A stretch of 64,000 bases of DNA from Escherichia coli (GTDB taxonomy: Bacteria; Pseudomonadota; Gammaproteobacteria; Enterobacterales; Enterobacteriaceae): the NCBI RefSeq assembly GCF_009931435.1, contig NZ_CP043414.1; one strand, given 5' to 3'. Both the position numbers and the translations under genes were made by a program. This document shows positions 1 to 64,000 of the stretch, piece by piece. The notes under the pieces were generated by a model. That model saw only the letters and a list, made by a program, of their open reading frames with translations. It ran no database searches and was not told the origin of the DNA. How positions within the stretch are numbered: the first letter of the stretch is position 1; every line of letters begins with the position of its first letter.

Positions 1-893
1 GCGATATGCTCACGGATACCCTGCTGTCAACGGAGGGTGCGCCACACTATCCGGGAATGACTCACCGGCATCAGCTTGCTGACACCGTGGTAAACGGTTT
101 TTCTGCCGATCCACTCCAGGCACTTCAGTCCGAAAGCCTGATTACCGCGGGCGATCCGCTTTCAGGCATTGCGGCTGTCCGGCCATCGGCACCGCTGTCC
201 GATCCGGCAAGTAATGGGGGGATCAATACGCCGTTTATGGATCTGCCGCCCATTTATGCCAGCCCCGGCGAGCGTAATGATGACGTCTCTGTGGCAGAAA
301 TGGCGCAACGCCACCTTGCGGTCACCCCCTTACTGCGCGGCCTTGGCGGCTCGCTTACCGTGAGCAATTCCGACGATGCGGATGATTTTCTGGAGGAGGC
401 CGGACGCACGTTACAGGCCGCAATAAAAGGTCTGCTTGATTTGCAGCAGCAGCGTAACAGCCTCTCAGACAAACATTTGCGCCCGCTGGAAGATAACCCG
501 CTGCGCCTGAACATGGATTACGCCACCGCGCTCGACGTGATGTTTGCCGAAGGTAAAAGTCCGGTACATCTGGCGGCTCCCGCCGCTGTCAGTGAAAGCC
601 TGCGCAATGTCCGCCACCACGAAGAAGCTAACCGGGCGGCGATTGTGGAGTCGCTTCGTGTCCTGCTGGACGCCTTCTCACCACAAAATCTGCTGCGCCG
701 CTTTGTGCAGTACCGCCGCAGCCATGAACTGCGCCAGCCGCTGGATGATGCCGGAGCATGGCAAATGTACAGCCATTATTACGAAGAGCTGGCCTCTGAT
801 CGCCAGCAGGGGTTTGAGATGCTGTTTAACGAGGTCTACGCCCAGGTCTATGACCGGGTGCTTCGTGAAAAACAGCGGGAGCCGGAAGCATGA
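1..893 (+). CDS. T6SS cluster protein, 5'-truncated by the window edge; possibly the C-terminal part of an FHA-domain TagH-like protein
   Basis: Open frame runs to the window start and ends in an ATGA overlap with the next gene at 890-893. Position is immediately upstream of tssJ, as fha is in Vibrio-type vas clusters. No diagnostic motif lies in the visible part, so identity is inferred from context only. Confidence 0.4.
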   Translation, partial: DMLTDTLLSTEGAPHYPGMTHRHQLADTVVNGFSADPLQALQSESLITAGDPLSGIAAVRPSAPLSDPASNGGINTPFMDLPPIYASPGERNDDVSVAEMAQRHLAVTPLLRGLGGSLTVSNSDDADDFLEEAGRTLQAAIKGLLDLQQQRNSLSDKHLRPLEDNPLRLNMDYATALDVMFAEGKSPVHLAAPAAVSESLRNVRHHEEANRAAIVESLRVLLDAFSPQNLLRRFVQYRRSHELRQPLDDAGAWQMYSHYYEELASDRQQGFEMLFNEVYAQVYDRVLREKQREPEA

Positions 894-1414
894 ACAGGAA
901 GGCGTTTCTGGCCTGCGTGCTGATGTGCGTCATATTAACCGGCTGCGAAACGGCGAAAAAAATCAGCGAGGTGATCAAAAACCCGGATATCCAGGTCGGG
1001 AGCCTGAAGGAGCAACCTTCGGAAATAACCGTCACCCTGCTGACTGAACCGGACACTAATACCAATGCGGAGGGTGAATCAGCCGCCGTGGATGTGCAAC
1101 TGGTGTACCTGACGGACGACTCAAAATTGCAGGCAGCCGACTATGACCAGATAGCCAGTACGCCGCTACCGGATGTGCTGGGTAAAAACTATATCGACCA
1201 CCAGGATTTCAACCTGTTGCCGGACACCATCAAAACCCTGCCGCTGGTAAAGCTGGATGAGAAAACGCAGTTTATTGGTGTCGTGGCCTATTTCTCCGAT
1301 GACCAGGCCACGGAATGGAAACAAATCGAGACGGTGGAAGGAACCGGCCACCATTACCGCCTGCTGGTGCATGTACGTCAAAGCAGCATCGAAATGAAAA
1401 AAGAGGATGAATAA
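890..1414 (+). CDS. tssJ: T6SS outer-membrane lipoprotein TssJ
   Basis: 174 aa with signal peptide and lipobox (LTGC) at the N-terminus; size and position directly upstream of tssK-tssL fit TssJ; 4-nt overlap with the upstream gene. Confidence 0.75.
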   Translation: MNRKAFLACVLMCVILTGCETAKKISEVIKNPDIQVGSLKEQPSEITVTLLTEPDTNTNAEGESAAVDVQLVYLTDDSKLQAADYDQIASTPLPDVLGKNYIDHQDFNLLPDTIKTLPLVKLDEKTQFIGVVAYFSDDQATEWKQIETVEGTGHHYRLLVHVRQSSIEMKKEDE

Positions 1415-1416
1415 GT

Positions 1417-2748
1417 ATGGCAACCACCCGCAACAAGGTGATGTGGCAGGAAGGGATGCTGATGCGCCCACACCATTTCCAGCAACAGCAGCGTTACAAC
1501 GACTACCTGGATAACCAGCGTTTCCGGGCCATGAATGATTTATCCTGGGGATTTACCGAACTCACCCTCAACAATGAACTGCTGGCGCAGGGTAAGATCA
1601 TGATTGACAGCGCGTCAGGCACACTGCCCGACGGCACCGTCTTTTCTATCCCCGACCAGGACGCACTGCCCGATCCGCTGCACCCGCAAAATTTTCCGGA
1701 CGAAAGAAGCCGCAATATCTACCTCGCTCTGCCGGTCGCCAGTGATGTGAGAAATGAAATCAGCGACGGGCGGCGAATCGGGCGTTACCGGCTGAATTAT
1801 GCCGATGTCCGGGATTTGCATTCAGAAGAAGGCGACGCGCGAACACTGACGCTGGGACAACTGACGCCGCGCATTATGAGCGGTGCAGAAGATATGAGCG
1901 CCTATATCACGCTCCCGCTTTGCCGTATCAGCGATCGCCATGCCGACGGCTCCCTGACGCTGGATGACGATTTTATCCCCTCCTGCCAGAATATTCAGGT
2001 CAGTAAGAAACTGCGTGTTTATCTCAAAGAGGTACAGGGGGCCATTAGCGGACGGGCAAGCGATCTGGCAAACCGTATTGGCTCTCCGGCGCAGAGCGGC
2101 ATCGCGGATGTGGCGGAATTTATGATGTTGCAGTTGCTTAACCGTAACCAGACCCGGTTTACCCATCGCGCCCGCCGATCCCAGCTCCACCCGGAAGATT
2201 TCTACCTTGATCTTGCCGGGTTGCTGGGTGAACTGATGACCTTTACCGAGCCGTCGCGCCTGCCCTGCCCGCTTGATGTGTATGATCATCATGACCTGAC
2301 CAAAACATTTAAAACACTGTTACCGGAAGTCAAACGGGCGCTGCATACCGTACTGTCGCCAAGAGCCGTCAATCTGCCGCTGCATCTGCGTGACGGTATC
2401 TGGCAGGCCGATATCCATGACTCGGAACTGCTGCAATCTGCCACCTTTGTGCTGGCCGTGGCGGCAAATATGCCGGTCGATCAGATCCAGCGCCAGTTTA
2501 TCCAGCAGTCGAAAATTTCCTCGCCGGAAAAAATCCGCAATATGGTCAGTGTGCAGATCCCCGGCATTCCATTGCGTGCCCTGATGGTGGCTCCCCGTCA
2601 GCTTCCCTACCATTCCGGGTTCAGCTATTTCGAACTCGACAAGAGCGGACAGTCCTGGACAGAAATGGCTGCCGCCGGGGGCGTTGCGCTGCATGTATCC
2701 GGCAGTTTCCCGGATCTGAACATGCAACTGTGGGCGATAAGAGGGTAA
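1417..2748 (+). CDS. tssK: T6SS baseplate protein TssK
   Basis: 443 aa; N-terminus (NKVMWQEGMLMRPHHFQQQQRY) matches the conserved TssK N-terminal signature; purine-rich RBS upstream. Confidence 0.85.
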   Translation: MATTRNKVMWQEGMLMRPHHFQQQQRYNDYLDNQRFRAMNDLSWGFTELTLNNELLAQGKIMIDSASGTLPDGTVFSIPDQDALPDPLHPQNFPDERSRNIYLALPVASDVRNEISDGRRIGRYRLNYADVRDLHSEEGDARTLTLGQLTPRIMSGAEDMSAYITLPLCRISDRHADGSLTLDDDFIPSCQNIQVSKKLRVYLKEVQGAISGRASDLANRIGSPAQSGIADVAEFMMLQLLNRNQTRFTHRARRSQLHPEDFYLDLAGLLGELMTFTEPSRLPCPLDVYDHHDLTKTFKTLLPEVKRALHTVLSPRAVNLPLHLRDGIWQADIHDSELLQSATFVLAVAANMPVDQIQRQFIQQSKISSPEKIRNMVSVQIPGIPLRALMVAPRQLPYHSGFSYFELDKSGQSWTEMAAAGGVALHVSGSFPDLNMQLWAIRG

Positions 2749-2752
2749 GACG

Positions 2753-3514
2753 ATGGATGAGGGGTCACTGTCTCTGCCACCATTTACCGGATACGACGAA
2801 AAAAGCCAGCGCGACTATCATCTCGCGCTTCGTGGCAACAGCCTGAATCCGATGATCGACGCAGCCACGCCACTCCTCGGTATGGTGATGCGCCTTTCAA
2901 CCATGAACAGCCAGACGATGCCGGAGCATCTTTTTGCACAGGTGGTGACGGATGTTCAGGCCGTGGAGCAACTGCTTCAGGAGCAGGGCTACGAACCGGG
3001 CGTGATTATCTCGTTTCGCTACATCCTCTGCACATTTATTGATGAAGCGGCGCTCGGTAACGGCTGGTCGAACAAGAACGAGTGGATCAAACAGTCATTG
3101 CTGGTCCATTTCCACAACGAAGCCTGGGGTGGCGAGAAAGTTTTCATCCTGCTGGAGCGCCTGATCCGTGAACCCAAACGTTACCAGGATCTGCTGGAAT
3201 TTCTCTGGCTCTGTTTTTCTCTGGGATTTCGCGGGCGCTACAAAGTGGCAGCACAGGATCAGGGGGAATTTGAGCAGATCTACCGCCGCCTGTACCACGT
3301 TCTGCATAAACTGCGCGGCGATGCCCCTTTCCCGCTGTTACACCAGGACAAAAAAACCCAGGGCGGGCGTTATCAGCTCATCAGTCGCCTGACCATTAAA
3401 CATATTTTTTGTGGTGGCGTTGTCGTGCTGGCGTTGTTTTACCTGTTCTATCTGTTGCGGCTGGACAGCCAGACGCAGGACATCCTGCACCAGCTAAACA
3501 AATTACTTCGATAA
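2753..3514 (+). CDS. tssL: T6SS membrane-complex protein TssL (DotU family)
   Basis: 253 aa with a single C-terminal hydrophobic helix (GGVVVLALFYLFYLL), typical DotU/TssL architecture; follows tssK. Confidence 0.8.
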   Translation: MDEGSLSLPPFTGYDEKSQRDYHLALRGNSLNPMIDAATPLLGMVMRLSTMNSQTMPEHLFAQVVTDVQAVEQLLQEQGYEPGVIISFRYILCTFIDEAALGNGWSNKNEWIKQSLLVHFHNEAWGGEKVFILLERLIREPKRYQDLLEFLWLCFSLGFRGRYKVAAQDQGEFEQIYRRLYHVLHKLRGDAPFPLLHQDKKTQGGRYQLISRLTIKHIFCGGVVVLALFYLFYLLRLDSQTQDILHQLNKLLR

Positions 3515-3522
3515 GGACGTTT

Positions 3523-6282
3523 ATGATCCAGATTGATCTTCCCACGCTGGTAAAACGGCTTAACCTGTTCTCCCGCCAGGCGCTGGAGATGGCCGCCTCT
3601 GAATGTATGAGCCAGCAGGCAGCGGAAATTACCGTCAGCCATGTGCTTATTCAGATGCTCGCCATGCCACGCAGTGACCTGCGGGTTATTACCCGCCAGG
3701 GCGATATTGGCATGGAAGAGTTGCGCCAGGCGCTGACGGTGGAGAACTACACAACCGCCCGTTCTGCGGACAGCTACCCGGCGTTTTCCCCGATGCTGGT
3801 TGAGTGGCTGAAAGAGGGCTGGCTGCTGGCGTCGGCTGAGATGCAGCACAGCGAACTGCGCGGCGGCGTGTTGCTGCTGGCCCTGCTGCATTCGCCGCTG
3901 CGTTATATACCGTCTGCTGCCGCCCGGCTGTTGACCGGCATTAACCGTGACCGTCTGCAACAGGACTTTGTGCAGTGGACACAGGAGTCGACGGAATCAG
4001 TCGTGCCGGATGCAGACGGTAAAGGCGCAGGCACACTGACGGATGCTGCTGACACCCAGCTTGCCCGCTACGCCAAAAACATGACCGAAGATGCCCGTAA
4101 CGGCAGGCTTGACCCGGTACTGTGCCGCGACCACGAAATCGACCTGATGATCGACATTCTCTGCCGCCGCCGTAAAAATAACCCGGTGGTGGTGGGCGAA
4201 GCAGGCGTGGGTAAAAGCGCGCTGATTGAAGGGCTGGCGCTGCGCATCGTGGCAGGCCAGGTGCCGGACAAACTGAAAAACACCGATATCATGACCCTTG
4301 ACCTGGGCGCATTGCAGGCCGGGGCATCGGTGAAGGGCGAGTTTGAAAAACGCTTCAAGGGGCTGATGGCGGAGGTCATTTCCTCCCCGGTGCCAGTCAT
4401 TCTGTTTATCGACGAAGCGCATACCCTGATTGGGGCGGGCAACCAGCAGGGCGGGCTGGATATCTCCAACCTGCTCAAACCGGCGCTGGCGCGCGGCGAG
4501 CTGAAAACCATCGCCGCCACCACCTGGAGCGAGTACAAAAAATACTTCGAGAAAGACGCTGCCCTGTCGCGCCGCTTCCAGTTGGTGAAGGTCAGCGAAC
4601 CCAACGCCGCCGAAGCCACCATTATTCTGCGTGGTCTGTCGGCGGTCTATGAACAGTCTCACGGCGTACTGATTGATGATGACGCCTTGCAGGCCGCTGC
4701 GACATTAAGTGAGCGTTATCTCTCCGGGCGTCAGTTGCCGGACAAAGCGATTGATGTGCTGGATACGGCCTGCGCCCGCGTGGCAATCAACCTGTCATCG
4801 CCACCAAAGCAAATCTCAGCGCTGACCACCCTGAGCCACCAGCAGGAGGCGGAAATTCGCCAGCTTGAGCGCGAGCTTCGCATCGGGCTGCGTACCGACA
4901 CCTCGCGGATGACGGAGGTGCTGGTGCAGTATGATGAAACGCTGACGGCGCTGGACGAACTGGAAGCCGCCTGGCATCAGCAACAGACGCTGGTACAGGA
5001 AATTATCGCGCTGCGCCAGCAGTTGCTGGGTATGGCAGAAGACGATGCGGCGTCGTTGCCGGACGCAGATGCCGTGGGGGATATGCCGTCGGAGTCAGAG
5101 CAGGATAATACCGGTGCCGCACCGGCTGATGAAGCTGGCAGCGCACAGCCGGAAGAAACCGCTGAAACAGTTTCCCCGGTACAACGGCTGGCACAGCTTA
5201 CTGCCGAACTGGACGCCCTGCATAACGACCGGTTGCTGGTCTCCCCGCACGTCGATAAAAAACAGATTGCGGCGGTGATTGCCGAATGGACCGGCGTGCC
5301 GCTTAACCGCCTGTCGCAGAATGAAATGTCGGTCATCACCGACCTGCCAGTATGGCTGGGCGACACCATCAAAGGCCAGGACCTGGCGATTGCCAGCCTG
5401 CATAAACATCTGCTGACCGCACGCGCCGACCTGCGCCGTCCGGGACGCCCGCTTGGCGCGTTCCTGCTGGCTGGCCCCAGCGGCGTGGGTAAAACCGAAA
5501 CCGTCCTGCAACTGGCAGAGCTTCTCTACGGTGGTCGCCAGTACCTGACCACCATCAATATGTCCGAGTTCCAGGAGAAGCACACCGTCTCGCGGCTGAT
5601 TGGTTCCCCTCCGGGCTATGTCGGCTATGGTGAAGGCGGCGTGCTGACCGAAGCCATCCGCCAGAAACCCTACTCAGTGGTGCTCCTCGATGAAGTGGAA
5701 AAAGCGCACCCGGATGTGCTCAACCTGTTCTACCAGGCGTTTGACAAGGGCGAGATGGCAGACGGCGAAGGCCGCCTGATTGACTGTAAAAACATCGTCT
5801 TCTTCCTCACCTCCAACCTTGGCTACCAGGTGATTGTCGAACACGCCGATGACCCGGAGACCATGCAGGAAGCCCTCTATCCGATGCTGGCGGACTTCTT
5901 TAAACCTGCCCTGTTGGCGCGTATGGAAGTGGTGCCGTACCTGCCTCTGTCGAAAGAGACGCTCGCCACCATTATTGCCGGGAAACTCACCCGTCTGGAT
6001 AACGTGCTGCGCAGTCGCTTTGGTGCGGAAGTGATTATTGAGCCGGAAGTGACGGACGAAATTATGAGCCGCGTCACCCGAGCGGAAAACGGCGCAAGGA
6101 TGCTCGAATCAGTCATCGACGGCAACATGCTGCCGCCGCTCTCGCTGCTGCTGTTGCAGAAGATGGCAGCCAACACGGCGATTGCCCGGATTCGTCTGTC
6201 GGCGGCAGACGGTGCATTCACAGCAGACGTGGAAGATGCTCAGGACGACGAGTCCGTCACAGAGGATGAAACGGTTTTATGA
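3523..6282 (+). CDS. clpV: T6SS AAA+ ATPase ClpV (TssH)
   Basis: Two AAA+ modules with Walker A motifs GEAGVGKS and GPSGVGKT and ClpB-like architecture. Start placed at ATG 3523 (MIQIDLPTLVKRLN), downstream of the tssL stop; the ORF-track start at 3409 overlaps tssL and is rejected. Confidence 0.9.
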   Translation: MIQIDLPTLVKRLNLFSRQALEMAASECMSQQAAEITVSHVLIQMLAMPRSDLRVITRQGDIGMEELRQALTVENYTTARSADSYPAFSPMLVEWLKEGWLLASAEMQHSELRGGVLLLALLHSPLRYIPSAAARLLTGINRDRLQQDFVQWTQESTESVVPDADGKGAGTLTDAADTQLARYAKNMTEDARNGRLDPVLCRDHEIDLMIDILCRRRKNNPVVVGEAGVGKSALIEGLALRIVAGQVPDKLKNTDIMTLDLGALQAGASVKGEFEKRFKGLMAEVISSPVPVILFIDEAHTLIGAGNQQGGLDISNLLKPALARGELKTIAATTWSEYKKYFEKDAALSRRFQLVKVSEPNAAEATIILRGLSAVYEQSHGVLIDDDALQAAATLSERYLSGRQLPDKAIDVLDTACARVAINLSSPPKQISALTTLSHQQEAEIRQLERELRIGLRTDTSRMTEVLVQYDETLTALDELEAAWHQQQTLVQEIIALRQQLLGMAEDDAASLPDADAVGDMPSESEQDNTGAAPADEAGSAQPEETAETVSPVQRLAQLTAELDALHNDRLLVSPHVDKKQIAAVIAEWTGVPLNRLSQNEMSVITDLPVWLGDTIKGQDLAIASLHKHLLTARADLRRPGRPLGAFLLAGPSGVGKTETVLQLAELLYGGRQYLTTINMSEFQEKHTVSRLIGSPPGYVGYGEGGVLTEAIRQKPYSVVLLDEVEKAHPDVLNLFYQAFDKGEMADGEGRLIDCKNIVFFLTSNLGYQVIVEHADDPETMQEALYPMLADFFKPALLARMEVVPYLPLSKETLATIIAGKLTRLDNVLRSRFGAEVIIEPEVTDEIMSRVTRAENGARMLESVIDGNMLPPLSLLLLQKMAANTAIARIRLSAADGAFTADVEDAQDDESVTEDETVL

Positions 6283-7022
6283 GCAGGTTGCGCGTTTTCC
6301 GGCAGACAGGATGGTTTATCGCGGGCCTGATGGCGGGCTTACCCGCCAGTGCCGCGCCCGCAGAAACATCGTCAGTGGCCGGTGTGGCGGTAGCTGTCGC
6401 CACAGCGACACCGCCGGATGCGACAGCCACGTTACAGGCCATGCGGTCCTGTCGCCAGGAGACGGCGGCGCTGGAGCGGCTTGACTGCTATGACCGCCTG
6501 CTGGCACCCCTTTCTCCGTCAGGGTTTGACGGGGCGCTGGTCAAAGCCGGTTTTGTGGGCGAGGCCTGGACCCGCGCCACAGAGCAGGAAAAACGCCGCC
6601 AGGGCAACACCACAGAGCTGCTGGTGACGCAGGTGCCGGGAGAACGCCCGACGGTGGTGGTAACCACCCCGGCTATCGGCCATGTTCCGCCTCGCCCGGT
6701 GCTGATGTTCAGCTGTGTGGACAATATCACCCGGATGCAGGTGGCGCTGGTGCACCCTCTGGATGTCCATGATATCGCCGTCACCCTGAATGCCGACAGC
6801 CGGGTATTGCGCAGCCACTGGTTTGTGCGCGAGAACGGCACCCTGCTGGAGTCCAGCCGGGGGCTGTCCGGGATTGATGAAATTAAGCAACTGTTCGGCG
6901 CAAAAACGCTGACGGTGGATACCGGCGCAGATAACGCCGCCGGAAAGCTGACCTTTAACATTGACGGGCTAGCAAGGGCGATTGCCCCCCTGCGCGATGC
7001 CTGCCACTGGGCGGGAGAATAA
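6279..7022 (+). CDS. T6SS-associated secreted/periplasmic protein, VasI-like
   Basis: 247 aa with N-terminal signal peptide; occupies the vasI position between clpV and tssA; ATGA start/stop overlap with clpV. Confidence 0.55.
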   Translation: MSRLRVFRQTGWFIAGLMAGLPASAAPAETSSVAGVAVAVATATPPDATATLQAMRSCRQETAALERLDCYDRLLAPLSPSGFDGALVKAGFVGEAWTRATEQEKRRQGNTTELLVTQVPGERPTVVVTTPAIGHVPPRPVLMFSCVDNITRMQVALVHPLDVHDIAVTLNADSRVLRSHWFVRENGTLLESSRGLSGIDEIKQLFGAKTLTVDTGADNAAGKLTFNIDGLARAIAPLRDACHWAGE

Positions 7023-7026
7023 AAAT

Positions 7027-8442
7027 ATGGCAATGGACTTACGCGATCCGAATGTCTGGATATCGCACCTGCTGGAAAACCTGCCGGAAGAGAAACTGGC
7101 ATCGGCGCTGAAAGATGACAACCCGGACTGGGAGTATATCGACGGCGAAATCGTCAAACTGGGTTCACTGGCCCACAGCCAACTGGATATCCCGGAACTC
7201 CAGCGCCGGGGGCTGGTCATTCTGGCTTCGGAGAGTAAGGATTTTCGTCTGCTGGCACACCTGCTCAGAACCCTGCAACATGCCGGTGATCCACTGCTGG
7301 CACTGCGCCTGCTGGCGCTATACGTGGAACATTACTGGACTGTGGCCGCGCCGCAGAATATGGCGCATAAAAAACGCTTTGCCAGCCAGATCATTAAACG
7401 TTTTGAAACGGGTATTGAAGGCTTTTCACAGAACGCCGCCACCGCGCAGCGCGATGCACTATTAGGTGAACTGGCGAAACTGGCGCAGTGCTGGCAGTCA
7501 CATAACGCCCCGGAACTGGCAGAGGCTACTGATGATCTTTTTGCCCTGTACCAGCGTGCGTTTAATCGTGCGGCACCGGCTCCTGCCCACACTCCGGCGG
7601 CCTCCGGTAGTTCACCACAGACCACCGCCACGTCTGAAAGCGGCGTGACGCAAACCAGTGCTCCGGCTCCACAGATCGCCATCGACAGTCACGACGACAA
7701 AGCCTGGCGCGACACGCTGTTAAAAGTGGCGGCCATTTTATGTGAACGCCAGCCGGACTCGCCGCAGGGCTATCGCCTGCGCCGCCATGCCCTGTGGCAA
7801 TCCATCACCAGTACGCCCCAGGCGGAAAGCGATGGACGCCCCCCACTGGCTGCGGTCTCCGCCGATATGGTGGCAGATTACCATGCTCAGCTCGGTAGTG
7901 CCGATATGGCGCTGTGGCAGCAGGTGGAAAAAAGCGTACTGCTGGCACCCTACTGGCTGGACGGTCACTGCATTTCTGCACAGACGGCGCACCGTCTTGG
8001 CTATACCGCCGTGGCCGATGCCATCCGCGATGAAGTCGTTTCCTTTCTTGGCCGTCTGCCCGCGCTCGCTGATCTTCTGTTTAACGACCACACACCGTTT
8101 GTTTCTGAAAAAACGAAGCAATGGCTTGCAACTCAGCCAGGTAACCAGGCCGCGCCAGTCATACAGGTGAGTAATGAAGATATTCAGGCTGCGCGGTTGT
8201 GTTTTGATGAACAGGGGCTGGAAGCCGCCTTACGGTATCTGGATACGTTGCCCGCCGGTGAACCCCGCGACCAGTTTCACCGGCAGTATTTTGGCGCGCA
8301 GCTTATGGAAGAGGCGGGGCTGGTACAGCTTGCGCAGCAGCAGTACCGGATGTTGTTCAGGATGGGATTGCAGATGATGGTGGCAGACTGGGAGCCGTCC
8401 CTGCTTGAGCAGCTAGAACAAAAATTCACGGCAGAACAATAA
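7027..8442 (+). CDS. tssA: T6SS protein TssA (VasJ-type, ImpA N-terminal domain family)
   Basis: About 471 aa from ATG 7027 (MAMDLRDPNVW); sits at the vasJ position upstream of tssM; N-terminal region resembles the ImpA-N domain. Family assignment is by context and general resemblance. Confidence 0.65.
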   Translation: MAMDLRDPNVWISHLLENLPEEKLASALKDDNPDWEYIDGEIVKLGSLAHSQLDIPELQRRGLVILASESKDFRLLAHLLRTLQHAGDPLLALRLLALYVEHYWTVAAPQNMAHKKRFASQIIKRFETGIEGFSQNAATAQRDALLGELAKLAQCWQSHNAPELAEATDDLFALYQRAFNRAAPAPAHTPAASGSSPQTTATSESGVTQTSAPAPQIAIDSHDDKAWRDTLLKVAAILCERQPDSPQGYRLRRHALWQSITSTPQAESDGRPPLAAVSADMVADYHAQLGSADMALWQQVEKSVLLAPYWLDGHCISAQTAHRLGYTAVADAIRDEVVSFLGRLPALADLLFNDHTPFVSEKTKQWLATQPGNQAAPVIQVSNEDIQAARLCFDEQGLEAALRYLDTLPAGEPRDQFHRQYFGAQLMEEAGLVQLAQQQYRMLFRMGLQMMVADWEPSLLEQLEQKFTAEQ

Positions 8443-8460
8443 AAGAGAACAGGAGTTTTT

Positions 8461-11400
8461 GTGTTCAGATTACCAACACCCCGACTATTCAGCGGACTCA
8501 AATCAGCCCTGCGCCCGGCGATGCCCCGGTTTAAAGTTTCTGCATTCTGGCTGCTGATACTGGCGTGGATTTTCCTGCTGGTATGGATCTGGTGGAAAGG
8601 CCCGGCATGGACGCTGGATGAAGAGCAGTGGCTCAAACCACTGGCGAACCGCTGGCTGGCAACGGCGGCGTGGGGGATTATTGCCCTGGTGTGGCTTACC
8701 GTCCGGGTAATGAAGCGCCTGCAACAGCTTGAAAAAATGCAAAAGCAACAGCGCGAGGAAGCCGTTGATCCGCTCAGTGTGGAACTGAACGCCCAGCAGC
8801 GTTACCTCGACCGCTGGCTGCTGCGCCTGCAACGCCATCTCGACAACCGCCGTTTCCTGTGGCAGTTGCCGTGGTATATGGTCATCGGTCCTGTGGGCAG
8901 TGGCAAAACGACACTGCTGCGCGAGGGGTTTCCGTCAGACATTATTTATGCCCCGGAGGGCGCGCACGGCGCAGAACAACGCCTGTACCTCACGCCCCAT
9001 GTCGGTAAACAGGCGGTGATCTTTGATATCGACGGCACACTCTGCGCTCCCGCTGATGCGGATATCCTGCATCGCCGTCTGTGGGAACATGCCCTCGGCT
9101 GGCTGAAGGAAAAGCGCGCGCGCCAGCCGCTGAACGGGATTATTCTGACACTCGATTTACCCGATCTGCTGACCGCAGACAAACGCCGCCGCGAGCATCT
9201 GTTACAGACGCTGCGCAGCCGCTTACAGGATATACGCCAGCATCTTCATTGCCAGTTACCGGTTTACGTGGTACTGACCCGGCTTGATTTATTGCAGGGT
9301 TTTGCCGCCCTGTTTCAGTCACTGAACAGACAGGATCGCGATGCGATTCTGGGTGTTACGTTCACCCGCCGTGCTCATGAAAATGATGACTGGCGAACAG
9401 AGTTGAATGCTTTCTGGCAGACATGGGCGGATCGAATGAATCTGGCGTTGCCGGATCTGATGGTCACCCAGACTCACACCCGCGCGTCTTTATTTAGTTT
9501 TTCCCGCCAGATGCAGGGAAGCCGTGAACCGCTGATATCACTGCTGGAGGGTCTGCTTGACGGCGAAAATATGAACGTGATGCTGCGTGGTGTCTATCTC
9601 ACCTCTTCGCTTCAGCGTGGACAGATGGATGATATATTCACCCAGTCTGCTGCCCGCCAGTACCGACTGGGCAATAACCCACTGGCGTCCTGGCCTCTGG
9701 TGGACACCGCGCCTTATTTCACCCGCAGCCTGTTCCCGCAGGCATTACTCGCAGAGCCTAATCTGGCAACAGAGAGCCGCGCCTGGCTGATGCGTTCCCG
9801 TCGCCGCCTGACGGTTTTCTCTGCCACAGGCGGCGTGGCGGCACTGCTGCTCATCACCGGCTGGAATCACTATTACAACGGTAACTATCAGTCCGGCATC
9901 ACCGTGCTTAAGCAGGCCAAAGCCTTTATGGACGTGCCGCCTCCGCAGGGGGAAGATGACTTTGGTAACCTACAACTGCCGCTGCTGAACCCGGTACGCG
10001 ATGCCACACTGGCCTATGGCGACTGGGGTGACCGCAGCCGCCTGGCCGATATGGGACTGTACCAGGGGCGACGTATCGGGCCTTATGTGGAACAGACCTA
10101 TCTGCAACTGCTGGAGCAGCGTTACCTGCCCTCGCTGTTTAACGGGCTGGTCAAAGCGATGAACGCCGCACCGCCGGAGAGTGAGGAAAAACTCGCGGTG
10201 CTGCGCGTGATGCGAATGCTGGAGGACAAAAGCGGACGCAACAATGAGGTGGTGAAGCAGTATATGGCAAAACGCTGGAGCGAAAAGTTCCACGGACAGC
10301 GCGATATCCAGACACAACTGATGTCCCATCTTGACTACGCGCTGGCTCATACTGACTGGCATGCAGAGCGTCAGGCGGGCGACGGTGATGCCATCAGCCG
10401 CTGGACGCCATATGACAAGCCTGTTGCGACAGCACAGAAAGAACTGAGCAAACTGCCTGTCTACCAGCGGGTTTACCAGAGCCTGAAAACGCGGGCGCTG
10501 GGCGTTCTTCCTGCTGACCTCAATCTGCGTGACCAGGTAGGGCCAACCTTTGACCAGGTGTTTACATCTGCCGATGATAACAAACTGGTTGTTCCACAGT
10601 TTCTTACCCGTTACGGCCTGCAAAGCTATTTTGTAAAACAGCGCGATGAACTGGTTGAACTGACGGCGATGGATTCCTGGGTACTCAACCTCACCCGCAG
10701 CGTGAAATACAGTGACGCCGACCGCGCGGAAATTCAGCGCCAGTTGACCGAGCAGTATATCAGCGACTACACCGCCACCTGGCGGGCCGGGATGGACAAT
10801 CTCAATATCCGCAATTTTGAGTCCATTGGACAACTGACTGGCACTCTGGAGCAGGTTATCAGCGGCGACCAGCCTTTGCAGCGGGCGCTGACCGTGCTGC
10901 GTGACAACACACAGCCAGGCGTCTTTTCTGAAAAACTCTCTGCCAAAGAGCGGGATGAGGCCCTGGCAGAGCCGGATTACCAGTTACTCACCCGCCTCGG
11001 GCATGAATTCGCCCCGGAAAACAGTACCCTGACAGTACAGAAAGACAAAGAAAGCACGATGCAGGCCGTATACCAGCAGCTCACCGAGTTACACCGCTAC
11101 CTGCTGGCAATCCAGAACGCGCCTGTACCAGGGAGATCGGCGCTGAAAGCCGTGCAGTTAAGGCTTGATCAGAACTGCAGCGATCCAATATTCGCCACCC
11201 GCCAGATGGCAAAAACACTGCCTGCTCCGCTCAACCGCTGGGTAGGCAGGCTGGCTGACCAGGCCTGGCATGTGGTGATGGTGGAAGCCGTTCACTATAT
11301 GGAAGTGGACTGGCGCGACAGCGTGGTGAAACCGTTTAACGAGCAACTGGCAAATAACTATCCGTTTAATCCACGTTCTGCACAGGATGCCTCACTGGAT

Positions 11401-11985
11401 GCCTTCGAACGATTCTTTAAACCGGATGGCGTACTGGATACCTTCTACCAGCAGAACCTGAAACTGTTTATCGACAATGATCTGAGCCTGGAAGACGGCG
11501 ATAACAGCGTCATTATCCGCGAAGATATTATTGCGCAACTGGAAACCGCGCAGAAAATCCGTGACATCTTCTTCAGCAAACAGAACGGTCTGGGAACATC
11601 CTTTGCCGTGGAAACGGTATCGCTTTCCGGCAACAAACGCCGCAGCGTACTGAACCTTGACGGCCAGTTAGTCGATTACAGCCAGGGCCGTAACTATACC
11701 GCCCATCTGGTCTGGCCTAACAATATGCGCGAAGGCAACGAAAGCAAACTGACGCTGGTTGGTGCCAGCGGCGGCGCACCGCGCAGTATCAGCTTCAGCG
11801 GGCCGTGGGCGCAGTTCCGCCTGTTCGGGGCCGGACAACTGACCGGAGTACAGGATGGCAACTTTACCGTGCGCTTTAGCGTGGACGGTGGCGCGATGAC
11901 CTACCGTGTGCATACCGACACCGAGGATAACCCGTTCAGCGGTGGGTTGTTCAGCCAGTTTGGTCTGTCAGACACACTGTACTGA
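8461..11985 (+). CDS. tssM: T6SS membrane-complex protein TssM (IcmF family)
   Basis: 1174 aa; N-terminal transmembrane helices, Walker A NTP-binding motif GPVGSGKTTLL and long periplasmic C-terminal region; GTG start preceded by AGGAG at 8451-8455. Confidence 0.9.
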   Translation: MFRLPTPRLFSGLKSALRPAMPRFKVSAFWLLILAWIFLLVWIWWKGPAWTLDEEQWLKPLANRWLATAAWGIIALVWLTVRVMKRLQQLEKMQKQQREEAVDPLSVELNAQQRYLDRWLLRLQRHLDNRRFLWQLPWYMVIGPVGSGKTTLLREGFPSDIIYAPEGAHGAEQRLYLTPHVGKQAVIFDIDGTLCAPADADILHRRLWEHALGWLKEKRARQPLNGIILTLDLPDLLTADKRRREHLLQTLRSRLQDIRQHLHCQLPVYVVLTRLDLLQGFAALFQSLNRQDRDAILGVTFTRRAHENDDWRTELNAFWQTWADRMNLALPDLMVTQTHTRASLFSFSRQMQGSREPLISLLEGLLDGENMNVMLRGVYLTSSLQRGQMDDIFTQSAARQYRLGNNPLASWPLVDTAPYFTRSLFPQALLAEPNLATESRAWLMRSRRRLTVFSATGGVAALLLITGWNHYYNGNYQSGITVLKQAKAFMDVPPPQGEDDFGNLQLPLLNPVRDATLAYGDWGDRSRLADMGLYQGRRIGPYVEQTYLQLLEQRYLPSLFNGLVKAMNAAPPESEEKLAVLRVMRMLEDKSGRNNEVVKQYMAKRWSEKFHGQRDIQTQLMSHLDYALAHTDWHAERQAGDGDAISRWTPYDKPVATAQKELSKLPVYQRVYQSLKTRALGVLPADLNLRDQVGPTFDQVFTSADDNKLVVPQFLTRYGLQSYFVKQRDELVELTAMDSWVLNLTRSVKYSDADRAEIQRQLTEQYISDYTATWRAGMDNLNIRNFESIGQLTGTLEQVISGDQPLQRALTVLRDNTQPGVFSEKLSAKERDEALAEPDYQLLTRLGHEFAPENSTLTVQKDKESTMQAVYQQLTELHRYLLAIQNAPVPGRSALKAVQLRLDQNCSDPIFATRQMAKTLPAPLNRWVGRLADQAWHVVMVEAVHYMEVDWRDSVVKPFNEQLANNYPFNPRSAQDASLDAFERFFKPDGVLDTFYQQNLKLFIDNDLSLEDGDNSVIIREDIIAQLETAQKIRDIFFSKQNGLGTSFAVETVSLSGNKRRSVLNLDGQLVDYSQGRNYTAHLVWPNNMREGNESKLTLVGASGGAPRSISFSGPWAQFRLFGAGQLTGVQDGNFTVRFSVDGGAMTYRVHTDTEDNPFSGGLFSQFGLSDTLY

Positions 11986-11995
11986 GGAGGCAGGG

Positions 11996-13348
11996 ATGAA
12001 TAGTAACGTACTGACACAAACTATCGTTACCGGCAGTGACCCGCGCGGGCTGCCGGAATTCAGCGCCATCCGCGAGGAAATAAACAAAGCCAGCCACCCG
12101 TCACAGCCTGAGCTGAACTGGAAACTGGTGGAGTCGCTGGCGCTGGCGATTTTTAAAGCTAACGGTGTGGATTTACACACCGCCACCTACTATACGCTTG
12201 CACGGACACGGACACAGGGACTGGCGGGCTTTTGCGAAGGTGCGGAACTGCTGGCGGCAATGGTAAGCCACGACTGGGATAAGTTCTGGCCGCAGGGCGG
12301 CCCGGCGCGTACTGAAATGCTGGACTGGTTTAACTCCCGAACCGGCAATATTCTGCGTCAGCAAATCTCCTTTGCGGAATCCGACCTACCACTGATCTAC
12401 CGCACGGAGCGGGCATTGCAGCTTATCTGCGACAAACTCCAGCAGGTAGAGCTGAAGCGCGTTCCGCGCGTGGAGAATCTGCTCTATTTTATGCAGAACA
12501 CGCGTAAACGGCTTGAACCCCAGCCGAAGAGTAACGCCGAGAACACCTCACAGACCACGGTCAGAACGCTGATTTATGCACCGGAAACAATGGCTTCCTC
12601 CACGCCAGAAGCAGTAGTGCCTCCCCTGCCCGACCTGCCCGAGATGAAAGTGGAAGTGCGCAGTCTGTCAGAAAATCCCCCACAGGCCAGTGTGATGAAG
12701 CAAGGCAGTACGGTAAGAGGGTTTATCGCAGGGATCGTCTGTTCAGTGGCTGTCGCCTCAGCATTGTGGTGGTGGCAGGTCTATCCGGTGCAGCAGCAAC
12801 TGTTACAGGTTAACGACACCGCGCAGGGCGCAGCAACGGTGTGGATGGCCTCACCTGAACTCGAAAACTATGAGCGCAGGTTGCAACAGCTTCTTGGCGT
12901 CTCCCCGGTACAACCGCTGGAAACCGGAATGCAGATGATGCGTGTTGCCGACAGTCGCTGGCCGGAAAGCCTGCAACAGCAACAGGCCTCGACACAATGG
13001 AATGAGGCACTCAAAACCCGCGCACAGAGTAGCCCGCAGTTGCGTGGCTGGTTGCAGACCCGCCAGGACTTACATGCTTTTGCAGATCTCGTGATGCAGC
13101 GCGAGAAAGAGGGACTAACCCTTTCCTATATCAAAAATGTCATCTGGCAGGCGGAGCGGGGACTGGGGCAGGAAACACCCCTGGAATCCCTGCTGACGCA
13201 GTACCAGGATGCCCGTGCACAGAAGCAGAATACAGATGCGCTGGAAAAACAAATTAATGAGCGACTCGAAGGCGTGTTAAGCCGCTGGCTGCTGCTGAAG
13301 AATAACGTCATGGCAGAGGCGGCAACCGGGACCACGACCGGAAAATAA
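11996..13348 (+). CDS. T6SS accessory protein, VasL/TagA-like, membrane-anchored
   Basis: About 450 aa from ATG 11996 with GAGGAGG RBS; one internal hydrophobic helix (FIAGIVCSVAVASALWWW); occupies the vasL position immediately after tssM. Confidence 0.55.
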   Translation: MNSNVLTQTIVTGSDPRGLPEFSAIREEINKASHPSQPELNWKLVESLALAIFKANGVDLHTATYYTLARTRTQGLAGFCEGAELLAAMVSHDWDKFWPQGGPARTEMLDWFNSRTGNILRQQISFAESDLPLIYRTERALQLICDKLQQVELKRVPRVENLLYFMQNTRKRLEPQPKSNAENTSQTTVRTLIYAPETMASSTPEAVVPPLPDLPEMKVEVRSLSENPPQASVMKQGSTVRGFIAGIVCSVAVASALWWWQVYPVQQQLLQVNDTAQGAATVWMASPELENYERRLQQLLGVSPVQPLETGMQMMRVADSRWPESLQQQQASTQWNEALKTRAQSSPQLRGWLQTRQDLHAFADLVMQREKEGLTLSYIKNVIWQAERGLGQETPLESLLTQYQDARAQKQNTDALEKQINERLEGVLSRWLLLKNNVMAEAATGTTTGK

Positions 13349-13371
13349 TTATTTAGTTAAAGGAGATTATC

Positions 13372-13854
13372 ATGGCAAATATGAGTTATTTATCTTTAAG
13401 TGGGGAGACACAAGGGCTGATTTCAGCGGGTTGCTCAACGCTTGACTCTGTCGGAAACAAAGCGCAGTTAGAGCATAAAGATCAGATCATGGTTTATGCG
13501 CTAATGCACTCCATCTCAAGAAGTCAGAATGTCAATCATCATGAACTGGTCATCACCAAGCCTGTTGATAAATCCTCACCGTTGCTGGCAAAAGCACTTA
13601 GTGACAATGAAAAAATGACAGCGTGTGAATTTATACTCTACCGAACCAGTAAAGAGGGCATTAACCAGCCTTACTATAAAATAAATCTGTCAAAAGCCAG
13701 GATATCAAGTATTGATTTTGTCACACCTCATGCTGTTCTGGAAAAAGAACTGGAGCCACAGGAGAGAATTGCCTTTATTTATGAAGATATTTCCTGGGAG
13801 CATACGTTAGCCAGGACGAATGCAATGAGTAAATGGCAGGATCGTGTACAGTAA
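13372..13854 (+). CDS. hcp: T6SS tube protein Hcp (TssD)
   Basis: 160 aa; N-terminus MANMSYLSLSGETQG and overall size match the Hcp family; AAGGAG RBS; lower GC than the upstream core genes. Confidence 0.9.
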   Translation: MANMSYLSLSGETQGLISAGCSTLDSVGNKAQLEHKDQIMVYALMHSISRSQNVNHHELVITKPVDKSSPLLAKALSDNEKMTACEFILYRTSKEGINQPYYKINLSKARISSIDFVTPHAVLEKELEPQERIAFIYEDISWEHTLARTNAMSKWQDRVQ

Positions 13855-13896
13855 CATACTGCAATAACATAATAACTTACTATTACGGAGAGATAA

Positions 13897-14811
13897 ATGG
13901 CTGGTTTAAGGAATAATAACAACACACAGAATGCACAGTGGGCTGATTATGTGGGTGACATTCTTCGGGGGTCTCAGCCGATAAACCAGCTAGTACCTCA
14001 GCACCCTTATCTTAACGACATCCCACTCATTGATGAGTTAAGGCGTCAGAACACTCATCATGTTATTCTTTTGACATTTGATGTTGCAAAAAAAATACTC
14101 AACCCAATAACATCATTTGATTACATTCATTTTATCACTACACATCCTTCAGGTATAAAAGATACACTAGCCTGGTTAGTTAACGCGGGTAAATTAATGA
14201 CTGAGTTTGATGAAAATGGGAAAATTATATTTAACCTTAATACCTTAAAGTATACAAAAGCAAGTTACTTTGAAATACTTGGAGAGAAATATATAAAAAT
14301 CACAACATCCAGCCCCTGGCTTTTAGAAAAGCTCGGTAAATATATTTTCTCTTCACGAGCGCCTCAAGTTCTGGAGCTCGCTATTGGCTGGCGAGGAGCT
14401 TTATCTGAATCAATAAAAGGAGTTAAGTTCTGTATCTGGTTTTCAGTAGCCTGGAGAACCATAGAATTTATTATGAGTTCAGAGCGAGATCTGGTTAATT
14501 TTCTTGGTGATTTTTCAATGGATGTGGCCAAAGCAGTGATTGCAGGCGGTGTTGCAACCGCTATTGGAAGCCTGGCTTCTTTTGCCTGTCTTAGTTTTGG
14601 CCTTCCAGTAATTCTTGTAGGAGGAGCAATTTTACTTACAGGGATAGTGTGTACAGTTGTTTTAAATGAAATCGATGCTCAATACCATTTATCAGAAAAA
14701 TTAAAAGATGCAATTAGAGATGGACTAAAACAGCAACAGGAACTTGATAAATGGAAAAGGGAAAACATGACTCCATTTATGTATGTTCTTAACACCCCCC
14801 CCGTGATATGA
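13897..14811 (+). CDS. Hypothetical protein with C-terminal glycine-rich transmembrane helices; candidate T6SS effector
   Basis: 304-aa ORF 42 nt downstream of hcp with RBS; AT-rich; C-terminal third has 2-3 hydrophobic helices with small-residue motifs (VIAGGVATAIGSLASFACLSF, LPVILVGGAILLTGIVCTVVL). The C-terminal 112 codons from an internal ATG at 14473 appear to match what I recall as the K-12 yafU remnant (from memory, unverified). Confidence 0.6.
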   Translation: MAGLRNNNNTQNAQWADYVGDILRGSQPINQLVPQHPYLNDIPLIDELRRQNTHHVILLTFDVAKKILNPITSFDYIHFITTHPSGIKDTLAWLVNAGKLMTEFDENGKIIFNLNTLKYTKASYFEILGEKYIKITTSSPWLLEKLGKYIFSSRAPQVLELAIGWRGALSESIKGVKFCIWFSVAWRTIEFIMSSERDLVNFLGDFSMDVAKAVIAGGVATAIGSLASFACLSFGLPVILVGGAILLTGIVCTVVLNEIDAQYHLSEKLKDAIRDGLKQQQELDKWKRENMTPFMYVLNTPPVI

Positions 14812-14820
14812 GGATTAACT

Positions 14821-15288
14821 ATGTGTTTACATGTTAAATTGAAAGAGTTTCTTTCGATGTTTTTTATAGCCATGTTATTTTTCCCTGCATTCAATGCTTC
14901 TTTGTTTTTTACCGGAATTAAACCTCTATACTCAATAATAAAAGGCTCCACGGAAATATTTTATGATTGGAGAATGTTGATTCTATTCTTCGGTTTCATA
15001 TCGTTTTCCTTGTTAAATATTCATGTAATTTTACTAACGATAATAAAATCATTCTTAATAAAAAAAACAAAGGTAATCAATTTCGCCACAAACATAACAA
15101 TACAGCTAACTCTTATATTTTTACTAATAGCTATCGTAATAGCACCTTTAATAGCTCCTTTTGTCACAGGATATGTCAATGCTAATTATCACCTCTGCGG
15201 TAATAACACGGGGATTTTCCCAGGAGCAATCTATATTAAAAATGGCATGGAATGTAATAATGATTATATTTCTCACAAGGAAGATTAA
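14821..15288 (+). CDS. Small polytopic inner-membrane protein; candidate immunity protein (possibly the ykfM homologue)
   Basis: 155 aa, extremely AT-rich, at least three predicted transmembrane helices; starts 9 nt after the stop of the 304-aa gene. Position relative to yafT and aspV matches my recollection of K-12 ykfM. Confidence 0.55.
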   Translation: MCLHVKLKEFLSMFFIAMLFFPAFNASLFFTGIKPLYSIIKGSTEIFYDWRMLILFFGFISFSLLNIHVILLTIIKSFLIKKTKVINFATNITIQLTLIFLLIAIVIAPLIAPFVTGYVNANYHLCGNNTGIFPGAIYIKNGMECNNDYISHKED

Positions 15289-15429
15289 GCAGTTAAATAT
15301 TATAAAACAAACAGTTTTTAACTCCGGATTCCATGTCCTTTTTTGCACTGTCTTTGTCAGGAAAAAATTTCTTATGCAAAGAATTTTGTATTATTGCCGC
15401 CAGAAATCCCTGCCGGCAGATATAATTTA

Positions 15430-16215
15430 TTATTGATAGCGGTTAACCAAATCTTTTACCATCGCTTTATAGGTCTTTTGCTTAAGTTGCATGATTTGCT
15501 GCTCTGTCATATCAGTCGTACTGGCTTCATTCTTGCCGGGCAATGGTGGAAGCACTTTATATTCATAATTCATCGGCGACCAGGCAGCCCACTCACCTGT
15601 AGCTACATCCACCAGCGTGAATCGCACCAGATAGCGCAGTGAGATTGTGTTAGTCAGTTTTTCATTTTTATAATCGGACCATACTGTTGATTTCAGCGCA
15701 GAGTCATATTTTCCTGTCTGCAACGTATCATGGTAAACAATAATCGCTTTCTGATGCCCTTTCGCAGCCACAAAACGCAATGCCTGCATCCAGTTCATAT
15801 TTTCAGCACTGGCAACATCCTCGTTCTCATTTTTATCTTTATTTTTGTTACAAGTCAGAGGCTTTTGCCTGTCCGGGATACCAGAGAATGTGGAAACAGT
15901 ATAATATTTTCTCATCTCCTCCTGCATAATGGTTTCCGGTGCGCGACTGCCAGACTGGACAAGTATTACGGGAGAATTGAGAGGCACACGAAACTCATCT
16001 CCTTCAAGCGCAGCCTGAATATCCTCCTCGGATACAGCCAGAGTGGTTTCATTACCGAATAAATCTTTGTCTGTCAGTTGCGGGGGAATGTTTTTATTAA
16101 TATTACTTTGTGTAACCTGAGCTTTTTTCTTTTTTTCATCAATAGAAGATTGAGAGGCACATCCTGCAAGCAGCGAGAATAATACACATATGCAACAAAC
16201 CTTTTTTGAATTCAT
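15430..16215 (-). CDS. yafT: Lipoprotein YafT
   Basis: 261 aa with signal peptide and lipobox (LLAGC); size and location next to aspV correspond to yafT of the E. coli backbone. Confidence 0.65.
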
Positions 16216-16482
16216 AATCGGACACTCCCTCGCCTGTCATAATGATTAGAATATTTAGCACTGATAACGGACTCTAATTATATACCCCACTTAAATAATA
16301 ACAAACAAAATCAACATGAAATATACATTCATTTAATCAATATAAAATTATTCTCTAAAAATATATTTAAGTTGAATGGTTCTATATCATTATTGAATTT
16401 TAATAAATGAGACAACAAGAGAGAGTTACACACTTACGCCAGAGTAAAATCATTGAACAGAGAAATTGCGGGATTTAAATGC

Positions 16483-16514
16483 AAAAAAACCGCAAAATTA
16501 AAAATCTTGCGGTT
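16483..16514 (-). terminator. Rho-independent terminator downstream of aspV
   Basis: On the minus strand: inverted repeat AACCGCAA / TTGCGGTT followed by a T-run (plus-strand A-run at 16484-16489). Confidence 0.5.
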
Positions 16515-16540
16515 CTCTGAACTCATTTTCATGAGTGAAT

Positions 16541-16617
16541 TTGGCGGAACGGACGGGACTCGAACCCGCGACCCCCTGCGTGACAGGCAGGTATTCTAAC
16601 CGACTGAACTACCGCTC
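16541..16617 (-). tRNA. aspV: tRNA-Asp (anticodon GUC)
   Basis: 77-nt exact match in reverse complement to E. coli tRNA-Asp (GGAGCGGTAGTTCAGTCGGTTAGAATACCTGCCTGTCACGCAGGGGGTCGCGGGTTCGAGTCCCGTCCGTTCCGCCA). Confidence 0.95.
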
Positions 16618-16750
16618 CGCGTTGTGTTCCGTTGGGAACGAGGCGAATATTACGGATTGCCTCACCCTTCGTCAATGGTTTTTCTCATCTTTTGAATCGT
16701 TTGCTGCAAAAATCGCCCAAGTCGCTATTTTTAGCGCCTTTTACAGGTAT

Positions 16751-17482
16751 TTATGCCCGCCAGAGGCAGCTTCCGCCCTTTTTCTGCACCAGATCGAGAC
16801 GGGCTTCATGTGCCGCAAGCTCTTCATCTGTCGCAAAAACAACGCGTAACTTACTTGCCTGACGCACAATGCGCTGAATTGTTGTTTCACCTTGTTGCTG
16901 TTGTGTCTCTCCTTCCATCGCAAAAGCCATCGACGTTTGACCACCAGTCATCGCCAGATAAACTTCCGCAAGGATCTGGGCATCGAGTAATGCCCCGTGC
17001 AGCGTTCGTTTACTGTTATCTATTTCGTAGCGGGCACATAACGCATCGAGGCTGTTGCGCTTACCGGGAAACATTTTCCTCGCCACCGCAAGGCTATCGG
17101 TGACCTTACAGAAGGTATTGGTCTTCGGAATATCGCGCTTAAGCAACGAAAACTCGTAGTCCATAAAGCCGATATCGAACGCTGCGTTATGGATCACCAA
17201 CTCAGCGCCGCGAATATAGTCCATGAACTCATCGGCTACCTCGGCAAATGTGGGCTTATCGAGCAAAAACTCATCGGCAATACCATGTACGCCAAAGGCT
17301 TCTGGATCCACCAGCCGATCGGGTTTGAGATAAACGTGAAAGTTATTGCCCGTCAGGCGACGGTTCACCACTTCAACGGCACCAATCTCAATGATCTTGT
17401 GGCCTTCATAGTGCGCACCAATCTGGTTCATACCGGTGGTTTCAGTATCGAGAACGATCTGGCGTGTAATTGCAGTGCTCAT
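16751..17482 (-). CDS. dnaQ: DNA polymerase III epsilon subunit (3'-5' proofreading exonuclease)
   Basis: Translation [20 protein letters not shown]... matches DnaQ over the full length; the ORF-track start at 17491 adds three codons, start taken at 17482. Confidence 0.95.
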
Positions 17483-17545
17483 AGCGGTCATTTATGTCAG
17501 ACTTGTCGTTTTACAGTTGATTCAATTACAGGAAGTCTACCAGAG

Positions 17546-18013
17546 ATGCTTAAACAGGTAGAAATTTTCACCGATGGTTCGTGTCTGGGTAATCCTGGAC
17601 CCGGGGGTTACGGCGCTATTTTACGCTATCGCGGACGCGAGAAAACCTTTAGCGCTGGCTACACCCGCACCACCAACAACCGTATGGAGTTGATGGCCGC
17701 TATTGTCGCGCTGGAGGCGTTAAAAGAACATTGCGAAGTCATTTTGAGTACCGACAGCCAGTATGTCCGCCAGGGTATCACCCAGTGGATCCATAACTGG
17801 AAAAAACGTGGCTGGAAAACAGCAGACAAAAAACCAGTAAAAAATGTCGATCTCTGGCAACGTCTTGATGCTGCGCTGGGGCAGCATCAAATCAAATGGG
17901 AATGGGTTAAAGGCCATGCCGGACACCCGGAAAACGAACGTTGCGATGAACTGGCTCGTGCCGCAGCGATGAATCCCACACTGGAAGATACGGGCTATCA
18001 AGTCGAAGTTTAA
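17546..18013 (+). CDS. rnhA: Ribonuclease HI
   Basis: 155 aa from ATG 17546 ([23 protein letters not shown]...), matching RNase HI; the longer ORF-track frame from 17189 overlaps dnaQ and is rejected. Confidence 0.95.
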
Positions 18014-18732
18014 GCCTGTGGTTTACGACATTGCCGGGTGGCTCCAACCGCCTGGCGAATTCGTGGCTTGTTTTTACTCTGTTTCATCGGATTTAGCGTT
18101 AAAGGAATAGTCCGTTTCCGGGCGACAATAAGTTGTAAGCAACCAAGCGCAGGAATATGCGCATTCAATAGTTTTCCACCGTGTTTGTTCCACGGGAGAA
18201 CGTGGAAACGGCTGGCGTGTAACACTTCAAAATTCAACAAAGAGAGCCAGTCCAGCTGCCGCATCAGAGTAAACATCCGGCTATTATAGGGTGAGGTTTT
18301 TCGCAATACCGGCACAAGTTTGCGTAATCCCATTAAACTGATGGGATTGAAGCCGCTAATGACCAACCAACCATCATCAATCAATACCCGATCGGCTTCA
18401 CGTAATAATCGATGCGGATCGGTGCACCACGGCAATGTATGTGCCAGTAGACAAACATCAACGGATTTATCGGCAAAAGGAAGATGAAGTGGGTCCGCCT
18501 GCACCTGGACAGGCATTCCTTGCGCAGAAACATTCACTTGATGAGAAACCGCGCACGCTTCGCAATTGATTTCTGCGCTTAAATTGCCAATCTTAAGCAG
18601 ATGAAAACCATACATTTTAGTGAACCACGGGTTGAGCTGGCGCTCCAGCGCTTTGCGATAAAGCTCTCCCCAGGGCAAATCGCCCCAGCAATCAGGAGCC
18701 ACGACAGTTTGAGGGACTCTTGCCGGTTTCAT
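18010..18732 (-). CDS. yafS: SAM-dependent methyltransferase YafS
   Basis: Translation [22 protein letters not shown]... consistent with YafS; start taken at the second in-frame ATG (18732); 4-nt overlap with the rnhA stop. Confidence 0.85.
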
Positions 18733-18762
18733 CACAACCTTCCGTTTCACACTGAGAGGTAA

Positions 18763-19521
<759 letters not shown>

Positions 19522-19592
19522 TAAAACTTTCTTGTCATCGGCTCCGTTCGCCGTTATGATCGGTCGTCTTTTAAGCAACTATTGACACACAC

Positions 19593-20951
19593 ATGAAGGC
19601 AAAAGCGATATTACTCGCCTCTGTCCTGCTCGTGGGTTGCCAGAGTACCGGCAACGTTCAACAGCACGCACAGAGCCTTTCTGCAGCTGGTCAAGGGGAA
19701 GCAGCAAAGTTTACAAGTCAGGCACGATGGATGGACGATGGGACGTCTATCGCGCCAGATGGTGACTTGTGGGCTTTCATTGGCGACGAGCTAAAGATGG
19801 GAATTCCGGAAAATGACCGGATTCGCGAACAGAAACAGAAATATTTACGCAATAAGAGCTATCTCCACGATGTAACTTTACGGGCAGAGCCGTATATGTA
19901 CTGGATAGCCGGGCAAGTTAAAAAACGTAACATGCCTATGGAACTGGTACTACTACCCATAGTGGAGAGCGCTTTTGATCCTCACGCGACGTCTGGCGCC
20001 AATGCCGCAGGTATTTGGCAGATCATTCCGAGCACGGGGCGCAATTATGGTTTGAAACAGACCCGCAATTATGACGCGCGTCGCGATGTTGTTGCTTCAA
20101 CGACTGCCGCGCTGAACATGATGCAGCGTCTGAACAAGATGTTTGACGGCGACTGGCTTCTGACCGTAGCGGCTTATAACAGCGGCGAAGGTCGGGTCAT
20201 GAAGGCAATTAAAACGAACAAAGCGCGTGGGAAATCCACGGACTTCTGGTCGTTACCGTTGCCGCAGGAAACGAAGCAGTACGTGCCTAAAATGCTGGCA
20301 TTGAGTGATATTCTCAAAAACAGCAAGCGTTATGGTATACGTCTGCCAACGACTGATGAAAGCCGTGCTCTGGCGCGTGTGCACCTGAGCAGCCCGGTTG
20401 AAATGGCGAAGGTTGCAGATATGGCGGGGATTTCCGTCAGCAAGCTGAAGACATTCAACGCTGGCGTGAAAGGCTCCACGCTGGGCGCAAGTGGCCCGCA
20501 GTACGTGATGGTGCCAAAGAAGCATGCAGATCAACTGCGTGAATCTCTGGCTTCTGGCGAAATTGCTGCCGTACAGTCGACACTGGTTGCCGACAATACG
20601 CCGCTTAACAGCCGTGTTTACACCGTACGCTCTGGCGACACGCTTTCAAGCATCGCTTCACGTCTCGGCGTAAGCACCAAAGATTTGCAGCAGTGGAACA
20701 AACTGCGGGGATCTAAGCTGAAAGCAGGCCAAAGTTTGACGATTGGCGCAGGTAGTAGCGCACAGCGGTTGGCAAACAACAGCGATAGCATTACGTATCG
20801 TGTACGCAAAGGCGATTCGCTTTCAAGCATTGCTAAACGCCACGGCGTGAACATCAAAGATGTGATGCGCTGGAACAGCGACACTGCGAATCTGCAACCA
20901 GGCGATAAGCTGACGTTGTTTGTGAAAAACAACAACATGCCAGATTCCTGA
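19593..20951 (+). CDS. mltD: Membrane-bound lytic murein transglycosylase D
   Basis: 452 aa with lipoprotein signal (LLVGC), transglycosylase core and two C-terminal LysM repeats (YTVRSGDTLSSIA / YRVRKGDSLSSIA). Confidence 0.9.
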   Translation: MKAKAILLASVLLVGCQSTGNVQQHAQSLSAAGQGEAAKFTSQARWMDDGTSIAPDGDLWAFIGDELKMGIPENDRIREQKQKYLRNKSYLHDVTLRAEPYMYWIAGQVKKRNMPMELVLLPIVESAFDPHATSGANAAGIWQIIPSTGRNYGLKQTRNYDARRDVVASTTAALNMMQRLNKMFDGDWLLTVAAYNSGEGRVMKAIKTNKARGKSTDFWSLPLPQETKQYVPKMLALSDILKNSKRYGIRLPTTDESRALARVHLSSPVEMAKVADMAGISVSKLKTFNAGVKGSTLGASGPQYVMVPKKHADQLRESLASGEIAAVQSTLVADNTPLNSRVYTVRSGDTLSSIASRLGVSTKDLQQWNKLRGSKLKAGQSLTIGAGSSAQRLANNSDSITYRVRKGDSLSSIAKRHGVNIKDVMRWNSDTANLQPGDKLTLFVKNNNMPDS

Positions 20952-20964
20952 CAAACCAGATAAT

Positions 20965-20996
20965 AAAAAGGCACCGATTCCCCCGGTGCCTTTTTA
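20965..20996. terminator. Bidirectional rho-independent terminator between convergent mltD and yafE
   Basis: Hairpin GGCACCG-(loop)-CGGTGCC flanked by an A-run upstream and a T-run downstream on the plus strand. Confidence 0.6.
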
Positions 20997-20997
20997 T

Positions 20998-21768
20998 TTA
21001 TGCTGCTTTATGTGCTTCTACCATGATGATATCACTGGTGAAAGAGCCATCATTCTGCAAGGCAAAATACGTTTTCACCTCTGTCGATGCGCTCTGTTGG
21101 TAAACGCGAATAGCGTCTACTAACGTTTCTGGCGTACGCATTCTCGCGACCCATGAAGAAAATTCCAGCGGTAACTTATCTGTAATTAAATTATCAACTA
21201 TCAGATTGGCTTCATTGATTAACGTCAACCACTCACCGCTGGCGTAGTTTCGTACGTGTGAGGTATCGCGTAATGCTTCTGCCGTCTGTAACCAGATGTC
21301 GCGCACTGGGTGACCCGGAGACATTACGTCCATCACAATCAGCTTACCGCCAGGTTTCAATATCCGATTCACTTCACGCAGTGCTGCACCAACATCATGC
21401 CAGTGATGGGCAGAATAACGGCTGATAACAATATCAAATGCGTTATCGGCAAATGGCAGACTTTCGGCATAACCCTGGCGGGTGGTGATATTTTTCAGTT
21501 GCCGGGCTTCAGCAGCTTGTGCCACGACATCCAGCATTTGGGCAGATAAGTCATACGCCACCACCGCGCTAACGTTCTGCGCAGCGACAAAGCTGGCATG
21601 CCCTGCTCCGCAGCCCATATCAAGTACACTTGCATCAGGATAATCAGCCAGACGCACCGCCAGGCGCTGTAAATCTCGCCCGGATGCATGTACGGTACTG
21701 GTTAAATACTCACTGGCCTGCGAGCTAAACTGCTTTTCTACGTGGTCATGGTGGGATTGTGTTGTCAT
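20998..21768 (-). CDS. yafE: SAM-dependent methyltransferase YafE
   Basis: 256-aa ORF with methyltransferase motif LDMGCGAGH; position between mltD and yafD; exact start uncertain. Confidence 0.8.
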   Translation of the reverse strand: MTTQSHHDHVEKQFSSQASEYLTSTVHASGRDLQRLAVRLADYPDASVLDMGCGAGHASFVAAQNVSAVVAYDLSAQMLDVVAQAAEARQLKNITTRQGYAESLPFADNAFDIVISRYSAHHWHDVGAALREVNRILKPGGKLIVMDVMSPGHPVRDIWLQTAEALRDTSHVRNYASGEWLTLINEANLIVDNLITDKLPLEFSSWVARMRTPETLVDAIRVYQQSASTEVKTYFALQNDGSFTSDIIMVEAHKAA

Positions 21769-21844
21769 TGCGCTGTCCTTTTGTTATTTGATTAAAAAGG
21801 GCAGCGCCAAACGTTGGTCTGCCCTGTGGCAGACCTGACATACC

Positions 21845-22696
<852 letters not shown>

Positions 22697-22885
22697 CTAC
22701 TGTTATAGGGATTTTAGCTCACTCTTTCAACGAGCAATTGTATATTGTTATGTAAGCAAGTGCTTACACCGGTCAGAAATTTGCTCATTATTGAGAACAT
22801 TAAATCGGATGACATATCACGCATCCTGATGGTTTAATGACAAATAAATTCAAAATATCTCATCTATTTTGCAACAGGAGCAAAA

Positions 22886-23800
22886 ATGAAAGCCACGTCG
22901 GAAGAACTCGCCATTTTTGTTTCGGTCGTCGAAAGCGGCAGCTTTAGCCGGGCAGCGGAACAATTAGGGCAAGCAAACTCAGCGGTAAGCCGGGCGGTGA
23001 AAAAGCTGGAGATGAAACTTGGCGTTAGCCTGCTTAATCGGACCACGCGGCAACTTAGCCTGACAGAAGAAGGCGAGCGTTATTTTCGCCGCGTACAGTC
23101 AATTTTGCAGGAGATGGCAGCGGCAGAATCAGAAATTATGGAGACGCGTAATACACCGCGTGGACTGTTACGGATCGATGCCGCAACTCCAGTGGTGCTG
23201 CACTTTCTGATGCCGTTAATTAAGCCTTTCCGTGAACGCTATCCGGAAGTTACTTTATCGCTAGTCTCCTCCGAAACGATTATTAATTTGATCGAAAGAA
23301 AAGTGGATGTCGCGATACGCGCTGGTACGTTAACGGATTCCAGCTTACGTGCCAGGCCATTGTTTAACAGTTATCGAAAAATTATCGCCTCCCCTGATTA
23401 TATTGCCCGCTACGGCAAGCCAGAAACTATTGACGATTTAAAGCAACATGTTTGCCTGGGATTCACTGAACCCGCTTCCCTCAATACCTGGCCGATAGCC
23501 TGTAGTGATGGACAATTACATGAGGTAAAGTACGGTTTGTCATCCAATAGTGGGGAAACACTGAAACAGCTTTGCCTGAGTGGCAACGGGATTGCGTGTT
23601 TGTCCGACTATATGATCGACAGAGAAATCGCTCGCGGAGAATTGGTGGAGTTAATGGCAGACAAAGTGTTGCCAGTGGAAATGCCATTCAGTGCAGTCTA
23701 TTACAGCGACCGTGCGGTAAGTACGCGCATCCGGGCTTTTATCGATTTCCTTAGCGAGCATGTAAAAACAGCTCCCAGAGGAGCTGTCAGAGAGGCTTAA
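22886..23800 (+). CDS. yafC: LysR-family transcriptional regulator YafC
   Basis: 304 aa with N-terminal helix-turn-helix typical of LysR regulators ([23 protein letters not shown]). Confidence 0.85.
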
Positions 23801-24600
23801 TCCCATTCAGGAGCCAGACCTTCCGGGCTAACCAGGCGGTCGTTGCAATCCAGTGCGGCGATCGCTTTTTTATCTTCGGCATCAAGCTGTAAATTTTGTG
23901 CCTTAAGATTACTCTCCAGGTTTTCACGTCTAGTAGAAGAAGGAATTACCGAGTAACCTTCCCCCATAGCCCACGCCAGAATCACTTGTGCCGGAGTCGC
24001 ATTGTGTTTAGCTGCGATACGAGCAATAACCTCATTTTTCAGTGCCTTACCATAAGCCAGCGTCATATAGGAAGTAATATGGATGCCGTGCTGTTTAGCC
24101 CAATCAACCACTTTACGGTTTTGCAGATAAGGAGAGAGTTCAATCTGGTTAGTAGCGATGTTTTCAGCGCCAACAGCAGCAATCGCTTTTTCCATCAATG
24201 GGATCGTGAAGTTGGAAATACCGATCTCACGCGTCAGACCTTGTTTTTTCGCTTCCAGCAGCGCCTGCATAAACTCTTCAACAGAGACTTCATCGTTTGG
24301 TGACGGCCAGTGGATTAGCGTCAGATCAACATAATCGGTACGCAATTTTTGCAGGCTCTCTTTCAGACTTGGGGTCAATTTATCTTTGCTGAGATTTTCA
24401 ATCCAGATTTTAGTGGTGATGTAGAGTTCATTACGTGGCACGCCACTTTCTGCAATCGCCTGACCTACTGCGGCTTCGTTATCATAGATTTGTGCGGTAT
24501 CAATTGCGCGATAACCAAGTTCAAGCGCCGTTTTCACAGATGAAATAACAACGTCGTCTTTCAGACGAAAAGTACCTAAACCAAATGCAGGGATAGCCAT
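23797..24600 (-). CDS. dkgB: 2,5-diketo-D-gluconate reductase B (aldo-keto reductase)
   Basis: 267 aa, [21 protein letters not shown]...; aldo-keto reductase family; stop codon overlaps the yafC stop (shared TTAA). Confidence 0.9.
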
Positions 24601-24722
24601 AATATGCCTCTTTTAATGCTATGTTCGTTAACTGAGATGATTATGGACTTTAGACTGTTGCGGAAAAAGGGCATAAAATGCAGAGGATTTTTGCAATTAT
24701 GGCAACAATAAACATACAGACG

Positions 24723-24750
24723 AAAAAAAACCTCGAGCGTTAACTCGAGG
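24723..24750 (-). terminator. Rho-independent terminator at the distal end of the rRNA operon (after aspU)
   Basis: On the minus strand: CCTCGAG-TTAACG-CTCGAGG hairpin followed by T8. Confidence 0.65.
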
Positions 24751-24762
24751 CTTCTTAATAAG

Positions 24763-24839
24763 TGGCGGAACGGACGGGACTCGAACCCGCGACCCCCTGC
24801 GTGACAGGCAGGTATTCTAACCGACTGAACTACCGCTCC
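24763..24839 (-). tRNA. aspU: tRNA-Asp (anticodon GUC), rRNA-operon distal copy
   Basis: 77 nt, identical to the aspV copy at 16541-16617; lies distal to the 5S gene as in rrnH. Confidence 0.95.
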
Positions 24840-24891
24840 ACCGAATTCTTTTACAACCACCGGTTTTATGACCGGCTTACTGCTTAATTTG

Positions 24892-25011
24892 ATGCCTGGC
24901 AGTTCCCTACTCTCGCATGGGGAGACCCCACACTACCATCGGCGCTACGGCGTTTCACTTCTGAGTTCGGCATGGGGTCAGGTGGGACCACCGCGCTAAG
25001 GCCGCCAGGCA
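24892..25011 (-). rRNA. rrfH: 5S ribosomal RNA
   Basis: 120 nt; reverse complement matches E. coli 5S rRNA end to end (TGCCTGGCGGCC...GGAACTGCCAGGCAT). Confidence 0.95.
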
Positions 25012-25104
25012 AATTCTGTTTCATCAGACCGCTTCTGCGTTCTGATTTAATCTGTATCAGGCTGAAAATCTTCTCTCAATCCGCCAAAACACCTTCGGCG
25101 TTGT

Positions 25105-28008
<2,904 letters not shown>

Positions 28009-28191
28009 TCACAACCCGAAGATGTTTCTTGCGATTCATCATCGTGTTGCGAAAATTTGAGAGACTCACGAACAACTTTCGTTGTTCAGTGTTTCAATTT
28101 TCAGCTTGATCCAGATTTTTAAAGAGCAAAACTTCGCAGTGAACCTTTGCAGGTACACTCTGAAGTATTTTTTATTTAATCACTACAGAGA

Positions 28192-28267
28192 TGGTGGAGC
28201 TATGCGGGATCGAACCGCAGACCTCCTGCGTGCAAAGCAGGCGCTCTCCCAGCTGAGCTATAGCCCC
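28192..28267 (-). tRNA. alaV: tRNA-Ala (anticodon UGC), spacer tRNA
   Basis: 76 nt; reverse complement matches GGGGCTATAGCTCAGCTGGGAGAGCGCCTGCTTTGCACGCAGGAGGTCTGCGGTTCGATCCCGCATAGCTCCACCA. Confidence 0.95.
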
Positions 28268-28309
28268 ATAACATGTAGTTAAAACCTCTTCAAATTTGCG
28301 GTGCAAATT

Positions 28310-28386
<77 letters not shown>

Positions 28387-28454
28387 GTAGAGGTTTTACT
28401 GCTCATTTTCATCAGACAATCTGTGTGAGCACTGCAAAGCACAGTTCTTTAAGG

Positions 28455-29996
<1,542 letters not shown>

Positions 29997-30120
29997 AAAA
30001 GTTTGATGCTCAAAGAATTAAACTTCGTAATGAATTACGTGTTCACTCTTGAGACTTGGTATTCATTTTTCGTCTTGCGACGTTAAGAATCCGTATCTTC
30101 GAGTGCCCACACAGATTGTC

Positions 30121-30140
30121 TGATAAATTGTTAAAGAGCA
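30121..30140 (-). promoter_or_regulatory. rRNA leader boxA antitermination element
   Basis: Minus-strand sequence TGCTCTTTAACAATTTATCA matches the rrn boxA consensus; lies between the promoters and the 16S 5' end. Confidence 0.75.
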
Positions 30141-30180
30141 GTTGCGACGCGGCTTTCAACTCACTGTCGCGAGGTGGCGT

Positions 30181-30208
30181 ATATTACGCTTTCCTCTTTC
30201 AGAGTCAA
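30181..30208 (-). promoter_or_regulatory. rRNA operon promoter P2
   Basis: Minus strand: -35 TTGACT (plus 30203-30208), 16-bp spacer, -10 TAATAT (plus 30181-30186). Confidence 0.6.
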
Positions 30209-30290
30209 CCCTGAATTTCAGGATTTTTCTCTTCAACCGAACCGGCTGTTTGTGTGAAGTGATTCACATCCGCCGTGTCGATGGAGGCGC

Positions 30291-30345
30291 ATTATAGGGA
30301 GTCGTTTCAGGAAGACAAGCGGAAAAATGCATTTTTATTTCAACC
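30291..30345 (-). promoter_or_regulatory. rRNA operon promoter P1 with upstream A/T-rich UP-element region
   Basis: Minus strand: -35 TTGTCT (plus 30313-30318), 16-bp spacer, -10 TATAAT (plus 30291-30296), GC-rich discriminator (GCGCC); AT-rich tract immediately upstream. Confidence 0.6.
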
Positions 30346-30361
30346 GCTCATCTTTTAATCA

Positions 30362-30934
30362 TTACGCCGGTTTTTGCTGCTTTTTTATCGCTTGCGGCAG
30401 GTCTGCCAGGCTATTTAACACCCAATCCGCCGCGTTTTCTGCTTCAGGCGTAATAGGTTTTCCCGTACGCACCAGCACTTTTGTTCCCACGTTCGCCGCA
30501 GCCGCTGCCTGCATATCTTCTAATTTATCGCCCACCATATAAGAAGCGGCCATATCAATATGCAAATAATCGCGTGCTGACAAAAGCATCCCCGGATGTG
30601 GTTTGCGGCAGTCGCAGACCTGGCGAAACTCTTCAACACTACCCTGCGGATGATGCGGGCAATAATAGATACCATCCAGATCGACATCGCGGTCCGCCAG
30701 CGACCAGTCCATCCACTCGGTCAGCGTTTCAAACTGTGCTTCAGTAAATTTACCGCGAGCAATGCCAGACTGGTTGGTTACTACCACCAGCGCAAAGCCC
30801 ATTTTTTTTAGCTCGCGCATGGCGTCAATAACACCGTCGATAAATTCAAAGTTGTCGATCTCATGGACATAGCCGTGATCGACATTAATGGTGCCATCAC
30901 GGTCAAGAAAAATTGCGGGTACGCTCTTCGCCAC
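30362..30934 (-). CDS. gmhB: D-glycero-D-manno-heptose 1,7-bisphosphate phosphatase
   Basis: 190 aa; HAD-superfamily motif FLDRDGT near the N-terminus; matches GmhB. Confidence 0.9.
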
Positions 30935-31023
30935 CTTTTATAGCTCCTTAATAAGGCATGTGACGCTAGTATCGCATGTTTCGACCTGCAAGAAAGTGCT
31001 CTTCGCATAAACCTGATTGATTT

Positions 31024-31047
31024 AGACGTCTGGATGCCTTAACATCC
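31024..31047. promoter_or_regulatory. Candidate MetJ operator (tandem met boxes) upstream of metN
   Basis: Perfect AGACGTCT octamer at 31024-31031 followed by two degenerate octamers (GGATGCCT, TAACATCC), about 75-100 bp upstream of the metN start. Confidence 0.4.
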
Positions 31048-31121
31048 ATTTCATTGACGGCTTTGACCGTTTCAGGCATTCGAAATGCCACGACTAACTT
31101 AATGACGATAATAAATAATCA

Positions 31122-32153
31122 ATGATAAAACTTTCGAATATCACCAAAGTGTTCCACCAGGGCACCCGCACCATCCAGGCGTTGAACAACGTCAGCCTGC
31201 ATGTGCCAGCTGGACAAATTTATGGCGTTATCGGTGCCTCAGGCGCGGGTAAAAGTACGCTTATCCGTTGTGTAAACCTGCTGGAGCGCCCAACCGAGGG
31301 TAGTGTGCTGGTCGATGGTCAGGAACTGACCACGCTGTCAGAATCCGAGTTGACCAAAGCTCGCCGCCAGATTGGTATGATTTTCCAGCATTTTAACCTG
31401 CTCTCTTCGCGCACTGTTTTTGGCAACGTGGCACTGCCGCTGGAGCTGGACAACACGCCGAAAGACGAGATTAAACGTCGCGTGACAGAATTACTGTCAT
31501 TGGTTGGTCTTGGCGATAAGCATGATAGTTACCCGTCTAACCTTTCCGGTGGGCAGAAACAACGTGTGGCGATTGCCCGTGCGTTAGCCAGCAATCCCAA
31601 AGTATTGCTGTGTGATGAGGCCACCAGCGCGCTGGACCCGGCAACAACACGTTCTATTCTCGAACTGCTGAAAGACATCAATCGTCGTCTGGGTTTGACG
31701 ATTCTGTTGATCACCCACGAAATGGACGTTGTGAAGCGCATTTGTGATTGCGTGGCGGTGATCAGTAATGGCGAGTTGATCGAGCAGGACACGGTAAGTG
31801 AAGTGTTCTCGCATCCGAAAACGCCGCTAGCGCAGAAGTTTATTCAGTCGACCCTGCATCTGGATATCCCGGAAGATTACCAGGAACGTCTGCAAGCGGA
31901 GCCATTCACTGACTGCGTGCCGATGCTGCGTCTGGAGTTTACCGGTCAATCGGTCGATGCCCCGCTGCTTTCTGAAACCGCGCGTCGTTTCAACGTCAAT
32001 AACAACATTATTAGCGCGCAGATGGATTACGCCGGTGGCGTTAAGTTCGGCATCATGCTGACTGAAATGCACGGCACACAACAAGATACGCAAGCCGCCA
32101 TTGCCTGGCTGCAGGAACACCATGTAAAAGTAGAGGTACTGGGTTATGTCTGA
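31122..32153 (+). CDS. metN: Methionine ABC transporter ATP-binding protein
   Basis: 343 aa; Walker [13 protein letters not shown] signature LSGGQKQR, Walker [12 protein letters not shown]. Confidence 0.95.
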
Positions 32154-32799
32154 GCCGATGATGTGGCTGCTGGTTCGTGGCGTATGGGAAACGCTGGCAA
32201 TGACCTTCGTATCCGGTTTTTTTGGCTTTGTGATTGGTCTGCCGGTTGGCGTTCTGCTTTATGTCACGCGTCCGGGGCAAATTATTGCTAACGCGAAGCT
32301 GTATCGTACCGTTTCTGCGATTGTGAACATTTTCCGATCCATCCCGTTCATTATCTTGCTGGTATGGATGATTCCGTTTACTCGCGTTATTGTCGGTACA
32401 TCGATTGGTTTGCAGGCAGCGATTGTTCCGTTAACCGTTGGTGCAGCACCGTTTATTGCCCGTATGGTCGAGAACGCTCTGCTGGAGATCCCAACCGGGT
32501 TAATTGAAGCTTCCCGCGCAATGGGTGCTACGCCGATGCAGATCGTGCGCAAAGTGCTGTTACCGGAGGCGTTGCCAGGTCTGGTGAATGCAGCAACTAT
32601 CACCCTGATTACTCTGGTCGGTTATTCCGCAATGGGTGGCGCAGTCGGTGCCGGTGGTTTGGGTCAGATTGGCTATCAGTATGGCTACATCGGTTACAAC
32701 GCGACGGTGATGAATACGGTACTGGTATTGCTGGTCATTCTGGTTTATTTAATTCAGTTCGCAGGCGACCGCATCGTCCGGGCTGTCACTCGCAAATAA
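32146..32799 (+). CDS. metI: Methionine ABC transporter permease
   Basis: 217 aa polytopic membrane protein; 8-nt overlap with metN. Confidence 0.95.
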
Positions 32800-32838
32800 C
32801 GTTCAACACAACATAAATAATTGAAGAAGGAATAAGGT

Positions 32839-33654
32839 ATGGCGTTCAAATTCAAAACCTTTGCGGCAGTGGGAGCCCTGATTGGATCACTGGCACTGGT
32901 AGGCTGCGGTCAGGATGAAAAAGATCCAAACCACATTAAAGTCGGCGTGATTGTTGGTGCCGAACAGCAGGTTGCAGAAGTCGCGCAGAAAGTCGCGAAA
33001 GACAAATATGGCCTGGACGTTGAGCTGGTCACCTTCAACGACTATGTTCTGCCAAACGAAGCATTGAGCAAAGGCGATATCGACGCCAACGCCTTCCAGC
33101 ATAAACCGTACCTTGATCAGCAACTGAAAGATCGTGGCTACAAACTGGTCGCAGTAGGCAACACGTTTGTGTATCCGATTGCCGGTTACTCCAAGAAAAT
33201 CAAATCGCTGGATGAACTGCAGGATGGTTCGCAGGTTGCCGTGCCAAACGACCCGACTAACCTTGGTCGTTCACTGCTGCTGCTGCAAAAAGTGGGCTTG
33301 ATCAAACTGAAAGATGGCGTTGGCCTGTTGCCAACAGTTCTTGATGTTGTTGAGAACCCAAAAAACCTGAAAATTGTTGAGCTGGAAGCACCGCAGCTGC
33401 CGCGCTCTCTGGACGATGCGCAAATCGCTCTGGCGGTTATCAACACCACCTATGCCAGCCAGATTGGCCTGACTCCGGCGAAAGACGGTATCTTTGTCGA
33501 AGATAAAGAGTCTCCGTACGTAAACCTGATCGTGACGCGTGAAGATAACAAAGACGCAGAGAATGTGAAGAAATTCGTCCAGGCTTATCAGTCTGACGAA
33601 GTTTACGAAGCAGCGAACAAAGTGTTTAACGGTGGCGCTGTTAAAGGCTGGTAA
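32839..33654 (+). CDS. metQ: Methionine-binding lipoprotein
   Basis: 271 aa with lipoprotein signal (LVGC) and NlpA-family substrate-binding fold. Confidence 0.95.
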   Translation: MAFKFKTFAAVGALIGSLALVGCGQDEKDPNHIKVGVIVGAEQQVAEVAQKVAKDKYGLDVELVTFNDYVLPNEALSKGDIDANAFQHKPYLDQQLKDRGYKLVAVGNTFVYPIAGYSKKIKSLDELQDGSQVAVPNDPTNLGRSLLLLQKVGLIKLKDGVGLLPTVLDVVENPKNLKIVELEAPQLPRSLDDAQIALAVINTTYASQIGLTPAKDGIFVEDKESPYVNLIVTREDNKDAENVKKFVQAYQSDEVYEAANKVFNGGAVKGW

Positions 33655-33691
33655 TTTTTAGGCTGTTTCCACAATTTGTAATATCATTCAG

Positions 33692-33720
33692 GACGGGCGC
33701 TTGCCCGTCTTGTCATTTTT
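33692..33720 (+). terminator. Rho-independent terminator after metQ
   Basis: GACGGGC-GCTT-GCCCGTC hairpin followed by a T-rich tract. Confidence 0.5.
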
Positions 33721-33771
33721 ACAAGCTCCTGATTCAATATTGACGTTTTGATCATACATTGAGGAAATACT

Positions 33772-34176
33772 ATGCGTGCTTTACCGATCTGTTTAGTAGC
33801 ACTCATGCTAAGCGGCTGTTCCATGTTAAGCAGATCCCCTGTCGAACCCGTTCAAAGCACTGCACCCCAGCCGAAAGCGGAGCCTGCAAAACCGAAAGCA
33901 CCGCGCGCCGCGCCGGTCCGAATTTATACCAATGCAGAAGAATTAGTCGGCAAACCATTCCGCGATCTCGGTGAAGTCAGTGGCGATTCTTGCCAGGCCT
34001 CTAATCAGGACTCTCCGCCGAGCATTCCAACCGCGCGTAAGCGGATGCAAATCAATGCCTCTAAAATGAAAGCCAATGCGGTATTACTGCATAGCTGCGA
34101 AGTTACCAGCGGTACGCCAGGCTGCTATCGTCAGGCTGTATGTATCGGTTCTGCGCTTAACATTACGGCGAAATGA
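33772..34176 (+). CDS. rcsF: Outer-membrane lipoprotein RcsF (Rcs phosphorelay sensor)
   Basis: 134 aa; lipobox LSGC; Pro/Ala/Lys-rich linker; C-terminal cysteine-containing domain. Confidence 0.9.
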   Translation: MRALPICLVALMLSGCSMLSRSPVEPVQSTAPQPKAEPAKPKAPRAAPVRIYTNAEELVGKPFRDLGEVSGDSCQASNQDSPPSIPTARKRMQINASKMKANAVLLHSCEVTSGTPGCYRQAVCIGSALNITAK

Positions 34177-34880
34177 GCAGTTTCCAGTTCGAGCAAATAG
34201 GCGTTATTCGCTCGCCCTATAAAGAAAAATTCGCCGTTCCGCGCCAGCCAGGTCTGGTAAAAAGCGCCAACGGTGAACTGCATCTCATTGCTCCCTACAA
34301 CCAGGCCGACGCCGTTCGCGGCCTGGAAGCGTTTAGCCATTTATGGATCCTTTTTGTCTTTCATCAAACAATGGAAGGCGGCTGGCGTCCGACTGTGCGT
34401 CCACCGCGCCTCGGCGGTAACGCCAGAATGGGCGTTTTCGCCACACGCTCTACTTTCCGCCCTAACCCGATTGGTATGTCGCTGGTAGAGCTGAAGGAAG
34501 TTATTTGTCATAAAGATAGCGTGATTCTGAAGCTCGGCAGTCTGGATCTGGTCGATGGTACGCCGGTGGTAGATATCAAACCGTATCTTCCCTTTGCCGA
34601 ATCGCTTCCTGATGCCAGTGCCAGCTATGCGCAAAGTGCACCAGCGGCAGAGATGGCGGTGAGTTTTACCTTAGAGGTCGAAAAGCAGCTTTTGACATTG
34701 GAGAAGCGCTATCCGCAGTTAACGCTGTTTATCCGCGAAGTACTGGCGCAGGACCCGCGTCCAGCCTATCGTAAAGGTGAGGAAACGGGCAAAACCTATG
34801 CCGTCTGGCTGCATAATTTTAACGTTCGCTGGCGCGTCACCGACGCTGGTTTTGAAGTCTTTGCGCTGGAACCGCGTTAA
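34173..34880 (+). CDS. tsaA: tRNA (adenine37-N6)-methyltransferase TsaA (YaeB)
   Basis: 235 aa; conserved position between rcsF and proS; ATGA overlap with rcsF. Confidence 0.85.
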   Translation: MSSFQFEQIGVIRSPYKEKFAVPRQPGLVKSANGELHLIAPYNQADAVRGLEAFSHLWILFVFHQTMEGGWRPTVRPPRLGGNARMGVFATRSTFRPNPIGMSLVELKEVICHKDSVILKLGSLDLVDGTPVVDIKPYLPFAESLPDASASYAQSAPAAEMAVSFTLEVEKQLLTLEKRYPQLTLFIREVLAQDPRPAYRKGEETGKTYAVWLHNFNVRWRVTDAGFEVFALEPR

Positions 34881-34990
34881 ATTCGCGCCCTTCTCTTTTG
34901 ACATTTCTTTTGCACTGGTAAACTAAATCACTTTTTTTGTCCCAGGCTCGCCTTGAGCCTGCTCTACCTTCCAACTGGAACCGTAACAAC

Positions 34991-36709
34991 ATGCGTACTA
35001 GCCAATACCTGCTCTCCACTCTTAAGGAGACACCTGCCGACGCCGAGGTGATCAGCCATCAGCTGATGTTGCGCGCCGGGATGATCCGCAAGCTGGCCTC
35101 CGGGTTATACACCTGGCTGCCGACCGGCGTGCGCGTTCTGAAAAAAGTCGAAAACATCGTGCGTGAAGAGATGAACAACGCCGGTGCGATCGAGGTGTTA
35201 ATGCCGGTGGTTCAGCCATCTGAACTGTGGCAAGAGAGTGGTCGTTGGGAACAGTATGGCCCGGAATTGCTGCGTATTGCTGACCGTGGTGACCGTCCGT
35301 TCGTACTTGGCCCAACTCATGAAGAAGTGATTACCGACCTGATTCGTAACGAGCTGAGCTCTTACAAACAGCTGCCGCTGAACTTCTATCAGATCCAGAC
35401 CAAGTTCCGTGATGAAGTGCGCCCGCGTTTCGGCGTCATGCGTTCCCGCGAATTCCTGATGAAAGATGCTTACTCTTTCCATACCTCTCAGGAATCCCTG
35501 CAGGAAACCTACGATGCAATGTATGCGGCCTACAGCAAAATCTTCAGCCGCATGGGGCTGGATTTCCGCGCCGTACAGGCCGACACCGGTTCTATCGGCG
35601 GTAGCGCCTCTCACGAATTCCAGGTGCTGGCGCAGAGCGGTGAAGACGATGTGGTCTTCTCCGACACCTCTGACTATGCAGCGAACATTGAGCTGGCAGA
35701 AGCTATCGCGCCGAAAGAACCGCGCGCTGCTGCTACCCAGGAAATGACGCTGGTTGATACGCCGAACGCGAAAACCATCGCGGAACTGGTTGAACAGTTC
35801 AATCTGCCGATTGAGAAAACGGTGAAGACTCTGCTGGTTAAAGCGGTTGAAGGCAGTAGCTTCCCGCTGGTTGCGCTGCTGGTGCGTGGTGACCACGAGC
35901 TGAACGAAGTTAAAGCAGAAAAACTGCCGCAGGTTGCAAGCCCGCTGACTTTCGCGACTGAAGAAGAAATTCGTGCGGTGGTTAAAGCCGGTCCGGGTTC
36001 ACTGGGTCCGGTAAACATGCCGATTCCGGTAGTAATTGACCGTACTGTTGCGGCGATGAGTGATTTTGCTGCTGGTGCTAACATCGATGGCAAACACTAC
36101 TTCGGTATCAACTGGGATCGCGATGTCGCAACCCCGGAAGTTGCGGATATCCGTAACGTAGTGGCTGGCGATCCAAGCCCGGATGGCCAGGGTACGCTGC
36201 TGATCAAACGTGGTATCGAAGTCGGTCACATCTTCCAGCTGGGTACTAAGTACTCCGAAGCACTTAAAGCCTCCGTTCAGGGTGAAGATGGCCGTAATCA
36301 GATCCTGACTATGGGTTGCTACGGTATTGGCGTAACGCGCGTAGTAGCGGCGGCAATTGAACAGAACTACGACGAACGCGGCATCGTATGGCCTGACGCT
36401 ATCGCACCTTTCCAGGTGGCGATTCTGCCGATGAATATGCACAAATCCTTCCGCGTACAGGAGCTGGCTGAGAAACTGTATAGCGAACTGCGCGCACAGG
36501 GTATCGAAGTGCTGCTGGATGATCGCAAAGAACGTCCGGGCGTGATGTTTGCTGATATGGAACTGATCGGTATTCCGCACACTATCGTGTTGGGTGACCG
36601 TAACCTCGACAACGACGATATCGAATACAAATACCGTCGTAACGGTGAGAAACAGTTAATTAAGACCGGTGACATCGTCGATTATCTGGTGAAACAGATT
36701 AAAGGCTGA
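34991..36709 (+). CDS. proS: Proline--tRNA ligase
   Basis: 572 aa from ATG 34991 ([34 protein letters not shown]...); the ORF-track start at 34937 is an upstream in-frame extension. Confidence 0.95.
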
Positions 36710-36715
36710 TGCCAG

Positions 36716-36746
36716 AAAGGGTCCTGAATTTCAGGACCCTTTTTTA
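36716..36746 (+). terminator. Rho-independent terminator after proS
   Basis: Perfect 9-bp stem GGGTCCTGA / TCAGGACCC with a 3-nt loop followed by T6. Confidence 0.75.
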
Positions 36747-36752
36747 CATGGA

Positions 36753-37586
36753 TTGTATAAAATGGATAAACCAAAGGCGCATTGCCGCCTGCTTCTCCCC
36801 TGCTTTCTTTCACTTTCGGCCTGTACCGTTGATATCAGCCAGCCAGACTCATCAGCCACAGCGGTAGATACCGAGGCAAAAACATGGGCAGTCAAATTCC
36901 AGCATCAAAGCTCTTTCACCGAACAATCAATAAAAGAAATAACAGAACCTGATCTCAAACCCGGCGATTTACTGTTCTCCTCAAGCCTCGGGGTAACCTC
37001 ATTTGGTATCCGCGTCTTCAGCACTTCCTCAGTGAGCCACGTTGCAATCTTTTTGGGAGATAATAACGTTGCAGAAGCGACAGGAGATGGCGTCCAGATT
37101 GTTTCCCTTAAAAAAGCGATGAAGCATAGTGATAAGCTTTTCGTCTTACGAGTCCCGGATCTTACCCCGCAACAAGCCACAGAAATTACCGCGTTTGCCA
37201 ATAAAATCAAAGATAGCGGTTATAACTATCGCGGCATTGTCGAATTTATTCCATTTATGGTGACTCGCCAGATGTGCTCACTGAATCCGTTCTCCGAGGA
37301 TTTTCGCCAACAGTGCGTCAGCGGCCTGGCGAAAGCGCAGTTAAGCAGTGTGAGCGAAGGAGACAAAAAGTCGTGGTTTTGTTCGGAATTTGTCACTGAT
37401 GCATTTGCCAAAGCCGGACATCCGCTTACGCTGGCACAGTCTGGCTGGATTAGCCCTGCCGATCTGATGCATATGCGTACTGGCGATGTCTCTGCGTTTA
37501 AGCCAGAAACGCAATTAGAGTATATTGGGCACTTGAAGCCAGGGATTTATATCAAAGCGGGTCGCTTCGTTGGGTTGACTCAGTGA
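36753..37586 (+). CDS. yaeF: Putative lipoprotein YaeF (NlpC/P60-like)
   Basis: 277 aa with signal peptide and lipobox (LSACT); conserved position after proS. Confidence 0.7.
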   Translation: MYKMDKPKAHCRLLLPCFLSLSACTVDISQPDSSATAVDTEAKTWAVKFQHQSSFTEQSIKEITEPDLKPGDLLFSSSLGVTSFGIRVFSTSSVSHVAIFLGDNNVAEATGDGVQIVSLKKAMKHSDKLFVLRVPDLTPQQATEITAFANKIKDSGYNYRGIVEFIPFMVTRQMCSLNPFSEDFRQQCVSGLAKAQLSSVSEGDKKSWFCSEFVTDAFAKAGHPLTLAQSGWISPADLMHMRTGDVSAFKPETQLEYIGHLKPGIYIKAGRFVGLTQ

Positions 37587-37612
37587 TAAAAGCCAGCCTC
37601 GTCCACAAAATA

Positions 37613-37710
37613 CCGGATGAGGCGTGAGCGCCTTACCCGGCCTACAAAATCGTGCTAATACAAAATGTTGCATTATTGGCTGTAGGCCTGATAAGCGCTG
37701 CGCATCAGGC
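37613..37710. repeat. BIME: two inverted REP elements
   Basis: CCGGATGAGGCGTGAGCGCCTTACCCGGCCTAC and, in opposite orientation, GTAGGCCTGATAAGCGCTGCGCATCAGGC; both resemble the REP consensus; located between convergent yaeF and nlpE. Confidence 0.6.
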
Positions 37711-37741
37711 AATTTTTCGTTTGTTTCTGTCTCACGATGGC

Positions 37742-38452
37742 TTACTGCCCCAAACTACTGCAATCCTGGTGCGGGTAAAATTTACCTGCCGTATCGGGCG
37801 CAAATACTTTGGTCGGCGCACCAGTATCCGGATTAGCCTCAAGCGTAAAGTGACCTTCTACTGACAGTAACACTGGTTTCTCGCTGTTGCCGCGGGCAGC
37901 CAAATAGCCCCGTTCCAGCTCAGCGTTATTCGCTACCATGAAACGTTTTCCGGTCGCACAATCAGTAAAGGTTGCCGCATCAGCCATATAAAAATACATG
38001 CCGCGTAGAGTCATCGGCGTCACTGGCAGGCTGGATTTTGCCGGTTCCAGTGTATAGTTGAACTGCGATTCGATCGGATTGCCTTCACGATCGAGCATCT
38101 CCAACGCATCTCCTTTCGCCCGATAATATGACTTTTCACCTTTACTGTCGGTTAATACCAGTTTGTCAGCGGTTCGCGCCCATGTACCGTAGGAGGCGAA
38201 AGAGGAAGGCTCTTCACGCGCGCCCAGATAACGCTCATTCATCACCCAGGTTCCATCTTTTTCGAGGAACAGAGAGGTTTCGATACCTTCGCAATCAGCA
38301 CACGGCAGCACGCCGCGCCAGCTTTGCGGCATCGGCTTCAGTTCAGCGGCCTGCGCCGGAGAAAGCGTATCGACTTCGGCTCGATTATTACATCCCATCA
38401 GAGTAAAGAGGCTGATTACAGCCATCGCTGTCACTATCGCTTTTTTCACCAT
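37742..38452 (-). CDS. nlpE: Envelope stress-sensing lipoprotein NlpE (CutF)
   Basis: 236 aa; lipobox LMGC; CXXC motif (CADCEG); matches NlpE. Confidence 0.85.
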   Translation of the reverse strand: MVKKAIVTAMAVISLFTLMGCNNRAEVDTLSPAQAAELKPMPQSWRGVLPCADCEGIETSLFLEKDGTWVMNERYLGAREEPSSFASYGTWARTADKLVLTDSKGEKSYYRAKGDALEMLDREGNPIESQFNYTLEPAKSSLPVTPMTLRGMYFYMADAATFTDCATGKRFMVANNAELERGYLAARGNSEKPVLLSVEGHFTLEANPDTGAPTKVFAPDTAGKFYPHQDCSSLGQ

Positions 38453-38465
38453 CCATTCCTTCTTT

Positions 38466-38888
38466 TTATTCCCGACCGCCGCGCACTTTGCCGCGCAACG
38501 CCTTCACGCTTGATTTTTGTGCTTTCGATACCAGCCTGCGCTCTTTTGATGCGCGGGTAGGTCGTGTCGGTCGCCGGTTTTTTTGTTCTGTTGTTAATTC
38601 TTTAATCACTGCCACCAGCCGAGCCAGCGCCGCTTCGCGGTTCAGTTCCTGGCTGCGGTATTCCTGTGCCTTGATGACTATCACTCCATCGCTGCTAATC
38701 AGATGATGGCTGGCAGCGAGCAGGCGCTCTTTGTAATACTCTGGCAGGCTGGACGCTCGAATGTCAAAACGCAGATGAATAGCCGTTGAGGTCTTATTAA
38801 CATGCTGTCCGCCCGCGCCCTGTGCACGAATAGCAGTGATCTCAAACTCGCCATCGGGGATAGCAACATGTCGGGAAATCATAATCAT
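38466..38888 (-). CDS. arfB: Alternative ribosome-rescue factor ArfB (peptidyl-tRNA hydrolase YaeJ)
   Basis: 140 aa with GGQ motif ([12 protein letters not shown]) and a basic C-terminal tail. Confidence 0.9.
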
Positions 38889-39430
38889 GAAGGTTGTTGC
38901 CAGGCGATTAAATTTACTTCCAGATTATTCTTATCATCCGATAACCAAATCACCCCATCCTGAATCGTTGCCTGCAGCGTCATGGTACGATCGGCAAAGG
39001 CGCTCACTTTTGCCAGTTGCTCGTCGTCCAGATACCAGACAGAAAGATTGGCAAACTGCGCACATTTGCTCTGATTTTGCTGCCACCAGATTTGCGCCGC
39101 CCGACTATTATAGGCAAACAGCGCCACTTCTGCGGCCTGGGTGCAGGCTTTCTTAATCCGCCGCTCATCCGGCAGCCCCAGTTCAATCCACAAATCAATG
39201 CCCAGATGATCATTACGCAGCCACGCTTCCGGCTCATCATCGGCACACAAACCTCGGGTAAATTGCAGACGTTCATCAGCATATTTCAGCCACGCCAGCA
39301 GGCGCAGCATCATGCGCTCCTGGGTTTCTGAAGGATGGCGCGCCAGCGTCAGAGAGGCATCGAGAAACTGGTTGCGGTCGAGATCGGCCACATTAACCGT
39401 CGCTTTATAAATTGTCGCTTTAAGCGCCAT
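38885..39430 (-). CDS. yaeQ: YaeQ family protein
   Basis: 181 aa; conserved backbone position; 4-nt overlap with the arfB start. Confidence 0.8.
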
Positions 39431-39595
39431 AAGAAAACTCCTTTCGAATCAGGAGGCCATTGTAACGGAATACATGCAGTTGCGGCGCTGATATTGCAGA
39501 AATGAGTGTGGTATAGTCACCTTGCGAAACAGAGTTTATCTTCGTAGGCTTAGACTTGCATCCACGGTTAAGTCAGAGTGCTGACAGGAGGGCAT

Positions 39596-39796
39596 GTGGA
39601 AAAATATTGTGAGTTAATACGCAAGCGGTACGCGGAAATCGCCAGCGGAGACTTAGGATACGTTCCGGACGCGCTGGGCTGCGTTTTGAAAGTGCTGAAT
39701 GAAATGGCTGCCGACGATGCCCTTTCTGAGGCTGTCAGGGAAAAAGCAGCATACGCTGCGGCAAACTTACTGGTGAGCGATTATGTCAATGAATGA
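39596..39796 (+). CDS. yaeP: UPF0253 family small protein YaeP
   Basis: 66 aa from GTG 39596 ([28 protein letters not shown]...), preceded by AGGAGG at 39586-39591. Confidence 0.75.
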
Positions 39797-40043
39797 TACG
39801 TATCAACCAATCAATTGTGATGATTACGATAATCTTGAGCTCGCCTGCCAGCATCATTTAATGCTGACACTTGAGCTGAAAGATGGCGAAAAACTGCAGG
39901 GGAAGGCCAGCGATTTAGTCTCCCGCAAAAATGTGGAATATCTGGTCGTTGAAGCTGCTGGCGAAACCCGCGAGCTACGCCTGGATAAAATTACCAGCTT
40001 TAGCCACCCGGAAATTGGTACGGTGGTGGTGAGCGAGTCCTGA
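39789..40043 (+). CDS. rof: Rho-binding anti-terminator Rof (YaeO)
   Basis: 84 aa ([21 protein letters not shown]...); 8-nt overlap with the yaeP 3' end. Confidence 0.8.
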
Positions 40044-40052
40044 TTGACTTTC

Positions 40053-40085
40053 GCCGGATGCGACGTTTGAAGCGTCTTATCCGGC
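40053..40085. repeat. REP element between convergent rof and tilS
   Basis: GCCGGATGCGACG...CGTCTTATCCGGC palindromic REP-like sequence. Confidence 0.5.
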
Positions 40086-40091
40086 TTTCAC

Positions 40092-41390
40092 TTAACTAAG
40101 CGTTTTCTTCCAGACAAAACTTACGCCATTCTCACCTTCGGCCACACCTTCTTGCGTCACAAATACCTCTGCCGCTGCAATCAGCGTTTCGCCATAAAAC
40201 AGCAGTGGCGTGGTGTCACGCAGCCACGGCGGTACGCCCAGTTCCTGCCAGATTTTCTTTAGCTTACGTCCGCCGTTGCGGCCGACAATATGCAGCAATC
40301 CTGGCGCTTTGAAACGCACGCTGACCGCTTCGTCTGCACGCGGAGGGCGAATATCGCCTCCCGCAGTAAGTTGTACACTTCCCAGCGCCGCCGGTAATTC
40401 CAGCGGTTGTAGCCACGTCTGCCACGGCACAATGGTTTCGCTTTGCCCAGTGACGGATTTAATCCACCACAGTTGCGACTGATAGCGGCGGATTTCAAAC
40501 GCACCCAAACGTAAACAGGGGGAAGCATCTTCTCGCGCCAGCGCCACTTCCTGCCAGATCCTCACCAACGCGTCGCGGGAAGGCATCGGTGCATTCTGCC
40601 CTGCCAGCCAGCGGCGGATAATCGCCGCGCGACGGGCATCACTCATCGCCAGCATTGGCGCAATCTGCAGCGTCCCCTGCGGCGTTTGACAGTGTGCTAA
40701 ATCATCTGCCAGCAGTTCATCCAGCAGGCTCTCTTGCTCAGCACAAAGTGCAGCGCTGCGGGCCGTTGCTTCGGCAAAATGCGGCCAACGCTGCTGCAAT
40801 AACGGCACTACGCGCAGGCGCAGGAAGTTACGATCGTATGAGTCGTCCTGATTACTTTCGTCTTCAATCCAACGTAAACCATGCGCCAACGCCCACTGCT
40901 CCAGTTCTCCCCGTGTGCGGGCGAGCAACGGGCGGATCAGCCGCGTTCCGGCAAACTCCGAGACTTCCGCCATAGCCGAAAGCCCTGCAGGGCCGCTACC
41001 ACGTTTTAACGCCAGCAGAAACGTTTCACATTGATCGTCGAGATGTTGCGCTGTAACCAGCACTTCACCAGGTAACAGGGTACGAGCAAATGCCTGATAA
41101 CGTGCCTGCCGCGCCTGCGCCTCAATACCTAGCCCCTCTTGCGCAAGTTGCACACGCTCAACCACCAGCGGCACCTGCCACTGCTGGCAGATATTTTCAC
41201 AATGTTTCACCCAAGCATCAGCGTTGGCACTTAAACCGTGATGCACATGAATAGCGCGCAGGGTGACGCCCGGATTTTCCGTCCGCCACTGCACCAACTG
41301 ATGCAGCAGAACGGTGGAGTCAAGCCCGCCGCTAAAGGCCACCAGAATCTGGCGTGAGATGAGAAGTTGTCTATTGAGCGTGAGTGTCAT
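40092..41390 (-). CDS. tilS: tRNA(Ile)-lysidine synthetase
   Basis: 432 aa; PP-loop ATPase motif SGGLDS near the N-terminus. Confidence 0.9.
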
Positions 41391-41454
41391 GATGGTGCGA
41401 TTTTACAGTAGCAATGCCCGGCACGTTACCGGGCAAATGTGGCGATGACAAGCC

Positions 41455-41844
41455 TTACTGCTCATACAGTTCCAGCGGCAGCCCGTCAGGATCGTTAAAG
41501 AACGTGAAGCGTTTTTGCGTATACGGGTCGACACGTATGGCTTCACATTTCACGTTATGGCTTTCAAGATGCGCCACTGCCGCATCGATATCATCAACGC
41601 TAAAAGCCAGATGACGCAGGCCGCAAGCTTCCGGTCGGCTGGGGCGCTCCGGCGGGAACGGAAATGAGAAAAGCTCAATCACATATTGCCCATTAAGCGC
41701 CAAATCCCCTTTCCACGAATCGCGCGCTTCGCGATAGACTTCGCTTTGCAGCGTGAAACCGAGAATATCGCAGTAGAAAGCTTTGCTCACCGCATAATCC
41801 GTCGCAATAATCGCAATATGATGAACTTGTTTTAAACCCAGCAT
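41455..41844 (-). CDS. yaeR: Glyoxalase/VOC-family protein YaeR
   Basis: About 129 aa from the second in-frame ATG (MLGLKQVHHIAIIATDY...). Confidence 0.8.
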   Translation of the reverse strand: MLGLKQVHHIAIIATDYAVSKAFYCDILGFTLQSEVYREARDSWKGDLALNGQYVIELFSFPFPPERPSRPEACGLRHLAFSVDDIDAAVAHLESHNVKCEAIRVDPYTQKRFTFFNDPDGLPLELYEQ

Positions 41845-41900
41845 AACGTCTCCTTTATTTGTTAACAGCACGTTACTCGCCCGGAAGCCGCTCTGGCAAG

Positions 41901-44042
41901 TTATCCCGCCATTTTTAGGACTCGTACGCGGTAAACGCCATCTTCGTCCTGTTTCGCGCCGTGAATATCCGTTTCAAAGCCGGGGTAGCGCTGACCCACC
42001 GAACAGAGCATCAGCAGAAAATCGAGTACCGTGCGGCTCTCCTCGGTCAGCATTTCTCCTGGCATCAGTAGCGGTACGCCAGGCGGATAAGGCAGGATCA
42101 TATTTGCCGATACTCTACCGACCAGTTGTTCCAGCGCAATGGTTTCTACTTCACCTTTAATCTGTCGTTGCCAGGCCTGATGTGGCGTCATGATCATCTC
42201 CGGCAAAGTATCAAATGCCCGCAACATCAAACCGGGAAGATCGTGTTTACGAATCAGCTCATGGATCCCTTGCGCGAGATCCTGAATACGCATATTGCGA
42301 TAAAAATCGGGATCTTCTGCATAGAGATCGGGCAGCATATTTTTGATCCGCAGGTTGAGATCGTAAGAGCGCTTAAATTCCGTCAACCCACGCAATAATC
42401 CCATTGCTTTGGTTTTATCGATGCCAATACTAAAGAGAAACAGCAGGTTATAAGGGCCGGTTTTCTCTACTACGATCCCACGTTCGTCGAGGAATTTTGC
42501 CACCAGCGCCGCCGGGATCCCCTCATCGCTCATATTGCCCTGCTCGTCCATCCCCGGTGTCAAAATAGTGACTTTAACCGGATCGAGAAACATATGATCG
42601 GCATCCGCATCGTTAAAGCCGTGCCACTGTTCGCCAGGCGCAACGGGCCAGCATTCGGCTTCATCCACCTGCGGCGGTTGCCAGATATCGAAAAACCAGC
42701 CGTCAGACTCTTCCCGCAGCCGCTGGACCTCTTTGCGAAAATGCAGCGCTCGTTCTACTGAACGGTTAATCAGCCGTTTGCCCGGATTACCACGCAGCAT
42801 CGCCGCCGCTGTCTCAACCGAAGCAACAATGGGATAACTGGGCGAGGTGGTGGTATGCATCATAAAGGCTTCATTAAACGCCTCTTCGTCGTACTCACCT
42901 TTAATGTGGATCAGTGATGCCTGCGACAACGCCGCCAGCATTTTGTGGGTTGATTGCGTTTCGAAGAAAACTTTTCCTGCCATCCGATCGCCACTCATAC
43001 CACTTTTGCCCTGATAGATCGGATGAAAATGAGTATACGGGACCCAGGCGGAATCGAAGTGGATCGAGGGGACATCCAGCGTCTGTTTGATCCAGTCGGT
43101 GTTGTAGAGCAAGCCATCATAGGTTGAGTTGGTGATCACCGCATGAACCGGCCATTGTGCCTGCGTGGTAGCAGCGACTTTCTCTTCGATACTGTCGCGG
43201 GTAAATTCTCGTCGCGGGATCCCGCCCAGAATCCCCAACGCATTACGTGTTGGTTTTAGCCAGACCGGCACTACATCGTTCATCATCAACAGATGCGCCA
43301 GCGATTTATGACAATTGCGGTCAATTAACAGCGTACTGCCGGATGGCGCGGCGTACATACCCACAATTTTGTTCGACGTCGATGTTCCGTTGGTGACGAT
43401 ATAACTCTGTTCCGCGCCGAAAGTCCGTGCGATGTACTCTTCCGCTTCCAGATGTGGCCCGGTGTGGTCGAGCAACGAACCTAGCTCGGTTACCGAAATA
43501 GAGACGTCCGCCTTGAGGGTATTCCCGCCGAAAAAATCATAAAACAGACAGCCTACCGGGCTTTTCTGATACGCGGTGCCACCCATATGCCCCGGCGTAC
43601 AAAAGGTGTACTTCCGCTCTTTAACATAGGTAAACAAGGCTTTCGTGAACGGCGGGGTAATGTTATCGAGATATTCGTTGGTGTACTGACGAATACGAAT
43701 GGCGATATCTTCTGCCTGCCCCAACGCATATTCAAAGAACCAGAGCGCCATCCGCATATCCTGCACGCTGACATCCATCGTCGAGTGAGTATTGATGAAG
43801 GCATAAAGCGGGAGATATTCATTAAGTTGATTGATATCGCTACATAAATCGAGACTGTATTCATCCCAGTCAAAAATCACGCCGCATATTCGTGAGTTGT
43901 GTTCGATAAATTTCAGCAAATCAACGCTGTTTTGTGGCCAGATAATCTGAAAACCTTGCGCCACCAGCGCCGACTCCAGTTCTTTGATGGGCTCATCTTT
44001 ATAAAAGACGCCATGCGGTCCCATAATGGCAATGATATTCAT
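41901..44042 (-). CDS. ldcC: Constitutive lysine decarboxylase
   Basis: 713 aa, MNIIAIMGPHGVFYKDEPIKEL...; PLP-dependent Orn/Lys/Arg decarboxylase fold with a candidate PLP-lysine in STHKML. Confidence 0.9.
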   Translation of the reverse strand: MNIIAIMGPHGVFYKDEPIKELESALVAQGFQIIWPQNSVDLLKFIEHNSRICGVIFDWDEYSLDLCSDINQLNEYLPLYAFINTHSTMDVSVQDMRMALWFFEYALGQAEDIAIRIRQYTNEYLDNITPPFTKALFTYVKERKYTFCTPGHMGGTAYQKSPVGCLFYDFFGGNTLKADVSISVTELGSLLDHTGPHLEAEEYIARTFGAEQSYIVTNGTSTSNKIVGMYAAPSGSTLLIDRNCHKSLAHLLMMNDVVPVWLKPTRNALGILGGIPRREFTRDSIEEKVAATTQAQWPVHAVITNSTYDGLLYNTDWIKQTLDVPSIHFDSAWVPYTHFHPIYQGKSGMSGDRMAGKVFFETQSTHKMLAALSQASLIHIKGEYDEEAFNEAFMMHTTTSPSYPIVASVETAAAMLRGNPGKRLINRSVERALHFRKEVQRLREESDGWFFDIWQPPQVDEAECWPVAPGEQWHGFNDADADHMFLDPVKVTILTPGMDEQGNMSDEGIPAALVAKFLDERGIVVEKTGPYNLLFLFSIGIDKTKAMGLLRGLTEFKRSYDLNLRIKNMLPDLYAEDPDFYRNMRIQDLAQGIHELIRKHDLPGLMLRAFDTLPEMIMTPHQAWQRQIKGEVETIALEQLVGRVSANMILPYPPGVPLLMPGEMLTEESRTVLDFLLMLCSVGQRYPGFETDIHGAKQDEDGVYRVRVLKMAG

Positions 44043-44094
44043 GTGTTCCTCCTGGAAAATCCTTCCTTAATCATAGCCCGCTCAAACCATGGCG

Positions 44095-44121
44095 ATAAAA
44101 AAGGGCCACCGAAGTGACCCT
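44095..44121 (-). terminator. Probable rho-independent terminator after accA
   Basis: On the minus strand: imperfect hairpin (AGGGTCAC-TTCG-GTGGCCCT with one G-U pair) followed by T6. Confidence 0.45.
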
Positions 44122-44139
44122 TTTCAGAACATTTGCTGA

Positions 44140-45099
44140 TTACGCGTAGCCGTAGCTCATCAGGCGCTGATAACGACGATTTTTTAAATCTTCAGTGCTT
44201 AACACGTCGAGATCGGCCAGATCCGCCAGCAGCTGCGCTTTCAGAGACGCCGCCATCGCTTCCGGGTTACGGTGAGCACCACCCAGCGGTTCCGGGATGA
44301 TGGAGTCGATCAGTTTCAGTTCTTTCAAACGCGGAGCGATGATCCCCATCGCTTCAGCCGCCAGCGGCGCTTTGTCGGCGCTCTTCCACAGAATGGACGC
44401 ACAACCTTCCGGCGAGATAACAGAATAGGTGCTGTATTGCAGCATATTCACTTTATCGCCCACGCCAATCGCCAGCGCGCCGCCAGAACCACCTTCACCG
44501 ATAACGGTGCAGATAGTCGGTACGCTAAGGCGAGACATTTCACGCAGGTTGCGTGCAATGGCTTCAGACTGACCGCGTTCTTCTGCGCCCACGCCCGGAT
44601 AAGCCCCCGGGGTGTCGATAAAGGTGATGATTGGCATCTTAAAGCGTTCAGCCATTTGCATCAGACGCAGTGCTTTGCGGTAACCTTCTGGCGCTGGCAT
44701 ACCAAAGTTACGGCGAATTTTTTCTTTGGTTTCACGACCTTTTTGATGACCAATGATCATCACCGGACGACCATCGAGACGGGCGATACCACCGACGATA
44801 GCTTTATCGTCTGCATACGCGCGGTCGCCAGCCAGTTCGTCAAATTCATCAAAGGCCAGGCGAACGTAATCCAGGGTATAAGGACGCTGTGGATGGCGTG
44901 CCAGTTGCGCAATCTGCCATGCACCGAGATCGGCGAAGATTTTACGCGTCAGTTCTACGCTTTTTTCACGCAGACGATGCACTTCTTCATCGATATTAAT
45001 ATCCAGTTTCTCATCCTGGCGGCTAACCGCAGTCAGAGAATCGATTTTCGCTTCCAGCTCTGCAATCGGCTGTTCAAAATCAAGGAAATTCAGACTCAT
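44140..45099 (-). CDS. accA: Acetyl-CoA carboxylase carboxyltransferase alpha subunit
   Basis: 319 aa, [22 protein letters not shown]...; matches AccA. Confidence 0.95.
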
Positions 45100-45111
45100 A
45101 GTATTCCTGTA

Positions 45112-48100
45112 TTAGTCAAACTCCAGTTCCACCTGCTCCGAACCAATGAGGCCACGGAGATCGTTTAATAAACGATCGCTCGGAGAGACACGCCACGTCG
45201 CGCCAAAACGCAACCGCGCGCGTGCATCCGCCCTCTGATAGTAGAGATGTACTGGAATTGTCCCAGAGCGGTGGGGTTCCAGAGACTGACGGAGTCGGTT
45301 TAAAAGCTGGTCATCAATTTGCCTGTCCGTCAGCGAGATAGCAAGCCCGCGAGCATATTTTTCCCGGGCTTCGTCAATATCCATCACTTCGCGAGCGGTC
45401 ATTTTAAGCCCACCGCTGAAGTCATCAAAGCTGACCTGTCCGCTGACGATAAGTATGCGGTCTTTTTCCAGCAATTGCTGGTATTTATCCAGGGCGTCAG
45501 TAAACAACATCACTTCCAGCCGCCCGGAACGGTCATCCAGCGTGCAGATACCGATACGATTGCCGCGCTTGGTGACCATAACCCGCGCAGCAACAACGAG
45601 CCCCGCAGCCGTGGTGACTTTACCACGTTCTGTCGGGTGCATGTCTTTCAGCCTTACGCCTCCGACATAACGCTCAATCTCTTTTAAATACTGGTTGATA
45701 GGGTGTCCCGTCAGGTACAGACCTAACGTTTCACGTTCCCCATCTAACACCACCTGCTCCGGCCACGGTTGGCAACTGGCGTAGGATTGTTCAATTTGTT
45801 CCGGCTCTTCTGCCAGCACGCCGAACATATCGGCCTGACCGATGGCTTCTGCTTTCGCGTGTTGATCAGCCGCCTTTAACGCATCGCCCAGCGAGTTCAT
45901 CAGCGCCGCGCGGTGTGGCCCAAGACGGTCAAACGCCCCGGACATGATCAGTTTTTCCAGCACTCGCCGGTTTAACTTTTTGGTGTCTGTACGGGCGCAG
46001 AGATCAAACAATTCACGGAAATAGCCGCCTTTATTACGGGCTTCAATGATCGCCTCAATCGGACCTTCACCTACCCCTTTGATCGCGCCAATACCATACA
46101 CGATTTCGCCGTCGTCGTTGACGTGGAAATGGTAAAGACCGGAGTTTATATCTGGTGGTAGGATTTTCAGCCCCATCCGCCAGCACTCATCCACCAGGCC
46201 TACCACCTTCTCGGTGTTGTCCATATCGGCGGTCATTACTGCCGCCATAAACTCCGCTGGATAGTGCGCTTTCAGCCATAACGTTTGATATGAAACCAAA
46301 GCATAGGCCGCAGAGTGCGATTTGTTAAATCCGTAACCAGCGAATTTCTCCACCAGGTCGAAGATTTTCATCGCCAGTTCGGCGTTGATCCCGTTCTTTT
46401 CTGCGCCTTCAGCAAATACAGAACGCTGCTTGGCCATCTCTTCCGGCTTCTTCTTACCCATCGCACGACGCAGCATATCCGCGCCACCGAGGGTATAACC
46501 AGAAAGCACCTGGGCAATCTGCATGACCTGTTCCTGATACAGGATGATGCCGTAGGTTGGCTCCAGTACCGGTTTCAGGCTTTCATGCTGCCACTGCACA
46601 TCCGGATAGGAGATCTCTTCGCGACCATGTTTACGGTCGATAAAGTTATCCACCATCCCTGATTGCAACGGGCCGGGGCGGAACAGTGCCACCAGTGCGA
46701 TCATATCTTCGAAGCAGTCAGGTTGCAGACGTTTGATCAGGTCCTTCATGCCGCGCGATTCAAGCTGGAATACCGCCGTGGTTTCCGAGCGTTGCAGCAT
46801 GTCGAAACTTTTCTTGTCATCCAGCGGGATCGCGGCGATATCCAGCGGCGGCTCGCCATTCTTCGCCCGCCGCTTGTTGATCATCTCCAGCGCCCAGTTG
46901 ATGATGGTGAGCGTACGCAAACCAAGGAAGTCGAACTTCACCAGCCCGGCGTATTCAACGTCGCTTTTATCAAACTGGGTAACCGGATGTTTGCCCTCTT
47001 CATCGCAATAAAGCGGCGCAAAATCGGTAATTTTGGTCGGCGCGATAACCACCCCACCGGCGTGCTTACCAGCGTTACGGGTGACCCCTTCCAGTTTGCG
47101 CGCCATGTCGATCAGCGCCTTAACTTCTTCGTCCGCTTCGTAGATTTCCGGCAGTTGCGGCTCGGCTTCAAACGCTTTCGCCAGCGTCATCCCCGGATCG
47201 GGCGGGATCAGTTTCGAGATACGATCGACAAAGCCGTACGGATGCCCCAGCACGCGGCCTACGTCGCGGATCACCGCTTTTGCCGCCATTGTACCGAAGG
47301 TGATGATCTGCGATACCGCATCACGGCCGTACATATCTGCCACGTGTTCGATAACCTGGTCGCGTTTTTCCATACAGAAGTCAACGTCGAAGTCAGGCAT
47401 GGAGACACGTTCCGGGTTAAGGAAACGTTCGAACAGCAGGTCAAATTCCAACGGATCGAGGTCGGTGATTTTTAACGCGTAAGCCACCAGTGACCCTGCA
47501 CCAGAACCACGGCCAGGCCCTACCGGTACGCCGTTATCCTTCGACCACTGGATAAATTCCATAACGATGAGGAAGTAACCCGGGAAACCCATCTGGTTGA
47601 TAACCTGAAGTTCAGTATCCAGACGCTCGTCATACTCCGGGCGACGCTTAAGACGTTCTTCCTCGTCAGGGAATAAAAACGCCAGACGCTCTTCCAGGCC
47701 TTCTTTTGCACGCTTGACCAGATAATCTTCGGTGCTCATGTCCCCGGTCGGGAACTGCGGCAGGAAGTATTCACCGAGACGCACTGTCACGTTACAGCGT
47801 TTGGCGATCTCAACAGTGTTGGCAAGGGCTTCGGGGATGTCGGCAAACAGCTCGCACATCTCCTCTTCGCTGCGCATATATTGCTGCGGCGAATAATTAC
47901 GCGGGCGTTTGGGATCGTCGAGAGTAAAGCCGTCATGGATCGCGACGCGGATTTCGTGCGCGTCAAAGTCACTGCTGTCGATAAAGCGCACGTCATTGGT
48001 CGCCACGACGGGCAAACCGCGCGCTTCCGCCAGTTCCACTGCCGCGTGCAGATAACTTTCTTCGTCCGGCCTGCCGGTTCGGATCAGCTCGAGAAAATAG

Positions 48101-48594
48101 CGATCCGGGAAGTGCTCTTCATAAAACGCAACGCACTCATCTACCAGCGCGCTGTTACCACGCAAAAGACTGCGCCCGACGTCGCCCATGCGCCCGCCGG
48201 AAAGGAGGATCAGCCCTTCGTTTAATTCGATAAGCCAGTCGCGATCGATGATCGGCCCGGCGGCACCGTACCCGCGCTGATACGCTTTTGAGATCAGCAA
48301 CGTCAGATTCTGATAGCCGATATTGTTCGCCGCCAGCACCGTCAGGTGGGTTAACTCATCACCCAGCAGGTCGCACTGGACATTAAAATCTGCCCCGACG
48401 ATGGGCTTAATCCCTGCGCCATGTCCCGCTCCGTAGAACTTCACCAGACCGCAAAGGTTGGTGAAATCGGTGATCGCCAGTGCTGGCATACCCAACGCCG
48501 CCGCCTTTTTTACCAGCGGCGCGGTTTTGGCCAGGCCATCGATCATCGAGTAGTCGCTGTGCACCCGCAGGTGTACGAAACGTGGTTCAGACAT
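45112..48594 (-). CDS. dnaE: DNA polymerase III alpha subunit
   Basis: 1160 aa, [23 protein letters not shown]...; PHP domain at the N-terminus; matches DnaE. Confidence 0.97.
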
Positions 48595-48630
48595 CTTCAG
48601 ATTCCGGTTTACTTAATCTCGACACAAGAA

Positions 48631-49227
48631 TCAGGACGCAAGTCCCAGTGCGCGTTTGACAGGCCCAAAGCTGCGACGATGATGTTCAGTCGCGCCATAT
48701 TCAGCCAGTTTTTCCAGATGAAAAGCGGTTGGATACCCTTTGTGCTGGGCAAAACCATATTGCGGGAAAACAATATCCAGCGCCGCCATTTCAGCGTCGC
48801 GCGTCACTTTCGCCAGGATAGACGCAGCACTGATTTCCGGTACGCGGCTATCGCCTTTCACCACTGCCATCGAAGGCATCGGTAATTTTGGGCAGCGGTT
48901 ACCATCAATCAACACATATTCTGGCGCAATATGCAGCCCCGCGACGGCGCGCTGCATCGCCAGCATGGTCGCATGAAGAATGTTCAGTTCGTCGATTTCG
49001 TGGGGTTCCGCGCGGCCCAGACTCCAGCTTAACGCTTTCTCTTTGATCTCTTCACAGAGCGCCAGACGGCGTTTTTCGCTCAGCTTTTTGGAATCATTCA
49101 GCCCGGCAATCGGGCGCGCCGGGTCAAGGATTACAGCAGCGGTAACCACCGCGCCAACCAACGGCCCGCGTCCGACTTCATCCACACCCGCAACCAGCTG
49201 CGTGTGCGGATAAACAAATTCGATCAT
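48631..49227 (-). CDS. rnhB: Ribonuclease HII
   Basis: 198 aa, [28 protein letters not shown]...; matches RNase HII; 4-nt overlap with lpxB. Confidence 0.95.
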
Positions 49228-50372
49228 TGTGCTAACTCCAGAACGGCTTGTGCCGCCTGCTCATCGGCATTGCAGCGGATCTGCTGATGCAGTTCACGGA
49301 AGGTATCGTGCATCGCGTGACTGGTTTTCCCATTCGCCAACAGCGGTAACAGCGCCGCAGCCAGTTTTTGCGGCTCACACTCTTCCTGCAATAACTCTTT
49401 GACTAACTCTCTGCCCGCCAGCAAATTTGGTAGCGAGACATACTCGGTTTTCACCAGCCTCTTCGCCAGCCAGAAGGTAAAAGGCTTCATGCGATATCCC
49501 ACCACCATCGGGCATTTCGCCAGCATGCACTCCAGGGCTGCCGTACCCGACGCCAGTAGCGCCGCATCACTGGCGACCATCGCCTCACGGCCCATTCCAT
49601 CCAGCAGATGAACAGCAAGGTCCGGTGCGACTTCAGCTTTGATACGCTCAAACTGCTCGCGGCGTTTGGCATTCACCAGCGGCACCACGATCTCGAGATC
49701 GGGATATGTCTGACGCAAAAGCTGGGCCGTTTTCAGGAAATCGGCACTCAGCATCTCCACTTCCGCACCACGGCTTCCCGGCAGCAACGCAAGACAGTGA
49801 GCATCGTGAGGGATCCCCAGCACATCACGCGCGGCGTTTTTATCTGGATCTAACGGCATGGCATCAGCCATGGTGTGACCGATAAAACGGCACGGCACGT
49901 TGTATTTGTCATAAAACGCTTTTTCGAAAGGCAGAAATGCGAGCACCAGATCGGTGGCTCTGCCTATTTTGAAAACGCGTTTCTGTCGCCACGCCCAGAC
50001 GGACGGACTGACGTAATGAATGGTTTTGATACCCTGCTTTTTAAGATTACCTTCGAGGGTAATATTGAAGTCAGGTGCATCAATGCCGACAAAAACATCT
50101 GGCTTCAGTTCGCCAAAACGCTTTGTCAGATCGGCACGAATATGCAGTAAGCGACGCAGACGACCGAGCACTTCAACAATGCCCATCACCGCCAACTCTT
50201 CCATTTCGTACCAGGCTTCGCAGCCTTCGGCCTGCATTCGTGGCCCGGCAACGCCAACAAAGCGAGCGTTGGGCACACGTTCTTTCAGAGCACGGATTAA
50301 ACCGGCCCCCAGGATATCGCCGGAGGTTTCTCCGGCGACCAGGGCAATCGTTAATGGACGCTGTTCAGTCAT
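49224..50372 (-). CDS. lpxB: Lipid-A-disaccharide synthase
   Basis: 382 aa, [31 protein letters not shown]...; matches LpxB. Confidence 0.95.
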
Positions 50373-51160
50373 TAACGAATCAGACCGCGCGTTGAGCGTG
50401 CAAAGAAATCGGTAAAGGCTTTTACTTCCGGATATGTTTCCGCCAGTTCGGCAATTTCCGGTTTCACTTCATCGAGCGTTTTACCGCTGCGATAAATCAG
50501 CTTATACGCATTGCGGATAGCGGTAATCGCCTCACGGCTGAATCCGCGGCGCTTCAGCCCTTCGATGTTGACACCGAACGGCGTTGCGTGGTTACCCTGC
50601 GCAATGACATAAGGAGGGACGTCCTGCGCCACACCGGAACAGCCGCCAACCATCACGTGCGCACCAATGATGCAGAACTGATGGACTGCGGTCATGCCGC
50701 CGATGATCGCGAAGTCGTCTACCGATACATGACCCGCCAGCGTTGCGTTGTTGGCGAGGATGCAGCGGTTACCTACCGTACAATCGTGCGCAATGTGCGC
50801 GTTGATCATCAGTAAGTTGTCGCTGCCCACCTTCGTCAATCCACCGCCCTGGACTGTGCCACGATGAATGGTGACGCTTTCGCGAATGCGGTTACGATCG
50901 CCGATTTCCACACGGGTCGGTTCGCCAGCATATTTAAGATCCTGGTTGACTTCGCCGATGGAGGCGAACTGATAAATCTCATTGTCGCGGCCAATTTTAG
51001 TATGACCATTCACGACAACGTGAGATTTCAGTACGGTACCCTCACCAATTTCGACATGGGGTCCAACGATACAAAAAGGACCAATGTGAGCATTGGCGGC
51101 AATCGATGCGCCCTCTTCCACAATGGCGGTTGGATGCACAAAGGCGGATTTATCAATCAC
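50372..51160 (-). CDS. lpxA: UDP-N-acetylglucosamine O-acyltransferase
   Basis: 262 aa with hexapeptide repeats (left-handed beta-helix); matches LpxA. Confidence 0.95.
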
Positions 51161-51163
51161 GTA

Positions 51164-51619
51164 TCAGGCCTCCCGGCTACGAGCACACATCATCGTTGCT
51201 TCGCAAACTACTTTACCGTCGACCAGAGCAACCCCTTTAAAACGGGTCAGGCCGCGGCGCGTTTTTTCGAAAGTGACTTCCATGATCATTTGATCGCCTG
51301 GCACGACCGGGCGCTTGAAGCGCGCTTCGTCAATACCGGCGAAGTAGTACAGCTCGCCCGGTTCCAGTTTTCCTACGCTCTTAAACGCCAGAATACCTGT
51401 TGCCTGTGCCATTGCTTCCAGAATAAGCACACCCGGGAAAATCGGTTTTCCAGGAAAATGGCCCTGGAAGAATGGCTCATTGACAGAGACATTTTTTACT
51501 GCGCGCAGAAAACGACCTTCTTCAAAATCCAGCACGCGATCCACCAGTAAGAACGGGAAACGGTGCGGCAGAAGTTCTAAAATCTCTTCAATCTGCAGAG
51601 TATGAGTGTTAGTAGTCAA
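51164..51619 (-). CDS. fabZ: 3-hydroxyacyl-ACP dehydratase FabZ
   Basis: 151 aa beginning at a TTG codon ([28 protein letters not shown]...); the ORF-track frame from 51712 is an upstream extension. Confidence 0.95.
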
Positions 51620-51723
51620 GATACTCTTCCTGTCAAAATATAAGAAACGACAATAATAACACGGCCTGCCGCAATCGTAAGAATGAGACAGGCCGTAAAG
51701 TTTGGCGAACAAAAGATGGAACG

Positions 51724-52749
51724 TTAGTCTTGTTGATTAACCTTGCGCTCAAGCGATTTCAAACGCTTGCTCATGTCATCAATGTTCATCACCAGTGCAG
51801 CGGTTTTGCGCCAGACTTTGTTGGGTTGCAGCGGAATGCCTGAGGAATAGACGCCTGGTTCAGTGATGGGACGCATCACCATACCCATGCCCGTAACCGT
51901 CACTTTGTCGCATATTTCCATATGCCCGTTGATTACGCTGGCTCCGCCGATCATGCAGTAACGACCAATTTTCAGGCTTCCCGCCATAATGACGCCACCG
52001 GCAACCGCCGTATTGTCGCCAATCACGACGTTATGTGCAATCTGGCACTGGTTATCAATGATCACACCATTGCCAATAACAGTGTCATCCAGCGCGCCGC
52101 GATCGATGGTAGTACATGCGCCGATCTCCACGCGATCGCCAATAATTACGCGACCAATCTGCGGGATCTTCACCCAGTTACCCCGATCGTTGGCATAACC
52201 AAAGCCGTCTGCGCCTACCACTGTTCCGGACTGGATCAGGCAATTCTGACCGATCTGGATCTCATGGTAAATGGTTACGTTCGCCCAGAGACGCGAACCT
52301 GCACCTATTTTGCTGTTTTTACCTACGAAGCAACCGGCACCGATAATCACGTTATCGCCCAGTTCAACGCCGGACTCAATCACCGCGTTAGCGCCAATCG
52401 ATACGTTGTTACCCAGCTTCGCCGTCGCGTCGATCACCGCACTGGGTGCAATGTTCTGCGCGGGCTGCGGCGTGGTATCTAAAATTTGCGCCATGCGCGC
52501 GTAAGTCAGGTAGGGGTTCTTCACTACCAGCGCGGCACTTTTCGCGAAAGGAAGATCGTCCTGGGTCATGACAACCGCGGACGCCTGGCACAAGCCTAAA
52601 TGCTCACGGTATTTTGGGTTAACCATGAACGTGATGTGACCTGTTTGTGCAGATTGCATGGACGCAACGCCGGTGATGACGATATCGCCATCACCGTGTA
52701 GTTCTGCATCCAACTGCTGCGCTAAATCAGCCAGTCGAATTGAAGGCAT
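51724..52749 (-). CDS. lpxD: UDP-3-O-(3-hydroxymyristoyl)glucosamine N-acyltransferase
   Basis: 341 aa with hexapeptide repeats; matches LpxD. Confidence 0.95.
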
Positions 52750-52752
52750 TAC

Positions 52753-53238
52753 TTATTTAACCTGTTTCAGTACGTCAGCAGTGATGTCTTTTACATCGCT
52801 GCTGTTGTAAGCAACGGCGTTTGCATCAACAACCAGATCGATATCCTGGCTGTTGGCAACGGATTTCACAGCAGTCTGGATACGAGTAACCAGTTTGCCG
52901 CGTTCTTCGTTGGAACGACGAGCGCGATCCTGCTCAAAAGCCTGCGCTTTCTGAGCAAAAGTCTGGCGCTGAGCCATCACGTCTTTTTCCAGTTTGGTAC
53001 GATCGCTGCCCGCTTTCATGGACTGCAGCTTTTTCATTTTAGCCTGCAGATCGGTTTCCATACGCTGCAGTTCGCTGGCACGGCCTTTGAACTCATTTTC
53101 CAGCGTGTTAGAAACACCGGTTTTCTGCGCTACCTGCTGGAACAGGCTGCCCATATTGACGATTGCAATTTTGTCAGCCGCCTGAGCAGAAGTTGCCAGT
53201 GCTAAACCGAGACCTGCAGCTAATAACCACTTTTTCAC
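52753..53238 (-). CDS. skp: Periplasmic chaperone Skp
   Basis: 161 aa with signal peptide and basic coiled-coil body; matches Skp. Confidence 0.9.
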
Positions 53239-53359
53239 AATAAACTCCTTACCATCCCATTTGCACCGGAGGGTGCAGTTCTTTGCGTGGCCCGGCGATC
53301 TTATATTGATCGCCTAAAGTCATCGCTACACTACCACTACATTCCTTTGTGGAGAACAC

Positions 53360-55810
<2,451 letters not shown>

Positions 55811-55821
55811 CTAACTAACTC

Positions 55822-57174
55822 TCATAACCGAGAGAAATCATTGAAAAGTGCAAGCCCCATTAACAGCACCAGCAGAATCGAGCCAATGCGATAACAAAAG
55901 TCTTGAACCCGCTCGGATACCGGTCCGCCCTTGATCTTTTCGATCGCAAGGAACAGCAGATGCCCCCCGTCAAGTACGGGCAACGGAAACAGGTTAATTA
56001 TCCCTAAGTTCACGCTAATAAGCGCAAGAAACGGCAGGTAATAAACAACCCCGAGTTCCGCTGTCATCCCAGCCCCCTTGGCGATAGAGATCGGCCCACT
56101 GAGGTTGTTCAGTTTCACATCACCGGTGATCAATTTTCCCAGCATACTGACCGTCAGCTTCATCAGCTGCCACGTTTTGTCCGTGGCTTCGACGATGGCG
56201 TTGAACGGCCCATACTGGCGTACAACTTTATACTCATCTGGCAAAGGAATGACTTTCGGCTCAATACCGACAAAACCAATCGCCTTACCATTACCCGGTT
56301 TACTCTCCGGGATTAATGTCAAAGACAAGGGACTCCCCTGTCTTTCGATTTCTAACGCTAAGGATTTACCCGGGTTATCCCGGACAAGCATCACAAAGGT
56401 CACCCACTGCGTTAAGGGCTGACCATCGACTTTAACGATCCTGTCGCCTGCTTGCAAACCTGCCTTGCTTGCGGCCGAGTTTGGCTGCACATTTTCCAGT
56501 ACAGGTTCAATTTGCGGGCCACGAGGACGAATCCCCAGCGAAGATACCGGATCTTCTTTATCAGGCTCAAACGCCCAATGACGTAAATCGAGCTTTACAT
56601 CCCGTCGTTGGTCGCTGCCAAATGGCGCCACCGTAATGGTGGTGCTTTCATCGCCAATTTTATCGACCAACTGCAAACGCACGGCATCCCAATCAGGCGT
56701 TTCGATACCATCTACGGCTTTTAGTTCCGTACCTGGTGCAATTTGTGCTTCCGCAGCTATCGAATTGGCTGCTATTTCGCCAACCACCGGACGTACGCCA
56801 GGTACACCAATAATAAAAACCAGCCAGTAGGCAAAGATAGCAAAAATGAAGTTTGCAACCGGACCTGCGGCAATAATCGCCGCACGTTGGCCGACAGATT
56901 TATTATTGAAGGCATGGTGGCGGAGTTCCGGAACAACCGGTTCTGCGCGCTCATCCAGCATTTTGACATAACCGCCCAACGGGATCAGGGCGATGACATA
57001 TTCGGTGCCTAGCTTATCAGTTCGGCGCCAGAGCGCCTTGCCAAAACCTATTGAGAAACGCTCAACGCGAACACCACAACGCCGGGCAACCCAGAAATGA
57101 CCAAATTCATGCACGGTGATAAGTACACCCAGTGCAACGATGAACGAAGCCAAATCCCAGAGAAAACTCAGCAT
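55822..57174 (-). CDS. rseP: Regulator of sigma-E protease RseP (site-2 zinc metalloprotease)
   Basis: 450 aa from ATG at 57174 ([27 protein letters not shown]...) with the HEXXH zinc motif HEFGH. Confidence 0.95.
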
Positions 57175-57185
57175 ATTACCTTCCG

Positions 57186-58043
57186 TTAAAGCGTCCTGAA
57201 TACCAGTAACAACAAGCAAGCAAAGACCGGTACCGCAGCCGTCAGACTATCAATACGATCTAAAATACCACCGTGTCCTGGAATTAAATGACCGCTGTCC
57301 TTAATTCCTGCTTCACGCTTAAACATACTCTCGGTCAGATCGCCGAGCACTGAGGCTAACGCTGCGACAATAGAGCAAATGAGTAAGGTGACGGGAGCGA
57401 CGTCGAGATTCGCCCACATGCCATAACCCCATGAGATTACCGCTGCAGTTGCGAGTCCACCGATAAAGCCTTGCCAGGTTTTACCCGGAGAAACCTTCGG
57501 TGCCAGCTTATGTTTACCAAACAATTTGCCAAACATATATGCGCCAGAGTCAGCGCCCCATACCAGGATCATGACATAGAGCAGCCATATTGCGCCACTG
57601 TAATGATTCTCGTCGTAGTGCCAGGCCCGTAACGCCAGCATGCCCCAGAAGAAGGGAACAATGGTTAGCACGCCAAAAATAATGCGCAATGTTTTAGAGT
57701 TACGCCAGATTGCTGCGGAACCTGGGTAAAACAGCACCAGCAATAGCGCGACAATCCACCAACCCAGCGAAGCCCAAAGTGAGATTTCAACCAGCGGTTG
57801 ATGAATATTTCGGTGATATTCCGGCAACAGAAAAAGCATCAGCGCCAACAATAACCCACATAACACCGCCAACCATACTCGCTGCGAGCGAGTGGTAAAA
57901 CCGCTAAGCTGTCCCCATTCCCACGCTGCCAGCATGCAGACCACCAGCGTTACAATGGCGAACCCCACCGGCGGCAACAGAAACAACGCCGCGATGACGA
58001 CGGGTATTAACACAAAAGCAGATATCAGGCGATACTTCAGCAA
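57186..58043 (-). CDS. cdsA: Phosphatidate cytidylyltransferase
   Basis: 285-aa polytopic membrane protein; matches CdsA. Confidence 0.95.
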
Positions 58044-58055
58044 AAGCGACCCCCA

Positions 58056-58817
58056 TCAGGCTGTTTCATCACCGGGCTCGGTGCCGCCGAAACGACGCTC
58101 TCGATTAGCAAAGGCATTTAACGCCCCTTCAAAGTCTTGTTCATCGAAATCGGGCCAGAGAACATCTGTAAAGTAAAGTTCGGCATAGGCAATTTGCCAA
58201 AGCAAAAAGTTACTAATGCGATGCTCCCCCCCAGTCCTAATTACTAAATCTACAGGGGCCAGTTCATGCATACAGACATGCTGGTTTAGCATCTCTTCAT
58301 CTATCTGATCTGGTTGCAGGTTTCCTTGCTGCACCTTTTCAGCCAGTTGCCTGACTCCCTGGACTATATCCCAACGTCCACCGTAGTTCGCCGCAATATT
58401 CAGCGTTAGACCGGTATTTCCGGCTGTTAGCGCTTCCGATTTACGAATACGTTCTTGCAAACGCGAGTTAAAGCGACTGGTATCGCCAATAATACGCAGA
58501 CGCACGTTATGTCGGTGCAGACTCTTTACTTCGCTATCAAGCGCCCACACAAACAGTTCCATTAACGCACTGACTTCCTGCGCTGGTCGGTTCCAGTTTT
58601 CACTACTAAAGGCATACAGCGTTAACGCCTCAATACCGTTGTTGGCCGCAAAAGAGACAGCCCGGCGGACGGATTTTGCCCCGGCTTTATGCCCAAAGGC
58701 ACGAATCTTCCCTTGCTTTTTTGCCCAGCGACCATTGCCGTCCATAATGATCGCAACATGACGACAGCCATGTACTGGCAATTTTTCGCTAAGTGGTTGA
58801 GTAGCAGACAACATCAC
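58056..58817 (-). CDS. uppS: Undecaprenyl-diphosphate synthase
   Basis: 253 aa; cis-prenyltransferase motif HVAIIMDGNGRWA. Confidence 0.95.
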   Translation of the reverse strand: MMLSATQPLSEKLPVHGCRHVAIIMDGNGRWAKKQGKIRAFGHKAGAKSVRRAVSFAANNGIEALTLYAFSSENWNRPAQEVSALMELFVWALDSEVKSLHRHNVRLRIIGDTSRFNSRLQERIRKSEALTAGNTGLTLNIAANYGGRWDIVQGVRQLAEKVQQGNLQPDQIDEEMLNQHVCMHELAPVDLVIRTGGEHRISNFLLWQIAYAELYFTDVLWPDFDEQDFEGALNAFANRERRFGGTEPGDETA

Positions 58818-58862
58818 GCGTTTCTTATTCCCTGACAGGGTTTACGGTACTCAGGAATACTG

Positions 58863-58889
58863 AAGCCTATACAAAAAAAAGCCGTGTAA
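58863..58889 (-). terminator. Rho-independent terminator after dxr
   Basis: On the minus strand: GCCGTG-GTTTTA-CACGGC hairpin followed by T8. Confidence 0.6.
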
Positions 58890-59002
58890 AACCACGGCAT
58901 ACCTGACCTTATAAAGCCAACTACTTATGGTCAGATGGCGCAGACTATATCACTGAAGCCCTACGCTAACAAATAGCACGACTCTCTGTAGCCGGATTAT
59001 CC

Positions 59003-60199
59003 TCAGCTTGCGAGACGCGTCACCTCTTTTCTGGCGACTTCACGCGCGTTCGTATCAACAGATAACACATCGTCCACGCATTGTGGTTCGCGCATATCCA
59101 TTTTTTCCAGTACGGATAAATTCAACGCGGCGATATCCGTAAAGCGGATTTGTTGCGCAAGAAAGGCTGCAACGGTGATTTCGTTTGCGGCATTCAATGC
59201 AGTCGTCGCAGCCTGGCCTTGTTCGAACGCGTCCATTGCCAGTTTAAGGCATGGATAGCGATCATAATCCGGTGCGGCAAATGTCAACGCACTGAGTTTG
59301 CAAAAATCGAGCGGCTTCACACCAGAGTTCACGCGATTCGGCCAGGCCATGGTGTGGGCAATTGGCGTACGCATATCCGGTTCACCCAACTGCGCCAGAA
59401 CACTGCCGTCCTGATAACGCACCATTGAGTGAATCACTGACTGCGGATGAATCAGCACTTCCATCTGGCTGGCACTGGCGTTAAACAACCAACGCGCTTC
59501 AATGTATTCCAGACCTTTGTTCATCATGGTAGCCGAATCGACAGAAATTTTACGCCCCATCGACCAGTTCGGATGACGGCAGGCTTGATCCGGCGTCATT
59601 GTTGCCAAATCGCGCAATGGCGTCTCACGGAAAGGGCCACCAGACCCGGTAAGCAAAATGGACACCACGCCATTTTGCTCAAGGTCAGCGTATCCCAGAT
59701 TATGCTGGATAGGTTGCGGTAAACTCTGAAAAATGGCGTTATGTTCGCTATCGACTGGTAACAATTGCGCTTTGCTCTGCTTTACGGCGTCCATAAACAG
59801 ACGTCCGCAAGTGACCAGTGATTCTTTATTGGCCAGCAAAATGGTTTTACCCGCGCGGATCGCAGCAAGCGTAGGTAACAGGCCAGCTGCGCCAACAATG
59901 GCTGCCATCACCTGATCAACATCCTCAAGCGCTGCCATATCGCAAGCGGCTTGTTGCCCACTTAAGACTTCGGTGCGGCTACCCTGTTGCTGTAGCATCG
60001 TTTTAAGAAGTTTCGCACTCGCTTCATCGTCCATTACGGCATAGCGGGGAGAGAATTCCAGGCACTGCTCTACCATGCGAGTGACATTTTTGCCTGCCAC
60101 CAGCGCAACTACGCGGAAGTGTTCGGGATTATGGCGCACCACGTCCAGCGTGCTGCAACCAATCGAGCCGGTCGAGCCCAGAATGGTGAGTTGCTTCAT
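59003..60199 (-). CDS. dxr: 1-deoxy-D-xylulose 5-phosphate reductoisomerase
   Basis: 398 aa, [21 protein letters not shown]...; matches Dxr (IspC). Confidence 0.95.
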
Positions 60200-60290
60200 G
60201 AAACATCCAGAGTTGAGACAGAATAAAAAGCAAAACGCCGCCAGCCGATCCGCAAGGATCTACTGAGCGGCGTTTTTGTCGTTCAAGAAA

Positions 60291-60848
60291 TCAGAACTGC
60301 ATCAGTTCTGCTTCTTTGTCTGCCAGCGCCGCTTCAATTTTCTTGATTGCAGCATCAGTCAGTTTCTGTACATCGTCCTGAGAACGGCGATCGTCGTCTT
60401 CGCTGATCTCTTTATCTTTCAACAGTGCTTTCACTTTGTCGTTCGCGTCACGACGCACGTTACGTACTGCAACACGCGCTTGTTCTGCTTCACCACGAAC
60501 GATTTTGGTCAGATCTTTACGACGTTCTTCCGTCAGCGGCGGCAGCGGAACACGGATGTCGCTACCCGCAGAGTTCGGGTTCAGGCCAAGATCGGACGCC
60601 ATAATCGCTTTTTCAACGGCCGGAGACATTGAACGATCAAACACGTTGATTTTCAGAGTACGGGAATCTTCTACCGTTACGCTTGCCAGCTGACGCAGCG
60701 GCGTCGGCGTGCCGTAATATTCCACGACAATGCCATCCAGCAGGCTGGGAGAAGCACGACCCGTGCGTATTTTGCTGATTTGGGTTTTGAACGCTTCTAC
60801 GCATTTATCCATGCGTACTTCAGCATCTTTTCTGATATCGCTAATCAC
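60291..60848 (-). CDS. frr: Ribosome recycling factor
   Basis: 185 aa, [21 protein letters not shown]...; matches Frr. Confidence 0.95.
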
Positions 60849-61139
60849 GTTACGAATCCTTGAAAACTTGTCTCAGTCAGACCAGACAGTCACACACAGT
60901 GGAAGTGTGCTAAGTATAGCCCTGATTAAACATATTACGGGTAATCGTCTGGATTATTAGGCTATTTTATTTGCCATTTTGGCCCCGGGCAGTGCTCGCC
61001 ATCCTCACGTACTTGTGTACGCTCCGGTTGCTGCGCGCTGGCCGTGACCAAACTGCCTGCAACAATAACGCCTTATAACCAGACTTACGCCCCCGCGATA
61101 CTTACGCGGAATCTTACCCTTATTTATCCATCACGGGAA

Positions 61140-61865
61140 TTATTCCGTGATTAAAGTCCCTTCTTTTTCACCCATTACCACACGGCGCAGCGCACCCGGT
61201 TTGTTCATATTGAAAACACGAATCGGTAATTTATGGTCACGAGCCAGCGTGAAGGCCGCCAGGTCCATGACTTTCAGCTCTTTTTCCAGCACTTCGCTGT
61301 AAGTCAGTTGCTCGTACATCGTTGCGGTTGGATCTTTCGCCGGATCAGCAGTAAACACGCCGTCAACTTTGGTTGCTTTCAGCACCACATCGGCTTCAAT
61401 TTCGATACCACGCAGGCAAGCTGCAGAGTCGGTGGTAAAGAACGGGTTACCTGTACCGGCGGAGAGGATCACCACACGATTGTTGCGCAACAGGCTAATC
61501 GCTTCTGCCCAGCTGTAGCTGTCGCACACGCCATTCAATGGAATAGCGGACATCAGACGAGCGTTCACATAGGCGCGGTGCAGTGCATCACGCATTGCCA
61601 GGCCGTTCATTACGGTCGCCAGCATCCCCATGTGGTCGCCCACAACGCGGTTCATACCCGCTTTCGCCAGACCAGCGCCACGGAACAGGTTACCCCCACC
61701 AATCACCACACCAACCTGAATACCCAGTTCAACCAGTTCTTTGATTTCCTGAGCCATGCGATCCAGTATGCTTGCATCAATACCGAAGCCTTCCGTGCCC
61801 TGCAGAGCTTCGCCACTCAACTTAAGCAGAATGCGTTTATAGACGGGTTTTGCATTGGTAGCCAT
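61140..61865 (-). CDS. pyrH: Uridylate (UMP) kinase
   Basis: 241 aa, [23 protein letters not shown]...; matches PyrH. Confidence 0.95.
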
Positions 61866-61973
61866 GTTTCTTTCCTGAGACTGTCAACGATTGAAATGAA
61901 TTAATACCGGCGACATTGTACGTCGCTTTTCAGCGCAGCCCCATAAGGGTTAGCTGAATTTACAAGATGGGCG

Positions 61974-62000
61974 CAAAAAGAAGCCGCCCTCAGGCGGCTC
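61974..62000 (-). terminator. Rho-independent terminator after tsf
   Basis: On the minus strand: AGCCGCC-TGAG-GGCGGCT hairpin followed by a T-run. Confidence 0.6.
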
Positions 62001-62011
62001 CTTTTCGATAA

Positions 62012-62863
62012 TTAAGACTGCTTGGACATCGCAGCAACTTCTGCTGCAAAGTCAGTCTCAACTTTCTCGATGCCTTCACCTACTTCGAAGCGGATGAAGC
62101 CAGTCACTTCAGCGTTATGCTCTTTCAGCAGCTGACCAACAGTTTTGCTTGGTTCCATAACGAACGGCTGACCGGTCAGAGAAACTTCGCCGGTGAATTT
62201 CTTCATGCGGCCTTCAACCATTTTCTCTGCGATTTCTTTCGGCTTACCAGACTGCATCGCGATATCCAGCTGAACCTGGTATTCTTTCTCTACCACTTCA
62301 GCGGAAACGTCTTCCGGTTTGATGAATTCTGGTTTGCTTGCAGCAACGTGCATAGCGATGTGTTTAACCAGCTCTTCGTCAGCGCCTTTAGCAGCAACCA
62401 GAACGCCGATACGCGCACCGTGCTGATAAGAACCCAGAACGTCGCCTTCCAGCGCAGCAACGCGGCGAATGTTGATGTTTTCACCGATTTTCGCTACCAG
62501 CGCAACACGTTCTTCTTCGAACTGTGCTTTCAGAACTTCAACGTCAGTGATTTTGCCAGCAACAGCTGCGTCCAGAACTTTGTCTGCGAACGCCTGGAAA
62601 CCAGCGTCTTTTGCAACGAAGTCAGTCTGGCAGTTAACTTCCAGAATGATGCCGTAGTTGCCGTCGATTTTGGTTTTGATCACGCCGTCAGCAGCAACGT
62701 TGCCTGCTTTTTTCGCTGCTTTGATAGCACCGGACTTACGCATGTTTTCGATTGCCAGCTCGATGTCGCCGTTAGCTTCAGTCAGTGCTTTTTTGCAATC
62801 CATCATGCCTGCGCCAGTACGCTCACGCAGCTCTTTTACCAGGGATGCGGTAATTTCAGCCAT
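62012..62863 (-). CDS. tsf: Translation elongation factor Ts
   Basis: 283 aa, [27 protein letters not shown]...; matches EF-Ts. Confidence 0.95.
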
Positions 62864-62920
62864 TCTAAAATCCTCGGAGATGTGATCTGCCCGGCGTTAA
62901 ACCGCACAGATATAAAAGTG

Positions 62921-62946
62921 AAAAAGGGGGCCATATGCAGGCCCCC
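62921..62946 (-). terminator. Intercistronic hairpin terminator/attenuator between rpsB and tsf
   Basis: On the minus strand: GGGGGCC-TGCATAT-GGCCCCC followed by T5, in the 258-nt rpsB-tsf spacer. Confidence 0.6.
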
Positions 62947-63121
62947 TAACCAAACGTGTACTACCTGGTCTATAAGGGCTCTCCCCCCTTCATATTTCGC
63001 GCCGCAGATGCGTTGTCTTCGCTCGCTCATCCCGGTCACTTACTGATGTAAGCTCCCGGGAATTCTCGAGCTTGCCGCCTTTCTGCAACTCGAACTATTT
63101 TGGGGGAGTTATCAAGCCTTA

Positions 63122-64000
<879 letters not shown>

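What the first reader, a model, noticed from the sequence alone, without database searches (positions are those of the whole stretch)
31024..31047. Met-box operator in the gmhB-metN intergenic region
A perfect AGACGTCT octamer followed by two degenerate tandem octamers lies upstream of metN, consistent with MetJ repression of the metNIQ transporter operon.
Basis: partly seen in the sequence, partly recalled or inferred. Interest (0 to 1): 0.2.

Follow-up and report, generated by a model that had tools for sequence, protein, structure and literature searches.

The report
Known MetJ operator at metN promoter

Summary
The window is E. coli. Positions 31024-31047 read AGACGTCT GGATGCCT TAACATCC (8/8, 5/8 and 4/8 matches to the met-box consensus). 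They lie in the 187-bp spacer between gmhB (minus strand) and metN (plus strand).

The same 24-mer is listed as the metN (b0199) operator in Augustus & Spicer 2011: 3 boxes, 20.45 bits, 74 nt from the ATG. Re-scanning with their matrix gave 20.43 bits. It is the only qualifying site in the 64 kb, and no site in 500 shuffles scored as high.

A published TSS (Kim et al. 2012) maps to window 31053. The boxes therefore span -29 to -6, filling the 17-bp spacer between a -35 (TTGATT) and a -10 (TAACAT) and covering the -10.

In 33 of 33 Enterobacterales genomes sampled, the -35-to-box-3 block is 85-98% identical to the window, against about 50% in the flanks. Tandem boxes precede metN in lineages reported to carry MetJ and in 1 of 50 loci from other taxa.

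Published data show a repression ratio of 0.05 in a reporter and derepression of metNIQ in metJ mutants.

Verdict: observation confirmed, interpretation supported, already known. The open detail is whether two or three MetJ dimers bind, because box 3 coincides with the -10.

The parts
31024..31031 (.). Met box 1, AGACGTCT (perfect palindromic consensus)
   Evidence: Sequence. 12.58 bits, the maximum of the published matrix. 97% mean identity across 34 Enterobacterales sequences.
31032..31039 (.). Met box 2, GGATGCCT (5/8 to consensus)
   Evidence: 4.22 bits, above the published single-box threshold of 3.145. 85% mean identity; the common variants AGACGCCT and AGACACCT are as good or better boxes.
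31040..31047 (.). Met box 3, TAACATCC (4/8 to consensus); overlaps the -10 hexamer
   Evidence: 3.63 bits, just above threshold. Listed as the third box in the published table. 98% mean identity, but this conservation is confounded by -10 function.
31017..31022 (+). -35 hexamer of metNp, TTGATT (TTGACT in many other genera)
   Evidence: Spans -36..-31 relative to the published TSS. 93% identity across Enterobacterales. The assignment as -35 is inferred from spacing and conservation.
31040..31045 (+). -10 hexamer of metNp, TAACAT, 17 bp after the -35
   Evidence: Spans -13..-8 relative to the published TSS. Invariant in 30 of 34 aligned sequences. Inferred.
31053..31053 (+). Transcription start site of metNIQ (A)
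   Evidence: Kim et al. 2012 supplementary TSS table gives K-12 222714 (minus), 83 reads, 5' UTR 69 nt. Its 51-nt upstream sequence is identical to window 31003-31053. The equivalent TSS was mapped in Klebsiella pneumoniae.
31053..31121 (+). 69-nt metN leader
   Evidence: Runs from the TSS to the ATG. No Rfam family matches it. Its fold is not significant in this strain, z = -1.07.
31122..33654 (+). Regulated operon metN (31122-32153), metI (32146-32799), metQ (32839-33654)
   Evidence: ORFs. Annotation of 100%-identical E. coli genomes and of K-12.

Best explanation
This is the MetJ operator of the sigma-70 promoter of the methionine ABC-transporter operon metNIQ.

The promoter is TTGATT (31017-31022), a 17-bp spacer, TAACAT (31040-31045), with the start at A31053. 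Two met boxes (31024-31039) fill the spacer. A third, weak box (31040-31047) coincides with the -10.

When methionine, and therefore S-adenosylmethionine, is plentiful, SAM-loaded MetJ dimers bind one per 8-bp box. They stabilise each other through dimer-dimer contacts. The resulting array over -29..-6 keeps RNA polymerase off the -10 and spacer. When SAM falls, MetJ leaves and the transporter is made.

Shown here: the sequence, its score, its uniqueness, its conservation and its position relative to a published TSS. Shown in the literature: MetJ-dependent repression of metN. Inferred: promoter occlusion as the mechanism, the hexamer assignments, and two versus three bound dimers. The one-dimer-per-box, cooperative, SAM-dependent binding mode is established knowledge of MetJ (crystal structures 1CMA and the 1MJ series), not tested here.
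For: - **Sequence:** the 24-mer is at the stated coordinates.
- **Published operator:** it is identical to the published b0199 metN operator: 3 boxes, 20.45 bits, gap 74.
- **Score:** I recomputed 20.43 bits. It is the only qualifying site in 64 kb. None of 500 window shuffles and none of 20,000 spacer shuffles reach it.
- **Comparison with other operators:** its total lies within the range of the other E. coli MetJ operators, 14.96-31.18 bits.
- **TSS:** the published TSS at window 31053 puts the boxes at -29..-6.
- **Phylogenetic footprint:** -35 through box 3 is 85-98% identical in 34 Enterobacterales sequences, against 47-54% in the adjoining flanks.
- **Taxon distribution:** tandem boxes lie upstream of metN in 33/33 Enterobacterales, 14/14 Vibrionales and 4/4 Aeromonadales. 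They occur in only 1/50 loci from Halomonadaceae, Bacteroidota, Bacillota, Actinomycetota and similar taxa.
- **Same layout in other lineages:** the -35 / two boxes / -10 arrangement recurs in Psychromonas, Orbaceae and Oceanisphaera.
- **Within E. coli:** the 51 bp from -50 to +1 are at least 99% identical in 5205 of 5423 genomes. The one variant I inspected changes 31014-31015, outside the boxes.
- **Repressor present:** metJ is found in 5425 of 5426 complete E. coli genomes.
- **Published experiments:** Ec.metN-lacZ repression ratio 0.05; metNQI up in E. coli delta-metJ; metN log2FC 4.27 in the Salmonella delta-metJ comparison.
- **Structures:** MetJ repressor structures exist in the PDB.
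Against: - Boxes 2 and 3 are individually weak (4.22 and 3.63 bits against a threshold of 3.145), and by plain mismatch counting the 16-mer is only modestly rare.
- Box 3's near-invariance can be explained by its role as the -10 hexamer alone. In three Enterobacterales genomes it falls below the box threshold (TACCATCC) while staying -10-like.
- I could not read a base-resolution footprint or the gel-shift image for metN. The 2002 primary papers are not held and the supplementary figure has no readable content.
- The simple promoter scan did not call TTGATT-17-TAACAT because it matches only 8 of 12 positions; it reported two other weak candidates instead.
Confidence: 0.95

Rival explanations
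1. The operator has only two boxes (31024-31039) sitting exactly in the 17-bp spacer. The third octamer, TAACATCC, is just the -10 hexamer plus two bases and is not contacted by a third MetJ dimer. This refines the main explanation rather than replacing it.
For: Box 3 has the lowest score, 3.63 bits against a 3.145 threshold. Its conservation is accounted for by -10 function. Enterobacter sp. Bisph1, Pseudescherichia vulneris and one MAG have TACCATCC, which fails the box threshold, yet keep boxes 1-2. Psychromonas, Orbaceae and Oceanisphaera have two strong boxes followed by TAGTAT or TAGCAT. My recollection, unverified because the paper is not held, is that Gal et al. 2002 described tandem MET boxes bracketed by the -35 and -10.
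Against: The published comparative study counts three boxes. Similar weak terminal boxes are counted in the metF, metK and metR/E operators (TTACATCT, ATCCATCC, ACACATCC). The CATCC half of box 3 forms a dyad with GGATG of box 2, as expected for adjacent met boxes.
Confidence: 0.35
2. The conserved block is only a promoter, and its resemblance to met boxes is coincidental. On this view metN is controlled by MetJ indirectly.
For: The conserved block coincides with the -35/spacer/-10 region. metH is a precedent for indirect MetJ control through MetR.
Against: Promoter spacers are normally not conserved in sequence, yet here the spacer is 85-97% identical and contains a perfect consensus box. Orders with quite different promoter contexts (Vibrionales, Aeromonadales) still carry tandem boxes upstream of metN, while taxa outside the lineages reported to carry MetJ almost never do. 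A 400-bp upstream fragment confers 20-fold MetJ-dependent repression.
Confidence: 0.02
3. The inverted repeat TGGATG-CCTTAA-CATCCA followed by TTTCATT (31031-31048) is an intrinsic terminator or another RNA hairpin.
For: It was flagged as terminator-like by the consensus scan.
Against: It lies upstream of the mapped TSS, at -22..-5. There is no co-directional upstream gene, since gmhB is divergent. The stem has only 6 pairs and the T-run is poor. The dyad follows automatically from adjacent palindromic met boxes.
Confidence: 0.01

Closest known systems
The published E. coli K-12 metN (abc, b0199) MetJ operator (Gal et al. 2002; Merlin et al. 2002; Augustus & Spicer 2011, Table S1)
   Same: Identical 24-nt sequence, the same 74-nt distance to the ATG, the same score, and the same flanking genes. 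This is the same element in another E. coli strain.
   Different: Nothing in the operator differs. This strain differs from K-12 at three leader positions only (31062, 31066, 31084).
Other E. coli MetJ operators (metA, metJ/metBL, metC, metE/metR, metF, metK, mmuP, ybdH/mtnE)
   Same: All are tandem, in-register 8-bp met boxes (2-4 in the published table) near the promoter of a methionine gene. Total scores are 14.96-31.18 bits, and metN's 20.43 falls in the middle.
   Different: metN is the only one in the table with a perfect consensus box (12.58 bits), flanked by comparatively weak boxes. The others spread affinity more evenly.
metN operators of other gammaproteobacterial orders
   Same: Tandem met boxes upstream of metN occur in Vibrionales, Aeromonadales, Psychromonas and Orbaceae. 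The -35 / two boxes / -10 layout is shared with Psychromonas, Orbaceae and Oceanisphaera.
   Different: In Vibrionales the boxes (AGACGTCT AGACGTAA AAATATCT) lie immediately upstream of a TTGAC motif rather than inside the spacer. In Pasteurellales only one strong box remains, and 5 of 7 loci fall below the PWM threshold.

Membership tests
MetJ operator (met-box array) | Two or more contiguous, in-register 8-bp repeats resembling AGACGTCT that pass a MetJ weight matrix | tested here: met
   Three boxes score 12.58, 4.22 and 3.63 bits, total 20.43 against the required 12.58. It is the only such site in 64 kb, and 0 of 500 shuffles reach it.
MetJ operator (met-box array) | Located at or overlapping the promoter of a methionine biosynthesis or transport gene | tested here: met
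   The boxes span -29..-6 relative to the published metN TSS at window 31053. The downstream genes are metN, metI and metQ.
MetJ operator (met-box array) | The organism encodes MetJ | tested here: met
   metJ is not in this window, but 5425 of 5426 complete E. coli genomes carry it and the window is 100% identical to E. coli genomes.
MetJ operator (met-box array) | Conserved upstream of orthologues in lineages that carry MetJ and absent in lineages that lack it | tested here: met
   Sites found in 33/33 Enterobacterales, 14/14 Vibrionales, 4/4 Aeromonadales and 2/7 Pasteurellales (the other 5 keep one perfect box). Found in 1/50 loci from other taxa. Which taxa carry MetJ comes from the literature, not from a test on these genomes.
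MetJ operator (met-box array) | Direct, SAM-dependent binding of MetJ to this DNA | not testable with these tools
   The literature reports gel shifts of 400-bp operator fragments, but the figure content is not readable and the 2002 primary papers are not held.
MetJ operator (met-box array) | Expression of the downstream gene is derepressed without MetJ | not testable with these tools
   Literature only: Ec.metN-lacZ repression ratio 0.05; metNQI up in E. coli delta-metJ; metN log2FC 4.27 in the Salmonella delta-metJ comparison.
Intrinsic terminator | A GC-rich hairpin followed by a U-run, located inside a transcript at the end of a co-directional gene | tested here: not met
   The hairpin at 31031-31048 lies upstream of the TSS, no co-directional gene precedes it, and the T-run is weak.
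Known cis-regulatory RNA (e.g. a SAM riboswitch) in the metN leader | Match to an Rfam covariance model at the gathering threshold | tested here: not met
   There is no Rfam hit between 30000 and 62000.

The most novel reading that the evidence does not exclude
The operator itself holds nothing new. The most novel reading left open concerns its neighbour. A short stem-loop starts at about +3/+4 of the metN mRNA (window about 31056-31071). It recurs at the same position in most Enterobacterales with unrelated stem sequences, which suggests a functional 5'-terminal RNA element. It could, for example, protect against 5'-end-dependent decay and so add a post-transcriptional layer to metNIQ expression. 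I am not aware that this has been described.
Probability: 0.2. Interest if true: 0.2.

Novelty: already known. Interest (0 to 1): 0.05.

Why it matters
It matters only as a correct annotation: it marks where the methionine/SAM signal shuts off high-affinity methionine uptake in E. coli. The operator, its regulator, the promoter and the transcription start were all published between 2002 and 2012. The finding adds no new biology. Its practical value is as a positive control showing that the first-stage reader can recognise a real operator from sequence alone.

Tried and rejected
- **2002 primary papers (PMC135343, PMC135292):** I tried to read them for the original operator and promoter description, but they are not held. 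My recollection of their content is marked as such.
- **Literature searches:** a search for metNIQ + MetJ + 'transcription start site' returned nothing. A loosely specified search for 'tandem MET boxes' returned only irrelevant papers. The Conway 2014 supplement is not held.
- **Generic promoter scan:** it missed the real promoter, which matches only 8 of 12 positions. It proposed ATGCCA-16-GATAAT at 31085-31112, which is inside the leader and inconsistent with the mapped TSS, so I rejected it.
- **TTGACG/TTGACC motifs at 31054-31068:** I considered them as alternative -35 elements. No acceptable -10 follows, and they lie downstream of the TSS, so I rejected them.
- **Terminator-like hairpin at 31031-31048:** rejected (see rival explanations).
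- **Riboswitch or known RNA in the leader:** no Rfam hit, and the fold is not significant in this strain (z = -1.07).
- **gmhB TSS:** none was found in the held part of the Kim et al. supplement, so the putative gmhB promoter stays unverified.

Full report
**Observation.** The window is E. coli. A 261-bp stretch around the finding is 100% identical to several complete E. coli genomes and is present in 5424 of 5426. It differs from K-12 MG1655 at three positions, all downstream of the finding.

Positions 31024-31047 read AGACGTCT GGATGCCT TAACATCC. The site lies in the 187-bp spacer between gmhB (30362-30934, minus strand) and metN (31122-32153, plus strand). metN is followed by metI, metQ, rcsF and trmO.

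**Is it more than chance?** The perfect octamer alone is not: it occurs once against 0.60 expected per 64 kb. The double box with up to 3 mismatches is the only match in the window, against 0.15 expected.

I then used the published MetJ information matrix and thresholds (Augustus & Spicer 2011, Table 3). The three boxes score 12.58, 4.22 and 3.63 bits, total 20.43. This is the only site in the window that passes. No site in 500 dinucleotide shuffles of the window reached that total (highest 18.82), and none did in 20,000 shuffles of the spacer. About 1% of octamers in the window pass the single-box threshold, so both weak boxes passing in register has a chance of about 1e-4.

**Comparison with the annotated operator.** Table S1 of Augustus & Spicer lists for E. 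coli K-12 b0199 (metN): 'agacgtctggatgccttaacatcc', 3 boxes, 20.45 bits, gap 74 to the start codon. This is the same sequence at the same distance (31122 - 31047 - 1 = 74). No alternative site exists in the spacer.

**Promoter context.**
- The supplementary TSS table of Kim et al. 2012 gives a metN TSS at K-12 222714 (minus strand), with 83 reads and a 5' UTR of 69 nt.
- Its 51-nt upstream sequence is identical to window 31003-31053. The start is therefore A31053.
- Counting back, TAACAT (31040-31045) is at -13..-8 and TTGATT (31017-31022) is at -36..-31, with a 17-bp spacer.
- The met boxes span -29..-6. Boxes 1 and 2 fill the spacer apart from its first base, and box 3 coincides with the -10.
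- The generic promoter scan missed this promoter because it matches only 8 of 12 positions. The candidates it offered lie inside the leader.
- An equivalent TSS with the same upstream sequence was mapped in Klebsiella pneumoniae.

**Comparative evidence.** One scan of genome contigs with a degenerate pattern for the MetN Walker-A/LIRCVN peptide returned 120 loci from many phyla. The pattern is independent of the operator. For each locus I located the metN start and scanned 300 nt upstream with the published criteria.

| Group | Loci with a tandem-box site |
|---|---|
| Enterobacterales | 33 of 33 |
| Vibrionales | 14 of 14 |
| Aeromonadales | 4 of 4 |
| Psychromonas / Moritella / Orbaceae | 2 of 3 |
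| Pasteurellales | 2 of 7 |
| Other taxa (Halomonadaceae, Endozoicomonas, Bacteroidota, Bacillota, Actinomycetota, Cyanobacteria, MAGs) | 1 of 50 |

The five Pasteurellales loci below threshold still carry TTGACA ... AGACGTCT AGAATAC. The single hit among 'other taxa' is a gammaproteobacterial MAG with the same TTGACTT / two boxes / TAGCAT layout as Oceanisphaera.

This distribution matches the taxa reported to have MetJ. I did not test for metJ in these genomes myself.

An alignment of 34 Enterobacterales upstream regions shows a sharp footprint:

| Region | Mean identity to the window |
|---|---|
| -35 hexamer | 93% |
| Box 1 | 97% |
| Box 2 | 85% |
| Box 3 | 98% |
| Immediately upstream of the block | 47% |
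| Immediately downstream of the block | 53% |
| Leader | 54% |

Within E. coli, the 51 bp from -50 to +1 are at least 99% identical in 5205 of 5423 genomes. The one variant I examined changes 31014-31015, just outside the -35.

**Mechanism.** Established knowledge of MetJ says that one ribbon-helix-helix dimer binds each 8-bp box. Neighbouring dimers bind cooperatively, at least two boxes are needed, and SAM is the corepressor. Solved repressor structures are found under 1CMA and the 1MJ series; the requirement for two or more adjacent sites is restated.

Combining this with the geometry above, the most likely mechanism is promoter occlusion. An array of two or three SAM-MetJ dimers over -29..-6 would block RNA polymerase from the spacer and -10.

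The trans factor is present: metJ is in 5425 of 5426 E. coli genomes. Published functional data agree with repression:
- A 400-bp metN upstream fragment gives a MetJ-dependent repression ratio of 0.05 in a lacZ assay.
- metNQI is up-regulated in E. coli delta-metJ.
- metN shows log2FC 4.27 in the Salmonella wild-type versus delta-metJ comparison.

The occlusion step and the hexamer assignments are my inferences. I did not see a base-resolution footprint.

**What remains uncertain.** It is unclear whether box 3 is a real MetJ box. It has the lowest score. Its near-invariance could be due to -10 function alone. In three genera it drops below threshold (TACCATCC) while staying -10-like. Other lineages have two strong boxes followed by TAGTAT or TAGCAT. 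The published table counts three boxes, and comparable weak terminal boxes are counted in the metF, metK and metR/E operators. I give the two-box refinement about 35%.

**Rivals rejected.**
- A pure promoter with a coincidental met-box resemblance does not fit. The spacer is conserved and contains a perfect box. Tandem boxes persist in orders with different promoter layouts. Loci from taxa outside the MetJ lineages almost never have them.
- The terminator-like hairpin reported at 31031-31048 is simply the GGATG/CATCC dyad of boxes 2 and 3. It lies upstream of the TSS.
- No Rfam family matches the leader, and its fold is unremarkable in this strain (z = -1.07).

**Novelty and verdict.** The element is already known. 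It was first described in 2002 (papers not held). It has since been tabulated with this exact sequence, tested in a reporter, and its TSS mapped. Observation confirmed, interpretation supported, interest very low.

The only mildly new items are side observations. One is a position-conserved, sequence-divergent hairpin at the 5' end of the metN leader. The other is a conserved block near gmhB that looks like an extended -10 promoter on the minus strand.

Noticed in passing
window 31056-31071 (metN leader, about +4..+19); the equivalent positions in L015, L022, L028, L045, L048, L050, L071, L076, L098, L111, L112 and others: A 5-7-bp stem-loop starts 3-4 nt after the TSS in most Enterobacterales. 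The stem sequences are unrelated between genera, for example GACGG/CCGUU here, UUCUGU/ACAGAA in Pectobacterium, UUCCGU/ACGGAA in Brenneria, CUUUGG/CCAAAG in Hafnia and CGAGGG/CCCUCG in Rahnella. For the first 28 nt of the leader the mean MFE z-score is -1.06 (n = 34). It is +0.13 for the next 28 nt and -0.33 for a control segment upstream of the -35 (Mann-Whitney p = 2.5e-5 and 0.005). The species are related, so these p-values overstate independence, and this strain's own hairpin is weak (z about -0.2). It may be a 5'-terminal stabilising stem-loop.
   Followed up: partly
window 30967-30982 (minus strand reads caTGcGATACTag): There is a second conserved block in the gmhB-metN spacer: 84% identity across Enterobacterales against about 50% in the flanks. 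On the gmhB strand it reads as an extended -10 (TGnGATACT), about 35 nt upstream of the gmhB GTG and its AAGGAG Shine-Dalgarno. It is probably the gmhB promoter. No gmhB TSS was found in the held part of the Kim et al. supplement.
   Followed up: partly
window 31031-31048: The scan flagged a terminator-like hairpin, TGGATG-CCTTAA-CATCCA followed by TTTCATT. It is the dyad formed by met boxes 2 and 3 and lies upstream of the TSS, so it is not a terminator.
   Followed up: yes
window about 32138, and 32146-32153: Kim et al. list a minor internal TSS (K-12 221629, 14 reads) 8 nt upstream of the metI start, inside the 3' end of metN. The metN and metI reading frames overlap by 8 nt.
   Followed up: no
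window 31062, 31066, 31084 and 31014-31015: All three differences between this strain and K-12 fall in the metN leader, two of them in the loop of the first hairpin. An E. coli variant (OkiPb01677) has TG>CA at 31014-31015, just upstream of the -35. None touches the met boxes.
   Followed up: yes
L002, L007, L018, L024, L027, L034, L043, L059, L074, L078 (Vibrionales); L005, L040, L079, L090, L092 (Pasteurellales); L026, L068, L095 (Aeromonas): Operator layout differs between orders. Vibrionales have AGACGTCT AGACGTAA AAATATCT immediately upstream of an aTTGAC motif. Aeromonas has two separate sites flanking a TTGACA. Most Pasteurellales keep TTGACA ... AGACGTCT AGAATAC with one strong box and fall below the published PWM threshold although they are clearly homologous.
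   Followed up: partly
window 24766-29996 (minus strand): A complete rRNA operon lies next to gmhB: 16S at 28455-29996, two spacer tRNAs at 28195-28386, 23S at 25105-28008 and 5S at 24894-25009, with a distal tRNA at 24766-24839. An Rfam StyR-44 match sits at 28016-28124 in the 23S leader. A further tRNA is at 16545-16618.
   Followed up: no
window 62926-63036 and 63875-63961 (minus strand): There are Rfam matches to the sRNA families CssrA (131 bits) and t44 (85 bits) near the right end of the window.
   Followed up: no

Follow-up and report, generated by a model that had tools for sequence, protein, structure and literature searches.

According to Harris et al. (2026), about 60% of REPs lie between convergent genes, and 207 of 704 convergent gaps contain one. 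The element REP325 is both a partly Rho-dependent terminator and an mRNA stabiliser. In the same study, genes that end in REPs did not in general have longer-lived mRNAs, and the effects were widely spread. Two single loci of Escherichia coli K-12 are of particular interest here. Table S16 of Harris et al., which lists bidirectional terminators mapped between convergent genes, includes REP16 (y REP at 216053-216093) and REP15 (213630-213673), both detected in log phase as well as in stationary phase. The dataset consists of transcript 3'-end maps, in which true termination and trimming back to a hairpin are not separable.

The conserved tetranucleotide GTAG, which is found 5' of the REP stem, is needed by the REP-associated tyrosine transposase (TnpA-REP, or RAYT) for binding and cleavage (PMC3333891).

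How do the elements of another E. coli strain compare? The DNA analysed here is a 64-kb stretch, referred to as the window. It contains three elements belonging to the E. coli REP (palindromic unit) family: two in the gap between yaeF and nlpE, and one between rof and tilS. Both sites are already known, being annotated in K-12 as REP16 and REP15, and the two loci of the window are their orthologs. The most probable explanation, to which we give a probability of roughly 0.8, is that these REPs act as RNA-level 3'-end hairpins at convergent gene junctions.

Identity of the three REPs

The window was searched with two models built solely from K-12 REPs of other loci. An nhmmer profile made from 26 K-12 REPs drawn from 240 kb, with the two orthologous sites masked, gave three matches in the whole window: the z1 unit at yaeF/nlpE (E = 1.6e-6), the rof/tilS REP (E = 1.6e-5) and the y unit at yaeF/nlpE (E = 3.7e-5). 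The next best match had E = 1.5. An unfiltered search with a covariance model, built from 19 distinct K-12 REPs, scored the same three elements at 41.6, 40.8 and 35.3 bits, respectively (E = 1e-10 to 1e-8), followed by a match of 11.0 bits (E = 0.4). The consensus pattern CTTATCMGGCCTAC is found at the three places with 0, 1 and 2 mismatches. Among the K-12 REPs the hairpin is backed by 95.6% paired cells and by compensatory changes at 4 of 11 pairs. The stems in the window have 10-14 pairs with an internal bulge or mismatch and predicted energies of -12.9 to -21.5 kcal/mol, and folding z-scores indicate that their stability is high in comparison with shuffled sequence. Of 5426 E. coli genomes, 5425 contain 18 or more matches each to the 111-nt yaeF/nlpE element (median at least 40), which is therefore a member of a dispersed repeat family. 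All three REPs are extragenic, lying between stop codons (Table 1).

Table 1. Features of the two REP loci and of the regions used for comparison, in window coordinates
Feature	Position	Strand	Remarks
Type VI secretion island	1 to about 16.5 kb		
Canonical bidirectional terminator	20965-20995	both	7 T in 8 in the tail on each strand
yaeF stop codon	37584-37586	+	TGA, then TAA; 25 nt before y REP
Spacer	37587-37611		25 nt
Tail of y hairpin	37604-37611	-	ATTTTGTG; 3' of hairpin, nlpE sense; 5 T in 8
y-type REP	37612-37645	-	+ strand reads ACCGGATGAGGCGTGAGCGCCTTACCCGGCCTAC; inverted (iREP) on + strand
CTAC of y REP	37642-37645	+	GTAG on - strand, read 37645 to 37642
L linker	37646-37681		BIME-1 linker, 36 nt
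IHF-like core	37658-37670		ATACAAAATGTTG
z1-type (short) REP	37682-37711	+	GTAGGCCTGATAAGCGCTGCGCATCAGGCA; GTAG at 37682-37685
T-rich tail of z1 hairpin	37711-37726	+	AATTTTTCGTTTGTTT; 3' of hairpin, yaeF sense; 6 T in 8
nlpE stop codon	37742-37744	-	31 nt from z1 stem
rof stop codon	40041-40043	+	REP 9 nt after
Single REP	40053-40085	-	GCCGGATGCGACGTTTGAAGCGTCTTATCCGGC; ortholog of K-12 REP15; covariance-model match spans 40052-40089
GAAA in place of GTAG	40086-40089	-	read 40089 to 40086, covariance-model alignment
Tail of rof/tilS hairpin	40086-40093	+	TTTCACTT; 3' of hairpin, rof sense; 5 T in 8
tilS stop codon	40092-40094	-	REP 6 nt after

The earlier note had proposed, from the letters, a two-REP BIME at 37613-37710 and a single REP at 40053-40085, both at convergent gene ends. 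Scanning with REP models returned significant matches at both places, by nhmmer and by the covariance model; the BIME coordinates agree to within 1-2 nt, and the gene names and convergent arrangement are confirmed by the open reading frames and by the annotation of matching genomes. Comparison with annotated E. coli sites, also suggested there, identifies the loci as those of REP16 and REP15. No annotated REP features were found in the RefSeq K-12 feature tables, and the comparison relies on Table S16 of Harris et al., where the two sites carry the labels REP15 and REP16.

No other REP was found in the 64-kb window, the type VI secretion island included, by either nhmmer or the covariance model. 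The earlier note was thus right that the REPs are confined to the backbone, although the point carries little weight: with REP loci as dense as in K-12 (12 in 240 kb), about 0.8 loci would be expected in 16.5 kb, with a probability of about 0.44 of finding none, and the absence of REPs from the island is therefore not statistically meaningful. The segment 51160-51173 was considered as a fourth REP and rejected; it is the one further place in the window with no more than 2 mismatches to the tail motif CTTATCMGGCCTAC (it has 2), but it lacks the palindrome and its model score is noise. The naRNA4 family (Rfam RF02564) matched at 27.3 and 25.0 bits, below its gathering threshold of 59.5, and the resemblance reflects only the REP-derived origin of that family.

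Structure and alleles of the two loci

The yaeF/nlpE element is a canonical single-copy BIME-1, in which a y unit and an inversely oriented z1 unit are joined by the 36-nt L linker. The covariance model places y on the minus strand and z1 on the plus strand and finds no further units. A BIME-2 would have y and z2 REPs joined by a short S linker in tandem copies; the window element has no z2, its linker is 36 nt long and it is a single copy. The z1 and z2 classes were assigned from the definitions in PMC3333891, the named sucB-sucC BIME-2 and L-linked copies. By these standards z1 is a short Z, as in BIME-1 copies elsewhere, and z2 is the long Z, the type carried by the sucB-sucC BIME-2.

The y REP is matched by the covariance model over its full length and forms the stem GCCGGGU.AGGCG/CGCCU.AUCCGGU with a CUCA loop (-19.8 kcal/mol, z = -4.2). 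It aligns with the y REP of K-12 REP16 as its ortholog and departs from the y consensus at five positions; one of these changes converts one of the two stem mismatches to an A-U pair, leaving a single usual mismatch. The stem of z1 is GCCUGAU..GCG/CGC AUCAGGC. The L linker aligns position for position with those at yijF-gldA, mscS-fbaA, yaaX-yaaA and cueO-gcd. When the BIME is folded as a whole RNA, a long y:z1 hairpin is predicted to be preferred over two local hairpins, and any terminator-like reading of the element therefore depends on co-transcriptional folding. The spacer between the yaeF stop codon and the y REP resembles the 3' half of the K-12 z2 in one alignment and not in another, and as a decayed z2 half it received no nhmmer model score.

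Is this the same element that is found in K-12? The flanking genes, the orientation, the y REP and the L linker are common to both strains. However, K-12 REP16 has lost z1 and has a z2 joined to y by a 12-nt linker, followed by L, in a gap of 199 bp, whereas the window has y-L-z1 in a gap of 155 bp. Of 5426 complete E. coli genomes, 2837 have the y-L-z1 junction, which is also present in Escherichia sp. E1V33, and the K-12 z2 insertion is matched at 95% identity or more by 2045 records. The locus is thus polymorphic: whole REPs distinguish its major alleles, of which there are at least two, and its exact form cannot be essential. The K-12 reference carries a rearranged and probably derived allele. 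The two alleles also differ in their U-rich tails, which are present on both outer sides of the window element and on neither side of the K-12 REP16 allele.

The rof/tilS locus shows a different picture. The single REP fills the whole 48-bp gap, and its hairpins have predicted energies of -21.5 and -20.9 kcal/mol (z = -5.0 and -4.0). It is nearly invariant and present in 5417 of 5426 E. coli genomes; a scan of genome contigs with the REP and its flanks returned only Escherichia sp. E1V33, at 94.8% identity to the window. K-12 REP15 is identical to the window copy except for one loop base, with the same distances to the two stop codons and the same GAAA, and Table S16 of Harris et al. gives identical flanks for the K-12 site; there is no difference of substance between the two. 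By profile the rof/tilS copy is a REP, although the motif required by TnpA-REP is missing from it.

Transcript 3' ends and alternative roles

Which features of these junctions bear on the formation of 3' ends? By synteny with K-12, genes converge at five places in the window backbone. At two of these the gene ends overlap; the other three have a gap, which is occupied by the REPs in two cases and by the canonical bidirectional terminator of Table 1 in the third. In the K-12 sample, 8 of 12 REP loci lie between convergent genes. A strict terminator scan called nothing at either REP site, because it needs uninterrupted stems and REP stems contain internal mismatches. A hairpin-plus-tail table, in which an internal mismatch is allowed, was used in its place. 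The z1 (plus strand), y (minus strand) and rof senses have 5-6 T in 8, and the tilS sense, with the tail GAAAGTCA, has 2. Three of the four directions therefore look like weak intrinsic terminators.

Most likely, the elements act at the RNA level: each of the convergent transcripts would read into the element and end with a stable, G+C-rich stem-loop. This stem-loop would mark or cause the 3' end and hinder 3'-to-5' exonucleases, and in this way keep transcription from running on antisense to the facing gene. In the window allele of the BIME, a U-rich tail follows whichever hairpin is distal for the transcript: z1 in the yaeF direction, y in the nlpE direction. The tilS direction, which lacks a U tract, would need Rho or exonucleolytic trimming to the hairpin. 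At rof/tilS the hairpin is so close to both stop codons that ribosomes terminating on either mRNA may also be slowed by it.

The terminating or stabilising role suggested in the earlier note is supported, through orthology, by the published data on the K-12 sites, and a bidirectional 3'-end role in the strain of the window is inferred from these. The transcript data come from K-12, and the dominant step may be termination, a block to decay or an effect on translation.

That the main effect is on translation is a less likely possibility for the rof/tilS REP. Here the hairpin would stall terminating ribosomes, leading to mRNA cleavage and ribosome rescue and thereby to lower synthesis of Rof and TilS. 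According to the summary in PMC12306157 of work by Liang, Rudd and Deutscher (2015), translation is lowered by REPs that lie within fewer than 16 nt of a stop codon. The 9 and 6 nt measured directly at this locus fall inside the range given in that summary, and the same spacing is found in K-12. The BIME, at 25 and 31 nt from its stop codons, lies beyond it. Furthermore, tilS is an essential gene, which makes strong attenuation unlikely.

Might the REPs instead be passengers? They could be remnants of REP/BIME spread and rearrangement by TnpA-REP/RAYT that are tolerated as harmless at 3' ends and have no selected function here. BIME content is known to vary among strains (PMC3333891), the yaeF/nlpE alleles differ by whole REPs, each in thousands of the genomes or records counted above, and both REPs of the BIME retain GTAG. 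The rof/tilS REP fits poorly with this, being nearly invariant in almost every E. coli genome and without GTAG. In addition, convergent 3' ends in K-12 coincide with both REPs, and the y REP and L linker are kept in both alleles and in another Escherichia species. We consider the absence of a selected function rather doubtful on these grounds. A mobile origin can be compatible with present use as a 3'-end hairpin, however, and the two readings are not exclusive of each other.

Action at the level of DNA is unlikely. The BIME-1 would then be a site for IHF (of the RIB/RIP type), topoisomerase or polymerase I that shapes topology between the convergent units. The L linker is indeed the one conserved among BIME-1 elements, where an IHF site is frequent (PMC3333891), and an IHF-like core is found at the same offset as in other L linkers. 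The core in the window, however, agrees with WATCAANNNNTTR at only 7 of 9 specified positions, with the conserved TCAA changed to ACAA; other L linkers and other E. coli orthologs reach 8-9 of 9, and 16% of random 36-nt segments of the window reach 7 of 9. Gyrase cleavage, which is unreported for BIME-1, is enriched in BIME-2 (PMC6379681), to which class the window element does not belong. At rof/tilS, where the REP stands alone, there is no linker, and Harris et al. found neither an effect of REP325 on chromosome compaction nor long-range contacts between REPs.

A more elaborate proposal for rof/tilS is quite improbable. Because GTAG is absent and the REP is found in nearly all E. coli genomes, the element could be a domesticated copy. 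Its distances of 9 and 6 nt from the two stop codons would allow it to couple translation termination to 3'-end formation on both mRNAs, as a shared control point. In matching genomes Rof is annotated as an antiterminator that binds Rho. Since Rof binds Rho, termination at REPs can be partly Rho-dependent and the tilS side has no U tract, the tilS 3' end might respond to the level of Rof; if so, a small feedback loop would join rof and tilS.

Finally, that the elements are chance palindromes or ordinary gene-specific terminators rather than REPs is refuted by the scans and by copy number, given covariance-model scores at least 24 bits above background, E values of 1e-5 to 1e-6 from a profile trained on other loci, tens of copies per genome and a strict terminator scan that does not call these sites either.

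Comparison with known systems

The value of these results lies mainly in correct annotation: two intergenic hairpins are the orthologs of REP16 and REP15, and the REP16 site is refined to a BIME-1. The allele difference is a small point and does not amount to a novel type of system. Should REPs tune 3'-end formation, which recent work proposes, the two alleles, with their different tails, could give strain-specific expression of yaeQ-arfB-nlpE and yaeF.

The elements of the window belong to the same palindromic-unit family as REP325 (yjdM-yjdN), for which the terminator and stabiliser activities were shown in a 3'UTR. In contrast to REP325, they consist of one or two units and lie between convergent genes. 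The BIME-1 (RIB/RIP) copies at yijF-gldA, mscS-fbaA and cueO-gcd are closer in structure, with the same y-L-z1 order, a linker of 35-36 nt and the same offset of the core. They differ from the window copy in their IHF match (8-9 of 9, compared with 7 of 9), and the yijF-gldA and mscS-fbaA copies are located between co-directional rather than convergent genes. The REPINs of Pseudomonas (PMC3116915) also have two inverted REPs and a spacer that can be folded into one long hairpin, like y:z1. They are associated with a RAYT transposase and belong to a different sequence family, whereas the arrangement of the window BIME also occurs in another Escherichia species.

Three REPs at two gene junctions

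The earlier note had placed a two-REP BIME between yaeF and nlpE and a single REP between rof and tilS, and the three REPs are legible directly in the sequence at those positions. REP models independent of the window were made from 240 kb of K-12 with the two orthologous gaps masked, the REPs being collected by iterative nhmmer from three consensus seeds, each 100% identical to K-12 occurrences. The resulting 26-member profile gives exactly three matches in the whole window, all of them clear (E = 1.6e-6 to 3.7e-5); all others have E ≥ 1.5. A covariance model built from 19 distinct K-12 REPs, run on all 64 kb with filters off, scores 41.6, 40.8 and 35.3 bits, and the next match reaches 11.0 bits. 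The two scans agree on both elements, and the observation is confirmed. Chance palindromes are excluded. Rfam holds no REP family, and its sole matches here are to the REP-derived naRNA4, below threshold. Across the K-12 REP family, 95.6% of cells in the hairpin are paired, with compensatory changes at 4 of 11 pairs. The 111-nt BIME has at least 18 matching places per genome in 5425 of 5426 complete E. coli genomes (median at least 40).

Neither scan finds a REP in the type VI secretion island (1-16.5 kb). The remark that REPs are confined to the backbone is thus accurate but carries no evidential weight: given 12 loci per 240 kb, the island would be expected to hold only about 0.8, with P(none) about 0.44, so their absence is no evidence of anything. 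The G+C content of the island is 56-60% over 1-12 kb, and at least 80% of it is covered in 2658 of 5426 E. coli genomes. K-12 can still be aligned to 14455-16540, on the yafT/ykfM/yafU side.

Features of the window, with hairpin tails scored as T in the 8 nt after the hairpin
Feature	Position	Strand	Details
aspV-linked type VI secretion cluster	1-16540		tssM, tssH, tssA, VasL-domain protein
aspV	16545		
Textbook bidirectional intrinsic terminator	20965-20995		AAAAAGGCACCG...CGGTGCCTTTTT; yafE/mltD convergent gap
rrnH	24894-29996		
StyR-44	28016-28124	-	inside rrnH spacer; Rfam match above threshold
yaeF stop codon	37584-37586	+	gene downstream of proS(+)
y REP, inverted	37612-37645	-	yaeF/nlpE BIME; nhmmer E = 3.7e-5 over 37613-37645; nlpE-sense tail ATTTTGTG, 5 T
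Linker	37646-37681		36 nt, between y and z1
z1 REP	37682-37711	+	yaeF/nlpE BIME; nhmmer E = 1.6e-6; yaeF-sense tail AATTTTTCG, 6 T
nlpE stop codon	37742-37744	-	across gap from yaeF
arfB(-), yaeQ(-), yaeP(+)			order between nlpE and rof
rof stop codon	40041-40043	+	
rof/tilS REP	40053-40085	-	nhmmer E = 1.6e-5; rof-sense tail TTTCACTT, 5 T; tilS-sense tail GAAAGTCA, 2 T
tilS stop codon	40092-40094	-	across gap from rof; then yaeR, ldcC
CssrA	62926-63036	-	Rfam match above threshold
t44	63875-63961	-	Rfam match above threshold

Element types and predicted hairpins

A BIME-1 occurs singly and joins y to z1 by a long, conserved L linker, in which there is often an IHF site; BIME-2 elements, made of y and z2, are repeated in tandem and have short linkers (PMC3333891). 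The sucB-sucC element, named as BIME-2 (PMC6379681), carries the long Z, so the short Z is z1. Because the y-linker-z1 layout of the yaeF/nlpE element is that of the copies at yijF-gldA and mscS-fbaA, the element is a canonical BIME-1. Its linker can be aligned with four other L linkers, with an IHF-like core at the identical offset. This core, ATACAAAATGTTG in this lineage, matches WATCAANNNNTTR at 7 of 9 positions, as against 8-9 in the other copies; a 7/9 match is reached in 16% of random segments, and IHF binding here is therefore not claimable. At rof/tilS the REP stands alone; its outer stem halves are y-like and its inner ones z2-like. It has GAAA at the position of the family's GTAG, which TnpA-REP needs for binding and cleavage (PMC3333891).

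The predicted RNA hairpins have energies of -19.8 (y), -12.9 (z1) and -21.5/-20.9 kcal/mol (rof/tilS REP), with z-scores of -2.0 to -5.0, and the whole BIME RNA is predicted to be able to form one long y:z1 hairpin (about -50 kcal/mol, z about -3.4). A strict terminator scan makes no call at either REP site because REP stems carry an internal mismatch. The tails in the table were scored with this mismatch permitted; by the same count, no K-12 BIME hairpin has a T-rich tail (at most 3 T in 8). The rof/tilS hairpin starts 9 nt past the rof stop codon and 6 nt past that of tilS. Both distances lie within the range (<16 nt from a stop codon) for which Liang et al. 2015, according to the summary in PMC12306157, reported reduced translation by REPs; a similar effect may occur here.

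Alleles, origin and source lineage

The yaeF/nlpE gap is polymorphic among E. coli. In K-12 it spans 199 bp: z2 is followed by 12 nt, then by y and L, and z1 is deleted. Of 5426 genomes, 2837 have a single copy of the window-type left junction (yaeF stop, spacer, y); the K-12-specific insert occurs at ≥95% identity in 2045 records, and about 540 genomes remain. Since y-L-z1 is also carried by Escherichia sp. E1V33, a separate species-level genome, the window type is probably the ancestral form, and that of K-12 the derived one. A weak, degenerate REP-like remnant, CGGATAAGGCATTTAC, adjoins the yaeF stop in the K-12 allele (K-12 fragment L001, 11160-11175, E = 0.87) and suggests that REPs have been gained and have decayed here more than once. 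In the window, RNA folding predicts that the spacer CCUCGUCC (37587-37611) between the yaeF stop and the y REP can pair with the y 5' arm GGAUGAGG. This spacer may be what is left of half a REP, or it may offer a pairing that rivals the y hairpin; its two alignments to K-12 disagree.

Did these elements arise as neutral or selfish sequences through TnpA-REP? For the BIME, which is polymorphic, this origin is well supported. It is a poorer fit to the rof/tilS REP, which lacks GTAG, is present in 5417 of 5426 genomes at ≥80% coverage and differs from K-12 by one loop base. Even with such an origin, the elements could now serve as 3'-end hairpins. The case for a DNA-level role through IHF or gyrase is weak: the linker has a degraded IHF core, it is for BIME-2 that gyrase enrichment is reported, and the lone REP lacks a linker.

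Over 42000-64000, some 18 genomes labelled E. coli are 99.3-99.4% identical to the window and all others 95-99%; over 37300-40400, identity to most genomes is only 94.8%. The source lineage is divergent and distinct from E1V33, and may be a cryptic Escherichia clade.

Convergent junctions and transcript ends

The window runs in reverse orientation to K-12, and synteny gives five convergent junctions in its backbone, two of which are gene-end overlaps with no gap. Two of the three gapped junctions hold these REPs; yafE/mltD, the only one without, holds the bidirectional terminator (serial 17 in Table S16 of Harris et al.). About 196 bp (21605-21801) absent from K-12 code for the 5' part of yafE, including its methyltransferase motif LDMGCGAGH. 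K-12 yafE appears to be 5'-truncated by a deletion between the short repeats TTTGGCGCTGC and TTTGTCGCTGC.

Table S16 lists REP15 (serial 14, 213630-213673; affected genes rof:yaeP:ldcC:tilS:yaeR) and REP16 (serial 15, 216053-216093; arfB:nlpE:yaeF:yaeQ) among mapped bidirectional terminators, both detected in log and stationary phase (Harris et al.). Serial 14 is the ortholog of the rof/tilS REP, and serial 15 that of the y REP. The data behind the table presumably come from the SEnd-seq work of Ju, Li and Liu 2019. The terminating or stabilising role that the earlier note proposed for these junctions is supported through this orthology to mapped K-12 sites.

According to the Harris et al. preprint, REP325 stabilises mRNA as well as acting as a partly Rho-dependent terminator; for genes with terminal REPs it reports no general gain in half-life, with widely spread effects. 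The same preprint places about 60% of REPs between convergent genes, counts a REP in 207 of 704 convergent gaps, and reports higher expression of convergent pairs with a REP than of those without. In the 240-kb K-12 sample, 8 of 12 REP loci lie between convergent genes, and the K-12 and window samples agree with Harris et al. on REPs at convergent junctions. By comparison with known K-12 sites, the elements of the window are already known: they are REP15 and the commoner, BIME-1 allele of REP16.

Follow-up and report, generated by a model that had tools for sequence, protein, structure and literature searches.

What does a strong hairpin followed by a T-tract do in the middle of an operon, between the genes encoding ribosomal protein S2 and EF-Ts? 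The hairpin lies in the window, the whole stretch of 64,000 nucleotides of Escherichia coli contig NZ_CP043414.1 that was analysed, at whose 3′ end the genes rpsB, tsf, pyrH and frr follow one another on the minus strand. Sequence and translation identified rpsB at 63847..63122 as the gene of ribosomal protein S2 (241 amino acids, 100% identical to annotated E. coli rpsB), followed on the same strand by tsf (EF-Ts, 283 amino acids, 62863..62012), pyrH (61865..61140) and frr (60848..60291). The t44/tff leader RNA of rpsB, the uS2 autoregulatory 5′UTR region, was recognised at 63875..63961 (minus strand) by Rfam family RF00127 with 84.6 bits (gathering score 44), and the K-12 annotation likewise places tff upstream of rpsB. 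The same family was found upstream of rpsB in all 11 scanned gammaproteobacterial loci whose sequence includes the rpsB 5′ leader. The reading frame of rpsB ends with a tandem stop, TAA at 63124..63122 and an in-frame TAA at 63121..63119, the second of which opens the rpsB-tsf spacer of 258 nt (62864..63121). At the other end of the spacer, the tsf Shine-Dalgarno sequence GAGGA was read from the sequence at 62871..62875 (minus strand), 7 nt 5′ of the ATG, and it is kept in every gammaproteobacterial spacer compared. Between the terminator and this ribosome-binding site, the minimum-energy and centroid structures of the spacer contain a small hairpin (62885..62911, minus strand) the sequence of which is partly conserved in Enterobacterales. 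The gene order itself is constant: a species-level genome collection yielded 82 loci, and in each of them rpsB stands directly 5′ of tsf.

The hairpin and its U-tract occupy 62921..62947 on the minus strand, with the stem-loop at 62947..62925 and the U-tract at 62925..62921, as defined by terminator scan, folding and a K-12 transcript end. Its stem (AGGGGGCC pairing with GGCCCCCT) consists of 8 pairs, 7 of them G-C, closed by a 7-nt loop, and five T residues stand directly 3′ of the stem, followed by CACTTTT. This 100% complementary inverted repeat was the first entry of the terminator scan and folds with −18.1 kcal/mol (z = −3.2), a stability reached by none of 200 shuffled sequences. Among the 146 hairpins with a T-tract and dG ≤ −10 that a scan of both strands of the window returned, it ranks 16th; in the same scan it is essentially as strong as the terminator that follows tsf (−17.6 and −17.7 kcal/mol, respectively). 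The latter, found by scan and folding at 62002..61974 (minus strand), has the form AGGAGCCGCC-TGAG-GGCGGCTTCT followed by a T-run and reaches −20.5 kcal/mol when its A/U extension is included. The strongest terminator-like hairpin of the window is a bidirectional one after frr (60232-60276; −29.3 kcal/mol on the minus and −25.9 kcal/mol on the plus strand). The original prediction, which had placed a GC-rich hairpin with T5 at 62921-62946 inside a 258-nt spacer and a second terminator at 61974-62000, was thus accurate to within 1-2 bases at both sites.

The arrangement is not peculiar to E. coli. A hairpin followed by a T-tract was detected in 51 of 76 bacterial rpsB-tsf spacers of at least 20 nt, compared with 9.6 in dinucleotide shuffles; at dG ≤ −12 these numbers were 47 of 76 and 2.7, respectively. 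The hairpins found outside Gammaproteobacteria are unrelated in sequence, and therefore the arrangement itself has apparently been selected. An origin of the hairpin by chance was ruled out by the shuffles, the window scan and the multi-locus spacer counts.

Published work on E. coli K-12 can be applied to the locus in the window, because a 401-nt segment spanning the spacer was found again in 5,424 of the 5,426 complete E. coli genomes searched, in 5,317 of them with at least 99% identity; the matched segment always lies under rpsB and tsf. The K-12 locus itself is at least 99% identical and carries the same kind of long spacer, including the repeat described below. Hairpin, T-tract and the approximately 60 nt leading to the tsf ATG are the same in both strains except for position 62896, where K-12 has T and the window has C, and just two further small changes distinguish the spacers: an extra G in the G-run at 62983-62988 (minus strand), which makes the window spacer 258 nt and the K-12 spacer 257 nt long, and a C for T in GAAGACAACG at 63015 (minus strand) within the arm of the repeat. 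The C variant at 63015 is identical to the sequence of a probe designed for Shigella flexneri 301, which may point to Shigella or a near E. coli relative as the source of the window.

We take the hairpin and U-tract at 62947..62921 (minus strand) to be the Rho-independent attenuator already known from the rpsB-tsf operon, with a probability of about 0.9. RNA polymerase starting at the rpsB promoter, 5′ of the t44 leader, would release a fraction of the transcripts at the end of the U-tract as monocistronic tff-rpsB mRNA, and the remaining transcripts would enter tsf and either end at the second terminator or extend into pyrH-frr. The expected outcome is more message for S2 than for EF-Ts from a single promoter.

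This reading is in agreement with several independent studies of the K-12 locus. Northern experiments by Aseev et al., as they are cited in PMC2834685, described an attenuator before tsf with approximately one third read-through; the site is labelled 'att' in Figure 1 of PMC10931766, and a 2024 review draws attenuators in its map of the operon. SMRT-Cappable-seq (PMC6131387, Supplementary Data 1) lists transcripts that run from TSS 189712 to TTS 190800 and contain only tff and rpsB under both growth conditions. According to the first sheet of these data, 1,340 reads start at TSS 189712; 232 have their end at TTS 190800, 42 have it within 50 nt, and 906 continue beyond. With the K-12 tsf start at 190857 as reference, position 190800 corresponds to window position 62920, the C directly after T5, and K-12 TTS 191745 falls where the T-run of the tsf terminator ends. 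The SMRT-Cappable-seq authors tagged 190800 as 'novelTTS' because it is absent from RegulonDB. Nanopore sequencing also described stepwise termination of the rpsB-tsf unit (PMC8848933, PMC11347139). Apparent termination was approximately 23% and approximately 8% when calculated from long-read counts, the libraries of PMC6131387 being size-selected against short RNAs, versus about two thirds in the Northern experiments. In the second sheet of the SMRT-Cappable-seq data, columns 7 and 8 ('passing' and 'ending within 50 bp') look swapped in the row 189712-190800: it gives 16 reads passing 190800, yet 732 reads from TSS 189712 reach or pass the tsf terminator.

Read-through is not the only source of tsf transcripts, since minor TSSs of tsf-containing transcripts were reported at 190440, 190705 and 190794 (PMC6131387, Supplementary Data 2). 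The first of these positions lies in rpsB, the second (approximately 63016 in the window) in the arm of the repeat and the third (approximately 62926) in the 3′ arm of the terminator. Upstream of all three, sigma-70 motifs reach only 6-7 of 12 consensus matches, and a promoter scan of the spacer found none. In addition, the 2024 review reports that uS2 autorepression leads to less bicistronic mRNA and hence less EF-Ts. The original prediction that a terminator inside the operon implies attenuation between rpsB and tsf is supported, because SMRT-Cappable-seq places a 3′ end of the K-12 locus at the hairpin, at window position 62920, and Northern, SMRT-Cappable-seq and nanopore data on this locus show partial read-through. 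Its further claim that this attenuation sets the ratio of S2 to EF-Ts stands in a weaker form: attenuation contributes, and uS2 autorepression at the 5′UTR and the minor internal TSSs show that it is not the sole determinant. Presumably, the attenuator is a main one. As the attenuator of the rpsB-tsf operon has been documented since at least 2008, its confirmation here adds little by itself.

Internal terminators that act partially are also found in other operons, among them the rplL-rpoB attenuator, rpsU-dnaG T1 and rpsO-pnp t1. Like the rpsB-tsf hairpin, they are intrinsic terminators placed between an abundantly expressed ribosomal-protein gene and a downstream gene needed in smaller amounts, and a fixed read-through fraction sets the stoichiometry. 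They share no sequence kinship with it, and rpsO-pnp differs further in being processed by RNase III. We know of no ERIC element in any of the three. The rpsO terminator t1 is described in PMC2834685.

Three tandem hairpins, of which the terminator is the third, form a conserved module in the rpsB 3′UTR across several gammaproteobacterial orders. The 5′ arm of hairpin 1 (AAUAAGGC, 63116..63123, minus strand; 'region 1'), delineated by independent folds of orthologues, overlaps the rpsB stop codons, and its 3′ arm (GCCCUUAU, 62972..62979, minus strand; 'region 2') is also complementary to the 5′ arm of the terminator. Hairpin 2, seen in minimum-energy folds, is formed by GACCAGG-N9-UUUGGUU at 62948..62970 (minus strand). 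The terminator motif, (C)AGGGGCC-loop-GGCCCCU(G)-UUU, is common to Enterobacterales, Vibrionaceae, Aeromonas, Shewanella, Rheinheimera and Pasteurellaceae; hairpins 1 and 2 precede it in Enterobacterales, Aeromonas, Shewanella and a MAG, and partly in Pasteurellaceae. The consensus of hairpin 1 consists of UAAUAAGG, with the rpsB stop codons in this 5′ arm, a variable stem and CCUUAU, and that of hairpin 2 is AACCA...UGGUU. When orthologous spacers were folded independently, exactly three hairpins were obtained in 10 of 17 and the terminator in all 17.

A MAFFT alignment of gammaproteobacterial spacers misplaced the terminator arms, and independent folds and a covariance-model alignment were used instead. 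The covariance model, seeded with six Enterobacterales, matched Superficieibacter, Shewanella, Aeromonas and Rodentibacter with E values of approximately 1e-3 to 1e-4 and others more weakly. All matches fell into the rpsB-tsf spacer, with the exception of two spurious weak ones (one antisense in locus L015, the other at L031:2361-2427; E 0.19-0.35). The module occupies 62921-63123 (minus strand) in the window and L001:378-459, L003:1364-1445, L015:1399-1473 and L019:1332-1408 in other loci. Helix 1 (hairpin 1) is 98.5% paired with one compensatory change from G-C to A-U, helix 3 (hairpin 2) is 88% paired across 11 taxa, and helix 4 (terminator) is 94% paired with 4 pairs changed on both sides. 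In the alignment fitted to the covariance model, a procedure that favours the structure, 93.5% of the cells are paired (24-68% in slid controls), five pairs are changed on both sides, a number reached in 4 of 500 shuffles, and the covariation score exceeds that of all 500 shuffles. A search of Rfam found no family for the three-hairpin module on its own, and no description of it was found in the literature examined; published conservation work concerns the 5′UTR operator of rpsB.

The spacer of the window contains an additional element, as its palindromic half is an ERIC/IRU repeat. This imperfect palindrome of approximately 128 nt, beginning with CTCCCCC and ending with GGGGGGAG, extends over 62981..63108 (minus strand) with its core at 63024..63067. 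ERIC1R and ERIC2 are the standard primers of ERIC-PCR and appear as a pair in 233 papers. Matches to these two primers lie back to back at 63046-63067 (plus strand) and 63024-63045 (minus strand), each with 19 of 22 positions identical and 0 expected by chance. A search for the joined 44-nt ERIC core with at most 3 mismatches gave no match; each half alone matches with 3 mismatches. E. coli genomes hold copies of the palindrome at 2-18 places, with a median of 11. The repeat folds with −62 kcal/mol on the sense strand (z = −8.8) compared with −47 kcal/mol on the antisense strand, and the long imperfect palindrome 5′ of the terminator is the reason why the whole spacer (−107.4 kcal/mol, z = −6.6) folds far better than its shuffles. 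ERIC elements are defined as imperfect palindromes of approximately 127 bp with a conserved core, which are intergenic, co-transcribed, multicopy and polymorphic for presence or absence (PMC2229807, PMC3184786). The copy in the window shares length, palindromic structure, core, intergenic location, co-transcription, multiple copies and polymorphism with these elements and differs in its precise position, in the apex of a conserved hairpin, right after a stop codon and 5′ of an attenuator. A weak Rfam match to the Vibrio RNA AS5 (RF02818; 24 bits, E = 0.06) covers 62986-63109 (minus strand), and this family may itself have been modelled on an ERIC-like Vibrio repeat.

Comparison of alleles revealed how the long spacer arose. 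Alignment of the window, K-12-like sequences and short-allele E. coli sequences delimited a segment of 134 nt, mostly ERIC (62982..63115, minus strand), which is specific to the long allele. In the short allele, the spacer measures 134 nt and the 10-nt apex of hairpin 1, ACGCTCGTAC, takes the place of 63115..62982. The insert is present in approximately 4,094 E. coli genomes and absent from approximately 1,330 of 5,424. Spacers of other Enterobacterales (116-149 nt) have nearly the same short sequence and no ERIC element; because they share this form, the short spacer is ancestral and the 258-nt spacer derived. The left end of the ERIC element is preceded by TA (TTGATA directly before ACTCCCCC) and its right end has no matching TA; compared with the empty site, the 10-nt ancestral apex has been replaced, unlike in a simple insertion, and a clean duplication of a TA target is not visible. 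Long and short alleles agree throughout the terminator and the sequence 3′ of it, except for C/T at 62896. In the window, as in most E. coli and Shigella, arrival of the ERIC element in the apex of hairpin 1 doubled the length of the spacer without changing the terminator. The unusual length of the spacer is due only to the insertion of the element just 5′ of the terminator, and as the element sits exactly in the apex, it extends hairpin 1 and does not disrupt the module. Searching the literature for ERIC in combination with rpsB or tsf gave no relevant paper.

The layout of the module raises the question whether termination responds to translation of rpsB. Region 2 (GCCCUUA) could pair either with region 1 or with the 5′ arm of the terminator (UAGGGGC, region 3). 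A ribosome at the rpsB stop codon would mask region 1, so that a 2:3 antiterminator stacked on hairpin 2 forms and polymerase reads through; when uS2 represses translation of rpsB, the 1:2 helix would form, the terminator would fold and transcription of tsf would fall. Such a scheme might share the order 1:2, 2:3 and 3:4 and the decisive role of ribosome position with the leader-peptide attenuators of trp and pyrBI. It would differ from them in that the ribosome acting as sensor finishes translation of a full-length upstream gene and not of a leader peptide, and the support for its 2:3 helix is weak. The stop codons lie in the 5′ arm of hairpin 1 in Enterobacterales, Shewanella and a MAG, as the scheme demands, but outside hairpin 1 in Rodentibacter and Haemophilus. 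The 2:3 helix is the best hairpin in two species, and in nascent-RNA folds region 2 captured the terminator 5′ arm in 13 of 13 module sequences, with or without a ribosome mask. However, when the upstream sequence was shuffled, the advantage in capture energy proved to be only about 1-2 SD; even in the better cases, 2 to 70 of 300 shuffles equalled the native sequence, and in Rodentibacter, the MAG, Vibrio and Rheinheimera capture did not exceed chance. Outside the homologous module, 2:3 pairing better than chance was not seen, the arms are almost invariant and leave no covariation to count for this helix, and the terminator is present in every minimum-energy fold of the full-length sequence. 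The position of the ERIC element in the apex would preserve the switch. The lower amount of bicistronic mRNA that the review describes under uS2 repression fits as well, but is equally explained by Rho-dependent polarity or decay. The folds thus weakly support a ribosome-sensing antiterminator as structurally possible, and we consider it unlikely to govern termination here. The antiterminator model was not adopted, as the differences between nascent-RNA folds and shuffles were not significant enough.

A small RNA has also been assigned to the site of the hairpin. Rfam family RF02798, 'Chromosome-encoded Shigella sRNA A' or CssrA (Peng et al. 2011, PMC3071730), matches 62926..63036 (minus strand) over its full length with 131.1 bits (gathering score 93), and the match comprises the right arm of the ERIC element, the small hairpin, hairpin 2 and the terminator stem. 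The short E. coli allele scores only 53.6 bits, and other Enterobacterales score 29-42 bits. As the score falls without ERIC, the CssrA family can be described as the ERIC right arm joined to hairpin 2 and the terminator stem. In PMC3071730, a Northern band of approximately 100-110 nt was detected in S. flexneri and independent initiation was assumed; the 3′ end of CssrA was set at the predicted terminator and its 5′ end at the terminator position minus the band size. Table 1 of that study names map/rpsB as the neighbouring genes. Its supplement, which lists tff at 180656-180791, the candidate region at 181544-181784 and the terminator at 181738, is offset from K-12 coordinates by 9056 as calculated from tff, so that the terminator falls on the final C of the attenuator hairpin, K-12 190794. 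A position of CssrA between map and rpsB is ruled out by these coordinates, which place it in the rpsB-tsf spacer; the label in Table 1 is an error. The locus is accordingly the same as that of CssrA in S. flexneri 301, with a full-length match. We read the published CssrA as a composite of one half of an ERIC element with the rpsB attenuator, and its independent gene as putative.

The hairpin might then serve mainly as the terminator of an independent sRNA gene with its own promoter in the spacer, operon attenuation being incidental. The RF02798 score above threshold, the band in S. flexneri and the SMRT-Cappable-seq TSS 190705 inside the spacer argue for such a gene. Against it stand the facts that the ends of the sRNA were deduced from terminator and band size and never mapped, that no good sigma-70 motif lies upstream, that its 5′ half is an ERIC arm missing in one quarter of E. 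coli and in other genera, that the isolated CssrA span is no more stable than its shuffles (z = −0.44), and that the terminator long predates the ERIC insertion. The Northern probe cSNC66, whose sequence in the supplement of PMC3071730 matches the window exactly, binds at 63011..63032 (plus strand, antisense to the minus-strand RNA), inside the ERIC element, and in most genomes a 42-nt extension of its site recurs at one further, related place, which also weakens the assignment of the band. Initiation of CssrA directly at TSS 190705 (window position 63016) was rejected, as an RNA from there would barely overlap the probe and would escape detection. The position of the probe requires the RNA to start upstream of approximately 63020, near the ERIC apex. 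Taken together, we judge it very unlikely that the hairpin belongs mainly to an independent sRNA gene. Most simply, the CssrA RNA of approximately 100-110 nt would be the 3′-terminal piece of the terminated rpsB mRNA, reaching from the ERIC apex to the terminator and probably made by processing. The report that transcribed ERIC elements expose RNase E sites (PMC2229807) fits CssrA as an mRNA fragment.

Processing might also be invoked for the 3′ ends as a whole, with full read-through, a cut downstream and exonucleases that stall at a hairpin acting as an mRNA stabiliser only. Stable 3′ hairpins are in general barriers to exonucleases, and long-read data do not separate termination from trimming. 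Although ERIC elements in transcripts have, in addition, been linked to RNase E cleavage (PMC2229807), this explanation is hardly credible, since the 3′ end coincides precisely with the end of a canonical U-tract, hairpin and U-tract and not the hairpin alone are conserved across phyla, the hairpin is as strong as the accepted tsf terminator of the operon, and the specialist literature names the site an attenuator.

As an attenuator, the hairpin between rpsB and tsf represents textbook-level operon design. Of modest practical value are three further results, on CssrA, on the rpsB 3′UTR and on the polymorphic insert. For the annotation of small RNAs in Shigella and E. coli it matters that CssrA looks composite, with a mislabelled locus and a probe placed in a repeat. 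The rpsB 3′UTR contains a structured module that extends across several gammaproteobacterial orders and is covered by no Rfam family. If the ribosome-sensing switch were true, transcription of tsf would be coupled directly to translation of rpsB and thereby to uS2 autorepression, and the polymorphic ERIC insertion would be a natural perturbation of that switch. The presence or absence of the 134-nt insert after the stop codon of an essential gene provides a ready-made test of the effect of an ERIC element on the fate of an mRNA.
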